Part shown: in pieces, positions 1 to 56,627 of the stretch
Numbering within the stretch: position 1 is the stretch's first letter
Layout: every line of letters begins with the position of its first letter
From: Spirochaetes bacterium GWB1_27_13
GTDB lineage: Bacteria > Spirochaetota > GWE2-31-10 > MWDO01
DNA: 56,627 nt
Direction: 5' to 3'
Assembly (NCBI GenBank): GCA_001829125.1
Contig: MIAN01000104.1
Span: 1-56,627, forward strand
Position numbers and translations under genes: made by a program
Notes under the pieces: model-generated
Database searches by the model: none
What the model was told of the DNA's origin: nothing
What the model saw: the letters and a program-made list of their open reading frames with translations, nothing else

Positions 1-914
1 AAGTTGTTGACGAAGGATTGACTAAAAAAGTATTCTATAAAGAAGATGATGGAAGTGTTTGGATAAATAATGAAGATGTTGGGCTTGATAAAAAAGCAGT
101 GTTAAGAGGTGATGGAACAAGTATTTATATTACTCAAGACTTGGGAACTGCGATTAAAAGGCAAGAAAAATTTGGTTTTAATAGGCTTATTTATGTCGTT
201 GGATCAGAACAGATTTATCATTTTAAAACACTTTTTGAAATACTGAAAAAACTTGGCAATAAATGGGCAAATGATTGTTTTCACCTTTCTTATGGAATGG
301 TAAATTTACCTGAAGGCAAGATGAAAAGTCGCGAAGGAAAAGTCGTTGATGCTGATAATCTTATGGAATTACTCTTTGATATGGCAAAAGATGCGATTAA
401 TGAAAAACAAAAAGAATTGTCTGATGCAGAAAAAGCAGAAATTGCAAAAAAAGTATCACTATCGGCATTAAAATATTATTTGCTAAATTTTTCTACTATT
501 AAAGACGTTATGTTTATACCTGAAAAATCAATTAGTTTTGATGGAAATACAGGTCCTTATTTACAATACACGACAGCAAGGATTAATTCGTTACTTTTGA
601 AAGCAGGAAATTATTCTCAAACAAATATTTCTGAAAGTGATTATAATTTTAACTCTGATGAATGGAATGTAATTTCATATTTACTTGATTTTACAGACTC
701 TATAACAAAATCATGCGAAAATTATGCTCCTGTAGAGATTTGCACTTATTTATACGAATTAGCTAAACTTTATAACAAATTTTACCACGATAACCAAATT
801 TTAAATCAAGAAGAAAAAGTTAGAAATATCAGACTCTTAATTTCACAAGCAACTCTAATTACTTTAAAAAATGGACTTAACTTATTAGGTATAGAGCCAT
901 TAGAAAGAATGTAA
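1..914 (+). CDS. argS: arginine--tRNA ligase, C-terminal portion (5' end outside the window)
   Basis: Frame is open from the window edge. DALR-type anticodon-binding region and a C-terminal ...LLGIEPLERM end typical of ArgRS. A strong terminator follows. Confidence 0.85.
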   Translation, partial: VVDEGLTKKVFYKEDDGSVWINNEDVGLDKKAVLRGDGTSIYITQDLGTAIKRQEKFGFNRLIYVVGSEQIYHFKTLFEILKKLGNKWANDCFHLSYGMVNLPEGKMKSREGKVVDADNLMELLFDMAKDAINEKQKELSDAEKAEIAKKVSLSALKYYLLNFSTIKDVMFIPEKSISFDGNTGPYLQYTTARINSLLLKAGNYSQTNISESDYNFNSDEWNVISYLLDFTDSITKSCENYAPVEICTYLYELAKLYNKFYHDNQILNQEEKVRNIRLLISQATLITLKNGLNLLGIEPLERM

Positions 915-925
915 AATTTAAAAAC

Positions 926-972
926 TGCCAAAAAATTTAGATTTAATCTAAAACTTTTTGGCATTTCTTTTT
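926..972 (+). terminator. Rho-independent terminator after argS
   Basis: Long imperfect hairpin TGCCAAAAAATTTAGATT / AATCTAAAACTTTTTGGCA followed by TTTCTTTTT. Confidence 0.7.
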
Positions 973-1355
973 ATAGTATATAAAATCAATTGTTTTTGTA
1001 GTAAATAAAATTTTAAAAATATTAATATTTTAAAAACTATAGATTTTTTTATTAAATTAAGAAAAAGACAATTAATTTTTTAAAAAATTCAATTTATTAT
1101 TGAAAAATAAAAAATATGTAATATTATTAAGATGTTAAATGTTTTTTTTATACAGTTTTTTTTAAAAAAATTTACATTTAAGATTATTTAAGAAGATAGT
1201 AATAATTATGAAACTAATAAATAAGTACTTTTTTAATACAAATTATTTATATTTTTTCCAACCACTTTCGACTACTCTAGAGAAATCAATCTCAAATTAT
1301 TTATGGTTATATTTTTTTCAATATAAAAAAAATTAATTTTTAGTGAGGAGAATTT

Positions 1356-4300
1356 ATGAAAAAGATTTTTACTTTCCTTTTCTTTATTTCTTTATTTTTT
1401 GTTTTTTTAATAGGTTGTCAACAACCAACAACAGAAACAAAGACTGTAACATCGAGTTCTGGAACATCTGCTGGGACACCAACAAAACCAGAATATCCAT
1501 ATCCAATGGATAAAGCAAAAGATGTTCAACCATATCAAATCAAAATGTTGAGATGGTCTACTGTTCAAGATGTTAATGCAAAAGACCTTATTGATCTAAT
1601 TGGAGCTAATAACATAAGTCTTAAAGACTTGCTTGGAAGTAGCTCAACACAAGTTGATATGACAGGTGACCATTATAAAGATGGTATCGTAAAACAATGG
1701 ACAGAATATCTAAGTGCATTAGAATCATTTAACATGAAAGATGATATGTATTTTGATGTTTGTCTTGGCATAGTTGATGCTACAAATGATGAAATGCTAT
1801 TAACTTATAACCCTCCTGCTGTATATCATATTAAAGCTATTAAAGAAAGCCTTCCAATAGTTGAAGTTGATATTTCGGAAGTTTTAAAAAACTTTTATCA
1901 AACATCTGGTACAAGTGTAGGTGGTTTTAACCCTATAACTGGAAATAGTTTTATGCTCGAAAATGATAAAATCTATGTTTGGAAAGTAGTTGTTACAAAT
2001 GGTAATGGAGTTAAAGTAGAAAGTCCTTTATGGCAATTTAAAACAGCAAAAACAAATGCTCCTGTATTAGTATCAACATATTCTGACTTTATGAATAATC
2101 CTAATATTGCTCCACAAAATAACTCTTATGCTGGAAATGTATCACAAGTTAATCTAAAACTTCCACCACAAATTGTTCAAGACCCAGATGGAGATAATAT
2201 TTATTACGAATTATTCTTTGGACAATTGCCAAATTCTATGAAATCATTGGGAAATGTATTATTTGATGCTAATAATGGTGCTTTCGTAGACGTTACAGCA
2301 GATAACAACTATTTTTGGTATGTTGTAGCAAAAGATACAAATGGTGGTCAAATAAAATTACCGACTCTAAACTTTACTACAAAATATCATGCAAATACAG
2401 CACCAATTTTTAAAAATCCATTATTATCACCTGTAAATGGAGATCAAACTGCTGATAGAAATGTAAACTTAACTTTTACATGGCAATTAGCATCTGATAA
2501 TGAATCTAATGCTTTAACTTATGTTTTTTATTATGGCACAGATACAAGCAATTTGATAATGAATACAGTTCCTGCTATTAATATTGACAAAATTGGAACA
2601 TATACTATTAATGCTAATACGCTAGCATATAATACTACTTATTTATGGAAAGTAGATGTTATTGATAGTTATGGTTTAAGAACAGCAAGTCCTGTTTGGT
2701 CTTTTAAAACTAAAGCTAACCAAGCACCAATTTTTACAAATCCATTGATATATCCTGTAAATGGAGATCAAACCGCTGATACTACACCAACATTAAATTG
2801 GAGAATAGCAACAGATAATGAAGGTGAAACTTTAAGTTACACATTATATTATGGAAAAGATATAAACAAGTTAACAATGGTTACTGGAGGTTTTACTATT
2901 AGTGGAACTCTTGTAAGTTATACTCTACCAGTATTAGACAATTATTCTACATATTTCTGGAAAGTAGAAGTTAAAGATGCTTATGGTTTAATGACTTCAA
3001 GTGCTACTTGGTCTTTTAAAACTAAAGTATCAATACCAACAGACCCATCAGTTCCAATTCCCGCTTCTGGCTCAACTGCTATAACAACAAAACAAGTGTT
3101 AGAATGGACTGGTTCTACTGATGGAAATAATGTTGTAATTTATGATGTTTATATTGGAACAAATACAACTTTTACAAGCCCAGTAACATCTGATATTACA
3201 GTAAAATATTTTAAACCAACATTAGCTGTTAATACAACTTACTATTGGAAAGTCGTTGCTAAAAATAATTTTGGTGGTAAAGCAGAAAGCCCAATATGGA
3301 ATTTTAGAACAGAAAGTTCTCAGACAAGTTTCTTTACTGATTTTAAATTTGCAACTGGTCAAGATGAAACTAATTATGGTTTCACAAAGACAAATGGGGC
3401 ATTTGATAATTCACTCGGTTATCCATATCCTTCATTAACATTAACAAACTCAACAGGTAATATCAAAAATACAACTGCAAGCAATTTATTTAGTCAATCA
3501 GAAGTTGAATTTGATGTAAGAATTGGTAATGCAGATAATTACGAATTTGATCAACACGCAAATTTGACTACTGTAAGTTGGTATCTCGATAGATTTGTTA
3601 ATGCTAATAATCTAGCAAATCACATAGCACCAGCTACATGTTCAAGAAATCTTAGATATTCAACAGATTATACAGATAATCTAACAGCAATATCATCAGC
3701 TGATAGAACATTCTTATATACTGCAAATACTTATACAGTAGCTTTAGATTCAACTGCAAGTATAAATGACTTATATACTGGTGCAACTATTCAGAATTAT
3801 AGTGTTGCTATACCTAAGTATATAAAATATGGTACCTCAAATGCTAATGATTTAACAGTATCAGAGTTAGTGAACGATGCAGGAGCAGGAACTACAGGAG
3901 CAGAAGATCAGGCTATATTTAATGCTTGTTACGATGATATTCCAACATCAACACAAACATTTAACTGGACAACACCTTCTGCTGGTTCTAAAGATGTAAT
4001 ATATTATTATAGACATTATAAATTAAGAACTGGTTTAACAAACGAACAATTGACAGACCTCTACTATGTGTTGAAAAGAGCATCTGGAACTTACAGTATG
4101 ACAGCTTATGCTAATGCAAGCCCTTCATCTGGTGCTCAAACAACAGACCCTGCAACAGGTACATTACTAAATTCTGGCGATGTTGTAGAAGGATATATGA
4201 CTGCTTCTGGTGCTAGCAATTCAAACCCAACGACTGCTGGAACATATACATTCTATCGAATTACAGTAGGAGCTGCTGCTGATGTTTATATATCATTAAC

Positions 4301-5207
4301 AAGTATTCCTGTAGGTACTGATTATGATATGGCTTTATATGACAGTATAGCAAATGTATCATCAAATACAAGAATGGCTTCATCTGTTGTTCCATCAAAT
4401 GCAGATGATAGAATGGAAGTAAATTTACCTGGTGCAGGAACTTATTACTTAAAAGTATATTCTTACAATGGATTTAGTACAACAGATACATATAGATTGA
4501 CATATTTTATTAAAGATGTTAACCCATTTGTTTTAACAGAATCTTTTATAACAAATAATAGTGGTTCTACAACTGATGATAGTTTCTTTCAAACATATAC
4601 ACATACCTACTATACATTAAAAGATTTTGATGCTGGTACAAATCCAAATATGACTTATACAGCAGCTCAAAGAAATAGAGCAAGATCAATACTCGAACAA
4701 GTTTATTATACTTATTATACAGATGATACAGAGTTAAAAATTAAATTAACTAACTCATTAGCAACAGCAGATACAACTTACATAAAATATTCAAAGGATT
4801 TCCCATTTGAAATATTGTTTGATGTTACAATGGATTGTAGTAAAGAACAAATCTACTTATGGGGGTCTTATATAGATGATAATTTCAACCCAAATAATGG
4901 TGGCTCAAGAATAAAATATACAAAAACTGCCACAACAAAAAATCTTGGTGACTGGTTTAAAGTTAAACTTACCTCAACAGTAAATAGTACTGGTGGTAGT
5001 TACACTGTTTCTATTGATGGTACACCAGTTATAACAAATTTTGTATATGACAAGAGAACAACAACAGGTGGAAGAATCCCATCTAAAGTAGACAATTTTA
5101 TAATCGAAAATAATATTGCATCTGGTGCAGGATTGTCTCAAATTTGGATTGATAACCTATCATTTAAAATTAATGATTCAGGATGGTTAAAATCGATATT
5201 TTTCTAA
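1356..5207 (+). CDS. large surface lipoprotein with repeated FN3/Ig-like beta-sandwich modules, a PPC-type domain and a lectin-like C-terminus
   Basis: GAGGAG RBS then ATG. Signal peptide ending FLIGC (lipobox-like). Five modules of about 100 aa ending (W/L)xF(K/R/T)T. Segment GTYTFYRITV...GTYYLKVYSYNG...YRLTY resembles the bacterial pre-peptidase C-terminal domain. Ends ...IWIDNLSFKIN. Confidence 0.7.
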   Translation: MKKIFTFLFFISLFFVFLIGCQQPTTETKTVTSSSGTSAGTPTKPEYPYPMDKAKDVQPYQIKMLRWSTVQDVNAKDLIDLIGANNISLKDLLGSSSTQVDMTGDHYKDGIVKQWTEYLSALESFNMKDDMYFDVCLGIVDATNDEMLLTYNPPAVYHIKAIKESLPIVEVDISEVLKNFYQTSGTSVGGFNPITGNSFMLENDKIYVWKVVVTNGNGVKVESPLWQFKTAKTNAPVLVSTYSDFMNNPNIAPQNNSYAGNVSQVNLKLPPQIVQDPDGDNIYYELFFGQLPNSMKSLGNVLFDANNGAFVDVTADNNYFWYVVAKDTNGGQIKLPTLNFTTKYHANTAPIFKNPLLSPVNGDQTADRNVNLTFTWQLASDNESNALTYVFYYGTDTSNLIMNTVPAINIDKIGTYTINANTLAYNTTYLWKVDVIDSYGLRTASPVWSFKTKANQAPIFTNPLIYPVNGDQTADTTPTLNWRIATDNEGETLSYTLYYGKDINKLTMVTGGFTISGTLVSYTLPVLDNYSTYFWKVEVKDAYGLMTSSATWSFKTKVSIPTDPSVPIPASGSTAITTKQVLEWTGSTDGNNVVIYDVYIGTNTTFTSPVTSDITVKYFKPTLAVNTTYYWKVVAKNNFGGKAESPIWNFRTESSQTSFFTDFKFATGQDETNYGFTKTNGAFDNSLGYPYPSLTLTNSTGNIKNTTASNLFSQSEVEFDVRIGNADNYEFDQHANLTTVSWYLDRFVNANNLANHIAPATCSRNLRYSTDYTDNLTAISSADRTFLYTANTYTVALDSTASINDLYTGATIQNYSVAIPKYIKYGTSNANDLTVSELVNDAGAGTTGAEDQAIFNACYDDIPTSTQTFNWTTPSAGSKDVIYYYRHYKLRTGLTNEQLTDLYYVLKRASGTYSMTAYANASPSSGAQTTDPATGTLLNSGDVVEGYMTASGASNSNPTTAGTYTFYRITVGAAADVYISLTSIPVGTDYDMALYDSIANVSSNTRMASSVVPSNADDRMEVNLPGAGTYYLKVYSYNGFSTTDTYRLTYFIKDVNPFVLTESFITNNSGSTTDDSFFQTYTHTYYTLKDFDAGTNPNMTYTAAQRNRARSILEQVYYTYYTDDTELKIKLTNSLATADTTYIKYSKDFPFEILFDVTMDCSKEQIYLWGSYIDDNFNPNNGGSRIKYTKTATTKNLGDWFKVKLTSTVNSTGGSYTVSIDGTPVITNFVYDKRTTTGGRIPSKVDNFIIENNIASGAGLSQIWIDNLSFKINDSGWLKSIFF

Positions 5208-5242
5208 GATTATATAAATCAATAATGATTTAACAATCAAGG

Positions 5243-5279
5243 AGGCTATCTCAAAATTTTTTGAGATAGCCTTTTTTTG
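5243..5279. terminator. bidirectional terminator between convergent genes
   Basis: 14-bp perfect stem AGGCTATCTCAAAA / TTTTGAGATAGCCT with a T-run after it and an A-run before it. Confidence 0.75.
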
Positions 5280-5317
5280 AATTTACAAAATAGGGTAGGG
5301 TATGATTGAATGAGCTG

Positions 5318-5752
5318 CTATAAAATTTTATAAAGATATTCTAAAGAATCTATTAAACTAATAATTTTTAATGAATCGCTTTCCTTTTCTAATGATTTTG
5401 TAAGATGTTCTGTTTTAATATGGGCAACTATATCTCTTTTTTCAATGATTTTTTCTGTAAGAAATATTTTTACAATTCGTCTATTATCGTCGGGTCTAAT
5501 TCTTTTTAGTACTCCTTGTTTTTCTAATCTATCCACGATGCCAGAAACTGTACTTTTTGATAGATTTAATCTTTTACTTAGATCATTTAGAGTTATTTCA
5601 GGAGTACAAAAAAGTTCGTGAATTAATAATAATTGTGGCATAGTAAATCCAAGTTCGTTTCCATTTTCAATTATGTGGTCTTTAAATTTCTTTTGAATTC
5701 CTTTGAGTAAATCAACTATTTTGTTGGAATATTCATTCAATTGTTGCGACAT
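5318..5752 (-). CDS. MarR-family transcriptional regulator
   Basis: 144 aa. Winged-helix segment LSKSTVSGIVDRLEKQGVLKRIRPDDNRRIV. Last gene of the efflux operon, overlapping the MFS gene by 20 nt. Confidence 0.85.
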   Translation of the reverse strand: MSQQLNEYSNKIVDLLKGIQKKFKDHIIENGNELGFTMPQLLLIHELFCTPEITLNDLSKRLNLSKSTVSGIVDRLEKQGVLKRIRPDDNRRIVKIFLTEKIIEKRDIVAHIKTEHLTKSLEKESDSLKIISLIDSLEYLYKIL

Positions 5753-7298
5753 GTTCAGTCTCCTGTTTATTGTTATTATTTTTTTTATCTTTTATCATAA
5801 ATGCCAGAGGGATTGCAATTAAGGCAAAAATTGTAGAAACAACCAAAGTTGCATTTATAGCATCAAGAAATGCTTTTTGTTGAATAATTCCACCTAAAAT
5901 AGTCATTGCAGAGCCATAAGCGTTTTTTTGAATCATACCATTATGTATAAAGAGATTCTGATAAAATTTAATGAAATTTGTTGTCATTCTATTAAAGAGA
6001 GTAGAGTCAGCAGAATATTGAGCATATTTAGAATTTTGTACTCCCTGCATAACAGATATTAATATTGTTATACTCAAAGAACTTGAAAGTTGTCTTACAG
6101 TATTTGAAAGTGCGGATGCTCTTGCAACAAGATTTTGTGGTATTGAGTTCATTCCAGCTACTGAAGAAGGCATTGATGTAAGCCCCAAAGAAATTCCTCT
6201 TAAAACAAGAAGAAAAACAATTGTACTAATAGATGTATCGATTGTAAGTTTTGAAAGTAGATAAGTAGTAATAACCAAAATTATCACACATGGTATAACA
6301 AGTGGTTTAGCTCCAATTTTATCAAAAAGTTTTCCACCGATTGGCATAAGTAAACCTGTTGCAATAGCACTTGGAAACATTACAATTCCAGCCTGCATAG
6401 GAGTCAATCCTCTGAGATTTTGAAGGAATAGAGGCATTATAAAAATAACACCAAACATAGCCATATTAAGTACTGTTGTAATTATTATACTAAGACTAAA
6501 TGAAAAATTTTTTAAAATTCTAAGATCGAGTAAAGGTTCTGGATGCAGGAGTTCATTGACAACAAAAATTACAAGACTAAAAACACCTATAATTAACATA
6601 CAAACTATTTTTATATCAGACCAGTCAATGGATGTTCCCTCACCAAGAATATAAAGACAAAAAATTATTCCAACAGTAGAACTTATAAAACCAATTATAT
6701 CAAACTGTTTTATATCTTTTTTTGGAAAATCTTTTAATAAAACTATTGTTAAAATTACAGCAATTACTCCAATAGGTATATTTATTGTAAAAATTAGTCT
6801 CCAATCAAGGTATTGTATTATGTAACCACTTAAGGTAGGACCAATAGTAGGAGCTGCCATTGCAGCTATTCCCCAAAAGCCAAGAGCAAGACCTCGCTTT
6901 TCTTTTGGGACAATCTGAAAAATAATTGACATACTTACAGGCATTATCATTCCACCACCAAGCCCCTGAAGAATACGGAAAATAATCATACTGGTATTAC
7001 TCCACGCAAATCCACATAGAAGAGAGCCAATTGTGAAAGATGCAAGTGCAAAAATATAAACATTTTTTGTACCAAAACGATCTGAAAGATAACCTGTAAT
7101 TGGAATTACAGCCCCAAGAGTAAGTGTATAAGCAGTAATAATCCAACGAGCATCATCAACAGATGCCTGAAAGACAGCCATCATTTTTGGTATTGCTATA
7201 TTTACTATACTACTATCAAGGATAGCCATAAATGTACCAATAATGACTACTATTAAAGATGTCCATATATAAAAACTTTCATTTTGTTTGGAACTCAT
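5733..7298 (-). CDS. MFS drug efflux transporter, DHA2 (EmrB/QacA-like, 14 TMS)
   Basis: 521 aa and highly hydrophobic. Motif GYLSDRFGTKNVYI. Adjacent to a HlyD-family gene. Confidence 0.9.
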   Translation of the reverse strand: MSSKQNESFYIWTSLIVVIIGTFMAILDSSIVNIAIPKMMAVFQASVDDARWIITAYTLTLGAVIPITGYLSDRFGTKNVYIFALASFTIGSLLCGFAWSNTSMIIFRILQGLGGGMIMPVSMSIIFQIVPKEKRGLALGFWGIAAMAAPTIGPTLSGYIIQYLDWRLIFTINIPIGVIAVILTIVLLKDFPKKDIKQFDIIGFISSTVGIIFCLYILGEGTSIDWSDIKIVCMLIIGVFSLVIFVVNELLHPEPLLDLRILKNFSFSLSIIITTVLNMAMFGVIFIMPLFLQNLRGLTPMQAGIVMFPSAIATGLLMPIGGKLFDKIGAKPLVIPCVIILVITTYLLSKLTIDTSISTIVFLLVLRGISLGLTSMPSSVAGMNSIPQNLVARASALSNTVRQLSSSLSITILISVMQGVQNSKYAQYSADSTLFNRMTTNFIKFYQNLFIHNGMIQKNAYGSAMTILGGIIQQKAFLDAINATLVVSTIFALIAIPLAFMIKDKKNNNNKQETEHVATIE

Positions 7299-7343
7299 TT
7301 TTTACCTCATCATATTCTTCTAAATATTCTTTAGAAAAATACT

Positions 7344-7997
7344 TTATTTTATACTGATTTTAACGAATGCGTTTGTTCCAACTACAAATCTTGAGTCTAT
7401 ATTATCCAATTTTATTTTTACTGGAATCTTTTGTACAACTTTTGTAAAAGTAGACCCAGAATTTGATGGGAAAAGAGAAAAAGTTGAGTTTGAAGCTTTA
7501 GCAATAGTATAAACTTTTCCGCTAAATTGTTCACCTCCAAATAGATCAAGTTTAATATTAACTTTTTGTCCTATTTGAACTTTTTTTATCTTTGTTTCTT
7601 CTATATTTGCAGAGATATAAAACTCTTTAGGATCAGCTAAATATAAAATAGTTTGTCCAGCCGCTATAATTTCGCCAACAGTTCCTTGTTTTTTGATAAC
7701 AGTCCCATTAATTGGCGAGCGAATCAAAGATAACTCAATGTTAGAATCTATTTGATTTATTATGTCTATTTTTCCAATTATCTGATCTTTTAATATGTAA
7801 CTTCCTTCGTCTACAAAAAGGTCTGCAAGTTTACCAGTCGCTTGAGAACTTACCACAACCATATCGCCAGAAATATGAGCATCTTCAGTAGAAACAAAAA
7901 AAGTATTATTATACCAATAATAACCAATGACCAACAAAAGTATTAATGCCATTAAACTTAATATAATTAAAATAATTTGTTTTCTTTTTTCTTTCAT
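7344..7997 (-). CDS. HlyD-family membrane fusion protein (short form)
   Basis: N-terminal TM helix, then lipoyl-like and beta-barrel segments (GKIDI...SPINGTVIKK...). First gene of the operon with MFS and MarR. Confidence 0.8.
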   Translation of the reverse strand: MKEKRKQIILIILSLMALILLLVIGYYWYNNTFFVSTEDAHISGDMVVVSSQATGKLADLFVDEGSYILKDQIIGKIDIINQIDSNIELSLIRSPINGTVIKKQGTVGEIIAAGQTILYLADPKEFYISANIEETKIKKVQIGQKVNIKLDLFGGEQFSGKVYTIAKASNSTFSLFPSNSGSTFTKVVQKIPVKIKLDNIDSRFVVGTNAFVKISIK

Positions 7998-8258
7998 TAT
8001 AATTTCTCCTAAAGACTTAAATTAATTTGTTTTATCTTTATCAAAACCTATTAAACCATGCGAGTATATACAATAACTATATTTAACTTTTAAAATTTGT
8101 AATAAATTTAAAACTTTTTGATATATATTGTAGAAATATATATAAAGAAAAAAGTATTCTAAAAAAGATTTACGATTGACAATTTATTAATATTATGTTT
8201 AAATTTATAAAGTATTATCAGGATATTGAGTTTCTTAATATTTTGGTCTAGTAGGTAA

Positions 8259-9725
8259 TTGATGAAAGAATTAACGAAATCCAAATTAAAATTAATAACA
8301 TTTTTTTTTATAATCTTATGGTTTTCAATATTATTGATTATTTATTTATGGATTTTAAATGATAAGAAAGCAGAAACCATTTTACGTGTAAAAGAAATTG
8401 CAGAAACTGTTTTTTATAAAGATATTATGTATAGAAAATGGGCTTCTTTTCATGGAGGTGTTTATGTCCCAATTACAAAAGATACAAAGCCAAATGAATA
8501 TTTAAATATAAAAGACAGAGATATTAAAACTATTGACGACAAAGAGTTTACTTTAATTAATCCTGCATATATGATAAGGCAGGTGGCAGAGATAAGTAAA
8601 AAAGAATACAATATTATTACCCATATTACGAGTTTAAAATACAAAAATCCTAAAAATGCCCCAGATAATTGGGAAAAAAAATCCTTAGAAAAAATGACTA
8701 GTAGCTTAAAAGAATATTCTACAATAGAAAAAATCGATGGTAGAGAATATGTTAGATATATTCAAGGATTAACAATAGAGGAAAGTTGTTTAAAATGTCA
8801 TAATACTGAAGGTTATAAAGTTGGAGATTTGAAAGGTGGAATAAGTGTTTCAATTCTTTTAGATCCATTTAAAGAAATAGACAAAAAATATCTTTTTAGT
8901 TATACGATAAAATATATTATAATTCTTTTAATTGGAATTGGCATAATAATAATTGGATGGTATATAATTTATCTATCTTTAATGGAACTAAATAAATCAA
9001 AAGAAAAAATAAATTTTCAGAATAAAAAATTAGAAGAGATAAATTCAATAAAAGATAAATTTTTTTCAATAATAGCACATGATTTAAGAAATCCTTTTTC
9101 TCAAATATTAAACCTTTCACAACTAATTATAGATGATTACGATAATCTTAAAGATGCTGAGATAAAAAAATTTGTTATGATGATAAATCAAAGCTCGATA
9201 AAAACATATGAATTATTAGAAAATTTATTAAATTGGTCTCGTTCACAATTAAATAAGATTAGTATAAATAAAAAATTAACAAAATTAGGTGAAATACTTA
9301 ATAAAGTTATAAAAACATTAGAATATATAGCAAAAGAAAAGAATATTAATATAAATTATGATAATATGAATGATATTCAATTATATAGCGATGAAAATAT
9401 ATTAGAAACAGTTTTAAGAAATTTAATTTCAAATTCACTAAAATTTACAAACAAAGGTGGAGAAATTTCTATTACGGTAAAACAAACAAATGATGTAGTT
9501 GAAATAGTAATTTGTGATAATGGAGTTGGTATTGAAAAAAATAAAATACCAGGTTTGTTAGATTTAAGTACACATAGTACAACTTATGGAACGAATAACG
9601 AAAAAGGAAGTGGGTTAGGTCTAATAATTTGTAAAGAGTTTATAGAAAAACTTAATGGTAAAATCCATATAGAAAGCGAAAAGAATATGGGTACAAAAAT
9701 AATCATTAGTTTAAAAAATAATTAA
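8259..9725 (+). CDS. sensor histidine kinase with a periplasmic CXXCH (heme c-type) sensor domain
   Basis: Two TM segments flank a roughly 200-aa domain containing CLKCH (8787-8801). H-box FFSIIAHDLRNPF, N-box LISNSLKFT, G-boxes DNGVGI and GSGLGL. No response-regulator gene is adjacent. Confidence 0.85.
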   Translation: MMKELTKSKLKLITFFFIILWFSILLIIYLWILNDKKAETILRVKEIAETVFYKDIMYRKWASFHGGVYVPITKDTKPNEYLNIKDRDIKTIDDKEFTLINPAYMIRQVAEISKKEYNIITHITSLKYKNPKNAPDNWEKKSLEKMTSSLKEYSTIEKIDGREYVRYIQGLTIEESCLKCHNTEGYKVGDLKGGISVSILLDPFKEIDKKYLFSYTIKYIIILLIGIGIIIIGWYIIYLSLMELNKSKEKINFQNKKLEEINSIKDKFFSIIAHDLRNPFSQILNLSQLIIDDYDNLKDAEIKKFVMMINQSSIKTYELLENLLNWSRSQLNKISINKKLTKLGEILNKVIKTLEYIAKEKNININYDNMNDIQLYSDENILETVLRNLISNSLKFTNKGGEISITVKQTNDVVEIVICDNGVGIEKNKIPGLLDLSTHSTTYGTNNEKGSGLGLIICKEFIEKLNGKIHIESEKNMGTKIIISLKNN

Positions 9726-9742
9726 TATAACACTGATATGAT

Positions 9743-12622
9743 TTAATTATAAATATCCCATTCATTTACAAAAATAATTTTACCAAATTTAGATAGTTTT
9801 TTCATATCAATTTTTGTTTTGTCTCCTACGATTGATATTGCAATTGGTTTATTTTTTATCCTTTTGTCGTAAAAGTTTGCAATATCGTTAAAATTTAACT
9901 TATTATAAACTTCAAGGTTAAAAATATTTGGGTCTTCCGTAAAACCAATCTTTTTTAGATTTTTAATTGTTTTACTTAAATATCTAAAATCATCTCTATC
10001 TGTATAAATATTTTGTATCAAAGTTTCTTTTATGAGATTAAGCCTTTCTTCTTTCTTTGGCATATTGTTAATTAGATTAGTCATTGTATCAATTGCCTCA
10101 AGAGTTTTGTCTGCCTGTGTTCCTATATAGCCATAAAATATTGCCTCATCATCTTTTAAGTAGGAAGAATAATATCCACCATCAGAACTATATGCTAAAG
10201 ACCTAAACTCTCTAATTTCTTGAAAAACTAAAGAACTCATTCCTCTACCAAAATAAGTATTAAAAGCATTCTCATAAGGAGAGTTTTTAATATTTTCATT
10301 TTTTTGTCCCTTTATGTAAAAATAGATGTTGCTTTGGAGAGCATTCCTTTTATCAAGGAAAAAAATTATATTTTCAGTATAATTTTCTTTTTGAATTATG
10401 AACGGATTGTCAACTTTTATAATATCATCATCAATTTGATAGTTATTTAGTATTTCATCTTTGACTTCATTAAAATTTTTTGTGCCAGCATAATGAATAT
10501 CGATCTGATATTTTTTTGCGTCGTTTAATGCTTTTATTACATCTTTATCTTTTGCTTGATATAACTCTATGAGCGTTTTACGATATTTTTTGAAATAACT
10601 TCTTTCTTTATACATCGAATAATTGAATAAATAATATGCAAGTCTTTGAGGTTCTTCTTTTATAGTTTTTAAGTTTGCGTTTCTATCGTCAACAAGTTTT
10701 TTTAAATTTTGTTTTTCTATTTTTGGATTTTTAACTAATTCATTTATTAGTTTTAACGTTTTATTAAAATTTTTGTCTGGACATGATATATAAATATTTA
10801 CATTATTAAGTGAACTCCAAAAATGATAAGTACAGCCTAATAAACTCATTTTATTTTTAAATTCTTGTGATTTTATATTAGTTGTGCCAATATTATTAAA
10901 AACATAAATTAAATCCAAATCTTGAAACTTTGCAATCCCAACATTATAAATTATTTCTAAACTAAAGATGTTATTTATCGGATTTTTTGTAAGATAAAGA
11001 TTTACATTTTGTTTAATTTCTTTTTGCTCAATATCTTTTTCAAAGTCAATAAACTTAAATTCTGGCTTGATAGTTGGGATACTCTCAAAATACTTAGCAT
11101 ATTCTGATTTTTCATCTTTTTTTGATGCAATAACAGGTTTATAATCTGGTTTTTGCAATTTTTCTTTCTTAGGAAACCCAATTTCTGAGTAGAATGCCAA
11201 ATAATTATTATTGTAGTATTGATTTGCAACTCTTTTTATATCTTCTTTTGTGATTTTTTCTACTATTTGTGGAAATTTAACCATTTCTTCTATTTTTATA
11301 TTATGGATAAAACTATCAGAGATTATATATGCTTTTCTTTCATTATTTTCTAAAAACATTTCAAAATCAACAATAAATTTGTTTTTTACACCTTCAAGCA
11401 ATTCGTCCGAAAAATTACCTTTTTTTATGTTTTCTATCTCATTTAAAACCATTTTTTCGGCTTTTGGAAGGCTTCCACCAAAAATATTTGGTATAAAAGC
11501 AAAAAAACTACCTCCAGTGTCTTTTAGTTGATACAAAATTGGAAATACATAAAAAAGTTTATTTTCCAATTTGAGTTTATCAAGAAGACCAGTTTGATTA
11601 TCATTACTTAGCAAACTATTAATTACTTGAATAACGGGGGTATCTTCGTTTTTATAAGCTGGCACTCTAAAACCAATGCCACCGACATTAATTGGGCTAA
11701 GCCTTTTTTTTACAAATTCTCTTCCTTTAAAATCATCTTCTTTGTATTCTATCTCTTTTGGTAAATCGTCGCTTTTTAGCTTCCCAAATTTTTCTTTTAT
11801 GATTGGAATAATTTTTTCTGTATCAAAATCACCACATAAAATTAAAGCTATATTGTTAGCAACAAAATAAGTATTATAGAATTCTTTCATTTTACTTAAA
11901 GATGGATTTTTTAAATGTTCTGTTAATCCAATTATTGATCTACCGTAAGGATGTTTTTTGTAAAAATTTTTTAGGTATTCTTCGACAATGAGGCTTTTAA
12001 AGTCGTCGTTATACATATTTTTTTCTTCGTAAACAGTCTCAAGTTCGGATTGAAATAATCTAAAAACAGGATTTCTAAACCTCTCAGTATAAATATCAAG
12101 CCATTTTTCAATCTGGTGTGGTGGAAAATAATTATGAAAAACCACCACATCATAATCGGTATAAGCATTTACATCCTTACTACCAATAGAATCCATCAAT
12201 TTATCAAATTCATTTGGTATTGCAAATTTTGCTGTTTCTACTGCTAAATTGTTTATTTCGACTTGAATTTTTTGTTTTTCTTTTTTATCAGATGTTTTTG
12301 CAAGTTTATCGTAGAGTTTTTCAATTTCATCTAAATAATCTTTTTCTTTTTGATAATTAGCAGTGCCAAGTTTATCTGTGCCTTTAAAAAGCATGTGTTC
12401 AAGGTAATGAGCCATTCCAGTAGCGTCAGATTTTTCGTACTTACTTCCAGATTTAACTGTGATTGCACCATAAATTTCTGGTTTATTATGGTCTTCATTT
12501 AGAAAAACAGTTAAACCATTCTCTAAAATGATCTTTTTTACAGATAAATTTATATTTTCTATTGAAAATAAACAAATATTAAAATAAATAAATAAAAATA
12601 ATGATAAAATAATTTTATTCAT
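9743..12622 (-). CDS. M16-family (insulinase/pitrilysin-like) zinc peptidase, double-length
   Basis: 959 aa with a signal peptide and the inverted zinc motif HYLEH (HxxEH) in MAHYLEHMLFKGT. Confidence 0.85.
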   Translation of the reverse strand: MNKIILSLFLFIYFNICLFSIENINLSVKKIILENGLTVFLNEDHNKPEIYGAITVKSGSKYEKSDATGMAHYLEHMLFKGTDKLGTANYQKEKDYLDEIEKLYDKLAKTSDKKEKQKIQVEINNLAVETAKFAIPNEFDKLMDSIGSKDVNAYTDYDVVVFHNYFPPHQIEKWLDIYTERFRNPVFRLFQSELETVYEEKNMYNDDFKSLIVEEYLKNFYKKHPYGRSIIGLTEHLKNPSLSKMKEFYNTYFVANNIALILCGDFDTEKIIPIIKEKFGKLKSDDLPKEIEYKEDDFKGREFVKKRLSPINVGGIGFRVPAYKNEDTPVIQVINSLLSNDNQTGLLDKLKLENKLFYVFPILYQLKDTGGSFFAFIPNIFGGSLPKAEKMVLNEIENIKKGNFSDELLEGVKNKFIVDFEMFLENNERKAYIISDSFIHNIKIEEMVKFPQIVEKITKEDIKRVANQYYNNNYLAFYSEIGFPKKEKLQKPDYKPVIASKKDEKSEYAKYFESIPTIKPEFKFIDFEKDIEQKEIKQNVNLYLTKNPINNIFSLEIIYNVGIAKFQDLDLIYVFNNIGTTNIKSQEFKNKMSLLGCTYHFWSSLNNVNIYISCPDKNFNKTLKLINELVKNPKIEKQNLKKLVDDRNANLKTIKEEPQRLAYYLFNYSMYKERSYFKKYRKTLIELYQAKDKDVIKALNDAKKYQIDIHYAGTKNFNEVKDEILNNYQIDDDIIKVDNPFIIQKENYTENIIFFLDKRNALQSNIYFYIKGQKNENIKNSPYENAFNTYFGRGMSSLVFQEIREFRSLAYSSDGGYYSSYLKDDEAIFYGYIGTQADKTLEAIDTMTNLINNMPKKEERLNLIKETLIQNIYTDRDDFRYLSKTIKNLKKIGFTEDPNIFNLEVYNKLNFNDIANFYDKRIKNKPIAISIVGDKTKIDMKKLSKFGKIIFVNEWDIYN

Positions 12623-12698
12623 TGATAATTCCTTTTAAATTTTATTAAAATATTTCTATGGAAACAAAAGGTAGCTACCCATTGTATTAATAAAATTC

Positions 12699-13640
12699 TT
12701 AATTAGTGTTATATTTTTTTAATAAAAAATTTATTATTTCTCCTGCAACTTCGCAGGCCGTAGAACTTTTACTTTTTTCTACAATTACCAACATACTAAA
12801 AGTTGGGTTTTGCGATGGTGATAAAATCATAACCCAACCAACATTTTTTGTCCAATCATAAAGCCCATATTTTGTGCCAGCCCCAGTACCAGTTTTTACA
12901 ATAAGGTCTGGAAGTTTTGTTTTTTCGTAAATAGTTTTACTTGTACCGTATAAATAACCTTCGTGCATACCCATTCTGATAATTTCTAATACATAATCAT
13001 TAAAATCAATGTTTGTAACGAAATTTTGGGTTGAATCAAATAATTTTCCATCATTAAACAAACAATTATATGCAAAAATAACATCTATTGGCTTTGTTTG
13101 TATTAACACATCAAGACCAATTGCAGCTTTATAAAATTCTTTATTTGTAATTTTATCATAATTAATATTTTTTACCAAATTTAATCTACTCATTAACTCA
13201 AAATAATCTTTTTTTTGAAGTTTGTTTTCTACAAATTTATAAAAATAATAATTACAAGATTTAGATATAGCACCATATAGATTGAGTTCGTTATGTCCAA
13301 CGCCAAGCCAACATCCAATATCTTCAGGGTCTTGATAGCCAGGACATGTATGTTTTTCTTCTGTATTAATTTTGTTATTTTGAGAAATAGTAAGTATAGT
13401 AAATGGTTTTAAAAGAGAACCAGGACAATATCGTCTATTAAACAACATATTTTTATTATAAATAAAGTTAATATTTCCATTTTGAGGATTTGTAATAACA
13501 ACAGCAAGTTCTCCATAAGTTTCTTTTAGAAATTGACATTTTCTTTGTAAGGATTTATTGTTTATTTCTAATGAGAATGCCATACTAATAACAAAAATTA
13601 GTATTGTATTAATTACTATTATTTTTAAAATCTTTTTCAT
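12699..13640 (-). CDS. penicillin-binding transpeptidase-domain protein (PBP2/3-like catalytic domain only)
   Basis: N-terminal TM/signal. SxxK in PGSLLKPF, SxN in SKSCNYYFY, KTG in KTGTG. Confidence 0.65.
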   Translation of the reverse strand: MKKILKIIVINTILIFVISMAFSLEINNKSLQRKCQFLKETYGELAVVITNPQNGNINFIYNKNMLFNRRYCPGSLLKPFTILTISQNNKINTEEKHTCPGYQDPEDIGCWLGVGHNELNLYGAISKSCNYYFYKFVENKLQKKDYFELMSRLNLVKNINYDKITNKEFYKAAIGLDVLIQTKPIDVIFAYNCLFNDGKLFDSTQNFVTNIDFNDYVLEIIRMGMHEGYLYGTSKTIYEKTKLPDLIVKTGTGAGTKYGLYDWTKNVGWVMILSPSQNPTFSMLVIVEKSKSSTACEVAGEIINFLLKKYNTN

Positions 13641-14346
13641 AAATCTCTTTTATATCTTTTTTTAGTTTATTTTGAATAATTTCCTCAAATCTAACATTAT
13701 TTCGCAAATTTTCAAGAATATTCGATAAATAAACATCATTAAATTTTTTTGAAAGAAAAATGCTAAATTTTATAGAAATATTATTAAAATCTTCCATTTT
13801 TTCTTTATCATAAATATTAGATTGTAAATTGATAAAATCATTAAAATTTTGTAGATTTTTTATCTGATAACTCAAATTAACTTGTTTATTATAAAATAAA
13901 TAATAAAAATAACTTGATAACATCTCGTTTAACCATAAAGGACAATTATTTTTTGTATATGAGTCAATAAAATAATGAGAATATTCTACAAAAATTACTT
14001 TTTTTAAAACGCTTTTTTTTACCAAACTATCGATAGGTTGGATAAAAAAACTATAATCAAAATAATAACCACCAATCCAATATTTAATGCCAAGATTTTT
14101 TTCCATCTGCCACACATAATTAAAAATTTTAATATCGAGTTTTTCTTTTGGAATATAGTTAAATTTATCTATAAAAAAAGATTCTACCTGATCAAGTGAG
14201 TCGATGAGTAAATCTAAATTTTTTTGAGAAATATTATCAAAGTAAAAATAAAATCTATTTTTATAAGTAAAAGACTCTGAAAATAAATAATTTAATGAAA
14301 TAAGGAATAAAAATATAAAAAAAGACTTTTTATTAAAAATTTTCAT
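13609..14346 (-). CDS. hypothetical secreted protein
   Basis: 245-aa ORF with a signal peptide, overlapping the downstream PBP-like gene by 32 nt. No motif recognised. Confidence 0.5.
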   Translation of the reverse strand: MKIFNKKSFFIFLFLISLNYLFSESFTYKNRFYFYFDNISQKNLDLLIDSLDQVESFFIDKFNYIPKEKLDIKIFNYVWQMEKNLGIKYWIGGYYFDYSFFIQPIDSLVKKSVLKKVIFVEYSHYFIDSYTKNNCPLWLNEMLSSYFYYLFYNKQVNLSYQIKNLQNFNDFINLQSNIYDKEKMEDFNNISIKFSIFLSKKFNDVYLSNILENLRNNVRFEEIIQNKLKKDIKEIYEKDFKNNSN

Positions 14347-14434
14347 AAAATCTAATATGTTTGGAATGGTTTATAAAAAATAAAAGGGTTACCCAATTGG
14401 ATAACCCTATTTATAACTACAAGTCATATACAAA

Positions 14435-14593
14435 TTATTTTACATCACCTGTTGCGTCTGATGTAGTGTCCATGATAACATCTGAAATTGTTGTTGTAGT
14501 TGTTGTTGTTTCTTGTTTTTTACAAGAAAAAGTTGCTATTGATAAAGATAAAACTAACATAGCTGCAAATACGAATGAAATAAGTTTTTTCAT
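14435..14593 (-). CDS. small putative lipoprotein (52 aa), not in the ORF track
   Basis: AGGAGG 5 nt upstream of the ATG. MKKLISFVFAAMLVLSLSIATFSCKKQETTTTTTTISDVIMDTTSDATGDVK has a signal peptide plus Cys and a Thr-rich linker. The plus-strand ORF 14361-14597 is its antisense shadow. Confidence 0.55.
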   Translation of the reverse strand: MKKLISFVFAAMLVLSLSIATFSCKKQETTTTTTTISDVIMDTTSDATGDVK

Positions 14594-14683
14594 TTGATTC
14601 CTCCTGATGGTTTATTTATATCAAAAAAAATAATTTTTGTAAATAGAAATCTTAATTTTTTTTAAGATTATTTTAAGATTAAA

Positions 14684-15706
14684 TTAAGATTCAAATAATA
14701 ATTTTTCTTCATTTGTAGAAAAATTTAGCCCAAGGTGTAGATAGGCTTTTTTAGTAGCAATTCTTCCACGTGGTGTTCTTTTTATAAATCCAAGTTGTAT
14801 TAAAAATGGCTCATAGACTTCTTCGATAGTATCAGCCTCTTCTCCAAGTGAAATTGCAAGAGTTTTTGCACCAACAGGTCCACCTTCATAGTTTTCTATT
14901 AAAATTTTAAGGAGTCTTTTATCAACTTTGTTTAGACCGAGATTATCAATTTCGAGTCTTTCTAAAGAATGTTTTGCTGTATCTAAATCGATAATTCCAG
15001 TATTTCTTATCTGAGCAAAGTCTCTAATTCGTTTTAAGATTCTATTTGCTACACGAGGTGTCCCTCTCGAACATTTTGCTATTAGATTTGCTGCGTCGTG
15101 TTCTATTTTTACATCAAGAATATTTGATGAACGGACTAAAATTAATTTCATCTCATCTTCTGTATAAAAATCTAAATTTTCGTGTATCCCAAATCTTGCT
15201 CTAAGAGGCGAGGATATGAGTCCAGAACGGGTCGTTGCACCAACGAGGGTAAAAGGAGCAATATTTATTTTTATAGTTTTTGCAGAAGGTCCTTGACCTA
15301 TTATCAAGTCTAAAGAATAGTCTTCCATTGCAGAATATAAAATTTCTTCTATATTTTTTTTGAGTCTATGTATTTCATCAATAAAAAAAATGTCCCCTTC
15401 CTGAACATCAGTTAAAATTGCAGCAAGGTCTCCAGCTTTTTCTAAAACTGGAGCACTTGTTGACTTAAAATTAACATTCATCTCATAAGCGACAATTGAG
15501 GCGAGGGTAGTTTTACCAAGCCCAGGCGGACCAGACAAAAGAATATGGTCTAAAGGTTCACTTCTTTTTTTTGCTGCTTCTATGTAAATTTTTAGATTTT
15601 CAATAAATTTTTTTTGACCAATAAATTCTTTTAAATTACGGGGTCTTAATGACTTTTCGTATTCATCGTCTCTTCCTTCTTGAACAGTAATTATATTATC
15701 ACTCAT
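14684..15706 (-). CDS. ruvB: Holliday junction branch migration ATPase RuvB
   Basis: 340 aa. Walker A GPPGLGKTTLA, DEIHRL, and typical RuvB length and C-terminal winged helix. Abuts ruvA. Confidence 0.95.
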   Translation of the reverse strand: MSDNIITVQEGRDDEYEKSLRPRNLKEFIGQKKFIENLKIYIEAAKKRSEPLDHILLSGPPGLGKTTLASIVAYEMNVNFKSTSAPVLEKAGDLAAILTDVQEGDIFFIDEIHRLKKNIEEILYSAMEDYSLDLIIGQGPSAKTIKINIAPFTLVGATTRSGLISSPLRARFGIHENLDFYTEDEMKLILVRSSNILDVKIEHDAANLIAKCSRGTPRVANRILKRIRDFAQIRNTGIIDLDTAKHSLERLEIDNLGLNKVDKRLLKILIENYEGGPVGAKTLAISLGEEADTIEEVYEPFLIQLGFIKRTPRGRIATKKAYLHLGLNFSTNEEKLLFES

Positions 15707-16279
15707 CTATTTCCCCGATAAAATTTTTAACAATTTTTTAAATTCAACCTCAAAAGTATCATCAAGAGGTTTAAGTTTTTTTAGTTTTTCTCTTACATCC
15801 TGCTCTTGATAGCCAAGTCCAACCATAGCATTAATTAAATCTTCTTCAATTCCTGTGGGTTTTTCGTCGCTAAGAGTAGGGATTTTTCCTTTTAAGTCAA
15901 AAATGATTTTTGATGCAACTTTTAAACCAACACCACTTATTTTTTTTAGTGAGTCAATGTCTTCTTTTTCGATATAATTAAAAAGAATATCAACTTCGTA
16001 AAAAGATAGAATTTTTAATGCAAGTTTTGGACCTATTCCATCAACTTTAAGTAACTCTAAAAAGCCTTTTTTTGTTTTTTCTTGCAAAAAACCGTACAAA
16101 ATCATAGCATCTTCTCTATGCACTAAATAAGTATATAAAAAAACTTCATCGCCTTTTTTAGAAGAAGCCAAAGAGATGTCTTTTGTTGTACAAAAAATTT
16201 CATAACCAACACCTGTATTATCTATAATTAATGTGTCTGGTTTTATATCAAAAAGTTTTCCTTTAATAAAATAAATCAA
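15707..16279 (-). CDS. ruvA: Holliday junction DNA-binding protein RuvA
   Basis: 190 aa. MIYFIKGKL... start and HhH segments (VDGIGPKLALKIL, ISGVGLKVASKI). Immediately upstream of ruvB. Confidence 0.9.
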   Translation of the reverse strand: MIYFIKGKLFDIKPDTLIIDNTGVGYEIFCTTKDISLASSKKGDEVFLYTYLVHREDAMILYGFLQEKTKKGFLELLKVDGIGPKLALKILSFYEVDILFNYIEKEDIDSLKKISGVGLKVASKIIFDLKGKIPTLSDEKPTGIEEDLINAMVGLGYQEQDVREKLKKLKPLDDTFEVEFKKLLKILSGK

Positions 16280-16290
16280 TTTTTCTTCCT

Positions 16291-16390
16291 ATAACACGGA
16301 TTAACACAGATTTTCTTAGATAACACGGATTATATGCTAACAGCCTAATCTGTGCCATCTTTCATAATAATCTATTTCAATCTGTGTTAT
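16291..16390. repeat. cluster of ATAACAC(A/G)GATTA motifs (3 direct, 2 inverted)
   Basis: Direct copies at 16291-16303, 16301-16312 and 16320-16332. Inverted copies at 16346-16354 and 16379-16390, the last overlapping the stop of the ABC ATPase gene. Confidence 0.8.
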
Positions 16391-17186
16391 ATTTTTCTGA
16401 AAGTAAAACTTTATCTGTTTGAAAAGAAACATGTCTTAATTCATGAAATTTATTTACAAGTTTTTCCACTGTAAGATTTTTCTTTTCTTCTCCTACAACA
16501 TCAAAAATAACTTCTCCTTTATCCATCATCAAAAGCCTATTTCCGTATTGAATGGCAGAGTTCATATTATGAGTTATCATCATAGCAGTAAGCTTATATT
16601 CTTTTACAAATTTATCTGTTAATTGTAAAACAATCTCTGCATTCTTAGGGTCTAAAGCCGCTGTATGCTCATCAAGTAAAATCAAACGAGGTTTAGAAAA
16701 AACCATCATCAAAAGTGTCAAAGCCTGTCTTTGACCTCCAGACAAAAGTCCAACACTATTTTTTAATCTATCTTCAAGGTGCATATCAAGTTGTTCTAAT
16801 TCTTTTTGAAAAACGGTTTTAATCTTGTGATTTAGACTTAAAGATAAGCCTCGCATACCTTTTTTATTCGCTATCATCATATTTTCTTCGATTGACATAT
16901 TGGAAGCTGTGCCGAGGAGGGGATTTTGGAATATTCTACCAATATATTTTGCTCTTTTATGCTCTGGGTCTTTTGTTATTTCTTTATCATCAACATAAAT
17001 TTTACCAGTTGTAGGTAGAATATTGCCAGAGATTAAATTAAAAAGTGTGCTTTTACCAGCACCATTGCTGCCAATTATTGTTATAAAATCACCTTCATTT
17101 ATCGTTAGGTCTATATTTTTGATTGCTATATTTTCGTTAATCGTGCCTTGTTCAAATATTTTTGTTATGTTTTTTATTTTTACCAT
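16377..17186 (-). CDS. ABC transporter ATP-binding protein
   Basis: Walker A GSNGAGKST, signature LSGGQRQ, Walker B LILLDEHTAALD. Confidence 0.9.
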   Translation of the reverse strand: MVKIKNITKIFEQGTINENIAIKNIDLTINEGDFITIIGSNGAGKSTLFNLISGNILPTTGKIYVDDKEITKDPEHKRAKYIGRIFQNPLLGTASNMSIEENMMIANKKGMRGLSLSLNHKIKTVFQKELEQLDMHLEDRLKNSVGLLSGGQRQALTLLMMVFSKPRLILLDEHTAALDPKNAEIVLQLTDKFVKEYKLTAMMITHNMNSAIQYGNRLLMMDKGEVIFDVVGEEKKNLTVEKLVNKFHELRHVSFQTDKVLLSEKYNTD

Positions 17187-17195
17187 AAAATCACC

Positions 17196-17376
17196 AACTT
17201 ATAACACAGATTTTATACCCGCAAGGCGAGTATAGGTAGATTGTCACAGATTACACCGATTATTTATAGATAACTTTTTTACCAAAAAAACTCAACTTAT
17301 AACACAGATTTTTTTGGATTTTCTCAGATAACACTGATTATTTAATAATTGACTTATTTTTACCAAAAAAACTCAA
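17196..17376. repeat. tandemly duplicated spacer carrying ATAACAC(A/G/T)GATTA motifs and a copy of the permease 3' end
   Basis: CAACTTATAACACAGATTTT at 17196 and 17293. Motif copies at 17201, 17245, 17253, 17299 and 17328. Perfect 20-nt direct repeat TTTTTACCAAAAAAACTCAA at 17276-17295 and 17357-17376. Confidence 0.8.
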
Positions 17377-18261
17377 TTTTTTCAATTTATTGAAGTTTGT
17401 TAAGTATAACGAAACTATTATTAAAAGTCCAGTAATTAATTTCAAATCATTTGGAGTCATATTTATATAATAACCATAATATCGTCCAAGATACATTATT
17501 CCTTTATAAATAATAGAACCAATAATTACTCTCAAAGTGATAATGTAAATGTTTTTGGATGGGATTATTACCTCACCAATCATAACAGAAGCAAGTCCAG
17601 CAATAATTACACCTTGTCCCAAACTAACATCTGCAAATCCTTGATACTGTGCAGCAAATGCCCCAGCCAAAGCCACAAGTCCATTAGAAAGTCCAACGCC
17701 AATCACTTTTAATAAATTTGGATTTATTCCTTGATTTAAAACCATCTGCTGATTATTTCCCATTGCCCTCAAAACTAAGCCCAGATCAGTATGAAAGAAT
17801 ATATCCATTAAAATTTTTATTAAAATTGTTAAAGCAATAAAAAATATTAAAATTGCGTATTCTTCTGGAATAATTCCTTTAAAAAGAGACTCAATCGTCG
17901 TTAAAATAGTTGTGTTTTTTAAAATGGGAACATTTGCTCTATTACCCAAAACTCTAATGTTTATAGAATAAAGCATAGTCATTGTCAAAATACCAGCCAA
18001 AAGGTTTGGTACTTTTAAATGATTATGAATTAATGCTGTTATAACACCAGCAAGTATTCCACCAGCAAAAGCGATTGCTAAAGCGATTAATAAATTATAA
18101 CCATTAACTATCATAACAGTCATAATTGCAGCCCCAAGTGGAAACGACCCATCAACAGTAAGGTCTGGAAAGTCAAGTATCCTAAAAGTTATGAATACCC
18201 CCAAAACCATTATACCATAAATCAAACCTTCAATAAAAATACTCTCAATCATAAAATCCAC
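17338..18261 (-). CDS. ABC transporter permease
   Basis: 307 aa with about 8-9 hydrophobic helices, upstream of the ATPase gene. No substrate-binding-protein gene in the window. Confidence 0.8.
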   Translation of the reverse strand: MDFMIESIFIEGLIYGIMVLGVFITFRILDFPDLTVDGSFPLGAAIMTVMIVNGYNLLIALAIAFAGGILAGVITALIHNHLKVPNLLAGILTMTMLYSINIRVLGNRANVPILKNTTILTTIESLFKGIIPEEYAILIFFIALTILIKILMDIFFHTDLGLVLRAMGNNQQMVLNQGINPNLLKVIGVGLSNGLVALAGAFAAQYQGFADVSLGQGVIIAGLASVMIGEVIIPSKNIYIITLRVIIGSIIYKGIMYLGRYYGYYINMTPNDLKLITGLLIIVSLYLTNFNKLKKLSFFGKNKSIIK

Positions 18262-18299
18262 TCTATAATTTTAATAATCCACCCTTTAAAAGGGTAGGG

Positions 18300-18312
18300 A
18301 TAACACGGATTA
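18300..18312 (+). repeat. further ATAACACGGATTA motif copy
   Basis: Exact 13-mer upstream of the permease gene. Confidence 0.7.
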
Positions 18313-18414
18313 ATAATTTTTCTTAAAATTTTGTCTCTATATATACAATATCTAATTCAAATCGTCTATTGTTTTTAGATATTTTCAACAATTATCTAAA
18401 ATATATAAAGCATC

Positions 18415-19209
18415 CTACTGCTTAAAAACCCCATCCCTTTTAAAATCTGGCAAATATTCGTCGTCATGGTCTATAAACTCTTGAATATAGCAGTTTTTAA
18501 ATCCAAGATTATTAACAAGGCTTACAATTTCCTCATACTCTCTCATTTTGAGTCGTCTATTTATCTTTTCAAAACCATTCTTTAGGTATAGTGGAGAATA
18601 TTGAGACATTAGGCTTAAAAATATAGTGTTACCAAAATTAAAGAAGAGATTATTGATTACTTTTATGCTATTTTCGATAAAATTTGGCATAACAAGATGA
18701 CGAACTAAAACCCCAGTTGTGGCTTTGCCGTGTTGATCAAGGGTTAAGTTTCCTTTTTTTTTATAAATAAATTCGAGTGCATTTTCAACAACAGTTAGGT
18801 ATTTGTCAGTTTTAAATAAATAATTAACAAGCTCAGTATCAGCAAATTTATAATCAAACAAAAAAATGTCCATAAGATCAACCGCTTTTTCAAGATTGTA
18901 CTTATTTTGAAAACCACTACAATTATAAACAAGTGGAATATTATGTTTTTGTTTTATATGTGTTACACCTTCTATTATATGTGGTAAAAAATGGTCTGGT
19001 GTGACAAAATTTATGTTTTCTGCACCTTTATTTATCAAATTTTCGATTATTTCTATAAATTCCTTTGTAGAATAATGTTTTTTATTAGAATTTCCTTGAC
19101 TTATTTGCATATTTTGACAAAAAGGACATCGAAGCGAACAGCCAGTAAAAAAAATAGTGCCAGAGCCATTTTTAAAAGAAATAGGCGGTTCTTCTCCAAA
19201 ATGTAACAA
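18415..19209 (-). CDS. radical SAM protein (PflX-like activating-enzyme family), possibly N-terminally disrupted
   Basis: CxxxCxxC in GCSLRCPFCQN preceded by HFGEEPPIS. The only start is TTG. Family-like sequence continues upstream through an in-frame TAA (19249-19251). Confidence 0.75.
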   Translation of the reverse strand: MLHFGEEPPISFKNGSGTIFFTGCSLRCPFCQNMQISQGNSNKKHYSTKEFIEIIENLINKGAENINFVTPDHFLPHIIEGVTHIKQKHNIPLVYNCSGFQNKYNLEKAVDLMDIFLFDYKFADTELVNYLFKTDKYLTVVENALEFIYKKKGNLTLDQHGKATTGVLVRHLVMPNFIENSIKVINNLFFNFGNTIFLSLMSQYSPLYLKNGFEKINRRLKMREYEEIVSLVNNLGFKNCYIQEFIDHDDEYLPDFKRDGVFKQ

Positions 19210-19842
19210 AAAAGAAGAAATACTTAATTTTGAAGTTTCTTTACATAATTATTCCACCCCAGTTTGGCATAAACTTTTAAAACAGTTTTGCACTTCTTAA
19301 CTAATTATTAATACAACAATTAAAACCCCTTTGTCAATACTAATTCGTTTATTTTTACACTTCCGATAATAGCATAATCACTTCCGTTTTGCTTCAAACC
19401 GTAATTATTGTTTATTTCATACTTTGCGGGTTTGGTTCAGAAAAAGCCGAAAAAGAGACTAACTAACTAAGAATTTGGTTTAAATATTTAAATAAAATAG
19501 GCATCGATATTTAAACCCGTTTAAATCAGCCCATAAAAGGAATTAGATATAAAAGAAATTCAACGATTTTAAACAAGTTAAACTACCTTCAAAGACATGC
19601 AATAGGGGGCAGAAAAGAATGACTAACTAACTGCGTATTGAGTTTCTTCTATTATAATGTGTTATTTTCAGTGTAATACCGACCAACAAAAAAGACTTGC
19701 AATATAAATAAAAAAGAGATAATAATAACAAGTATAGATGCTTTAGAACAAATTTATACAATATCAAAGTCACCAAGAATTTCCAAAGGGATAGAAGAAA
19801 TAAAGATAAAAATTAATAGGGTTTCGTTATAATGGAGGTAAT

Positions 19843-20025
19843 ATGCAAATAATCGAAAAGCCACTTAATGAATTAGATATAAATAGTTTACTTACAGGGA
19901 ATTACTGCGGTTTTTATGACGACACAAAAAAGCAACCAGAACCAAAACAATTTAATTTTCCTGCAAAAAAAGAAATTATAATAATCGGTGGGCGAAAAAC
20001 TATTTTTAATGTCATTTGCGATTGA
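19843..20025 (+). CDS. hypothetical small protein (60 aa)
   Basis: GGAGG 6 nt upstream of the ATG, followed by a hairpin at 20040-20067. Confidence 0.45.
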   Translation: MQIIEKPLNELDINSLLTGNYCGFYDDTKKQPEPKQFNFPAKKEIIIIGGRKTIFNVICD

Positions 20026-20039
20026 TTGTTTTATTAAAG

Positions 20040-20067
20040 TTTAAACACCCTTTAAAAGGTGTTTAAA
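20040..20067. terminator. hairpin between convergent genes
   Basis: TTTAAACACC / GGTGTTTAAA 10-bp stem with an 8-nt loop. Confidence 0.5.
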
Positions 20068-20071
20068 TGAT

Positions 20072-20908
20072 TTAGAAACAAGGTGACATATCATTGATAC
20101 TAAGACTATTATCAAGATAAAAAATATCTTTAGAAACAAAAATCTTATTATCTATGGTAGAAATTAGAAGTTGATATTGCCCTTTTGCTATTATTAGAGG
20201 AAATTTTAGGAATACAGAATAAGAAAGATTTGGCATAACTCGAATAGGTGTTATATCTTCGTCAAAAGTCGAAAGTTGGTTAAATCCATCACTTAGAAAT
20301 ATCTCTTTGTCTGGATATAAAAATGTTATAGGACTATCAGTATTGTTTTCAATAGAGAATAAGACTTCACAATACCCCAATTTTTTATATATCTTGAAAC
20401 TATCAACTGAAATACTAGGAGAGGTTTTGATTTTAGTATTTAAAAACTTCAAAATTAAAGAAAAACTTGAAACAAACTCTGATTTTGGGTATTCTTTCTG
20501 AAGTTCCTTTATTTCTTTTTTTATTTTTTTGTAATAATTAGCCTCTATATTTTCTTTTTTATAAAAATCATAAGAACTCAAACATATATTAAAAATTCTA
20601 TTTAAAATAGTATCATTTTTTAACTCTTTAAATTCAGCTGAATATTGTCCTTTCTCAATAAAAGCAAAAAAGCCAGATAAACTACCTAAAAGGTAAGACC
20701 TATCATAAAGAGAAGTATTAGAATCTTTAGAAACATCATGTTTTAAATAAAAATCATTCAATAAAAAAGATTTTAAGCCTTCACTATCTTTATTTTTTAT
20801 AAAATTAAGTAATTCTTTTCCTTGTTTTTTCAGAATATCCGCTGAAACATCACTAAAAGCATAAAAATTGGCAAGAACAAACATAAAAACAAATAAAAAT
20901 CGTTTCAT
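20072..20908 (-). CDS. hypothetical secreted protein
   Basis: 278 aa with a signal peptide (MKRFLFVFMFVLANFYAFS) and an AAGGAG RBS. Second gene of a two-gene operon. Confidence 0.55.
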   Translation of the reverse strand: MKRFLFVFMFVLANFYAFSDVSADILKKQGKELLNFIKNKDSEGLKSFLLNDFYLKHDVSKDSNTSLYDRSYLLGSLSGFFAFIEKGQYSAEFKELKNDTILNRIFNICLSSYDFYKKENIEANYYKKIKKEIKELQKEYPKSEFVSSFSLILKFLNTKIKTSPSISVDSFKIYKKLGYCEVLFSIENNTDSPITFLYPDKEIFLSDGFNQLSTFDEDITPIRVMPNLSYSVFLKFPLIIAKGQYQLLISTIDNKIFVSKDIFYLDNSLSINDMSPCF

Positions 20909-20932
20909 AAATAAAATTCTCCTTACTTTCTA

Positions 20933-21784
20933 TTAACTTGGTAAAAAATTTTCAATTTTTTCTATTGTTTTATAAAAATCGTCAACTTTCATCTTTGTTG
21001 ACAACTCGATTTCAAACCGTTTGATTAAATCAGCGTAGATTTTGTTATAATTATTTAAAACATATAACTGAAAATTTATCGCAGTCAAAGGATTTTTTAA
21101 ATTAATATGCTTGAATTTATTAAATTTTTCACATAATGCAAGAATTCCAATCGATTTTAATTCTTTATTTTGATAATCTTCTGAAAAATCAGTTGTATCG
21201 TCGAGGATTTGACGCCAAAGTAAATAAAAATAAAAAAAGTCACTCCAAAAAGAATTTTTAATATATTTTGAAACAAAATGATTTATAGTATAAAGAGATG
21301 TAGCAAAACCCAATGTACAATCTGTCCAATTTTCATTAAGTTTTTTTGCATAGTCAATATCTATTTTACCAATAGGTAAAACATTTTGACAATAATAATA
21401 AGGTTCTGTTTTTGCTATCGCTTGACGAATATCTATACTAAGTGCATCAGAGAGCAAAATATACTCAGTGTAACATAAATTCGCAATTGGTAGTTTATTG
21501 CTTTCTTTGTGATCAAAAACACCATCATAAAAAATTCTGCTAAAATAATCTGCGATATTTAAGGTTGTATAGTCAACTAAAACATTTTCATCTATTTTGA
21601 TATTTTCTTCTTTTGCTATAAACTGAAAAAAAGAACAGAATATAAAAAATAAGTTTTTTGTATTTTTTATATCATTTTCAAAAAAGAATTGCTTATATTC
21701 GCCGATTTTAAACTTTTCTATAATACTTGGAGGCAAAACTGCTAATGATTTTTCGATATTTTCAAAAGACTTAATAACAATCAT
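20933..21784 (-). CDS. hypothetical all-alpha protein with a polyprenyl-synthase-like DDxxD segment
   Basis: 283 aa. WRQILDDTTDFSEDYQNKELKS resembles the second Asp-rich motif of trans-isoprenyl diphosphate synthases. No clear first motif. Confidence 0.35.
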   Translation of the reverse strand: MIVIKSFENIEKSLAVLPPSIIEKFKIGEYKQFFFENDIKNTKNLFFIFCSFFQFIAKEENIKIDENVLVDYTTLNIADYFSRIFYDGVFDHKESNKLPIANLCYTEYILLSDALSIDIRQAIAKTEPYYYCQNVLPIGKIDIDYAKKLNENWTDCTLGFATSLYTINHFVSKYIKNSFWSDFFYFYLLWRQILDDTTDFSEDYQNKELKSIGILALCEKFNKFKHINLKNPLTAINFQLYVLNNYNKIYADLIKRFEIELSTKMKVDDFYKTIEKIENFLPS

Positions 21785-21996
21785 CTTTTTATCCTTTCGT
21801 TTTTAGGTTATAACATTATTTAAAATTTAAAACAATATAACAAGAAGATTTTTTACAAAAAAAATTGATTTTTTTCTTTTTATATGCTATTTTTGACAAA
21901 AGAGGAAAAAATGATATTAAGATTGATAAAAAGAAAAGTAAAGAAACTCAAATTTGAAGTATGGGCATAAAACTTCATTCTCAAAAATAGAAATAT

Positions 21997-22029
21997 ATTT
22001 ATTGAAAAAAATATATTTTTTCAATAAAT
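21997..22029. promoter_or_regulatory. 14-bp perfect inverted repeat (operator-like)
   Basis: ATTTATTGAAAAAA-ATATA-TTTTTTCAATAAAT, about 70 nt upstream of the ORF at 22100. Confidence 0.3.
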
Positions 22030-22099
22030 TTGTTGATAAATTCTAAAGATGTGATATATTTAAAACAAAATATTGATTGCGTTTTTAGAGGAACATCAA

Positions 22100-22297
22100 A
22101 TGAAAAAAGACGATATGTCTGAAAAAGAATTTTCTCTTGTGATTGCTTCAGTAGAAGTTTTGAAAGCTGCAACCCCAAATTTAAAAAAACTTCAGCCAGA
22201 ACAGGTCGAAATTTACCTAGGCGATGTTTTAGATAGAATAAAAATTCTAAATGATGATGCTAAAAAGAAAAAAGATAATTATGATAAGGAGGAATAA
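22100..22297 (+). CDS. hypothetical small acidic protein
   Basis: AGAGGA RBS 7 nt before the ATG at 22100. The ORF-track start at 22073 is a non-ATG codon. Confidence 0.45.
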   Translation: MKKDDMSEKEFSLVIASVEVLKAATPNLKKLQPEQVEIYLGDVLDRIKILNDDAKKKKDNYDKEE

Positions 22298-22370
22298 TAT
22301 GTTATTATGGTTAATAAACCTAAAAAAGAAAAAACTCTGTATTACTGAATACGGATGGGGAAGAGAATAA

Positions 22371-22919
22371 TTGAAAGAAAGAACTTTTTTCTGGTGGGTA
22401 GACATTTTCTTTATGGTCTACTCACTTTCTACTTTATTATTTTGTATTCTCTCTGTTTTTTTAAATATAATAAGATGGCATTCTATTATTGACACGATAA
22501 ATTTAATTTGTAGTGTGATTTTAGCTTTTTTGTTTATATTTGCTATCTTTTTAAGAATAAATAAGAAAAAACAATTTTCTTATTTTATCATTTCTATCTC
22601 TTTTTTATCCTATTGTCTTTATTTAACTGCTTTATCTGCTTATTATGATATTATGAATATAATTTTAATTATTTTTTCTATCCTTTCTTTCTTTCTGAAT
22701 ATAAATGCTGAATTTAAAGATAAAAAATCATTTTTTTTAATTGCAATTTTGGGATATTTTATTATTTTCATTCTACAATTTTTTAATATCATTCCAATAA
22801 ATACCGATGAGATACAAACTGATTTTTTTGCTTTTATTGTAAAACTTTTTTATTTTATAGGGATAATTTTTTGTGTTTATATGATATATCATTTTTATAA
22901 AATATTTTCAAATCATTGA
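22371..22919 (+). CDS. hypothetical integral membrane protein (about 6 TM helices)
   Basis: 182 aa and very hydrophobic, with a TTG start. Its 3' end overlaps the convergent repressor gene by 7 nt. Confidence 0.5.
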   Translation: MKERTFFWWVDIFFMVYSLSTLLFCILSVFLNIIRWHSIIDTINLICSVILAFLFIFAIFLRINKKKQFSYFIISISFLSYCLYLTALSAYYDIMNIILIIFSILSFFLNINAEFKDKKSFFLIAILGYFIIFILQFFNIIPINTDEIQTDFFAFIVKLFYFIGIIFCVYMIYHFYKIFSNH

Positions 22920-23488
22920 TGTGCATCTTTAACTTTTATTAATTTATCTTTTATGTCGGTTATAAACTTTTTTGTACCATATTCAATTAGTAAATTTACT
23001 ACCTCTTGAATATCTTCTGGAATACTATCTTTTTTTATTACAACATCTTGTTTTCCTGTTATAATATAGTCTAAATCCACATCAAAAATTTGTTTATATT
23101 TAATTAATATTTCGATTGTAATAGGAATTTTACCATCTTCTATATCATTTAACTCTGTAAAAGAAACTCCTAACATATCAGCCATAGATTGAATACTAAA
23201 CTCTTTTAAATACCGAATTGCTTTTAATCTCTCTCCTATATCTTTTCTTAAATAATATTTTGAAAACATATCTCCTTCGCCAGTCATCACCCATTGAATA
23301 TTTACATTATTTTTTAAAAAATTCTCATAATTATTGGGTTTCATTGAAAAATTAACAGTATCAGAAAAATATTTATTAAGATTTCCAACTTCTATGCCAA
23401 ACATCTGACAAAATTCTACTTTTGTTTTTAACATTTTCTTTTCTTTCAACACTTCATACAAATCTTTAAGTCTTTTCCCTATTGACAT
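22913..23488 (-). CDS. phage repressor with two HTH domains
   Basis: The N-terminal domain ends VNIQWVMTGEGDMF (phage CI-type HTH signature). The second domain is XRE-type (FSIQSMADMLGVSFTELNDIEDGK). Divergent from the early promoter. Confidence 0.8.
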   Translation of the reverse strand: MSIGKRLKDLYEVLKEKKMLKTKVEFCQMFGIEVGNLNKYFSDTVNFSMKPNNYENFLKNNVNIQWVMTGEGDMFSKYYLRKDIGERLKAIRYLKEFSIQSMADMLGVSFTELNDIEDGKIPITIEILIKYKQIFDVDLDYIITGKQDVVIKKDSIPEDIQEVVNLLIEYGTKKFITDIKDKLIKVKDAHQ

Positions 23489-23500
23489 TTATAAAATTCC

Positions 23501-23570
23501 TAATAAATTTATTAAATATTTTAATAAATTTACTATTTTTACTTGACAAAATTAGTAAATTTACTATAAT
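23501..23570 (+). promoter_or_regulatory. early promoter with three operator-like palindromes
   Basis: TTGACA (23543-23548), 16 nt, TATAAT (23565-23570). Operators TAATAAATTTATTA (23501), TAATAAATTTACTA (23522) and TAGTAAATTTACTA (23553), all with core TAAATTTA. Confidence 0.7.
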
Positions 23571-23637
23571 TAACACATAAACTATAAAAAGGCTGTTAGC
23601 CAAACATAGTAACTAAGTATGTGTAAAAGTGAATGGG

Positions 23638-23671
23638 CAGGAGCGGGATAACATCCCCCCTGTTTTTATTT
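23638..23671 (+). terminator. intrinsic terminator-like hairpin in the early leader
   Basis: CAGGAGCGGGAT-AAC-ATCCCCCCTG followed by TTTTTATTT, about 75 nt downstream of the early promoter. Confidence 0.5.
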
Positions 23672-23723
23672 AACTTTAACCTTAGTCGGCACAAAGCCAA
23701 AAAAAGTTTAATTGAGGTTGAGA

Positions 23724-24071
23724 ATGTTTTTTAAAAACAAGGACAATGAAACAAAAAAAGATTTTTTCAATATCTTATTTAATCCTAAAAAAAATCATTC
23801 TCAACTGCAAGGCACAATGGCAATGAATGCCTCAAAAACTTTTGATATAGCAGAATTGATAGAGAAGTTTGAGAAAACTTGTTATGTAAAAGTGTTAGAT
23901 ATACACGGAATTAAAAACGAACAATCTTTTATATACAAGATTACAAACGAAAAAAAATATTCAGCATCAAAAGTTTTTATTTTTTTAAAAGACCAAAATT
24001 TAACATTAATAGATGACAGAATTTCTCACGCAGGAGGAGAATTTTGCGTATCATTCTTGATAAAAGAATAA
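23724..24071 (+). CDS. hypothetical early protein
   Basis: First ORF after the early promoter. ATG at 23724, inside the ORF-track ORF 23712-24071. Confidence 0.5.
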   Translation: MFFKNKDNETKKDFFNILFNPKKNHSQLQGTMAMNASKTFDIAELIEKFEKTCYVKVLDIHGIKNEQSFIYKITNEKKYSASKVFIFLKDQNLTLIDDRISHAGGEFCVSFLIKE

Positions 24072-24160
24072 ATCTCTTTAGAAATATCTAAGAGTTTTTT
24101 TGTTTCAAAGAAAGTTATAGCGATTTCAATCGCTTTAATTCGTATTTCTTGGTCAGTCAT
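24026..24160 (-). CDS. small antisense ORF (44 aa), not in the ORF track
   Basis: AGGAG 7 nt upstream of the ATG. MTDQEIRIKAIEIAITFFETKKLLDISKEIYSFIKNDTQNSPPA. Downstream of a consensus leftward promoter. Confidence 0.35.
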   Translation of the reverse strand: MTDQEIRIKAIEIAITFFETKKLLDISKEIYSFIKNDTQNSPPA

Positions 24161-24228
24161 TGTACTGCTCCTAAAAGTTTTTGAGAATAAAAATGCGATA
24201 AGACCCCCTTACTGCATTTTAAAAATAC

Positions 24229-24258
24229 GCAGGTTTGATAGCCCCCTATCAAACCTGC
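24229..24258 (-). terminator. 13-bp perfect hairpin with a U-tract on the minus strand
   Basis: GCAGGTTTGATAG-CCCC-CTATCAAACCTGC. On the minus strand it is followed by GTATTTTTAAAA. Confidence 0.5.
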
Positions 24259-24266
24259 AACTATAT

Positions 24267-24294
24267 ATTATAAGAGATTAAACGACGTTGTCAA
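24267..24294 (-). promoter_or_regulatory. consensus sigma70-type promoter reading leftward
   Basis: The minus strand reads TTGACA-ACGTCGTTTAATCTCT-TATAAT (16-nt spacer). Confidence 0.6.
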
Positions 24295-24381
24295 TAAAAT
24301 TCTCGATAAACGAGATTTTTATATAAATTGAAAAAAAATAATGGTCATGTAACTTGAGACCATAGATTTGCTCCTTTAATG

Positions 24382-24429
24382 TGCTAATTGCCTGCGTTGC
24401 TTGCAATTAGCATTCTTTTTATGTTTTTT
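24382..24429 (+). terminator. Rho-independent terminator immediately upstream of the transposition genes
   Basis: TGCTAATTGC / GCAATTAGCA stem with an 11-nt loop, followed by TTCTTTTTATGTTTTTT. Confidence 0.7.
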
Positions 24430-24443
24430 GGAAGAGGAAAAAA

Positions 24444-24641
24444 ATGGAAGTATCTATCATAAAATCAGACGAAGATGCAGAAAAAAGTCTATTAGAAACA
24501 GAACAAAATGGATTAAAAAGACACAACATGAAAAATGTCTATTACTCATTTAGACAAAAAGGCTATACACCTTCATTCGCATTCGACCAAATGATAGAAT
24601 ATTTCGACTCAGAACGAGGGATTTATGGAAACGACAAGTAG
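24444..24641 (+). CDS. hypothetical small early protein
   Basis: 65 aa with a GAGGA RBS. Overlaps the transposase start by 17 nt. Confidence 0.5.
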   Translation: MEVSIIKSDEDAEKSLLETEQNGLKRHNMKNVYYSFRQKGYTPSFAFDQMIEYFDSERGIYGNDK

Positions 24642-26475
24642 TAGAATCGTTCTAACAAAAGATTTAGCCTCATCTTTAGGGATGACCCCAGAAGGCTTAA
24701 CAAAAAAAGCAAGACGCGAGGGTTGGAAATATTCTATACAGAACGGGATAGGTCGTGCTGGTAAAACAGTTTCTTACAAATTAGATGATTTGCCAGAAGA
24801 AATTCAAAAAAACTTTCTATTTGTTGAAAAACAAAGAGCCAAAGATATCAATCTTAACCAAATGCCTGAATGGCAAAGACGAAAAGTCATAGATAAAATG
24901 TATCTACTTGACTGCCTTGAAAAAGAGTTTGAAAAACTCGAGAATAGACGCCTTTCAAAAGAAAAAATAATGAAATTATTTATAGAGAGTTTCAAAAAAG
25001 GCAAAATATCAGAAGAAATTTTGTCAAGAAATGGAACATTTGCACTTAGAACGTTACAAGAGTGGCTAAGACAATACAAAGAATATAAAAAAACAAATGA
25101 TATAGATGTATTAGCACCGTCCTACGGTAAAAAAAAAGGAATAATCAAACTAACATCTAGCGACCAAGACTTTTTCATCAAAAACTATAATAATCCAAAC
25201 AGATTACCAATAACTACTGTGTGGACAGCATACAAAAACAAATGCGACCAAGAAAAACGAGAGCCAGTATGTTACAGCACAGCAACAAATTTTATAAGAA
25301 GAATACCTTACATTGCAAAAGTGTTGTATAGAGAAGGCGAAGAAACATTCAAAAAAGAATGCTTACCTCATATCCATAGACGAACGGATGACTTAGTTCG
25401 TAATGAATGGATAACATCTGATGGACACGACTTAAATTTATATGTGATTGACTCTAAAGGAAGAGAGTATAGACCAGTGATAGCTGTTTGGAAAGATATA
25501 GCATCAAGAATCATTCTTGGGTACAATTTTAACAAAACAGAAAACACCGAATTAATTATAGAAACTTTAGCAGATTCAATAAAAAACTATGGAAAACCTC
25601 AAAACATAAAGATTGACAACGGAAAAGCATACAAAAACAAACAAACTCACATAAATAACGAAAAAATTATAGGAACATATAAAATTTTTGGCATAGAAGC
25701 ACCAAGTTTTTCTATTCCATACAATCCTGAAGGAAAAGCAAATGTTGAGAGTTTTTGGAATGTAGTAGACAACTATTTTTCAAAAATTTTTCCAACATAT
25801 TGTGGAAAAAACAAAGATGAAAGACCAAAACATTTAAAAGAAACAATAGAAAAACTAAAAAAAGAAGGCAAAATGCCAACAATTCAAGACCTTTACATAG
25901 AATTTGAGAAATTTGTAAAGTGGTATAACGAAACGAGAGTACATTCTGCAATAGCAATGACACCAAAACAGAAATGGGACTCATATACAAACGAAATTGA
26001 AAAAATCAGTGAAGATAAACTTATTTTCGGGACGGTTCATAGAAGACACGCAACAGTTCAACGTGACGGAATTCTTTTTAACGGACATTGGTACAGAGAT
26101 GCTGAAGGCAAATTGACTAGAGAATATTTCAAAAAAACAAGAAGAAATGAAAAGAAAAAGAAAGTTGTTGTTGGTATCGATATGCATGATTTTTCAAAAC
26201 TATTCATATATACAGACGATGACAAAAACGAGTTAATTTGTGTTGCAGAAAAGAGAAATCTGTCATCTTGGAAGAAAACAAATGAAGCGAACAATCTAAA
26301 TGAACTCAAAGCAATCAAGAAAGAAATCAAAACACAAAAAGAAGCAATAAAAACTTTTGCAGGTTCAAAAGAAAACTTAAAAGATTTGAAAAATTTCTTA
26401 TACAACACAAAAGAAGACACAAACATTCAAAACAAGATAGAAAAAGAAGTTAAACTACCTAAAGGAGTCTTATAA
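24625..26475 (+). CDS. Mu-type DDE transposase (MuA-like)
   Basis: 616 aa. N-terminal HTH region (LASSLGMTPEGLTKKARREGWKY). rve-type core with candidate D (ITSDGHDL), D (IKIDNGKAY) and E (NPEGKANVESFW). Confidence 0.85.
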   Translation: METTSSRIVLTKDLASSLGMTPEGLTKKARREGWKYSIQNGIGRAGKTVSYKLDDLPEEIQKNFLFVEKQRAKDINLNQMPEWQRRKVIDKMYLLDCLEKEFEKLENRRLSKEKIMKLFIESFKKGKISEEILSRNGTFALRTLQEWLRQYKEYKKTNDIDVLAPSYGKKKGIIKLTSSDQDFFIKNYNNPNRLPITTVWTAYKNKCDQEKREPVCYSTATNFIRRIPYIAKVLYREGEETFKKECLPHIHRRTDDLVRNEWITSDGHDLNLYVIDSKGREYRPVIAVWKDIASRIILGYNFNKTENTELIIETLADSIKNYGKPQNIKIDNGKAYKNKQTHINNEKIIGTYKIFGIEAPSFSIPYNPEGKANVESFWNVVDNYFSKIFPTYCGKNKDERPKHLKETIEKLKKEGKMPTIQDLYIEFEKFVKWYNETRVHSAIAMTPKQKWDSYTNEIEKISEDKLIFGTVHRRHATVQRDGILFNGHWYRDAEGKLTREYFKKTRRNEKKKKVVVGIDMHDFSKLFIYTDDDKNELICVAEKRNLSSWKKTNEANNLNELKAIKKEIKTQKEAIKTFAGSKENLKDLKNFLYNTKEDTNIQNKIEKEVKLPKGVL

Positions 26476-26492
26476 AGCCTTGTGGGGGCTTT
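26474..26492 (+). other. small hairpin between the transposase and ATPase genes
   Basis: AAAGCC-loop-GGCTTT followed by an AT/T-rich run. Confidence 0.3.
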
Positions 26493-26516
26493 TAAATATA
26501 TTTTTTGGAGCAATTT

Positions 26517-27446
26517 ATGGCAGTAGAAGAAAAAAATCAAAAAGAATTAGAAAATTTAAGAAGAAGAGTAAAATTATACTTAACATCTAACAAAATGGCA
26601 CAAAATACTTTAGCAGAAAAGTTAGATATTAATAAAAGTGCATTATCAACTACTTTAAGTGGTTCTTATGCTGGAAAGATAGAAGATGTTATAAAAAAAA
26701 TAACAACATTTCTCGACAAAGAAGAACAAAAACTTACAAACAACATCAAAAAAATCGAGTACATTGATACTTCTATCAGTACAAAGATAGAAATCGCAAT
26801 AAGAGAAGCAGAGCAAGACGAAAAAATCGCTGTCATTTTAGGTCCTACTGGGATAGGTAAATCATTCTTTCTCAAACATTTTTGCAATGAAATTGATGCA
26901 TCTGTCATATACATAGAAGCGGATGAGACATACACAATTAAAAGTCTTTTAAATGAGATTAAAACAGTTTTAAAAATTGATGAGAAAATAAAAACAACAT
27001 CTGCATTGATGAAATCAATCACAGAAAAACTAAAAACAACAAAAAGAACAATCGTTATTGACGAAGCAGAAAGACTTTCTATTAAAATCTTATCTGTATT
27101 AAGAAAACTGCACGACAAGGCTGGTGTTGCAATTATTTTTTGTGGATTACCTGTACTTTTTACTGACATAATATCACAATATCAACAGACAGAGCCATTT
27201 CATTCAAGAATTTATAAAACTGACTTAGGCAAATTGACAAAAGAAGATACTACAATTTTCGTTAAAGAAGTTTTACCAAAAATTGAAAACGACCTCATTG
27301 ACTTTATACACCAAATTTCAAAACAAGTAACAGTCTACATTGTGAATATATTACTTCAAATCCAGAGAGAAATGAATAAAAGAGAGACTCAAACAGTTAC
27401 AAAAGAAATCATTATCAAAGCAACGGAAAACTTAGTTATCTTGTAA
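26517..27446 (+). CDS. MuB-like transposition ATPase (HTH + AAA+)
   Basis: GGAG RBS before the ATG at 26517. N-terminal XRE-like HTH, Walker A GPTGIGKS, Walker B IVIDEAE. Directly follows the transposase. Confidence 0.8.
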   Translation: MAVEEKNQKELENLRRRVKLYLTSNKMAQNTLAEKLDINKSALSTTLSGSYAGKIEDVIKKITTFLDKEEQKLTNNIKKIEYIDTSISTKIEIAIREAEQDEKIAVILGPTGIGKSFFLKHFCNEIDASVIYIEADETYTIKSLLNEIKTVLKIDEKIKTTSALMKSITEKLKTTKRTIVIDEAERLSIKILSVLRKLHDKAGVAIIFCGLPVLFTDIISQYQQTEPFHSRIYKTDLGKLTKEDTTIFVKEVLPKIENDLIDFIHQISKQVTVYIVNILLQIQREMNKRETQTVTKEIIIKATENLVIL

Positions 27447-27457
27447 AGAGGATGTTT

Positions 27458-27706
27458 ATGACAATTGAAATAATAACGACTAACGAAATAAAAATTAAAG
27501 AAATATTAGAAAAAGAAGGACTAACTGTTAATAATGTTCAAAAGAGTAAGGTTGGCACTGATATATACCATATAGCAATGCCAATCAAAACAGTAGAAAG
27601 AAAAGCAATAATTGCATTAACAAGAAACAATTTAATTATATACTATTTTTATGAGATACCACAATATGAAACTTCAATTTATGTCGTGAAAGGAGATGTT
27701 GCCTAA
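27458..27706 (+). CDS. hypothetical early protein
   Basis: GAGG RBS 6 nt before the second ATG of ORF 27452-27706. Confidence 0.45.
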   Translation: MTIEIITTNEIKIKEILEKEGLTVNNVQKSKVGTDIYHIAMPIKTVERKAIIALTRNNLIIYYFYEIPQYETSIYVVKGDVA

Positions 27707-27827
27707 TGTATAGATGTAGATGTATTATAGGACATTGGAAGAAAAAGACTATATTTGAACAAATTTTAACAGCATTTAAAAGCGGTTTAAACGCTTTAAT
27801 AACAATAAAAAAGAAATGGAGAAGAAT

Positions 27828-28109
27828 ATGGATCCTAATAGAACTAAAGAGGTTATACCTCAAGGAAATAAAGAAAAATATGCAGAGGACAAGACTGGAA
27901 CAAAAAAAAGAAAAAAAGTTATAAGGTCAACTGCAGTAGAATTTTTAAAATGGGTTTATGAGGAATACAAATTAACACCACAAGTAGAAGATGAAATGAA
28001 ACAAAAATTTATGGACGAAACTGGCAAAAACCTGCCAAGGGAATATAGTTATAGCTGTGATGGTATTTGTCTGGATGTACCAACAGGGAAGGAGGACGAA
28101 CGCAGATGA
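27828..28109 (+). CDS. hypothetical early protein
   Basis: GGAG RBS before the ATG at 27828. ATGA overlap with the next gene. Confidence 0.45.
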   Translation: MDPNRTKEVIPQGNKEKYAEDKTGTKKRKKVIRSTAVEFLKWVYEEYKLTPQVEDEMKQKFMDETGKNLPREYSYSCDGICLDVPTGKEDERR

Positions 28110-28735
28110 CTGATAACAAAAAAAGAGAACTGTATAAAGACTATTTAATCAATAGAAATGGTGAAGTTATATTAAAACAATACATAAGCGAGAGAGATTG
28201 GGAAAAAAATATTGTTTTAAATGAAATATTCATAGAAGTAGATAAAATTGCAAAATATCTGAAAGACGCAAAAAGAGCAATAACAGATATGATTCTTGAT
28301 TATATGAATAAAGTTGGTTCAGATATAGATAAAAAATATACAAAAGAAGAGATAACAAACATCACAATAACAAGTTATGACTCAAACAGGCAGGTAGAAG
28401 TAACAACAGCATCTCTAAAAAGATTAAACGAAAAAATAAAAAACGCGGAAGTCCTTTTCAAAAAATGTATTGTTAAATGGGAAGAAAACAATGAAATCAA
28501 TGAAAAAGCAAAAACGATGATAAACTCTTTTTTTGGTCAAAGAATGACTGTCACAAAAGCATTATCTATCTGCCAACTAAAGTTTGTTGACGACGAATGG
28601 GCTGATGCTGTTGCCATATTAAAAGATGCTATTGATACAATAAATAGTAAAATGTACTATGTTTTTAAAGAAAGAAATAAAGTTGACAACAAATTTAGAG
28701 CAATAAACTTAAATTTCACTTCAATTGAAGTATAG
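28106..28735 (+). CDS. DUF3164-like Mu-family early protein
   Basis: GGAAGGAGGA RBS before the ATG at 28106. The C-terminal pattern ...DDEWADAVAILKDAIDTINSKMYYVFKERN...FRAINLNF matches my recollection of the DUF3164 family found in Mu-like early regions. Confidence 0.5.
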   Translation: MTDNKKRELYKDYLINRNGEVILKQYISERDWEKNIVLNEIFIEVDKIAKYLKDAKRAITDMILDYMNKVGSDIDKKYTKEEITNITITSYDSNRQVEVTTASLKRLNEKIKNAEVLFKKCIVKWEENNEINEKAKTMINSFFGQRMTVTKALSICQLKFVDDEWADAVAILKDAIDTINSKMYYVFKERNKVDNKFRAINLNFTSIEV

Positions 28736-28762
28736 AAATTTAAGACAATGGAGGGTAACTAT

Positions 28763-29131
28763 ATGAAAAAAGAAACAGAACAAGTATTTGATTGGGAAAT
28801 TGCAAAAATAACTGGAGAAGTTGACAAAAGAAACTATTATGATTGTGATATTAAAGAAATTGAAGATGCAACTATTAGTTCAACTGGATTTATGAACTCG
28901 AAATTTTTGGGAAACATTAAACATACAAACTTCAAAAATACACCAATAATTGATTGTGACTTATCAATTACAGAATTTATTGAAAACCATTTTGAAAATG
29001 TGACAATAACCAATTGTAATACAACTGGAACTAAATTTATAAAATGTACTGGCACTATCTTGTTTGCTGATTGTACAGAAATACCATTAGACCAAGAGAC
29101 TGATGACTTTTTAGTGTTAGAATCAGAATAA
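28763..29131 (+). CDS. pentapeptide-repeat (beta-helix) protein with an acidic tail
   Basis: GGAGGG RBS. Hydrophobic residue every 5th position over at least 6 consecutive repeats (F,I,L,F,F,I) with small residues at i-2. Ends ...DQETDDFLVLESE. Confidence 0.55.
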   Translation: MKKETEQVFDWEIAKITGEVDKRNYYDCDIKEIEDATISSTGFMNSKFLGNIKHTNFKNTPIIDCDLSITEFIENHFENVTITNCNTTGTKFIKCTGTILFADCTEIPLDQETDDFLVLESE

Positions 29132-29203
29132 ATACGAAACACCGCTTTTATCAAAAAAGCGAGTGTCTTGCAGGTTGGTAACTGCAACTGATGAGTTAGC
29201 CAA
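29131..29203 (+). ncRNA. type II hammerhead self-cleaving ribozyme, copy A
   Basis: C-GAAA 29135-29138. 11-bp stem III (one bulged A) closing with A:U. GUC with C17 at 29167. Stem I UUGCAG/CUGCAA with loop GUUGGUAA. CUGAUGA 29188-29194. The 3' GCCAA is complementary to the loop UUGGU. Confidence 0.8.
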
Positions 29204-29222
29204 AAATAAAAAGGGGGGAAAA

Positions 29223-29765
29223 ATGGGATACATTCCAGACTGTGAATTCAAACGATGTAAAAGAATTGATTTTCTCATCGAAAAGATAAAGTTCTATATT
29301 CAAACGATGAGATATTATCGTGAAAAAGCGAAAAATTTAGAAAAATATGTAAAAACGAATGGAAAAGACTTGCAATCCGAAAAGATTGACGAAAGTAAAG
29401 CGAAAACAATTGAAGCAATGAGACAAGAAATTATTGTTTTAGATTATGTATTAGAAATTTTAATGGCTTCGCGAGAAGGACTCAAAGATTTAGTTTTAGA
29501 TGTAACAGAAAAAGATGTGGCATTAAGATTAATAAAAAGCGAAGGAGTTGAAAAAATATTAAAATCAGCGATATGTTCTTTGAAGCAAGGCATTGAAAAA
29601 ATTTGTGAAAAAATTCAATACTATAATAAAGAAGAAAAGAACGTTATTACTGACATTGAAATATTTTTAAATGATTTAACAAACAATATTTACAAAGATG
29701 TCCTTTCAAAGATAAAATACAATTTATTGTCAACAGAAAAAGAGACAACAATATATTTATTGTGA
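29223..29765 (+). CDS. hypothetical coiled-coil early protein, flanked by the two hammerheads
   Basis: GGGGGG RBS before the ATG at 29223. The ORF-track start at 29163 lies inside the ribozyme. Confidence 0.55.
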   Translation: MGYIPDCEFKRCKRIDFLIEKIKFYIQTMRYYREKAKNLEKYVKTNGKDLQSEKIDESKAKTIEAMRQEIIVLDYVLEILMASREGLKDLVLDVTEKDVALRLIKSEGVEKILKSAICSLKQGIEKICEKIQYYNKEEKNVITDIEIFLNDLTNNIYKDVLSKIKYNLLSTEKETTIYLL

Positions 29766-29783
29766 TGTTTTAATTCTCAGTAA

Positions 29784-29856
29784 ATAACGAAACACCGCTT
29801 TTCTAAAAAAAGTGGTGTCTTGCAGGTTGGTAACTGCAACTGATGAAGTTAGCCAA
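29784..29856 (+). ncRNA. type II hammerhead self-cleaving ribozyme, copy B
   Basis: C-GAAA 29788-29791. 11-bp stem III with one G:U. GUC with C17 at 29819. Same stem I as copy A. CUGAUGA 29840-29846. Stem II GUUA:UAAC. 3' GCCAA pseudoknot partner. Confidence 0.8.
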
Positions 29857-29869
29857 AAGGAGAAAAACA

Positions 29870-30251
29870 ATGCTATTAGTGAAAACTAAGTTAAAATCAA
29901 GTAAAATAGACGGTATAGGACTATTTGCCAATGAATTTATAAAAAAAGGCACAATAATTTGGAAATATCACCCATTATTTGAAAAAATAATCACAACAGA
30001 AGAGATTGAAGCATTAGAAAAAACTCCAAAAAAAAACAATACTTCATTATGCTTACAAATCAGAAGAAAACAAATACATTTTGTGTTGTGACGATGCAAG
30101 ATTTATGAATCATTTAGATAATCCAAACGTCGACGAAATAATAGAAAACTACGAAGTTTATAATATTGCCAATAGAGATATAGAAATTGGAGAAGAAATA
30201 ACCTGCAATTACAAAACTTTTGACTTAGATTTTAATAAGAAAATATTGTAG
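29870..30251 (+). pseudogene. SET-domain protein gene split by a frameshift in an A9 tract
   Basis: AAGGAG RBS. The N-terminal half carries IDGIGLFANEFIKKG. The downstream frame carries DDARFMNHLDNPN and IEIGEEITCNY. The frames join if the A9 run (30028-30036) is read as A8, giving about 126 aa. Confidence 0.7.
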
Positions 30252-30278
30252 TGTACTTTTTTTATCAAAGGAATAATT

Positions 30279-30926
30279 ATGACACAAATAGAAAAAATAA
30301 AAAAAGAATGTCTTTTAATAATTGGAGAAGAACATGCTGTTTTCTTCTGCTTGATAGATTTCTTTTTAGACAAACTTCTAATGAATCATGACGAAGACTT
30401 TCTTATTGCCGAAATAAAAAAGAATAATTGCAAAAACTTTTGCGATATTAAAAAAGTACTTGAAAGAATTTGTTTTTTAGACAAAAAAAAAGACAATTCG
30501 TCACTTTTAGATGAAAATATAAACGTAGATGAAGTTTTTAAAAAAATTAACGAAATAGAATTTGATAGTTCTAAAAATGAGCAATTAAAAAAAAGTGATG
30601 ATAGTTGTCATATCACAGAAGAAAAACAAAACGACAATATTGAGACCAAGTGGAAAGAAATTTATAAATCAATTGGACTCAAAGGAAACTTCTCTCCGTT
30701 AAGTGCAGAGCCAACACCAGAATTAATTAACAAAATAAGTTTAAACAAAGACAAAATAAAAACTTCTTTTGATCTTTTAATATTATCTTTAGGTGGAGAA
30801 ATCAAAGAAAAAAAAACAGAACAACCAACACATGTATATATACCAAAATTTAACAAGGAAAAAAAAGAAATAAAACAGAAAGTAGATGAAAATATTTTCT
30901 ATGCGAAAACGAGTTTATTTGAGTGA
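30279..30926 (+). CDS. hypothetical early protein
   Basis: 215-aa ORF with an AAAGGA RBS. No motif recognised. Confidence 0.5.
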   Translation: MTQIEKIKKECLLIIGEEHAVFFCLIDFFLDKLLMNHDEDFLIAEIKKNNCKNFCDIKKVLERICFLDKKKDNSSLLDENINVDEVFKKINEIEFDSSKNEQLKKSDDSCHITEEKQNDNIETKWKEIYKSIGLKGNFSPLSAEPTPELINKISLNKDKIKTSFDLLILSLGGEIKEKKTEQPTHVYIPKFNKEKKEIKQKVDENIFYAKTSLFE

Positions 30927-30937
30927 GGATAAAAAAA

Positions 30938-31219
30938 ATGAATAAAAAGGAAAAAATATCTAAAAGCGTACAAAAATTAAGAAACGAGATAAAATTAGCA
31001 GAAGCAAGGGCTATTGCCAAACAAAGAAGAACGAATTTAAATAAAGTTTTAGAAAAAGATAAATTTGAAACACATGGCGACATTTATGATTTTTTTATGG
31101 GCTTGACTTCAAAACAAAAACAACATTTAGCATTTTGCTATTTATACAGCGAAGCAAATTTTGGTTCACCAAAAGAACTTTACGAAAGATTTAAAGACAA
31201 TAAAAAGGTAAAAAAATGA
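30938..31219 (+). CDS. hypothetical basic early protein
   Basis: GAGG RBS before the ATG at 30938. ATGA overlap with the methyltransferase gene. Confidence 0.45.
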   Translation: MNKKEKISKSVQKLRNEIKLAEARAIAKQRRTNLNKVLEKDKFETHGDIYDFFMGLTSKQKQHLAFCYLYSEANFGSPKELYERFKDNKKVKK

Positions 31220-32043
31220 GCGATGAAAGATACTTATTTGAAAGAGAATATGAACTTATTCCTTTTCAAGAAGAAGATTTAGGATTAAAAAAGAAAAAAG
31301 GTGTTCTCTCGATGGGAAAAAATAATTATTACGAAAAACCTAAAGAGACAACAATTTCCACACCGCTTGGTATCAGTAAATATATTTTTGATACAATTCA
31401 TAACTATTTTAGATTTTCTAACAATCTAAAGTATGTACTTGATGTTGGTTGTGGACGAGGAAATTTGACATATTTTTTTAATAAAAATGCAAACTATTTT
31501 TGTATTGGGATTGATAAAACTAAAATTTTTTTGGAAGACAATGCCAATGTATCTATCAAACAAGAAATAGATTTTTTGACAACAACAACAAAAAATGAAA
31601 GTATAGATATAATACTATGCAATCCACCTTGGAACAACCCAAAAAATTTAGAAAACAATAAAAACTTACCAGAAAACATAGAATTATCAGAAGAAACAAT
31701 GAATAAATATAGTAAAAAATTTGAAATGTATAACTCTACTCTCTATCCATACATATTCTTGAGACATATCTTTGAAATTTACGGATATAGACGACCTGTT
31801 GTATTATTAAGCCCGTTTGGGTTTCTGTATAATAACGATGTCAATTCACATCGTTATGAATGGATTAGAGATAATGGAGCAAAAATTACAAACATCACTA
31901 TTTTACCAAAAAATATTTTTAAACAAGTTAAATACCCTGCACAAATTCTATTTTTTAATATTTTTGGTCTCGAACCTGTTACTTTTTTAGAAGAAAAATA
32001 TATTAATCCAACACTTTTTGACTTGGAGGGATTCAATGCTTGA
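31216..32043 (+). CDS. N6-adenine DNA methyltransferase (orphan)
   Basis: SAM motif VLDVGCGRGNL followed by the catalytic NPPW (CNPPWNNP). No restriction gene nearby. Confidence 0.75.
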   Translation: MSDERYLFEREYELIPFQEEDLGLKKKKGVLSMGKNNYYEKPKETTISTPLGISKYIFDTIHNYFRFSNNLKYVLDVGCGRGNLTYFFNKNANYFCIGIDKTKIFLEDNANVSIKQEIDFLTTTTKNESIDIILCNPPWNNPKNLENNKNLPENIELSEETMNKYSKKFEMYNSTLYPYIFLRHIFEIYGYRRPVVLLSPFGFLYNNDVNSHRYEWIRDNGAKITNITILPKNIFKQVKYPAQILFFNIFGLEPVTFLEEKYINPTLFDLEGFNA

Positions 32044-32239
32044 GAAGATCATCATTGTATATATTACAGGTGCGTTAGTTTCATTTGTTTATTTTGCTAC
32101 AATGGAAAAGAGCATATTAAATGAAGAATATACAAATGAACACGATGGAATAGAAGCTTTTCTATATATAATTTGTAGCGTGTTCTGGTTTGTTTTTTGG
32201 GTTTACGGAATTATGAATTTATTCAAAAAATATAAATAA
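32036..32239 (+). CDS. small membrane protein
   Basis: GGAGGG RBS before the ATG at 32036. Two hydrophobic helices. Confidence 0.45.
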   Translation: MLEKIIIVYITGALVSFVYFATMEKSILNEEYTNEHDGIEAFLYIICSVFWFVFWVYGIMNLFKKYK

Positions 32240-32240
32240 G

Positions 32241-32262
32241 TTTTTGATTGAGATGCAATAAA
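32241..32262. repeat. left arm of a 22-bp perfect inverted repeat
   Basis: TTTTTGATTGAGATGCAATAAA. Its exact reverse complement lies at 32532-32553. Confidence 0.9.
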
Positions 32263-32280
32263 AAGAATGGAGAAAAAAAA

Positions 32281-32520
32281 ATGTGGAATAAGATACCTCT
32301 AATAGGTTGGCTATTAGATTTCATTTTTAAAGTATCATTAGCAGTTCCTTTTTGGTTCTGCTGGAAAGTTTGTAGATTAGGACAAAAGTTTTTTGGATTT
32401 CTCCCAACGCAATATCAAAATATTGGTTTTTGGGAGACTGTTGGATTATTTATAATAACAGGAATAATTTTTAGCTTCGTTAAAATTATGCAAGTTAGTA
32501 ACACAACAAACATAAAATAA
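32281..32520 (+). CDS. small membrane protein enclosed by the inverted repeat
   Basis: GGAG RBS before the ATG at 32281. MWNKIPLIGWLLDFIFKVSLAVPFWFCWKV... has 2 TM helices. Confidence 0.5.
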   Translation: MWNKIPLIGWLLDFIFKVSLAVPFWFCWKVCRLGQKFFGFLPTQYQNIGFWETVGLFIITGIIFSFVKIMQVSNTTNIK

Positions 32521-32531
32521 GAAATAATAAA

Positions 32532-32553
32532 TTTATTGCATCTCAATCAAAAA
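32532..32553. repeat. right arm of the 22-bp perfect inverted repeat
   Basis: TTTATTGCATCTCAATCAAAAA. Confidence 0.9.
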
Positions 32554-32573
32554 TTTAAGAAAAGAGGCGTACT

Positions 32574-32786
32574 ATGACTCAAAGACAATATGAAAATTGG
32601 TGGTTAAACAAAAAATGCCATGTTGTTGGTTCAACAGAGAAAAAATACAAAAAAGTAATAAAAATAGAAGTTATTAAAAATAAAAATCACAATTTTGTCG
32701 TACTACACTATGAAGACAAAACTACTGAGCACGTTGGGAATGAAAATAGACTCCCCACTAAGTGGGAAGTAGAAGTACAAAAATAA
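32574..32786 (+). CDS. hypothetical early protein
   Basis: 70 aa with an AGAGG RBS. Confidence 0.45.
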   Translation: MTQRQYENWWLNKKCHVVGSTEKKYKKVIKIEVIKNKNHNFVVLHYEDKTTEHVGNENRLPTKWEVEVQK

Positions 32787-32806
32787 ACGTTGTTGATAAA
32801 TAATTT

Positions 32807-33139
32807 ATGATAAATAAAAAACAAATTGCATATATACATATATTAAAAAACAATCTCGCGATTTCAGAGAAAAAATACAGAGAAATTCTGCAATTTTTTC
32901 TTGTCAACACATCAAAAGACTTACCAGAAGAACAATATACTTTTTTTATTTCAAAAATGAAAGAACTTTCTGCTACAACAAAACAACTCAACACAATTCA
33001 CTTTTTAGCAAAAAACATTGTAACAAATCTTAAATCTTATTGCGAACACATCACACAAAGAAAAATACTAAATCTAAGTTTTTTACGAAAGGAGGAAGCA
33101 AGCCTCATCATTACTTCACTACAAAAATATAAAAAATAA
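32807..33139 (+). CDS. GemA/Mu gp16-like protein (DUF1018-like)
   Basis: N-terminal pattern KQIAYIHILKNNLAISEKKYREIL...TSKDLPEEQY matches the remembered gp16/GemA family pattern. Confidence 0.55.
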   Translation: MINKKQIAYIHILKNNLAISEKKYREILQFFLVNTSKDLPEEQYTFFISKMKELSATTKQLNTIHFLAKNIVTNLKSYCEHITQRKILNLSFLRKEEASLIITSLQKYKK

Positions 33140-33147
33140 AAACACTT

Positions 33148-33165
33148 TTTCGCATATTTTGACAC
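33148..33165 (+). promoter_or_regulatory. 18-nt motif TTTCGCATATTTTGACAC, copy 1 (candidate activator-dependent promoter element)
   Basis: An identical 18-mer recurs at 39831-39848. Both copies lie in gaps that start late operons. Confidence 0.35.
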
Positions 33166-33198
33166 TTTTTTTCTCATTGAGAATGGTAGTATTTGCGT

Positions 33199-33396
33199 AT
33201 GAAAAAAACAAATATTTTAAAATTTTTAACAAACGAAGAAAAAGACATTTTGAGAGAACTTTTTCTTCGCAAAAGAATATACATTCCAGAAGACACATGC
33301 AAAGCATTTGAAAAATATCAAATTACAAAAAAAGACGCTAAGGTTTTTTTGCAGGAGTTAGAAAGTGAATCGAAGTCAAAGAGTCAAAATAAGTGA
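33199..33396 (+). CDS. hypothetical small protein
   Basis: ATG at 33199, inside ORF 33193-33396. Confidence 0.4.
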   Translation: MKKTNILKFLTNEEKDILRELFLRKRIYIPEDTCKAFEKYQITKKDAKVFLQELESESKSKSQNK

Positions 33397-33607
33397 CATC
33401 GCACCTTATTTATCAAAAAAATCATTATTTCTAATTCTTTTTTATTGTGCAGGGACATCAATATATGTCCCTGCACAATCCAAAAAGGAACGAAACGAAA
33501 GAATATTGAACGAGTATCGAGAAAACACATCTTTGACAATCGGAAAAATATCTGATAAATATAATTTATCAAAATCACAGATATATAGAATAATAAATGG
33601 AAAATAA
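33365..33607 (+). CDS. Mor/C-family transcriptional activator
   Basis: AGTSIYVP...RNERILNEY...LTIGKISDKYNLSKSQIYRIING matches the Mor/C pattern (GG..YIP, then a C-terminal HTH). Confidence 0.75.
   Translation: MNRSQRVKISDIAPYLSKKSLFLILFYCAGTSIYVPAQSKKERNERILNEYRENTSLTIGKISDKYNLSKSQIYRIINGK
33444..33479. repeat. perfect palindrome with 15-bp arms inside the Mor-like gene
   Basis: ATTGTGCAGGGACAT-CAATAT-ATGTCCCTGCACAAT. Confidence 0.9.
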
Positions 33608-34064
33608 CAAATTTGACTTATATTACAATGAAAGCAGAGAACTCTATGTTGTACATGGCAAAACACTGAGAGAAATATCAAAAATTTTCAATGTGAGCGA
33701 AAGAACTTTGTCTTCGTGGAAAAACAATGAGAAAAACTATGATATTGCTACTTGGGAAGAACAAAGAAAAAAGTTTTTAATTAGTAAAAATGGGTCAATT
33801 GATGTAGTCAAAAACTCAATATCTGCATTTCTTGAAAATTTAGTGATAGACCCCTTGGCAATAGATAAAGAGACTTATAACAAAATAAATTTATTGACAA
33901 AATTATTAGACAAATTTGAAAAAAGAGAAGATATTTTTGCTAGTACTATTTCAGTGATGGAATACTTTACGCGATTCATAAAAGAAAAATATCCAGATGA
34001 AGCAGAAACATATTTACCTGTTGTAAGAGAGTTTTTTGGTTGGATGGAACAATGGCGAAAGTAA
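33597..34064 (+). CDS. terminase small subunit (DUF1804-like)
   Basis: N-terminal HTH GKTLREISKIFNVSERTLSSWKNNEKNYDIATWEEQRKK. Immediately upstream of the large terminase. Confidence 0.6.
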   Translation: MENNKFDLYYNESRELYVVHGKTLREISKIFNVSERTLSSWKNNEKNYDIATWEEQRKKFLISKNGSIDVVKNSISAFLENLVIDPLAIDKETYNKINLLTKLLDKFEKREDIFASTISVMEYFTRFIKEKYPDEAETYLPVVREFFGWMEQWRK

Positions 34065-35581
34065 CAAAAAATCAATACAAAAAGACAACAGAAACAATAT
34101 TAGAAAAACTTCTAAATGAAGTTTCTTGCTTTCCTAAAGACCAAAATCAAAAAGAACGAAAAGAAAAATCGAAAAAAGACCTTTTTGAATTTATAAAAAA
34201 CTATTTGCCTCACTATGCAGAGCAAGGAACGCCAGACTTTCATAGAGAAATCAATCAAATATATGAGAATATGGCGACATTAACAGCTGCTGCAATTGCA
34301 GCTCCTAGAGGATTTGCTAAGTCAACTATATTTTTTGCAAAAATACTACAATCCATTTGTTTTAAATTAGAAGACTTCGTTGTCTACGTCTCTGCAACAA
34401 GAGAATTAGCACAAGATTTTACTGAGTTTTTAAAACTTGAACTAGAACACAATGAACGAATTAAAGAAGATTTTGGAAATCTACTAACTCACTCTGGCAA
34501 AAAAAACGACTTCGTTGCAAACAATGTAAGAGTTGTTGCAAGAGCGAAGAGGCAGATGGTTCGAGGTTTCAAATACAAAAATCACAGACCCTCATTAATT
34601 GTAGTAGATGATATTGAAAAAGACGAAGAAGCACAATCTCCAAAACTTGTATTGAAATATTTAAAAATTATAACTGAAGGGGTTTTTCCATCTCTAAATC
34701 CAATTAACGGGAAATTAATAATAATTGGAACAATTATTAAAAAGCGTTCTGTTCTTGGTATAATAATTAACTCTGATGAAGAAATATTTGCAAGTTGGAC
34801 AAAAAGAAAATATCAAGCATTAAATATAGATGACAATGGCAATCAGTATTCTTTGTGGGAAGCAAGATTTCCAGTTAAAACTTTACTAAAAATCAAAGCA
34901 ACTATTGGAACTGCTGCATTTGAAAAAGAATATCAAAACAACCCAAAAGACGAAGATGACGAATCTGTATTTCATGAGAGTTGGATACAATACTATGAAA
35001 ATGTAGACTTAAAAAAACTTGTAAGAGTGATGTTTATTGATCCTTCAGCGAAAGAAAAAACATCTGCAAGAAATAGAAAACCAGACTACAAAGCAATCAT
35101 CGTTCTTGGACTTGATAGAAAAGAAATGAAATACTATGTACTATATGCTTGGATACAAAGAACTTCTATAATCAATATGATTGCTGCTATTTTTAGACTT
35201 TTCCTACAATTTAGATGTAGCATCGTTGGTGTAGAAAGCAATGGCTTTCAATCTTTATTAGAACCGTTAATAAGGGCAGAAGAAAAACAAAAAAAAATAA
35301 ATCTTCCTCTAAAATTGCAAGAAAATTATAAAAACAAAGAAATAAGAATAAAGTCACTTGCACCAACGTTTGAAAGATTATTAGTCTTTTTTAAAAAATA
35401 TCCAGACGATGACACAAAACTATTAATAAATCAATTTATTTATTACCCCGGGATAGAAGATGACGGACCTGATGCATTTAAAGCTGCAAAAGAGATAATT
35501 GATAAATTAACAATAAAAAATTCTTTTTTAGGAATAAACACAAAACAAATACCTTCGAGTGAAGATTGGAAAAATTTATGA
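34040..35581 (+). CDS. terminase large subunit
   Basis: 513 aa. ATPase motifs AAPRGFAKST and LIVVDDIEKDEE. C-terminal nuclease-type region (FIDPS...). Confidence 0.85.
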   Translation: MDGTMAKVTKNQYKKTTETILEKLLNEVSCFPKDQNQKERKEKSKKDLFEFIKNYLPHYAEQGTPDFHREINQIYENMATLTAAAIAAPRGFAKSTIFFAKILQSICFKLEDFVVYVSATRELAQDFTEFLKLELEHNERIKEDFGNLLTHSGKKNDFVANNVRVVARAKRQMVRGFKYKNHRPSLIVVDDIEKDEEAQSPKLVLKYLKIITEGVFPSLNPINGKLIIIGTIIKKRSVLGIIINSDEEIFASWTKRKYQALNIDDNGNQYSLWEARFPVKTLLKIKATIGTAAFEKEYQNNPKDEDDESVFHESWIQYYENVDLKKLVRVMFIDPSAKEKTSARNRKPDYKAIIVLGLDRKEMKYYVLYAWIQRTSIINMIAAIFRLFLQFRCSIVGVESNGFQSLLEPLIRAEEKQKKINLPLKLQENYKNKEIRIKSLAPTFERLLVFFKKYPDDDTKLLINQFIYYPGIEDDGPDAFKAAKEIIDKLTIKNSFLGINTKQIPSSEDWKNL

Positions 35582-38500
35582 GTACAAATAAAACAAGTTT
35601 CAAATCATTATATAATAATCAAACAGCATTCAATGTATATAATACTTTGTACGAATTGTCGAACCCAGATCAAATCCTTAGAGAAAAAGGAGAAAGCATA
35701 ACTTTATATGAGAAACTAAGTTACGACTCTCATGTTGAAAGTTGTCAGGAAAGTAGGCACGTAGGATTATTATCAAATGAATTTGATTTTTTCTTGCAAG
35801 ATGGTGCAGACGCTCAAGAGAAAAAAGCACTTGATTTTATTAAAGATTTATTTACAAACAAAATAAATACAGAAGACTTAATCTCAAATATTCAAGATAC
35901 GATTTATTGGGGCTATGGTGTTACAGAAAATTTAAAAGTCCGTGATGGGCTAAACATCATTTATGACAAAATAGAATATCTTCCACACGAATGGTTCGGA
36001 TTTAACGAAGACAGAGAATTAGTATTTTTTTCAAAAACAAATGCAACAGAAGGCGAAATAGTAGATAGAGCAAATACAACTATAATTCAATATAGACCCT
36101 CTTACAAAAACCCTTATGGACGAGGAAAATATTCAAGAATATTCTTTCCAGTAATGATAAAAAAAGCTATGGTGAAATATGGGGCGAGTTATGCAGAAAA
36201 TTTGGGTAGAGTATTTCTATATTTAGTAACTCAAGTAGCAGAAAACCAAGAAAAAAAATACGAACTTACAAAAATGCTACAAGAAATAATTCGCTCTGGT
36301 GCTGGTGTTTTGGAAACTGGAGACAAACTAGAACATTTAAATATCGACAAAGCAGGTTCTGGAAACTTTTTTCTTGATTGGGTGAATTGGGGAAATCAAG
36401 AAGTGTCAAAGTGTGTATTACTACAAACACTTTCAACCGAGCAAGGTGCTGTCGGTAGCCAAGCTTTAGGAAATGTTCACTATCAAGTAAGAGCAGAAGC
36501 TATCGAAGCAGATAAGAAATACACAAAAAGATTTATATCTCAATATATAAAACAAATAGTTGACTTAAACTACCCTAACATTAAAATATATCCAGAATTA
36601 AGATATTTTGAAGAAGAGGACTTAAATGTTCAAAGAGTAGATAGAGATGAAAAATTGACAAAACAAGGATTAGTTTTCAAGAAAGAATATTATGAAGAAA
36701 ATTATAATTTAAATCCAAATCATTTTGATTTGGGTAATGATAATAATATAGAAGAAAATCCAGAGGAAAATCCTACCCCAAAAGAAAAATTCAAATTTCA
36801 AGAAGTTTCGGAAGATATAGAAAAAGTAATAAAAATAATAAACTCTTTATCAGTGCAAGAAAAAGAGTTTTTGGGTAGTAGAGACTTCTATAATCAAGCA
36901 GATTTTAGAATATTTGAAAAAGAAAAAGGTTTTTGTGAAGCAAGACTGATAGGAGACAAAGTATATATACAAGTTGCAGTCAGACCACAAAACAGAAAAG
37001 AAGGCATAGCAACAAATCTTGTCTCTGAAATGATAGACAAAATCAAAGTTAATTGCCCTTCTGCTGAAAGAATAATAGCAACAATTGACGATGAAAATTT
37101 TGAATCAAAAACATTCTTCAAAAAATTAGGGTTTGGATTAGGCTATTCATCTCAAGCACAAAACAAATTTTGGCTTGACCTTAAAAAAAAAAGTCCAGCA
37201 GAAAAACTAATTAGCCTACTCTTTTCTGAAGAGAATATTAATCTTTTTTATCAAGAAGATAATCAGATTGAAAAGTTCATTGAAAAGACAGAAAACAATT
37301 TTTCTAACTATTTTAAACAATTTTTAAATGATGTTTCAAAAGCGATTAAAGACTCAAAAGACTATGATGAAGCAAAAGAAAAAATATCAAAATGTGTAGG
37401 AAAAAATAAAGATGTAAAAAAAATTGCTTATGCTTTTTTAACTGCTGATATAATTGGTCGTGGATATGCAAGACTTCAACGAGATGAAGATGTAATTCTT
37501 TTTGCAGAAACAAGTAATGTATCAGATATAGAAAATATCATTTTTGATTATACAGATGTCAACTTTCTGAAAATGAAAGTAGCAATGACAAAAAAAGAGT
37601 TTGATGTACTCGAAAATAAATACAAAAAATATGCTTTCACGATAAAAGGCTACGAAGAAAAGTCTCAAATAGAAAGCATTCAAAATATGCTAATAGAATG
37701 TAAAGAAAAAGGGCTAGGCTTTAAAGAGTTTCAAAAAAGTTGCCAAGAAAAAGAACTAAAAGTAAATAGTTTGGTGTATTGGCAAAATATCAAATCAGCA
37801 CAAGCTGCAGGTAGATACAATCAAATGATGCAAGATGTAGACATAGCACCGTATTGGCAATACTCTGCGATTCTTGACAATCAGACAAGACCAGAACATG
37901 CTGCTTTGAACGGATTCATTCGTAGATATGATGATACTTTTTGGAAAGATTGGTATCCGCCAAACGGATATAGATGTAGATGTTATGTAAGAAGCCTTTC
38001 TGCTTCTTATGTGAGAAAAAAATTGGGCTTATCACCAGAAGAAATTGATAAACGGAATGGAATGCCTGAAAAAGGAGAACTTCTATCATTAATAGAGAAA
38101 GGTCAAGAAGATAGAAGAAAAACATTTGAAACAAGTAAAAATAATATAGTTTCACTAGAAAATGAAAAGACTCAACAACTTCTACGAAGCACAGAAAAAA
38201 TTGATAACATAATAAACTTGTGTGACAAAAAAGAAGATTTGACCATAGAAGAAAGAAATTCTATTTCAAATATATTACGCACAATTAATAATAAAATTGA
38301 TGATATCGTTGCAGATAAAATAGACATAAAAAAAACGAAATCTTTTTACACACAGTTGAGAAAAAAGTCATTGAATGAAGAACAAAAAAACGAATTAAAA
38401 TATATAGTTAAGAATGTTGAGAAAGAAATTAGAATGTATGATATTCAAGACATTGTTGATAAAATAGAACAAAACAAAAGCAGAATTAAGTTTTTTAATT

Positions 38501-38640
38501 CATTTGAAGAGTTGAAAAAGAATATAACAGAGACTAAAGAAAATATAGTCAAAATGTCCCCTGAGAATGGTTTTTTGGGGAATGTCGGTGAGGATTTGGA
38601 TTTTTGGATGAAAAACAAAAATCTTGTTAAAAAAGAGTAA
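35578..38640 (+). CDS. portal protein (Mu gp29-like) fused to a GNAT acetyltransferase-like segment and a MuF/SPP1 gp7 head-morphogenesis domain
   Basis: One uninterrupted frame. ATGA overlap with the terminase stop. GNAT-like VAVRPQNRKEGIATNLV...ENFESKTFFKKLGF. MuF signature LDNQTRPEHAALNGF...FWKDWYPPNGYRCRCYV. Confidence 0.75.
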   Translation: MSTNKTSFKSLYNNQTAFNVYNTLYELSNPDQILREKGESITLYEKLSYDSHVESCQESRHVGLLSNEFDFFLQDGADAQEKKALDFIKDLFTNKINTEDLISNIQDTIYWGYGVTENLKVRDGLNIIYDKIEYLPHEWFGFNEDRELVFFSKTNATEGEIVDRANTTIIQYRPSYKNPYGRGKYSRIFFPVMIKKAMVKYGASYAENLGRVFLYLVTQVAENQEKKYELTKMLQEIIRSGAGVLETGDKLEHLNIDKAGSGNFFLDWVNWGNQEVSKCVLLQTLSTEQGAVGSQALGNVHYQVRAEAIEADKKYTKRFISQYIKQIVDLNYPNIKIYPELRYFEEEDLNVQRVDRDEKLTKQGLVFKKEYYEENYNLNPNHFDLGNDNNIEENPEENPTPKEKFKFQEVSEDIEKVIKIINSLSVQEKEFLGSRDFYNQADFRIFEKEKGFCEARLIGDKVYIQVAVRPQNRKEGIATNLVSEMIDKIKVNCPSAERIIATIDDENFESKTFFKKLGFGLGYSSQAQNKFWLDLKKKSPAEKLISLLFSEENINLFYQEDNQIEKFIEKTENNFSNYFKQFLNDVSKAIKDSKDYDEAKEKISKCVGKNKDVKKIAYAFLTADIIGRGYARLQRDEDVILFAETSNVSDIENIIFDYTDVNFLKMKVAMTKKEFDVLENKYKKYAFTIKGYEEKSQIESIQNMLIECKEKGLGFKEFQKSCQEKELKVNSLVYWQNIKSAQAAGRYNQMMQDVDIAPYWQYSAILDNQTRPEHAALNGFIRRYDDTFWKDWYPPNGYRCRCYVRSLSASYVRKKLGLSPEEIDKRNGMPEKGELLSLIEKGQEDRRKTFETSKNNIVSLENEKTQQLLRSTEKIDNIINLCDKKEDLTIEERNSISNILRTINNKIDDIVADKIDIKKTKSFYTQLRKKSLNEEQKNELKYIVKNVEKEIRMYDIQDIVDKIEQNKSRIKFFNSFEELKKNITETKENIVKMSPENGFLGNVGEDLDFWMKNKNLVKKE
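36880..37200 (+). other. GNAT-like acetyltransferase segment within the portal-MuF polyprotein
   Basis: Motif-A-like RPQNRKEGIATNLVSEMI and the downstream N..S..FFKKLGF. Confidence 0.5.
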
Positions 38641-38742
38641 AAAAGCCAAATCAATAGAAAATAGCAATATTAATTTTAAACGGGATTTAAACGGTAAAAT
38701 TTTCATTTAAAACAAAATTACAAAGAGATTGGAAGGTCAAAA

Positions 38743-39510
38743 ATGAAACTAACAACTATATCTAGTATAGCAGTAGCACTCATCACCTCCGTTTTTGGAA
38801 TGATAACACTTCTTATTGAGAAAAATAATGTTGTGTTAGCGACAATTCTTTTTTCTATAAGTATCCTTTCTTTAATTGTTATATCGGCAATATTTTTTTT
38901 AAAAAAAAGTAAAAATCAAAAAGAAGTTGAAAATTCTTTAATGCAAAAAGGAGATATTAACGAACTTTTAATACTTCAAACAAAAATTGATTTTCATACA
39001 ATAAAAACAAAAGAAGAACTAATGAGACTCATATCTGATCTATTGAAACAAAATAATAACAGGGTTGGTGACATTTATGCAGATGCTTTACAAGAATATT
39101 CAATAGAAGAAAAAATAAAATTGGAAACTTATATAAAAAAAACAGATTCGTATATTTACTTCATCGAAATAATAGAAGACATCTCAACTGAAACAAAAAA
39201 CGATTTAGAAATTGTTGTTGATAGAAATGGTATTGAAAAAAAATCAGTTGATGAGTTTGATAAATACAGAGAAAGAAAAGCATCACAATATGTCTACAAT
39301 GCTTTAGAAGTCTTAAACAAGAAATATTCAGACTCAATCTGTATTATACCTCAAAAAACTTTATTTCAAAAATTCGGAGACAAACTTTTTAATGAATACA
39401 AAAAGAATTTTAAAAATATAATAGATGAGATTAGAAACATTTTTACAAATAGACATAAGGAATTGAACGAACTACAAGAAAAATTAGAAAAAAAGAAAAA
39501 AGAATTTTAA
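38743..39510 (+). CDS. hypothetical membrane-anchored protein (2 N-terminal TM helices plus a coiled-coil cytoplasmic part)
   Basis: GGAAGG RBS. 255 aa. Sits between the MuF and protease genes, where Mu has no gene. Confidence 0.55.
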   Translation: MKLTTISSIAVALITSVFGMITLLIEKNNVVLATILFSISILSLIVISAIFFLKKSKNQKEVENSLMQKGDINELLILQTKIDFHTIKTKEELMRLISDLLKQNNNRVGDIYADALQEYSIEEKIKLETYIKKTDSYIYFIEIIEDISTETKNDLEIVVDRNGIEKKSVDEFDKYRERKASQYVYNALEVLNKKYSDSICIIPQKTLFQKFGDKLFNEYKKNFKNIIDEIRNIFTNRHKELNELQEKLEKKKKEF

Positions 39511-39792
39511 TTATTTCTTCTTTCTACAGGAAGTAATAATTGTTTTTAAGTTTAGAATAGTATCTTCTGCTGGGAATAAAATCATATTTTTAAACTTTTG
39601 TAGATAAAAATCTTTTTTATTTGAGTCTATCTGTGCATTGTCAAAAGTATCTTTTACAAACTTGAAATTTTTTAATCTTTCAATAATAGTATTCTTTCCC
39701 ATACCTCGAGGAGAATGCATATACCACAAAAGATTTTCATATTCGATAGGAGATAAGCCACAGTCACGGATGAGGTCGTTTATTTCGTACAT
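39511..39792 (-). CDS. hypothetical protein on the opposite strand (moron-like)
   Basis: 93-aa ORF, the only convincing minus-strand gene inside the morphogenesis module. Its stop abuts the stop of 38743-39510. Confidence 0.5.
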   Translation of the reverse strand: MYEINDLIRDCGLSPIEYENLLWYMHSPRGMGKNTIIERLKNFKFVKDTFDNAQIDSNKKDFYLQKFKNMILFPAEDTILNLKTIITSCRKKK

Positions 39793-39830
39793 AAAAACAC
39801 CTAAAAAAAATAATTAATATTTGTATATAA

Positions 39831-39848
39831 TTTCGCATATTTTGACAC
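39831..39848 (+). promoter_or_regulatory. 18-nt motif TTTCGCATATTTTGACAC, copy 2, upstream of the protease/head operon
   Basis: Identical to 33148-33165. A TATAAT hexamer lies at 39823-39828. Confidence 0.35.
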
Positions 39849-39903
39849 CTATGTCAAGAAACTTTTTGATATTTTTAGACTATATAAAAAACAAGAGGAT
39901 TTT

Positions 39904-41064
39904 ATGAGTAAAATTTTTGATAAAATACACGTCTTTAGAATAAGAAACGGTGGCAACTACAAGCAAGGGAAAGTTGACGAAGCCTTCTTACAAGCAGTTG
40001 CAAAAAATTATGATACAAAATATTTTTCAGCACCAATAACTTTAGATCATGAAGAAAAAGGACCGTCTTTTGGAAAAGTTAAAGAAGTTTATGCAGAAAA
40101 AGAAAATCTATATGTAAAATTTGATTGGATAAAAAAATCACTTGTTGAAAAAATCCAAAGTGGTGAGTATCAGTATATATCTCCAGAATTCTATAAAGAC
40201 CTTGACGGAAAAGGACCTTATCTGAGAGCAATATCTTTTGTTCGATTTCCAGAAAATAAAGGATTAGAACAAATAGAAATATCAAAAGATTTAAAAGAAG
40301 AAACGAATTCGGGTATTCTTCGTTTTTCAGAAGAGTCTAACACTTTTAAAGATGGCGATTTTATCATTTTCAAAGAAGAAAAAGAAGATGATTTAATTTC
40401 AAAAATAAAGACAAGCGTAGAAGAAGTCTTTAATAAAATCTTCCCTAAAAACACATCTAATCAGATTAATTTTACAGAACAAACACATCTCGACAAAAAA
40501 GTCACAAATCAGCTACAAGACAATCACTTTGTACATACTAATCAAACTAATCAAAAGGAGAAAAAAGAAGGAATGACAGAAGACGAAAAAAAAGCCCAAG
40601 AAAAAAGAGACAAAGAATTTCAAGATTTGTTGAGATTTAAAGAAGATGCTTTGAAAAGAGAAAAAACAAACAAAGCAAAAGAAGTTACAGAAAAGTTAAA
40701 AAAACTTTCTGATGCTGGGAAAGTGCCAAACGCAGAAATCACAAAATTTAGTGATTATATAATGTCTATGAATAATGACAATGTTATCAAGTTTTCTGAT
40801 TCAACAGAAGAAAAACCAACAGACTTTATATTTAAGTTTTTTGAAGGAATTCCAGAAGGAACTTTCAACTCTGTAACAAAAGAAGCAAAATACACAGAAA
40901 AAAATGCAAAAACAAAAAAGCCAAATGTTTTGAAATTTTCAGAAAATGGAGAAGTATCTTTAGATGAAGAAGCTGCTATACAAGAAATAATGAAATATGC
41001 AGAAGAAAACAAGATTGAGTTTGAAGAAGCATACACAGAGTATATAAAAAAATTGGAGGTATAA
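39904..41064 (+). CDS. Mu gpI-like prohead protease with a C-terminal scaffold region
   Basis: PITLDHEEKGPSFGKV...LYVKFDWI...GEYQYISPEF...LRAISFVRFP matches the Mu-like prophage protein I pattern. K/E-rich C-terminal half. Confidence 0.8.
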   Translation: MSKIFDKIHVFRIRNGGNYKQGKVDEAFLQAVAKNYDTKYFSAPITLDHEEKGPSFGKVKEVYAEKENLYVKFDWIKKSLVEKIQSGEYQYISPEFYKDLDGKGPYLRAISFVRFPENKGLEQIEISKDLKEETNSGILRFSEESNTFKDGDFIIFKEEKEDDLISKIKTSVEEVFNKIFPKNTSNQINFTEQTHLDKKVTNQLQDNHFVHTNQTNQKEKKEGMTEDEKKAQEKRDKEFQDLLRFKEDALKREKTNKAKEVTEKLKKLSDAGKVPNAEITKFSDYIMSMNNDNVIKFSDSTEEKPTDFIFKFFEGIPEGTFNSVTKEAKYTEKNAKTKKPNVLKFSENGEVSLDEEAAIQEIMKYAEENKIEFEEAYTEYIKKLEV

Positions 41065-41387
41065 TGTTTTATAAAGTTGCATCAGAGACAGTAATTGCAC
41101 AACAAGATATATCAGAAAGTATTTTTTTTACAGTTGATGGAAAAATAGCGACAAATGATACGCAAGTTTTTGGCGTGTCAGAGTACGGAGGAACAAAAGA
41201 TTTTGCAACAGATGCGATTTACATGGGAATAGTGGAAGTTTTAGTTGAAGACGGAGAAGAAATTTTGGTTGGAGATAGAATATCCACATCATTAAATGGA
41301 AAAGCAAAAAAGAATAACGCCGATGGAAAATTTCTTGCTCGTACAGGTGGTCAAGCACCTTGCAAAATAGAAGTAGTATTAAGATAG
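41064..41387 (+). CDS. DUF2190-like head protein
   Basis: 107 aa, located between the protease and capsid genes. GD-rich beta pattern typical of the family. Confidence 0.5.
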   Translation: MFYKVASETVIAQQDISESIFFTVDGKIATNDTQVFGVSEYGGTKDFATDAIYMGIVEVLVEDGEEILVGDRISTSLNGKAKKNNADGKFLARTGGQAPCKIEVVLR

Positions 41388-41396
41388 GAGAAAAAA

Positions 41397-42338
41397 ATGC
41401 CAATTAATCCATTTATAAAAAATTTAAATGCAGGGATTGTTCCTTTACTAACAAAACTTGCATACGCGAATAAGCTTAGAGATTACGTAGGCTTTAAACT
41501 ATTTCCAATAATAACACATCCAGTTTCAATGGGACAAATAGCAAAATTTAGAGAAATGCTTGAATATTCTGACTCAAGAAGAGCACCTGGGTCAAATACA
41601 AAAAGAGTATCATTAGATAAAGCAGATTTTAAGAATTTCTTCATAGAAGAGTTTGCGCGTGAAATGGGAATTGATGACTCTATTATAGAAGAAGCTTTAG
41701 AACCAATTAAAACATTAAAATTAGAAGAGCAAGCATTACTATCGACTTTAAGAAATTTACTTGCTATCGAGATGGAAGTAAAACAAGCCAACCTTGCCAC
41801 AAATCCAAACAATTTTCCAAACAAAACTGAACTTATTGGTACATCAAAATTTGATAGCCCAGATTCAGACCCACAAAAAATCATTGATGAAGCAAAAGAA
41901 TGTATAGCAGATGAAACAGGTGTTGATCCTTTAACCGATATTACAATGGTTGTTTCTGGAAAAGCTTACAGAGCATTAAAAGATCATCCAAAACTCAAAG
42001 AAGCATTAAGTTCGCAAAGAACAAAAGTTTTATCAAAAAAAGACTTAATAGAAATATTAGAAGTAAAAGATATTGTTGTTGGTAGAGCGGTGAAACGTGT
42101 TAGTGGAGAAAGAACTGTGATTTGGGGTAAAAATATAACTTTGGCGTATGTTCCAGACAAAATTGAATCACTAAAAGAACCTTCGTTTGGTGTTACTGTT
42201 AGAAAACAAAGTTTCCCTAAAGTAGAAAGATACAGAGATGAACCTTCAATATCGTGGATGTACAGATATAGAGACGCGTTAGAGTCATTAGTTATTGATG
42301 GAAAATCTGGTTATCTTATTGAAAATGCAGTTTCATAA
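41397..42338 (+). CDS. major capsid protein
   Basis: 313 aa with a GGAG RBS. Position after the protease/scaffold and DUF2190-like genes. Confidence 0.7.
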   Translation: MPINPFIKNLNAGIVPLLTKLAYANKLRDYVGFKLFPIITHPVSMGQIAKFREMLEYSDSRRAPGSNTKRVSLDKADFKNFFIEEFAREMGIDDSIIEEALEPIKTLKLEEQALLSTLRNLLAIEMEVKQANLATNPNNFPNKTELIGTSKFDSPDSDPQKIIDEAKECIADETGVDPLTDITMVVSGKAYRALKDHPKLKEALSSQRTKVLSKKDLIEILEVKDIVVGRAVKRVSGERTVIWGKNITLAYVPDKIESLKEPSFGVTVRKQSFPKVERYRDEPSISWMYRYRDALESLVIDGKSGYLIENAVS

Positions 42339-42353
42339 TTTAAGGAGAGTAGT

Positions 42354-42536
42354 ATGGCTGAAGAAAAGAAGAAAGAAAAAATTATCTATATTGTAAAAGA
42401 ATCAATCACAGTAAACAATATTAAACACAAAAAAGGTAAAACAATCACAGACGAGGTCTTATCTGAAAAAGAAATTGAATACTTATTAAAGAATAAAAAA
42501 ATTGTTTTAAAAGAAACGAGCAAGCAAGGACAATAA
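42354..42536 (+). CDS. hypothetical small protein
   Basis: AAGGAG RBS. 60 aa. Confidence 0.45.
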   Translation: MAEEKKKEKIIYIVKESITVNNIKHKKGKTITDEVLSEKEIEYLLKNKKIVLKETSKQGQ

Positions 42537-42537
42537 C

Positions 42538-42825
42538 ATGAGTGACACAAGTCTTACAAAAGAAGAAATACACGAACTCGAAGAGTATGTTAATACAACG
42601 AAAAAGAAACCAATCTCTCAAAAATTAGATTTTTTCTTCAATAAAATGATACCTAAAAAATTAATGGTCTGGATTATTGCGACTGTTTTAATTTTTCTTG
42701 GAAGACTCGATGGTTCTTGGTGGGGAATCATTACTTGCGTTTATTTAGGAACAAATGCAATAACAAAATTTTCACCTTTAATTAATAATTTTTTAGGGAA
42801 AAACGGAGGTAGTGAAATTCAATGA
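42538..42825 (+). CDS. holin-like small membrane protein
   Basis: 95 aa with two TM helices (LMVWIIATVLIFLG, WWGIITCVYLGTNAI). Confidence 0.45.
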   Translation: MSDTSLTKEEIHELEEYVNTTKKKPISQKLDFFFNKMIPKKLMVWIIATVLIFLGRLDGSWWGIITCVYLGTNAITKFSPLINNFLGKNGGSEIQ

Positions 42826-42915
42826 ATATATTTAAAGGACTTTTTGATAAAAAACAACAACAAATTGATAAAACAAATGAAGTATTAAAGAACACAGAAA
42901 AGGAGGAGAAAGCAA

Positions 42916-43422
42916 ATGAAAAAACTGCTACTGATATTGACGCTAAGTTTAATAGTCTTTAATTTTGGTCTTACCTGTCAAGAAAAACAAGAGAATCAAA
43001 CTCAAAAAAAACCGTGGTGGCAAAAGACTACCACAAAAAAAACATGGTGGCAAATGAATGAGTTTGAGAAGTTCTGCAAATATCAAGAAGCAAAAAGCAT
43101 TGCCAAAGGATATAGAACTCTCTATCAAACAGCAAGAAAAATATCGCTTAAAAGAGCAGAGCAATTAAAAAGCAATGTTACTTTTTTAGAAACTCAAAAA
43201 GAATGGCGACCACGTTGGGGATTTGGTGTTGGTGCTAATTTTTTAATAGATAGTAAATTATATTTAGATGCAAATGCCTCTCTCAAATTCTATTATTTTC
43301 CTATAAAAAACATATTTTTATCACCTGAAATCAATTTAAAATTTTATCCTGATTGGGGTGCTGGTGCTGGTTTTACAGTAGGATTTATATTTGGTGGAGA
43401 GAAAAAAACAGGAGTTTTTTAA
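42916..43422 (+). CDS. outer-membrane-type lipoprotein (spanin or exclusion candidate)
   Basis: GGAGGAG RBS. Signal peptide with lipobox GLTC. Gly/aromatic-rich beta-strand-like C-terminus. Confidence 0.5.
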   Translation: MKKLLLILTLSLIVFNFGLTCQEKQENQTQKKPWWQKTTTKKTWWQMNEFEKFCKYQEAKSIAKGYRTLYQTARKISLKRAEQLKSNVTFLETQKEWRPRWGFGVGANFLIDSKLYLDANASLKFYYFPIKNIFLSPEINLKFYPDWGAGAGFTVGFIFGGEKKTGVF

Positions 43423-43583
43423 TGAATAATTTATGGCACAGATTGAGTAAAATATTAATTGGTGTTAGCTCAATCATCAAAAAAAATAGTAACTCAAACA
43501 CAACTGAGTTAGCAAAACAAAAAATCGATGAAGCTCAAGAACTACTTGAAAAACAGTATATTGAGGAGGAGTATGACAAATGA
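43422..43583 (+). CDS. small protein coupled to the lipoprotein gene
   Basis: TAATG overlap. MNNLWHRLSKILIGVSSII... followed by a coiled coil. Confidence 0.4.
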   Translation: MNNLWHRLSKILIGVSSIIKKNSNSNTTELAKQKIDEAQELLEKQYIEEEYDK

Positions 43584-44107
43584 TAAGAGATGATTTATCT
43601 ATCATAATTGAAAGAAATAAAAAGAGTTATGATTATAAGTACAATTCTAAAAGGAATGACTTAGCGAATAACTCAAAAAACAATTCTTTAGACACTTTAA
43701 TTTTATACCAAAATGGGAAAGAAGTTTTTAGACATAAAAGAATGCAAACCGTATCTAACTACAACTTGTTTGACTCTTACGATGATACAATAGCACCAGG
43801 CAAATTCAAGATGAAACACTTTGTTGAAAAAAGAGCGTATACTGAAGATATTCACGGAATTTTCGACTGTTATGACATTGAAGGACAATACATCAAAGAA
43901 GACAGTACGCAAATAGATGATGGCATTAGAAAAGGAAGATACCTTGGACATAGTGACGAACACAAAGGTAAAGCAGTAGGATGTTGTTATTCTGCGGGGT
44001 GTATAATGTTTTTAGGACCAGAAAATCTTGTAGCATACAACAAAAAAGTGAGAGAACTTGGTGTAAAGGATGGGGATGTAATTTGTGGTGAGATAAGAGA
44101 GGTCTAA
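43580..44107 (+). CDS. YkuD-fold (L,D-transpeptidase-like) cell-wall enzyme, probable endolysin
   Basis: His, then 17 residues, then SAGC (LGHSDEHKGKAVGCCYSAGCIMF) fits the H-x15-18-(S/T)-x-G-C catalytic pattern. Confidence 0.45.
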   Translation: MIRDDLSIIIERNKKSYDYKYNSKRNDLANNSKNNSLDTLILYQNGKEVFRHKRMQTVSNYNLFDSYDDTIAPGKFKMKHFVEKRAYTEDIHGIFDCYDIEGQYIKEDSTQIDDGIRKGRYLGHSDEHKGKAVGCCYSAGCIMFLGPENLVAYNKKVRELGVKDGDVICGEIREV

Positions 44108-44113
44108 AATAAA

Positions 44114-44563
44114 ATGGGATATTGTACAATTGAGGATTTAAACAACTTTGTAAAAAAAGATTTTTTGATAAATAAAGCACGTAGAGATGAAGATGTTGCA
44201 GAAGAATATATTGAAAGAATACAAAAAAGTATAGAAGATGCTACAGTGGAAATTGATGGCTATCTTTCTTCAAAATATCAGATACCACTACAAGTTGTAC
44301 CTGGACATATTAAAAACAAATGTGCTGATATTGCTATCTACTATATTGTTAGTGCTAGTGGAATTGCTAAAGATTCAGAAGAATATAGTTTTATAGAAAA
44401 ATATAATAAAGCAATTAAATATCTTGAGACCGTTAGAGATAGTGAAAAAGACATTTTGAATATTAATAATACAGGTGAACAAAAACCAATTGTACAATCA
44501 AGCCCTTTTTTAAAAAATATCGAAAACAAAGATTTTAATAAGAAATTCTGGAAAGGTTTTTAA
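44114..44563 (+). CDS. Mu gp36-like head-tail connector protein (DUF1320)
   Basis: MGYCTIEDL...IEDATVEIDGYLSSKYQIPL...ADIAIYYI matches the family pattern. Confidence 0.7.
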   Translation: MGYCTIEDLNNFVKKDFLINKARRDEDVAEEYIERIQKSIEDATVEIDGYLSSKYQIPLQVVPGHIKNKCADIAIYYIVSASGIAKDSEEYSFIEKYNKAIKYLETVRDSEKDILNINNTGEQKPIVQSSPFLKNIENKDFNKKFWKGF

Positions 44564-45028
44564 TTGGGAACTGCAAAAAAGATTTTGGGAATAGATGAAT
44601 TAAAAAAGTTTATTGGTGTTTTAGAAGAAAACATGTCAGCAGATGCACGAAAAAAAGTTTTAAAAAAAATTGGGAGTAGAATCACAAACGAAGTAATACC
44701 TGACTATTTTCAAGAGAAAAAAGGACCTAATGGTGAAAAATGGGCTGATTTAAAAGACCCATACAAAGGACAAAAAATTAAGAAAAAAGGTACTACTGAT
44801 ATTCTTGTTAGTGAGGGAAAACTTCTAAGAAGTGTTGGATACAAAGAAAATGAAAATCAAGTAGTTGTTGGCGCTGGTGATGCTTCAGATGTTCCTTATG
44901 CTAGATCTCATAATAATGGTTATAAAGAAAGAAATTTGGAGGCAAGACAATTTATTGGCATTGGAGAAGAAGAGCAACAACGAATTGATGAAGAAATATA
45001 TGATTGGTGGGGAAGAGTTATTAAATGA
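44564..45028 (+). CDS. Mu gpG-like virion morphogenesis protein
   Basis: 154 aa with a TTG start. Position and C-terminal ...ARQFIGIGEEE pattern. Confidence 0.55.
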   Translation: MGTAKKILGIDELKKFIGVLEENMSADARKKVLKKIGSRITNEVIPDYFQEKKGPNGEKWADLKDPYKGQKIKKKGTTDILVSEGKLLRSVGYKENENQVVVGAGDASDVPYARSHNNGYKERNLEARQFIGIGEEEQQRIDEEIYDWWGRVIK

Positions 45029-45543
45029 AAAACATGTTTAAAGAATATTTAAAAATGATGTTATCTAAAATAATAGGGACTGAAAAAATAAAAGTATTCT
45101 ACTCTGTAAAAGATGAAGCAACGTATAAATCACCGCCATATATATCAATTCTATCAAAAAAAGCAATTCCAAAAAAAACTTTTCTAAAAGAACGCAAAGA
45201 AAATCAAACAATTTATTTAAAAACTTATGAAATTGTACAACCTATAAGACTTGTGATTGCAAGCACAAAAGAAGAAGATGTAGAAAATTGGACGGAAGAT
45301 TTTTTTTCAGAAATCGAGAGTAAACATATTTTTACAATTAATAATATACAACAGTATGTAGAGATTGAAATTGTATCTCTTGAGTATTCTGACAACAAAA
45401 GTTCTCTATCTGTTGCAAGTGCTGCAATAGACATAAACTTTATCTATGGAACTTATAAAAATAAAGAAGTACCAAAAATACAAAAAATTGAAATTAAAAG
45501 TATTTCAATTGAGGAGAGATTAAATGGAAGTAACAATGAATGA
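45025..45543 (+). CDS. tail completion-type protein (by position)
   Basis: ATGA overlap with the previous gene. 172 aa. Confidence 0.4.
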   Translation: MKNMFKEYLKMMLSKIIGTEKIKVFYSVKDEATYKSPPYISILSKKAIPKKTFLKERKENQTIYLKTYEIVQPIRLVIASTKEEDVENWTEDFFSEIESKHIFTINNIQQYVEIEIVSLEYSDNKSSLSVASAAIDINFIYGTYKNKEVPKIQKIEIKSISIEERLNGSNNE

Positions 45544-45817
45544 AAAACAAGAAACTGACATTCTTGAAGAAACAAACAATAATACAGAGGAAGCAAAGAG
45601 TATTGAAGAATCCCAATATTTCGACTTAGAAAAGTTGATAGAAGAAAAAACAAAAAATAAAACAGAAGTTTTTATTTTGCATCAATTCTTTTTGAGAGAA
45701 AATTGGCTGAAAGGTAAAAAAGTTACAAGATCAGAATTTGAAGCGAAATATTCTCTTTATTCTTCAAAGTATTTAGGTAAAAAAGAAATCATAAAAACGA
45801 ATTGGAGTAGTGAATAA
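45524..45817 (+). CDS. hypothetical protein upstream of the sheath gene
   Basis: GAGGAG RBS. 97 aa. Confidence 0.45.
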   Translation: MEVTMNEKQETDILEETNNNTEEAKSIEESQYFDLEKLIEEKTKNKTEVFILHQFFLRENWLKGKKVTRSEFEAKYSLYSSKYLGKKEIIKTNWSSE

Positions 45818-47409
45818 TGACTATTGATGTTCAAGAAATCATCATTGATGGAGTTTCTGGGCAAGTTCCAACGAAAGCAGAAAAATATATCTTTGTTGGT
45901 ACGTGTTCCAAAGGCATAGAAAATAAAATTTATACTTTTGGGAAAAACTCAGACTATAAAAAAGAACTTGGCGAAGGTAGATTAACAGATAAAATCAAAG
46001 ACTTTTTCTCTGTATTACAGGAGGAAGCAATTGTAATTGCAATACCTTCTGAAAAAGACATTGCAGGAGAAATCAGAGAAATTATTTTTGAAGGTACAGG
46101 AAAAGCAACATATACAGTAACAGGAAATAGTCTTTGTGACACAGATATTGTTATTCAAATTTTATCTGGTGGTGCATTAAATGAAGCAACGGCAAAAATA
46201 TCAATTGATGGAGGAGATAATTGGATGTCTCCATTCACAATGCCCGTTGATGGAAAAGTAAATGTAGAGATAGCAGGAATCGTAGTGACATTTGCCAACT
46301 TCACAACTCCATCTCAAAGTTTTGTAACTGGCGATAGATATTTTTTAAAAACAATATCACCAAAGAGTGGTATTACAGCATTGATAGAAGCTATTGAAGT
46401 TGGTCTTGAATTATATACACCTCGTTACGTATATGTATGTCAAGATACTGATTCGCTTCATTGGGTTACTTTTGGTATGAAAGCAGATGAACTTTTTAGT
46501 TTGCATAAACCAACATATTTTATAACAGATACTCGAGAAAAAATAGAAGCAATAAAGCGAAATGGTACTATTACAATCAGTACAAAAATAATAACAGGAT
46601 TGTCAAAAACAGATGATTTTGTTGAAGGTTGCAGTGTTACAGGTGATGGAATTCCTACAAACACGATTATTACAAAAATATTAAGTCCAACATCTGTTGA
46701 AATAAACAACAATGCAACAAAGACACAAACAATTAGTTTACTTATAAAAGAAGACATTTCAAACTATGTAAATAGTCTCGTAAAAGAAAGACAATCTTTT
46801 AGTCATAGATTTGTGGCTGTTTGTGCTGGGTATGGTGAAGTTATAGAAAAAACAGGAATTTCTCAAGTTAGAAATTACTCGGGTGTGATGGCTGGCACTA
46901 TTGCATCTGCTCGAGTTAATGAGTCAATAGGAAAAGTTAAAAAGTTTCCAATAAGCAATGTTAAACTTCCTCAGGGCTGGACAAATACACATTCAACAAT
47001 TTTAAACGATGCTGGTTTTGTAGTACTTAGAAGACTCGAAGGGCTTAACTCATTGTATTTTGCGAGAGGTAATACTTTAGCAGAAGATACATCTGACTAC
47101 AAATATATAGAAATTGTAGACACCGTTTTTAAAGCAATTCGACTTGGAAGAGTTGGTGCTTTAAAAGATTTACAGTCTGAAGGAGACTCTGCAGGTATCA
47201 CAAATGCACATGCAGAAATTATTACTGCAATATCAACAATGACATCCGCAAGTCCAAAAGAATTAGATTCTTTTGAAGTAATAATACCACCAAACCAAGA
47301 TATTGTGAATAATGGATTAGTTTTTAATTTGGTACTTTATGGAATACCTATAATAAAAAATATGAAACTCAATTTCATGTTCAAATACGCCAACCCTTTT
47401 GAGGAATAA
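45817..47409 (+). CDS. contractile tail sheath protein
   Basis: 530 aa, followed by a tube-sized gene, a chaperone and the TMP. Confidence 0.8.
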   Translation: MTIDVQEIIIDGVSGQVPTKAEKYIFVGTCSKGIENKIYTFGKNSDYKKELGEGRLTDKIKDFFSVLQEEAIVIAIPSEKDIAGEIREIIFEGTGKATYTVTGNSLCDTDIVIQILSGGALNEATAKISIDGGDNWMSPFTMPVDGKVNVEIAGIVVTFANFTTPSQSFVTGDRYFLKTISPKSGITALIEAIEVGLELYTPRYVYVCQDTDSLHWVTFGMKADELFSLHKPTYFITDTREKIEAIKRNGTITISTKIITGLSKTDDFVEGCSVTGDGIPTNTIITKILSPTSVEINNNATKTQTISLLIKEDISNYVNSLVKERQSFSHRFVAVCAGYGEVIEKTGISQVRNYSGVMAGTIASARVNESIGKVKKFPISNVKLPQGWTNTHSTILNDAGFVVLRRLEGLNSLYFARGNTLAEDTSDYKYIEIVDTVFKAIRLGRVGALKDLQSEGDSAGITNAHAEIITAISTMTSASPKELDSFEVIIPPNQDIVNNGLVFNLVLYGIPIIKNMKLNFMFKYANPFEE

Positions 47410-47422
47410 GGAGATTTAAAAG

Positions 47423-47881
47423 TTGATAAATGGAAAAGTATTCTCACACGAAGATATTTCAGTAGTTTGTAATAAAATGGGTTTTATCTTTGGAGTAAAA
47501 AAGATTGATTTTTCTCACAAAAAACCAAGTAAAGCAGTTTACGCTTTAGGTAGTGCAAAAGCTATCGCATATGTAAGAGGTAAATTCGAAGGCAATGGTT
47601 CTTTAGAAATCCTTTTAGAAACTTGGACACAGGTTACTGCTGCATCAAAAGTTGAAGATGGGTTATATAAAATGAAACCTCAAGCAACAAATATTGTTGT
47701 TAGTTTTGCAAACGATGAAGAACCGCCGATTGGCTTTATGCTTATGCAAATTGCTTTTGATGGTTTTAGTTTTGGTTCTACAGATGACGGAGAACAAACA
47801 ATAAAATTGGATTTTAATATACTTGGTGGAGTAAAAGATGTAACAGCAAGCGGACTACATGATCCTGCTGGGATGTTATAA
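47423..47881 (+). CDS. tail tube protein
   Basis: 152 aa with a GGAG RBS and a TTG start. Called by position. Confidence 0.7.
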   Translation: MINGKVFSHEDISVVCNKMGFIFGVKKIDFSHKKPSKAVYALGSAKAIAYVRGKFEGNGSLEILLETWTQVTAASKVEDGLYKMKPQATNIVVSFANDEEPPIGFMLMQIAFDGFSFGSTDDGEQTIKLDFNILGGVKDVTASGLHDPAGML

Positions 47882-47893
47882 GAAAGGGAATAA

Positions 47894-48097
47894 ATGTTTC
47901 ACGAAAAAAAAATAAAAGAATTAAAAAATAAAATTGAAAGTTTACCAAATAACAAAAAAGCACAAGCAGAAAGAGTCATTCTTTCAATCGAAAGCATTAA
48001 AGAATTAATTAATGAAACAACGTTCAACAATACAAATAAAACAGAATGCTTGAAACATTTAAATGAAGCATCTGATTTTTTTATAAGAAGTTTATAA
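47894..48097 (+). CDS. hypothetical small protein
   Basis: 67 aa with an AAGGGA RBS. Confidence 0.4.
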   Translation: MFHEKKIKELKNKIESLPNNKKAQAERVILSIESIKELINETTFNNTNKTECLKHLNEASDFFIRSL

Positions 48098-48109
48098 GAA
48101 AGGGAAAAT

Positions 48110-48760
48110 ATGAATAAAAACAAAGAAATACCACAAATCGTAATAGACGCAAAAAATAGAGGAAGAAAAATTATAAAATTGTCTAATAGACTTGGTGATT
48201 TTTATTTTGCTAAACTCACCAAACCAGAAGTAAGAAGAGTTATATCTTCTGCTGGAAATAGTAGAGAGAAATTCTCCGCTTTGATGAAAAATCAAATAAA
48301 AAAATCTATCATTTATCCAAAAGTAGAAGAATTTGAAACTTTATTAAAAAACAAACCAGGTCTTTTCGCTCCTATGTACTCTGAAATTTTGGACAAGACT
48401 GGAATTTCTGAAAAGTTCACTGTTGAAGCAGTGAGTTTGACAGATGAAATTTTGCCAGAAATGGTAAAAGGACATATCGAAAACGGAATTGAAGTAGTGA
48501 AACTTTTCAATGAAAAAGAAACTTTCTATTTTGAAAAACTTCAAAGTGAAACAATTGAGACAACTCTTGATACAATGACTAAAGACAAAAAAGAATATGT
48601 TACTTTTGTTGAAAGTAACATAATGAAAAACATTATTATTTCAGACAAAGAAAACTTTGCGAAAATAACTGAAGATAGACCTGGTTTACCTTTTGCACTG
48701 TTCAACGAACTCATGGCAGAAACAGGACTTACAGACTCTTTTTTAGCAGAAGAGATATAG
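48110..48760 (+). CDS. tail assembly chaperone (short, zero-frame product)
   Basis: Located immediately upstream of the TMP. Internally duplicated about 100-aa module (..NKPGLFAPMYSEILDKTGISEKF.. / ..DRPGLPFALFNELMAETGLTDSF..). Confidence 0.65.
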   Translation: MNKNKEIPQIVIDAKNRGRKIIKLSNRLGDFYFAKLTKPEVRRVISSAGNSREKFSALMKNQIKKSIIYPKVEEFETLLKNKPGLFAPMYSEILDKTGISEKFTVEAVSLTDEILPEMVKGHIENGIEVVKLFNEKETFYFEKLQSETIETTLDTMTKDKKEYVTFVESNIMKNIIISDKENFAKITEDRPGLPFALFNELMAETGLTDSFLAEEI

Positions 48761-49038
48761 AACTAAGCACTCGTGAGGGTGCTTATTGGGCTATATCTCT
48801 AATTAACAACTCAATCGAAAAAAAACTAAAAACTTACAAAAAAGATTTTCAAGAAAGTTTGTTAAAAAAAATGAGGGTAAAAGTCAAAACTTTTATACCT
48901 CATTCCAATACTGAAAAAATGAAAATCGATGATCTGTGTCAAAAATATGTAGAAGCAGAAATGATAGAAGAAAACTGGTTTAATTTGATTGCTTTTGCAG
49001 TGAATAAGGGATTTAACGGAAACAATAACGATGCTTGA
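48110..49038 (+). CDS. tail assembly chaperone, predicted -1 frameshift product
   Basis: Slippery heptamer T_TTT_TTA at 48739-48745 in the zero frame. The -1 frame is open from 48679 to the TGA at 49036-49038. Confidence 0.6.
48739..48745 (+). other. programmed -1 ribosomal frameshift site
   Basis: X_XXY_YYZ heptamer TTTTTTA. A 6-bp hairpin lies at 48765-48784. Confidence 0.6.
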
Positions 49039-51622
49039 TAAACTTTTTGGTGTTGGCGTAATAATAAATTTAATCGATAAATTCTCAAATCCAATGGAAA
49101 AAGTAGTCTCATCAGTGAACTCACTTGAGAGAGCGAACGAAACTATTTCAAAGTTTTCTCATGGACTCATTGGTGTAGGGACTGCTGGCATTATTGCAGG
49201 TGCAGGTTTTGTTTCTGCTGCTGGCAAGATGGAGGGTTATCTAAGTCAACTTGAAGTCATGCTTGGAGATACTGAGTTAGCTAAGCAAAGACTAAAAGAA
49301 CTCGATACTTTTTCAGACATAGCACCATTTGACCTAGACAATGTTATTGAATTTGGCAACTCTTTACAAACTGTTGGCAGATACTCAATACAAATGATGA
49401 CCGACTTAGGAGACTTAGCAGCTGGTGCAAGAAAACCTTTAGATCAAGTTGGAAATGCTATAAAAAAACTCAACTCTGGACAAAAAGGCGAAGCATTGAT
49501 GATGTTTCAAGACTTGTTAGTCACAAAAGCAGATTGGAACAAAGCACTTGGGAAAGATGTTGCTGAGGCAACTGTTGAAGAAATGATGAACTCCATACAT
49601 ACTGTAATAAAAAATAAAAACTTTTCTGGTATGATGGAAAAGATGTCTAAAACCTTTGAAGGCTCAATGTCAAACCTTCGAGGTTCTGTATTGCGATTTG
49701 CATCTGTTTATGGAAAAGTATTTTTAGAACCGACAAAAACTGTTGTAAACTCAATAACTTCTATTTTGAATGCTTTAGCAAAGTGGGGAGACGCTCATCC
49801 TATACTTTCTTCTATTATAATGGGATTTCTTGGGACTGTCACTATATTGTTAGTCCCACTTGGATTATTATTACTATTATATACTAATATTTCAAAAATA
49901 AAGACTACTCTAATAACTAATGCAGGAATGTTAAAAAAATCTTTTTCAATGCTTACTACTTCTTTGTGGCAAAATGTAACTGCAACTGCTGCATTCCAAA
50001 ACGCACAGATGGCAATGTGGACGGCTCAAGGTATGGGGATGGGTAAAATGTCATCGACGATATGGGGAATAAAAGCATTTTCTCAAACACTGTTGAAGCA
50101 AGCAATACCTGCAGTCCTACGATTTACTGCTGCATTATTAACAAATCCTCTTACATGGATTATTGTAGGTGTAGTAGCATTAGCTGCTGCAATATATTCA
50201 CTCAATAAGCATTTTGATATTATAAAAGATAGTTGGAATAATCTTATTAATCCATTAAAAAACGAACTAAAAATACTAAAAAATACTTTCCTTGAGGCTT
50301 TTAGTCCTTTGAAAGATTTCTTTAAAAATATTTTTGGTGGGGCAACAGATAAATTTGACGACTTTGTGTATTGGGTAAGTTTTGGTTTTGGTTTCTTATT
50401 TGGAATAGTAACAGGATTTTGGATAATTGTTTTAACTAGTTGGTTAAAAGGAATAAATACTTTTATAGGTTCGTTTAAAAGTGCTTTCAAGAAATTTGGT
50501 GACGGAGATATAATAGGTGGATTAATAGATATTTTTTCAGCACCATACAAAACAATAGAAGTGACATTCAAATCACTCTTTGATAGAATTCCAAAATATG
50601 CAAAACCTTTATTTGTTTTATTTGGGCATTTATTTTTACCTATAATCGCTTTAAAAAATGCAGTTTTATCTTTTTTTGAATCAATACAAACTGGTATTGA
50701 AAAAATAAAAAAAGGAAATATTTTAGGTGGCATTTTTAATATAGCCTCATCTGGTATCAAGGCAGTTTTTTCTATTTTAGTAGAACCTTTTAAAATGTTT
50801 TATAGATTTGTAAAATCTATTTTTGATTGTCTACCAAAACCAATTCAAGATAAAATATTAGCAATAAGAAGTTTCTTTTTTAAAACAATTTTAAATATAA
50901 GAGATTTTTTCTTAAATATCCCAAGTTTTATAAAAAATGGTTTTGAAGCAATAATTCCAGTTATAGCCAAAATTATTGAAAAAATAATAAAAAAAGTATC
51001 ACAAATAAAAAATTATTTATTTGATTTTTTTGGAGGGAAAATAAAATCTGCAATGGGAAGCGTTGACTCTCTATTAAAAAACATTTTTGGTAACAATCAT
51101 ATATCATTTAAATTTAATTTAAATGATATTAAAACTGGGATTAAATCAATTTGGAAAGTGATAACAGAAACATTCAAAATTGAAAATTTGATAGGTGGTT
51201 TAAAAGGTCTTGGAAATATTTTCATAGCACCAATTAACGGACTTATTGCAGGTCTTAATAGTATCAAAATTGATTTCCCTAAATGGCTTCCTGGCGTTGG
51301 TGGTCAAAGTTTCGGCTTCAACATAAAACCAATACCTGCGTTTGCAACAGGGGTAAGAAATTTTGGTGGTGGGCTTGCATTAGTTGGCGAAAAAGGACCA
51401 GAACTTTTACATTTATCAAAAGGCACAAATGTTTACACCAACAAAGAAACTAATCAAATTTTAAGTAAAAAAAACAATAACACAAATAACTCAAAAACAA
51501 CCATAAATAAAAACACAAAAATTGAAGTAAATATAAAAGCGTCAGATTTAGACGACTTAAACTCAATAAAACGATTTCTAATGATGTTAGAAAAAGAAGG
51601 GAAAGAAATATATGCAATTTAA
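49031..51622 (+). CDS. tail tape measure protein
   Basis: 863 aa, helical with hydrophobic central segments. Follows the chaperone pair. Confidence 0.8.
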   Translation: MLDKLFGVGVIINLIDKFSNPMEKVVSSVNSLERANETISKFSHGLIGVGTAGIIAGAGFVSAAGKMEGYLSQLEVMLGDTELAKQRLKELDTFSDIAPFDLDNVIEFGNSLQTVGRYSIQMMTDLGDLAAGARKPLDQVGNAIKKLNSGQKGEALMMFQDLLVTKADWNKALGKDVAEATVEEMMNSIHTVIKNKNFSGMMEKMSKTFEGSMSNLRGSVLRFASVYGKVFLEPTKTVVNSITSILNALAKWGDAHPILSSIIMGFLGTVTILLVPLGLLLLLYTNISKIKTTLITNAGMLKKSFSMLTTSLWQNVTATAAFQNAQMAMWTAQGMGMGKMSSTIWGIKAFSQTLLKQAIPAVLRFTAALLTNPLTWIIVGVVALAAAIYSLNKHFDIIKDSWNNLINPLKNELKILKNTFLEAFSPLKDFFKNIFGGATDKFDDFVYWVSFGFGFLFGIVTGFWIIVLTSWLKGINTFIGSFKSAFKKFGDGDIIGGLIDIFSAPYKTIEVTFKSLFDRIPKYAKPLFVLFGHLFLPIIALKNAVLSFFESIQTGIEKIKKGNILGGIFNIASSGIKAVFSILVEPFKMFYRFVKSIFDCLPKPIQDKILAIRSFFFKTILNIRDFFLNIPSFIKNGFEAIIPVIAKIIEKIIKKVSQIKNYLFDFFGGKIKSAMGSVDSLLKNIFGNNHISFKFNLNDIKTGIKSIWKVITETFKIENLIGGLKGLGNIFIAPINGLIAGLNSIKIDFPKWLPGVGGQSFGFNIKPIPAFATGVRNFGGGLALVGEKGPELLHLSKGTNVYTNKETNQILSKKNNNTNNSKTTINKNTKIEVNIKASDLDDLNSIKRFLMMLEKEGKEIYAI

Positions 51623-52262
51623 AAAAAATGAATATCCTATTTTATTAAAAGGAGAATCTGGAGAAAATGTAACTCTCCCTGGTATAATAACAGGCATTTC
51701 AGTTGGAGGGAAAATACTCTATGAGAGACACGAAAAAGAAAGCTCTCATCAAAACAAAGCTGCGATAGTTTTGGGATTTGACCCCAAAACAGTAAAAATC
51801 AGTCTAAAACTAATAGACCAAGATTTTGCGTATGAGGAAGGTTCAACTACTTTTAGGAAAGGGAAAAAATTTATAAAAGGAGTAACGAATTTTACAACAA
51901 AAAAAGGAAAAACAGCATATCAACAATTAGAAGAATTAGAAAAACTTTTTGAGAAAGGAGATACTCCAGAGATTTGGACAATAGTATCAGAACACACAAA
52001 AGCAAGAAATATTTCTCAAACGATTTTCGCATCTTTTGACAGTCAAGAAGATGATGAGTATGATAATATCATCTACGTTGACTTGGAGTTTACTGAGTTT
52101 CAACCAGTAAAATATGAAAAATTCACTCAAGATGAATATCTGAAAGTGCAAGAAGAAAAGAAGAAAAAAGAATCTATCTCGAAAAATGGTTTTGTTGATG
52201 GAGATAATTTAGGATTAAAACAATATGGACTTGACAGAAACAGCTTGACGGATGGGAACTAA
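51612..52262 (+). CDS. tail/baseplate-associated protein (by position)
   Basis: 216 aa, overlapping the TMP end. Confidence 0.4.
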   Translation: MQFKKNEYPILLKGESGENVTLPGIITGISVGGKILYERHEKESSHQNKAAIVLGFDPKTVKISLKLIDQDFAYEEGSTTFRKGKKFIKGVTNFTTKKGKTAYQQLEELEKLFEKGDTPEIWTIVSEHTKARNISQTIFASFDSQEDDEYDNIIYVDLEFTEFQPVKYEKFTQDEYLKVQEEKKKKESISKNGFVDGDNLGLKQYGLDRNSLTDGN

Positions 52263-52949
52263 ATGAACGTAAGAAGAGTAAAATCAAAATTATTATTAAA
52301 TAACAAAGAAATTAGTCAAGGGTTTAATTTTGTAGTAATAAAATCAATCAATGTTATAGAAGATACTGCTTACATAGAAATACAAAAGCCTTATTCTAAA
52401 ACAAATAAACTCGTTTTAAATAAGAAAGATAAAATAAAAATAATGATGAGTACCAATGAAACATTGACTTTGATTTTTGAAGGTGAAATTGACAATATAC
52501 AAGAAACAAACAATTTCTACAAAATCAATTGTTATAATAATGTTTTGTTGGAAAACACTCTTTTTACAACATTTGAAAACTTGCAAGCATCACAGATATT
52601 CACAAATATTTGTGATGTCAACTATCAAGCAACAGATACACTACTTGAGAGTTTTATTGCAGAAGGCACAAAAAAGAAATCTTTGTATAACCTAATATAC
52701 ACAATAAAAGAGATTTTGAAAACGCCTTTTTATTTTTACAATGAAAATAACATTGTTGTTATAAAAAATCAATTAGATGGAAATGTACATCTAATTGATG
52801 ATGTAATAAGAAAAGTTAATTTGGACAAACTTACTATATTTCCAATAAAAGAAATTCGGTTAGGTGATTCAGTTGTATATAACAACACTAATTACAAAGT
52901 TGTTGGCATTCAATATACTCAAAGAGAGATGGTTTTAACAGTTGGATAA
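52263..52949 (+). CDS. baseplate hub-type protein (by position)
   Basis: 228 aa, located between the TMP-proximal gene and the gpV-like gene. Confidence 0.35.
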   Translation: MNVRRVKSKLLLNNKEISQGFNFVVIKSINVIEDTAYIEIQKPYSKTNKLVLNKKDKIKIMMSTNETLTLIFEGEIDNIQETNNFYKINCYNNVLLENTLFTTFENLQASQIFTNICDVNYQATDTLLESFIAEGTKKKSLYNLIYTIKEILKTPFYFYNENNIVVIKNQLDGNVHLIDDVIRKVNLDKLTIFPIKEIRLGDSVVYNNTNYKVVGIQYTQREMVLTVG

Positions 52950-53601
52950 TAACATTTTATATAATGCGATAAGAAATATAATCGAGAAGTTTTATAAGTT
53001 TCCCATTTCTGCAAAAGTAATAAAAAATTACACAGAAAACGGAAAATACTATATCGATTGTCAAGAAGTTGGACTTGATAATTCTGTTATAAAAAATATT
53101 TACCCAAAAGTCAGAATACCAAAAATTTGGGGTAGTACTACTGGTGGAGTTTTTTGTAATCCGTCAGTAGGGACAGAAGTAATCATTGGTTTTAGAAATG
53201 GCAATAAAAATTTTCCATATATCCAAAACGTAATGGGCAGTGAGTTTGATACAGAGAGAGCAGAAAACGAGTTAATCATTATTCAAAATCAAACAGTATT
53301 AAAAGTTAAAGACCAAAAAGTAGTAATTAAAATTGGTGAAACTTCAAGTTTTGAGATAACAAATAACTCTATAAAACTTGGTGGTGACGAAGCAGTAGAA
53401 CCAATACTTAAAGGAAATAAAACAAAAATAGAGTTAGAAAAAATAAAACTTGCTTTAGATATTTTACAAAAGACGTTCATTAGTTGGACTCCTTCACCAC
53501 AAGACGGAGGGGCTGCATTAAAAGGAGCAATAACAGGATTTACTAGTTTACCTCTCCCAAATTTTTCTGAAATAAACTCTACTTATGGGAGTGTGAAATG
53601 A
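52942..53601 (+). CDS. baseplate spike/assembly protein V-like
   Basis: GTEVIIGFRNGNKNFPYIQNV OB-fold-type motif. Confidence 0.5.
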   Translation: MDNNILYNAIRNIIEKFYKFPISAKVIKNYTENGKYYIDCQEVGLDNSVIKNIYPKVRIPKIWGSTTGGVFCNPSVGTEVIIGFRNGNKNFPYIQNVMGSEFDTERAENELIIIQNQTVLKVKDQKVVIKIGETSSFEITNNSIKLGGDEAVEPILKGNKTKIELEKIKLALDILQKTFISWTPSPQDGGAALKGAITGFTSLPLPNFSEINSTYGSVK

Positions 53602-54014
53602 TATTAGGTTCTGACATAAAAATTGATTTTGAAACAACCGAAATTCCTTTTAGTTTCAACGGTTTGGATACAGTAGAAAATGAAGAATGTGCATTACAAG
53701 ACATAATAATAAGACTTTTGACACCAAAAGGTAGTTTATTCTATGATGAGTATTTTGGCTCAAGACTTCATGAGTTTATTCAAGAAGCAAAAACGAGAAT
53801 TAATATATTAGATTTTGAAATTGAAATAAAAGAGACTATAAAACAAGACCCAAGAGTAGACAAAGAGTCTATTGAAATTGAAACATCTGACGATGAGGAC
53901 GATTCTCTTGTAGCAAAAGTTAGTTTTTCTTTTATAAAAAAAAAAACAAAATACAATCTTGTTATAGAAACTTTAGAAGAATTACAGATAAGGTTAGACG
54001 ATGGAACTTTTTAA
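53598..54014 (+). CDS. baseplate wedge protein W/gp25-like
   Basis: IIIRLLTPKGSLFYDEYFGSRLHEFIQE pattern. Confidence 0.6.
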   Translation: MILGSDIKIDFETTEIPFSFNGLDTVENEECALQDIIIRLLTPKGSLFYDEYFGSRLHEFIQEAKTRINILDFEIEIKETIKQDPRVDKESIEIETSDDEDDSLVAKVSFSFIKKKTKYNLVIETLEELQIRLDDGTF

Positions 54015-55116
54015 TAAAACGCAAGAAGAAATAAAAACAGAATTAATAACTGCATTCAAAAATAATGAATATATAAACCTAACAAATTATAACGTTGGTG
54101 GGGTGTTGCGAGGTATTTTTGAAGTAGTTGCTTTTTTCATTTGGCTTTTTTATGATTTACTAAACAAAATTTTCAAAAATGCTTTTGTTCAAACAGCTGA
54201 AGGCGATTGGCTCGATTTAAAATGTACAGAAGTTGGTATAACAAGAAAACAAGCAGTAAAAACAATAGGGCTTGTAAAATTTGCAAGAAACATAGCAAAA
54301 GATGAAAATATAAAAATAAAAAAAGGCACAATAGTTAAAACGAAAACCAATAGTAAAGGCAAAGAATTTGTTTTTTATACAACAGAAGAAAAGATTTTAG
54401 TTGCAAATCAAACAGAAGTATTCGTACCAGTGGCAGCTTCCTATGAAGGAAAAGATTACAATGTAGCAACTCATGCTATTTCGATTTTAAGTACAACCAC
54501 ACAAGGTATTGATTATATTGACAATTTCTCAGATTGGATAACAACTCCTGGAGAGGACAAAGAATGTGACGAAGATTTAAGAGCAAGATATTTTTTGCAA
54601 TGGACTAGTCTTGCAAAAGACTCTGCAAGTCTATACAAAAGACTTGCTTTAGAGACTCAAGGAGTAACCGATGCTGTTATCATTTCAGAACCTAGAGGGA
54701 AAGGCACTTTTGATTTAATAATAAGAACTGTATCTGGAAGTCCTTCACAAGAAATAATTATTATCGTTTCAAATAAAATCAATGCAGTAAGAGAACCTGG
54801 AATTGAAATATCAGTTAAAGGACCTACAATTAAAAATATTTCTATAAATATACAATTGATTTTTTATAACAATGTTTTTAACTTTGCAGAAAAAGAAACT
54901 ATTGCTTACGATGCAGTAATAGCATATTTCAATAAACTAAAAATATCTCAAGACTTCATACTTTCACAACTTGCAACAGAAATTTCAACAAGTCTAAAAG
55001 GGTTTTTAAAAGATATAAAAATAACATCTCCAACACAAAATGTGACAGCGACAAAATATGAAATTTTACAAATTTCTAATATTGTTTTTTCTTCAACAAA
55101 AGAGGAGGAAATCTAA
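54001..55116 (+). CDS. baseplate J-like protein (Mu gp47-like)
   Basis: 371 aa. GDWLDLKCTEVGITRKQAVKTIGLVKFAR pattern. Confidence 0.65.
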   Translation: MELFNKTQEEIKTELITAFKNNEYINLTNYNVGGVLRGIFEVVAFFIWLFYDLLNKIFKNAFVQTAEGDWLDLKCTEVGITRKQAVKTIGLVKFARNIAKDENIKIKKGTIVKTKTNSKGKEFVFYTTEEKILVANQTEVFVPVAASYEGKDYNVATHAISILSTTTQGIDYIDNFSDWITTPGEDKECDEDLRARYFLQWTSLAKDSASLYKRLALETQGVTDAVIISEPRGKGTFDLIIRTVSGSPSQEIIIIVSNKINAVREPGIEISVKGPTIKNISINIQLIFYNNVFNFAEKETIAYDAVIAYFNKLKISQDFILSQLATEISTSLKGFLKDIKITSPTQNVTATKYEILQISNIVFSSTKEEEI

Positions 55117-55632
55117 GTGACATTCTATGAGTTTTATCAAAAATATCTAAAAATTCCTGTTATTTCAATATCAAAACTTTTTAATGCAATAATAAATGCA
55201 ATATCGATATCTTTTGATAATCTCAAAGGAAATGCAATTTTAACAAGAAATAAATTCATTGCTTTAAAAACTGACGATTTACAAAACTTTCAAGTCGAGA
55301 GAGGAATAGAAAGACTTCCAAATGAAAGTGAGGAAACCTTCAAAAAAAGAGTAGTATGTGCATATACTTTTTACGCAAAAGAAACTTCAATAAAAAACAT
55401 ACAGTCTTTAGTTCTTTTAGTGACAAAAAAAACTTTTTCAATAAAAGATTGTCAAAAAGGTTTAAAACTTAATAAATCAAAATTAAATAATAGTAGTTTG
55501 GCAATCCCAAAATATGAAATGATTATCGAATTTACAGAATATCTGACAATAAAAGAAAAACAAGCGATACAAGAACTACTTCAAACTTTTTTACCAATAT
55601 ACATTAATTTTTTTATCGTGGAGAAAGTGTGA
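55117..55632 (+). CDS. Mu gp48-like baseplate/tail protein
   Basis: 171 aa. ERGIERLPNESEETFKKRV pattern. Called by position. Confidence 0.45.
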   Translation: MTFYEFYQKYLKIPVISISKLFNAIINAISISFDNLKGNAILTRNKFIALKTDDLQNFQVERGIERLPNESEETFKKRVVCAYTFYAKETSIKNIQSLVLLVTKKTFSIKDCQKGLKLNKSKLNNSSLAIPKYEMIIEFTEYLTIKEKQAIQELLQTFLPIYINFFIVEKV

Positions 55633-56627
55633 TAAAACAAAACTTTTATATAGACCAAACATTAGAGCATACGCATTTAAATAAACTTCAAACAGACATT
55701 GAAACAATTATTGAAGAGAATATCTCTTTTATAGTAAAGGATGGAATTGTATCAAAAGACATTCAACTTGTTGACAAAAAATTAAAAATCTCAAATTTTT
55801 TAGGTTACAAAAACGGCAAGAAACTTTCAATTACAAGTGATGAAATAGATATATCACCATTCACATCAACAGAAACAAAAGTTTTAAGTATTTTTGTTCT
55901 TCCAAAAGAAATATATTCAACTCCTATTGTTGATGGCAAAAATCAAACAATTTTATATAATAAAGAAGACTCTTATCAATTCAATATATTTTTTGAAACA
56001 ACTCCACATGGATTAATCGACATAGGAACTCTTTTGTGTGATCTTTATATTACTGAGTCAAACATAGATAAAATAGATTTGTCAAGAGTGAGAAAAATAC
56101 AATCTTTCGATAATTTTTTTGTAGGTAGTAAAATTCCTGAAACAAAATCGTTGGATGAAATAACTCGTGCTGGTACTTATTTTGGTTGGTATGATTCTAT
56201 TGAAAGTAAACCAACGTTAAACTATATGACACAAAAAGCACCAGTGGCTTGGCAATTCAGATTATCCGTATTTTTAATAGAGAGCAGATTATATCAATTG
56301 TTCTATTCGTTCGCAGGAGAAATATTTTATAGATATACGGACAGCAATAATTTTTTTCTGAATTGGATAGATTATTCACCAAAAAATATGTTAAACAAAA
56401 ACAACAATCTATCTGATTTATATAATATTTCAATAGCAAGAAATAATATATCTGTTTATTCAAGAGTAGAAACCGACAATAAAGATTTAACGACTCTTAA
56501 TAGTGCGAAACTATATGCTGACAAAGGTATTTTTTTAACAGGCAATGATGATTTAAATACAATTAAAACTCCTGGAAATTATAGAGGTTATTCTAATAAT
56601 ACAACAACAAATCACTCTCCTGCTTTA
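55629..56627 (+). CDS. tail fibre protein, N-terminal part (3' end outside the window)
   Basis: GTG start overlapping the previous stop (GTGTGA). The frame is open for 333 codons to the window end. Repeated knob-like motifs (DEITRAGTYFGWY..., DLNTIKTPGNYRGY...). Not in the ORF track. Confidence 0.65.
   Translation, partial: MIKQNFYIDQTLEHTHLNKLQTDIETIIEENISFIVKDGIVSKDIQLVDKKLKISNFLGYKNGKKLSITSDEIDISPFTSTETKVLSIFVLPKEIYSTPIVDGKNQTILYNKEDSYQFNIFFETTPHGLIDIGTLLCDLYITESNIDKIDLSRVRKIQSFDNFFVGSKIPETKSLDEITRAGTYFGWYDSIESKPTLNYMTQKAPVAWQFRLSVFLIESRLYQLFYSFAGEIFYRYTDSNNFFLNWIDYSPKNMLNKNNNLSDLYNISIARNNISVYSRVETDNKDLTTLNSAKLYADKGIFLTGNDDLNTIKTPGNYRGYSNNTTTNHSPAL

Follow-up and report, generated by a model that had tools for sequence, protein, structure and literature searches.

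Type II hammerhead ribozymes flanking single prophage genes were reported in 2011 (Perreault et al., PMC3088659). Clustered prophage hammerheads were described from C. scindens, A. caulinodans and the ardA locus of A. tumefaciens, and cleavage of tandem prophage hammerheads was observed in E. coli as well as in vitro (PMC3088659). Active ribozymes of this kind commonly have a stem II of two base pairs, and a pseudoknot has been described for the subfamily in which loop I pairs over at least 4 bp with the nucleotides directly following stem II on its 3' side (PMC3088659). Three type II hammerheads located near phage-like genes of D. vulgaris cleave in vivo (PMC8782182). PMC10085705, in its summary of Roth 2014 and Weinberg 2015, states that bacterial hammerhead and twister ribozymes are associated with genes of Mu-like phages more strongly than with any other genes. 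The natural CChMVd (+) hammerhead tolerates one additional A between A9 and G10.1 (De la Pena and Flores 2001, as related in PMC3705267), and in the one case studied this extra A10 lowered the rate, according to the same account.

Sequence and fold of the two copies

The window, that is the whole stretch of 56,627 nt which was analysed, was found to contain an element of about 80 nt in two + strand copies, A and B, forming a direct repeat. The copies lie 653 nt apart, both on the coding strand, and their global identity is 0.91 over the 80-nt units. The repeat search of the window recovered them as two matched segments, 29153-29194 / 29805-29846 (42 nt, 90%) and 29134-29159 / 29787-29812 (26 nt, 92%). 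The coordinates of the copies, of their structural parts and of the surrounding genes are summarized in Table 1.

Table 1. Hammerhead copies, their parts and the neighbouring features in the window
Feature	Position	Strand	Evidence
Hammerhead copy A, type II	29127..29206	+	sequence reading, RF02276 29.4 bits, R1 61.2 bits, descriptor scan
Hammerhead copy B, type II	29780..29859	+	sequence reading, RF02276 34.0 bits, R1 60.3 bits, descriptor scan
C-GAAA, 5 nt	29135-29139 (A); 29788-29792 (B)	+	sequence reading
G12-A14	29136-29138 (A); 29789-29791 (B)	+	sequence reading
Stem III, 11 bp	29139-29166 (A); 29792-29818 (B)	+	
Pair A15.1:U16.1	29139:29166 (A); 29792:29818 (B)	+	sequence reading
C17, predicted cleavage after it	29167 (A); 29819 (B)	+	
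Stem I hairpin, 6 bp	29168-29187 (A); 29820-29839 (B)	+	
Stem I strands and loop, A	29168-29173 / 29182-29187, loop 29174-29181	+	
Stem I strands and loop, B	29820-29825 / 29834-29839, loop 29826-29833	+	
CUGAUGA	29188-29194 (A); 29840-29846 (B)	+	sequence reading
Stem II, A	5' strand ending A29134-C29135; 3' strand G29195-U29196	+	
Stem II, B	5' strand UAAC 29785-29788; 3' strand GUU(A) 29848-29851	+	
Pseudoknot, A, 5 bp	tail GCCAA 29199-29203; loop I UUGGU 29175-29179	+	
Pseudoknot, B, 5 bp	tail GCCAA 29852-29856; loop I UUGGU 29827-29831	+	
Intergenic gaps	29132-29222 (A); 29766-29869 (B)		
Candidate early promoter TTGACA-16-TATAAT, 12/12	23543..23570	+	consensus scan only
Upstream early genes including small ORFs	24625..28735	+	Pfam, PHROGs
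MuA-type transposase	24625-26475	+	Pfam, PHROGs
MuB-type ATPase	26505-27446	+	Pfam, PHROGs
DUF3164	28067-28735	+	Pfam, PHROGs
Upstream gene, weakly pentapeptide-repeat-like	28748..29131	+	Pentapeptide_4 25.8 bits, under cut-off
Bracketed ORFan, 180 aa, predicted all-helical	29223..29765	+	ORF list
Downstream SET-domain gene	29870..30251	+	frame-corrected 127-aa product, SET 60 bits, model 1-105/105

On reading of the sequence the catalytic core is complete in both copies, comprising CUGAUGA, GAAA, the A15.1:U16.1 pair and a GUC before the predicted cleavage site, so that C3 U4 G5 A6 N7 G8 A9, G12 A13 A14 and H17 are all present. The parts follow one another as stem II strand, GAAA, stem III hairpin, H17, stem I hairpin, CUGANGA and stem II strand; this is the type II permutation, in which stems I and III are capped and stem II is open. 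Stem III opens with the A15.1:U16.1 pair and carries a bulged A29162 in copy A, and at one position the G:C pair of copy A is replaced by G:U in copy B. The stem I hairpin is UUGCAG-GUUGGUAA-CUGCAA. The minimum free energy fold of copy B gave stems III and I as proposed. The differences between the copies fall in loops or in a bulge, or else preserve pairing; within the pairs there is a single one-sided change (G:C to G:U) and no double compensatory change. The G:U pairs in stem III of copy B and in the pseudoknot are possible only in RNA of the + strand, which is the coding strand.

Stem II is marginal. In copy A it pairs over 2 bp and then meets a U:U mismatch, and in copy B it needs one extra A (A29847) beside the core, between A9 and G10.1. 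The pairs adjoining the core are canonical in both copies (1.1-2.1 U:A, 10.1-11.1 G:C and 15.1-16.1 A:U), which is the acceptance rule of Perreault 2011 (PMC3088659); for the 10.1-11.1 pair of copy B this requires A29847 to be taken as an insertion, as aligned by both covariance models. The 3' tail of each copy is complementary to its own loop I over 5 bp.

An earlier note on this DNA had described a direct repeat of about 78 nt and about 90% identity, and the present figures bear it out. Its list of invariant hammerhead elements in type II order was recovered in full, as were the pairing-preserving differences with the bulged A in copy A, the short stem II that is weaker in A and has an extra A in B, and the pseudoknot of GCCAA with UUGGU. 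For the C-GAAA the motif stands and the ranges were corrected, as the five nucleotides extend to 29139 and 29792 and not to 29138 and 29791.

Model scores, relatives and covariation

The default Rfam scan of the window at gathering score was empty, because both copies score under the curated gathering cut-off of the Rfam model Hammerhead_II (RF02276), which is 37 bits and is an operational criterion of the database, not a property of the RNA. The matches of RF02276 to A and B appear only with permissive filters or with a subfamily model. Both copies then aligned over the whole model (1-66/66), including its conserved UGG loop and AGCCAAA tail, with E-values of 9.6e-4 in 901 nt for A and 6.7e-6 in 101 nt for B. 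The permissive RF02276 scan of the whole window recovered copy A alone, copy B being dropped by the filters, and such a scan with Rfam revealed no other ribozyme family and no RAGATH family in the window. A covariance model, R1, was trained on 14 metagenomic and viral relatives with the window copies left out. It scored both copies above 60 bits, compared to 10.6 bits for the next-best match in the window; its E-values are rough. Judged by the default scan, the refuting condition of the earlier note, the lack of a significant covariance-model match, would be triggered; the permissive RF02276 search and R1 both matched the copies.

The pattern CTGATGA-N(0-8)-GCCAA occurs 2 times in the window against 0.04 expected, and the type II descriptor, set to the stem strength seen in the copies, found these two sites only, against 0.016 expected per randomised window. 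A chance origin of the two elements is excluded. A third descriptor match at 48611-48675, which lies inside an ORF and has CUGAAGA as its core and 3 bp in stem III, was unseen by R1 and was rejected; the loose descriptor expects 0.63 matches per window. Matches of the type I descriptor at 37226-37315, within the portal gene, were equally weak and were also set aside.

Covariation was analysed over 16 distinct sequences. Canonical pairs filled 90% of the pair cells compared to 30-41% with slid partners, a percentage which is inflated because the relatives were retrieved by a window-derived pattern and rows were kept when the stems form. Changes on both sides were found at 6/6 pairs of stem I, 5/7 of stem III and 2/3 of stem II, amounting to 13/21 pairs overall. 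The pseudoknot covaries where the search pattern imposed no constraint, as seen in UGGGCU:AGCCCA, UGGCCU:AGGCCA, UGGCC:GGCCA and UUGGCA:UGCCAA, and this further supports the earlier reading of the tail. The closest relative, L011, showed a double change from G:C to A:U in stem I, and its stem III is unrelated in sequence yet fully paired. Two other contigs with the ORFan (L009, L010) carry ribozyme copies identical to those of the window and therefore add no variation. The pattern matches L003-L007, L012/L023, L015/L020/L022 and L032, whose stems fail to form, were treated as chance and excluded. No GenBank phage was matched by 27000-32000 in blastn, protein searches with the ORFan and DUF3164 in a word-indexed database returned self-matches only, and the protein-anchored search of IMG/VR gave one marginal partial match (L008) and nothing further.

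Twenty relatives exceeded the RF02276 gathering score, at 37.4-63 bits, and are GC-richer, whereas the AU-rich L011, L024 and L014 fail it. The cut-off thus misses AU-rich members from genomes of low G+C, the window copies among them, which share architecture and covariation with those that pass.

The ribozyme of L011/L031, an independent Mu-like phage with MuA 41% and DUF3164 30% identical, is likewise found between DUF3164 and GemA, in the corresponding slot, and that of L001 lies next to a GemA gene. This conservation bears on the reading of A and B as decayed or very slow hammerhead relics, in which the fold is kept and a useful cleavage rate is lost, leaving neutral duplicates or hairpins that act as RNA stabilisers or as elements of protein or ribosome access. 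The RF02276 scores under threshold would fit such a loss, and so would the 2-bp stem II with its U:U mismatch in A and the extra A beside the core in B; the extra A10 moderately lowered the CChMVd rate in the account of PMC3705267, and Perreault 2011 allows non-functional members among clustered hammerheads (PMC3088659). However, the invariant core is intact in both copies despite 9% divergence elsewhere, their differences are confined to loops, the bulge or pairing-neutral positions, both partners of the pseudoknot are intact, and both slot and ribozyme are shared with a phage whose proteins are no more than 30-41% identical. Stem II variants of two and even one base pair are moreover active (PMC3088659). 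Relics are on this evidence improbable.

Many relatives carry 2-4 co-oriented copies in an array, in most cases separated by 300-800 nt; such spacing by a single gene is typical of the subfamily, and all the arrays are co-oriented with the genes. The mean identity of copies is 0.71 within a locus and 0.62 between loci, and the 91% of the window pair is the highest of any intra-locus pair; A and B would have arisen through local duplication. Duplication or recombination of cassettes would also make copies within a locus more alike, and exactly one gene, the ORFan, lies between the two copies in a hypervariable region, so the repeat could be imagined to act as DNA, either as a recombination or insertion site for accessory cassettes or as the operator of a phage regulator, with the hammerhead look being secondary. 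Against this, the relatives conserve pairing over sequence, including G:U pairs specific to + strand RNA, every array is co-oriented with its genes, the positions that never vary coincide with the catalytic core, and a covarying pseudoknot is needless for a DNA site. A role as DNA could only be added to the ribozyme and not replace it, and as the sole explanation it is highly improbable.

By motif, covariation, slot and co-orientation, the two elements are confirmed at the sequence level as a real type II hammerhead pair. Their place would be in an AU-rich branch of the known subfamily associated with prophages, where the pseudoknot of loop I and 3' tail holds the active fold. It is very likely that A and B are functional self-cleaving ribozymes of this branch, locally duplicated and carried on a Mu-like early transcript.

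The early region and the predicted cleavage products

Each copy occupies an intergenic gap, and together they flank the ORFan. No match to this ORFan was found in Pfam, PHROGs or PADLOC, and its AlphaFold2 model has a pLDDT of 40. C11.1 of copy A is reached 4 nt downstream of the stop codon (29129-29131) of the upstream gene. The frame of the downstream SET gene is broken at an A10 run (30024-30033), with 29870-30091 in one frame and 30081-30251 in the +1 frame; the truncated ORF alone gave a SET score of 23.8 bits. The neighbourhood is Mu-like, with a DDE_2 / Mu-transpos_C transposase, a MuB-like ATPase, DUF3164, a GemA-like protein, DUF1804, Portal_Mu and Phage_Mu_F, and the ribozymes are placed between the DUF3164 and GemA homologues. 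On the accessory genes PADLOC found a methyltransferase only, and no rRNA or tRNA was found in the window. The placement of the copies in short gaps before gene starts, in the early region of a Mu-like phage and around one gene, agrees with what the earlier note had stated; the phage context was confirmed by Pfam and PHROGs, and the SET-domain neighbour by its frame-corrected product.

Stem III of copy A is a strong hairpin directly after a stop codon, and a terminator-like site was flagged at 29162-29142, though on the minus strand. Both could be read in favour of hairpins that are intrinsic terminators or attenuators between early genes, the core motifs being coincidental. On the + strand, however, no U-run follows either hairpin and no terminator-like site was found over 24316-35000; the full descriptor is expected by chance at 0.016 per window, and both RF02276 and R1 match the copies. 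The chance that the hairpins are terminators is close to negligible.

For the hammerheads, the ribozymes would be carried on a long early + strand transcript running through the transposase, the MuB-type ATPase and DUF3164 and then the accessory genes, and the candidate promoter of Table 1 could drive such a transcript with both copies on it. Each copy would fold co-transcriptionally and then cleave after C17 (29167|29168 and 29819|29820) by internal transesterification. The upstream RNA piece would have the stem III hairpin and a 2',3'-cyclic phosphate at its 3' end, and the mRNA of the upstream gene (28748-29131) would reach as far as stem III of copy A. The middle piece would be a monocistronic RNA of about 650 nt (29168-29819) for the ORFan, and the downstream piece would carry a 5'-OH, open with the stem I hairpin and start 50 nt ahead of the SET-domain gene. 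The leaders left by cleavage would be 55 nt for the ORFan and 50 nt for the SET gene, the lengths given previously. Stability and translation of the accessory genes may in this way be uncoupled from those of the essential transposition genes. These steps, namely cleavage, a single transcript and the fate of the mRNA pieces, are what we infer from the motif and its setting.

A wider suggestion is that hammerhead-bounded genes are a unit of accessory-gene turnover in Mu-like phages, in which the 91% identical copies mark a recently acquired 'ribozyme + gene' cassette. Recombination between ribozyme copies in the hypervariable segment between DUF3164 and GemA could then bring in, remove or reorder such cassettes. 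This is unlikely; if true, the ribozyme would be both an RNA insulator for a new gene and a portable patch of homology. More speculative still, the excised 29168-29819 RNA, with its 5'-OH and 2',3'-cyclic phosphate, might be circularised by an RtcB-type ligase.

Comparison with described hammerheads

The analysis adds two non-coding features to the prophage which ORF-based annotation and the default Rfam scan both leave blank. The locus is a further case, in a Mu-like early region, of a known and functionally unexplained pattern in which ribozymes insulate accessory genes. The slot after DUF3164, common to two phages at 30-41% protein identity, offers a clean comparative pair for studying the purpose of cleavage. 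No current view is changed by the finding, and the novelty implied in the earlier note was not upheld, as prophage hammerheads flanking single genes were known in 2011 (PMC3088659) and the Mu-like association is stated in PMC10085705.

Compared to RF02276 and the ribozymes of PMC3088659, the window copies have an identical core, the same permutation, a stem II of 2-4 bp, the pseudoknot of UGG loop I with the AGCC(A) tail, and GUC. They differ from RF02276 in being AU-rich, in a stem III that is long, rich in A/U and closed by a 5-nt loop, in a stem I hairpin of 20 nt where the Rfam consensus has 22 nt, in the extra A after A9 of copy B and in the U:U at the third stem II position of copy A. 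Their score of 29-34 bits, under 37, is due to this AU-richness, the stem lengths, the extra A and the mismatch; relatives of the same architecture exceed the Rfam cut-off. The extra A of copy B is at the same position as in CChMVd (+), whereas the viroid ribozyme is of type III with loop-loop contacts and the window copies are pseudoknot-type ribozymes of type II.

Like the prophage clusters of PMC3088659 and the D. vulgaris pair about 300 nt apart (PMC8782182), the window copies are co-oriented and occupy the intergenic gaps before and after a single small accessory gene, and the relatives are arranged alike. For the published clusters, examples of which cleave in vitro and in vivo, the proposed role is the cutting of long phage transcripts to gene-length mRNAs (PMC3088659, PMC8782182). 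The window differs from them in that its bracketed gene is an ORFan, with a SET-domain gene coming next, and that its host is an uncultured bacterium of very low G+C represented by metagenomes only. Compared to the Mu-like association as stated in PMC10085705, the neighbourhood is the same, with no difference in kind. The pair is of a known kind, its arrangement in such phages having been described since 2011, and the finding is correct but ordinary.

Sequence, fold and model scores of the two elements

The sequence of 28900-30100 was read and an element of about 80 nt was found twice in direct orientation on the + strand (copies A and B, see table). The repeat search returned the pair as two half-families of 42 nt at 90% and 26 nt at 92% identity with a spacing of 652-653 nt, and the global identity of the 80-nt units was 0.91. 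The hammerhead parts listed in the earlier note lay where it had placed them, except that C-GAAA covers five bases (29135-29139 and 29788-29792). The copies differ in the stem III loop, in one stem pair which is G:C in copy A and G:U in copy B, in a bulged A29162 restricted to copy A and in one additional A on each stem II strand of copy B. The stem II is short in both and is the weak point of the fold; copy A forms two pairs (C:G, A:U) before a U:U mismatch, and copy B forms 3-4 bp only if A29847 is taken as an insertion between A9 and G10.1. The predicted pseudoknot is possible in both copies, with loop I UUGGU pairing with the tail GCCAA through 5 bp, one of them U:G.

The pattern CTGATGA-N(0-8)-GCCAA was found 2 times in the window against 0.04 expected. 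With stems required to be as strong as those observed, the type II descriptor (GAAA, an A:U-closed hairpin, H, a second hairpin and CUGANGA) matched only copies A and B on both strands, with 0.016 expected per randomised window. A third descriptor match at 48611-48675 is weak, falls within an ORF and is in line with what the loose descriptor gives by chance (0.63). The CTGATGA heptamer occurs 6 times on the + strand of the window; a third one near the elements (29100-29106, 29 nt upstream of copy A, within the pentapeptide-like ORF) is without hammerhead stems and is probably a chance occurrence.

The default Rfam scan of the whole window at gathering scores gave no match. Using permissive filters, the covariance-model check proposed in the earlier note aligned RF02276 (Hammerhead_II) over the whole model (1-66/66) with both copies, matching the conserved UGG of loop I and the AGCCaAA 3' tail, at scores below the curated cut-off of 37 bits. 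The permissive scan revealed no other ribozyme family in the window.

Coordinates and scores of the features in the window and in related loci (L handles, pattern-matching loci of public metagenome and viral collections)
Feature	Position	Strand	Remarks
HTH repressor-like gene	left end of prophage	-	
Perfect consensus promoter (12/12 sigma-70)	23543-23570	+	
Perfect 12/12 sigma-70 promoter	24294-24267	-	
Terminator-like hairpin	24028-24049	+	
Terminator-like hairpin	24228-24259	-	
Terminator-like hairpin	24301-24315	both	
MuA-type transposase	24625-26475	+	
MuB-type ATPase	26505-27446	+	
DUF3164	28067-28735	+	
Copy A	29127-29206	+	intergenic gap, stop of ORF 28748-29131 to ATG 29223; sequence, ORF list
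Copy A, RF02276 match	29132-29205	+	29.4 bits; E 9.6e-4 (901-nt search), 0.06 (whole window); permissive filters
ORFan (180 aa)	29223-29765	+	
Copy B	29780-29859	+	intergenic gap, stop of ORF 29223-29765 to ATG 29870; sequence, ORF list
Copy B, RF02276 match	29785-29858	+	34.0 bits; E 6.7e-6 (101-nt search); permissive filters
SET-domain gene	29870-30251	+	
L011	6161-6241		AU-rich, below RF02276 gathering score, as copies A and B
L024	433-506		AU-rich, below RF02276 gathering score
L014	265-387, 665-737, 1030-1099		AU-rich, below RF02276 gathering score
L029, four copies	742-2368	-	pseudoknot UUGGCA:UGCCAA
L016, four copies	407-1952	+	core CUGACGA at 1869
L019, four copies	160-1770	+	pseudoknot UGGCC:GGCCA; core CUGAAGA at 1129, apparent U4-to-C (CCGACGA) at 160
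L026			pseudoknots UGGGCU:AGCCCA and UGGCCU:AGGCCA
L028			pseudoknot GUGGU:GCCAC

Relatives and covariation

Since protein-anchored searches found no related phages, relatives were collected by a pattern scan of public collections in which the core, stem I hairpin length and tail were fixed and all the stems were free. In about two thirds of the 31 loci, the unconstrained positions pair into a stem I of 5-7 bp and a stem III of 5-13 bp; for six contiguous pairs closed inwards from the ends of a random 20-mer, the probability is ~0.003. The rest seem to match by chance. Many matches have the exact architecture of the window, that is a 6-bp stem I, the 8-nt loop NUUGGYAA and a stem II of 2-3 bp with AGCCAA immediately after it. 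The loop of the window, GUUGGUAA, recurs in the relative L011 (identical in L018 and L031), where stem I is UUACAG/CUGUAA against UUGCAG/CUGCAA in the window, a compensatory G:C to A:U change, and stem III is unrelated in sequence, yet fully paired. Among 16 distinct sequences, 90% of pair cells were canonical against 30-41% with the 3' partners slid by 1-3 columns, the 90% being inflated because rows were chosen for forming stems; the number of pair types per position is not inflated, and both sides changed in 6/6 pairs of stem I, 5/7 of stem III and 2/3 of stem II. A purely DNA-level role for the repeat is contradicted by this covariation, which preserves RNA pairing, strand-specific G:U pairs included.

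The covariance model R1 was built from 14 non-window sequences only and run on the window with filters off. Copies A and B scored 61.2 and 60.3 bits with it, against 10.6 bits for the next best on either strand, so the window holds exactly two copies; the score is in part built in, the training sequences having been collected with a pattern drawn from the window core and tail, which left out the sequence of loop I and all stem pairing. The pattern placed no constraint on the further copies that R1 located in the retrieved loci, and in these the pseudoknot covaries (L026, L019, L029 and L028), in accordance with the tertiary contact predicted earlier.

The RF02276 cut-off was exceeded by 20 relatives found with R1 (37.4-63 bits), while the AU-rich relatives L011, L024 and L014 fall under it as the window copies do. 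The window copies are therefore low-scoring AU-rich members of one continuous family and not a different thing. This family is that of the known type II hammerheads of the pseudoknot type. In low-G+C genomes, type II hammerheads seem to be under-called at the curated cut-off, the 20 GC-richer relatives of the same architecture passing it; that it misses the AU-rich branch is a modest added value of the analysis.

Prophage setting and the conserved slot

At its left end the window has ~22 kb with cellular genes (arginyl-tRNA synthetase, RuvB, penicillin-binding protein, M16 peptidase, histidine kinase) at 22-31% G+C. From ~22.9 kb on the window is occupied by a prophage whose MuA-type transposase, MuB-type ATPase, DUF3164, GemA-like, DUF1804 and Mu portal / F genes bear out the Mu-like setting. 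The DUF3164 gene is followed by a weakly pentapeptide-like gene, copy A, the ORFan, copy B, the SET-domain gene, two unknown genes, N6-adenine methyltransferase, GemA-like, DUF1804, large terminase and Mu portal / Mu F protein, all these features being on the + strand and only the repressor-like gene on the minus. No + strand terminator-like site was called in 24316-35000, which together with the shared strand fits one long early transcript, as judged from sequence. Reading the hairpins of the elements as terminators fails, as no U-tract follows them on the + strand.

At the left end of the prophage the two perfect promoters are convergent across ~0.7 kb with terminator-like hairpins between them, and this region may be the lysogeny / early-operon switch. 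A single 1024-aa ORF at 35566-38640 combines Mu portal (residues 46-382), GNAT acetyltransferase (~447-524) and Mu F head-morphogenesis (704-808) domains; portal and F are normally encoded separately, and an acetyltransferase inside such an ORF is uncommon.

The overlapping, identical loci L011 and L031 together represent one independent Mu-like phage with the order MuA, MuB, DUF3164, hammerhead, two small genes, GemA-like, DUF1804 and TerL, sharing 41% (MuA), 35% (MuB), 30% (DUF3164) and 49% (TerL) protein identity with the window. In both phages the ribozyme stands at the start of the variable DUF3164-GemA segment, which is ~0.55 kb with one ribozyme in L011/L031 against ~4 kb with two in the window; the IMG/VR contig L001 carries a clear GemA gene with two copies immediately upstream. 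This slot, kept between phages at 30-41% protein identity, is a further added value. Decayed, non-cleaving relics of hammerheads are unlikely, as core and pseudoknot are intact in both copies and the slot is kept across distant phages.

With R1, arrays of 2-4 copies in one orientation were found in L029, L026, L016, L028, L019, L014, L034, L030 and L001, spaced by 293-802 nt, which is one small gene per interval; the three four-copy arrays, on short metagenome contigs, each fit within 1.5-1.7 kb, with core variants in two of them. Mean identity was 0.71 for copies within a locus against 0.62 between loci, the window pair being highest at 0.91, which points to local duplication or gene conversion; as a third added value, the resemblance of copies within a locus is a hint that 'ribozyme + gene' units have been duplicated.

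The ribozyme-bearing segment 28748-32043 is an accessory island absent from L011/L031, holding the pentapeptide-repeat-like gene, the ORFan, a SET-domain methyltransferase, two unknowns and an N6-adenine DNA methyltransferase (PADLOC mad2 / MTase_II-like). In A. tumefaciens, a published hammerhead array flanks ardA, an anti-restriction gene, and by this parallel an anti-defence theme is at most conceivable. The SET-domain gene is split over two frames at an A10 run (30024-30033). The annotated 73-aa ORF covers only the N-terminal third of the domain (23.8 bits), while continuation in the +1 frame beyond the run yields a 127-aa product covering the whole Pfam SET model at 60 bits. The same 73-aa call is present in the independent metagenome assemblies L009 and L010, and possible explanations of the break are pseudogene formation, a homopolymer error, and transcriptional slippage or programmed frameshifting.

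Proposed processing and known hammerheads

The interpretation as two type II hammerheads was supported by motif, fold, covariation and R1 scores, along with strand, position and conservation; cleavage and its RNA products are what we infer for the locus. The early transcript would be cut at 29167|29168 and 29819|29820, 3' of C17, through 2'-OH attack as in established hammerhead chemistry, so that the upstream fragment ends in a 2',3'-cyclic phosphate and the downstream one starts with a 5'-OH. The stem III hairpin would then end the upstream RNA. The ORFan would be released on an RNA of ~650 nt with the stem I hairpin at its 5' end and the copy B stem III hairpin at its 3' end, and the SET-gene RNA would start 50 nt ahead of the start codon, carrying a 5'-OH and a hairpin. 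According to the published array hypothesis, such ends would be expected to alter decay and translation of accessory genes independently of the transposition genes.

Perreault et al. 2011 (PMC3088659) described the first natural type II hammerheads, with the loop I / 3'-tail pseudoknot tested by mutation and frequent proximity to prophage genes; the pseudoknot of the window is the same one. The extra A between A9 and G10.1 is common to copy B and the CChMVd (+) hammerhead, where it occurs naturally at exactly that position with only moderate rate loss (PMC3705267). The short stem II has precedents too, two-base-pair forms being frequent and active (PMC3088659). It was also proposed that the ribozymes cut long phage transcripts into mRNAs of gene length, and three arrays cleaved in vitro and one in E. 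coli (PMC3088659). In D. vulgaris, cyPhyRNA-seq revealed in vivo cleavage of three type II hammerheads adjoining phage-like genes, two of them ~300 nt apart (PMC8782182). In view of these reports of prophage type II hammerheads, arrays and cleavage, the window pair is a textbook case of the described arrangement, a known genomic arrangement in a known kind of phage.
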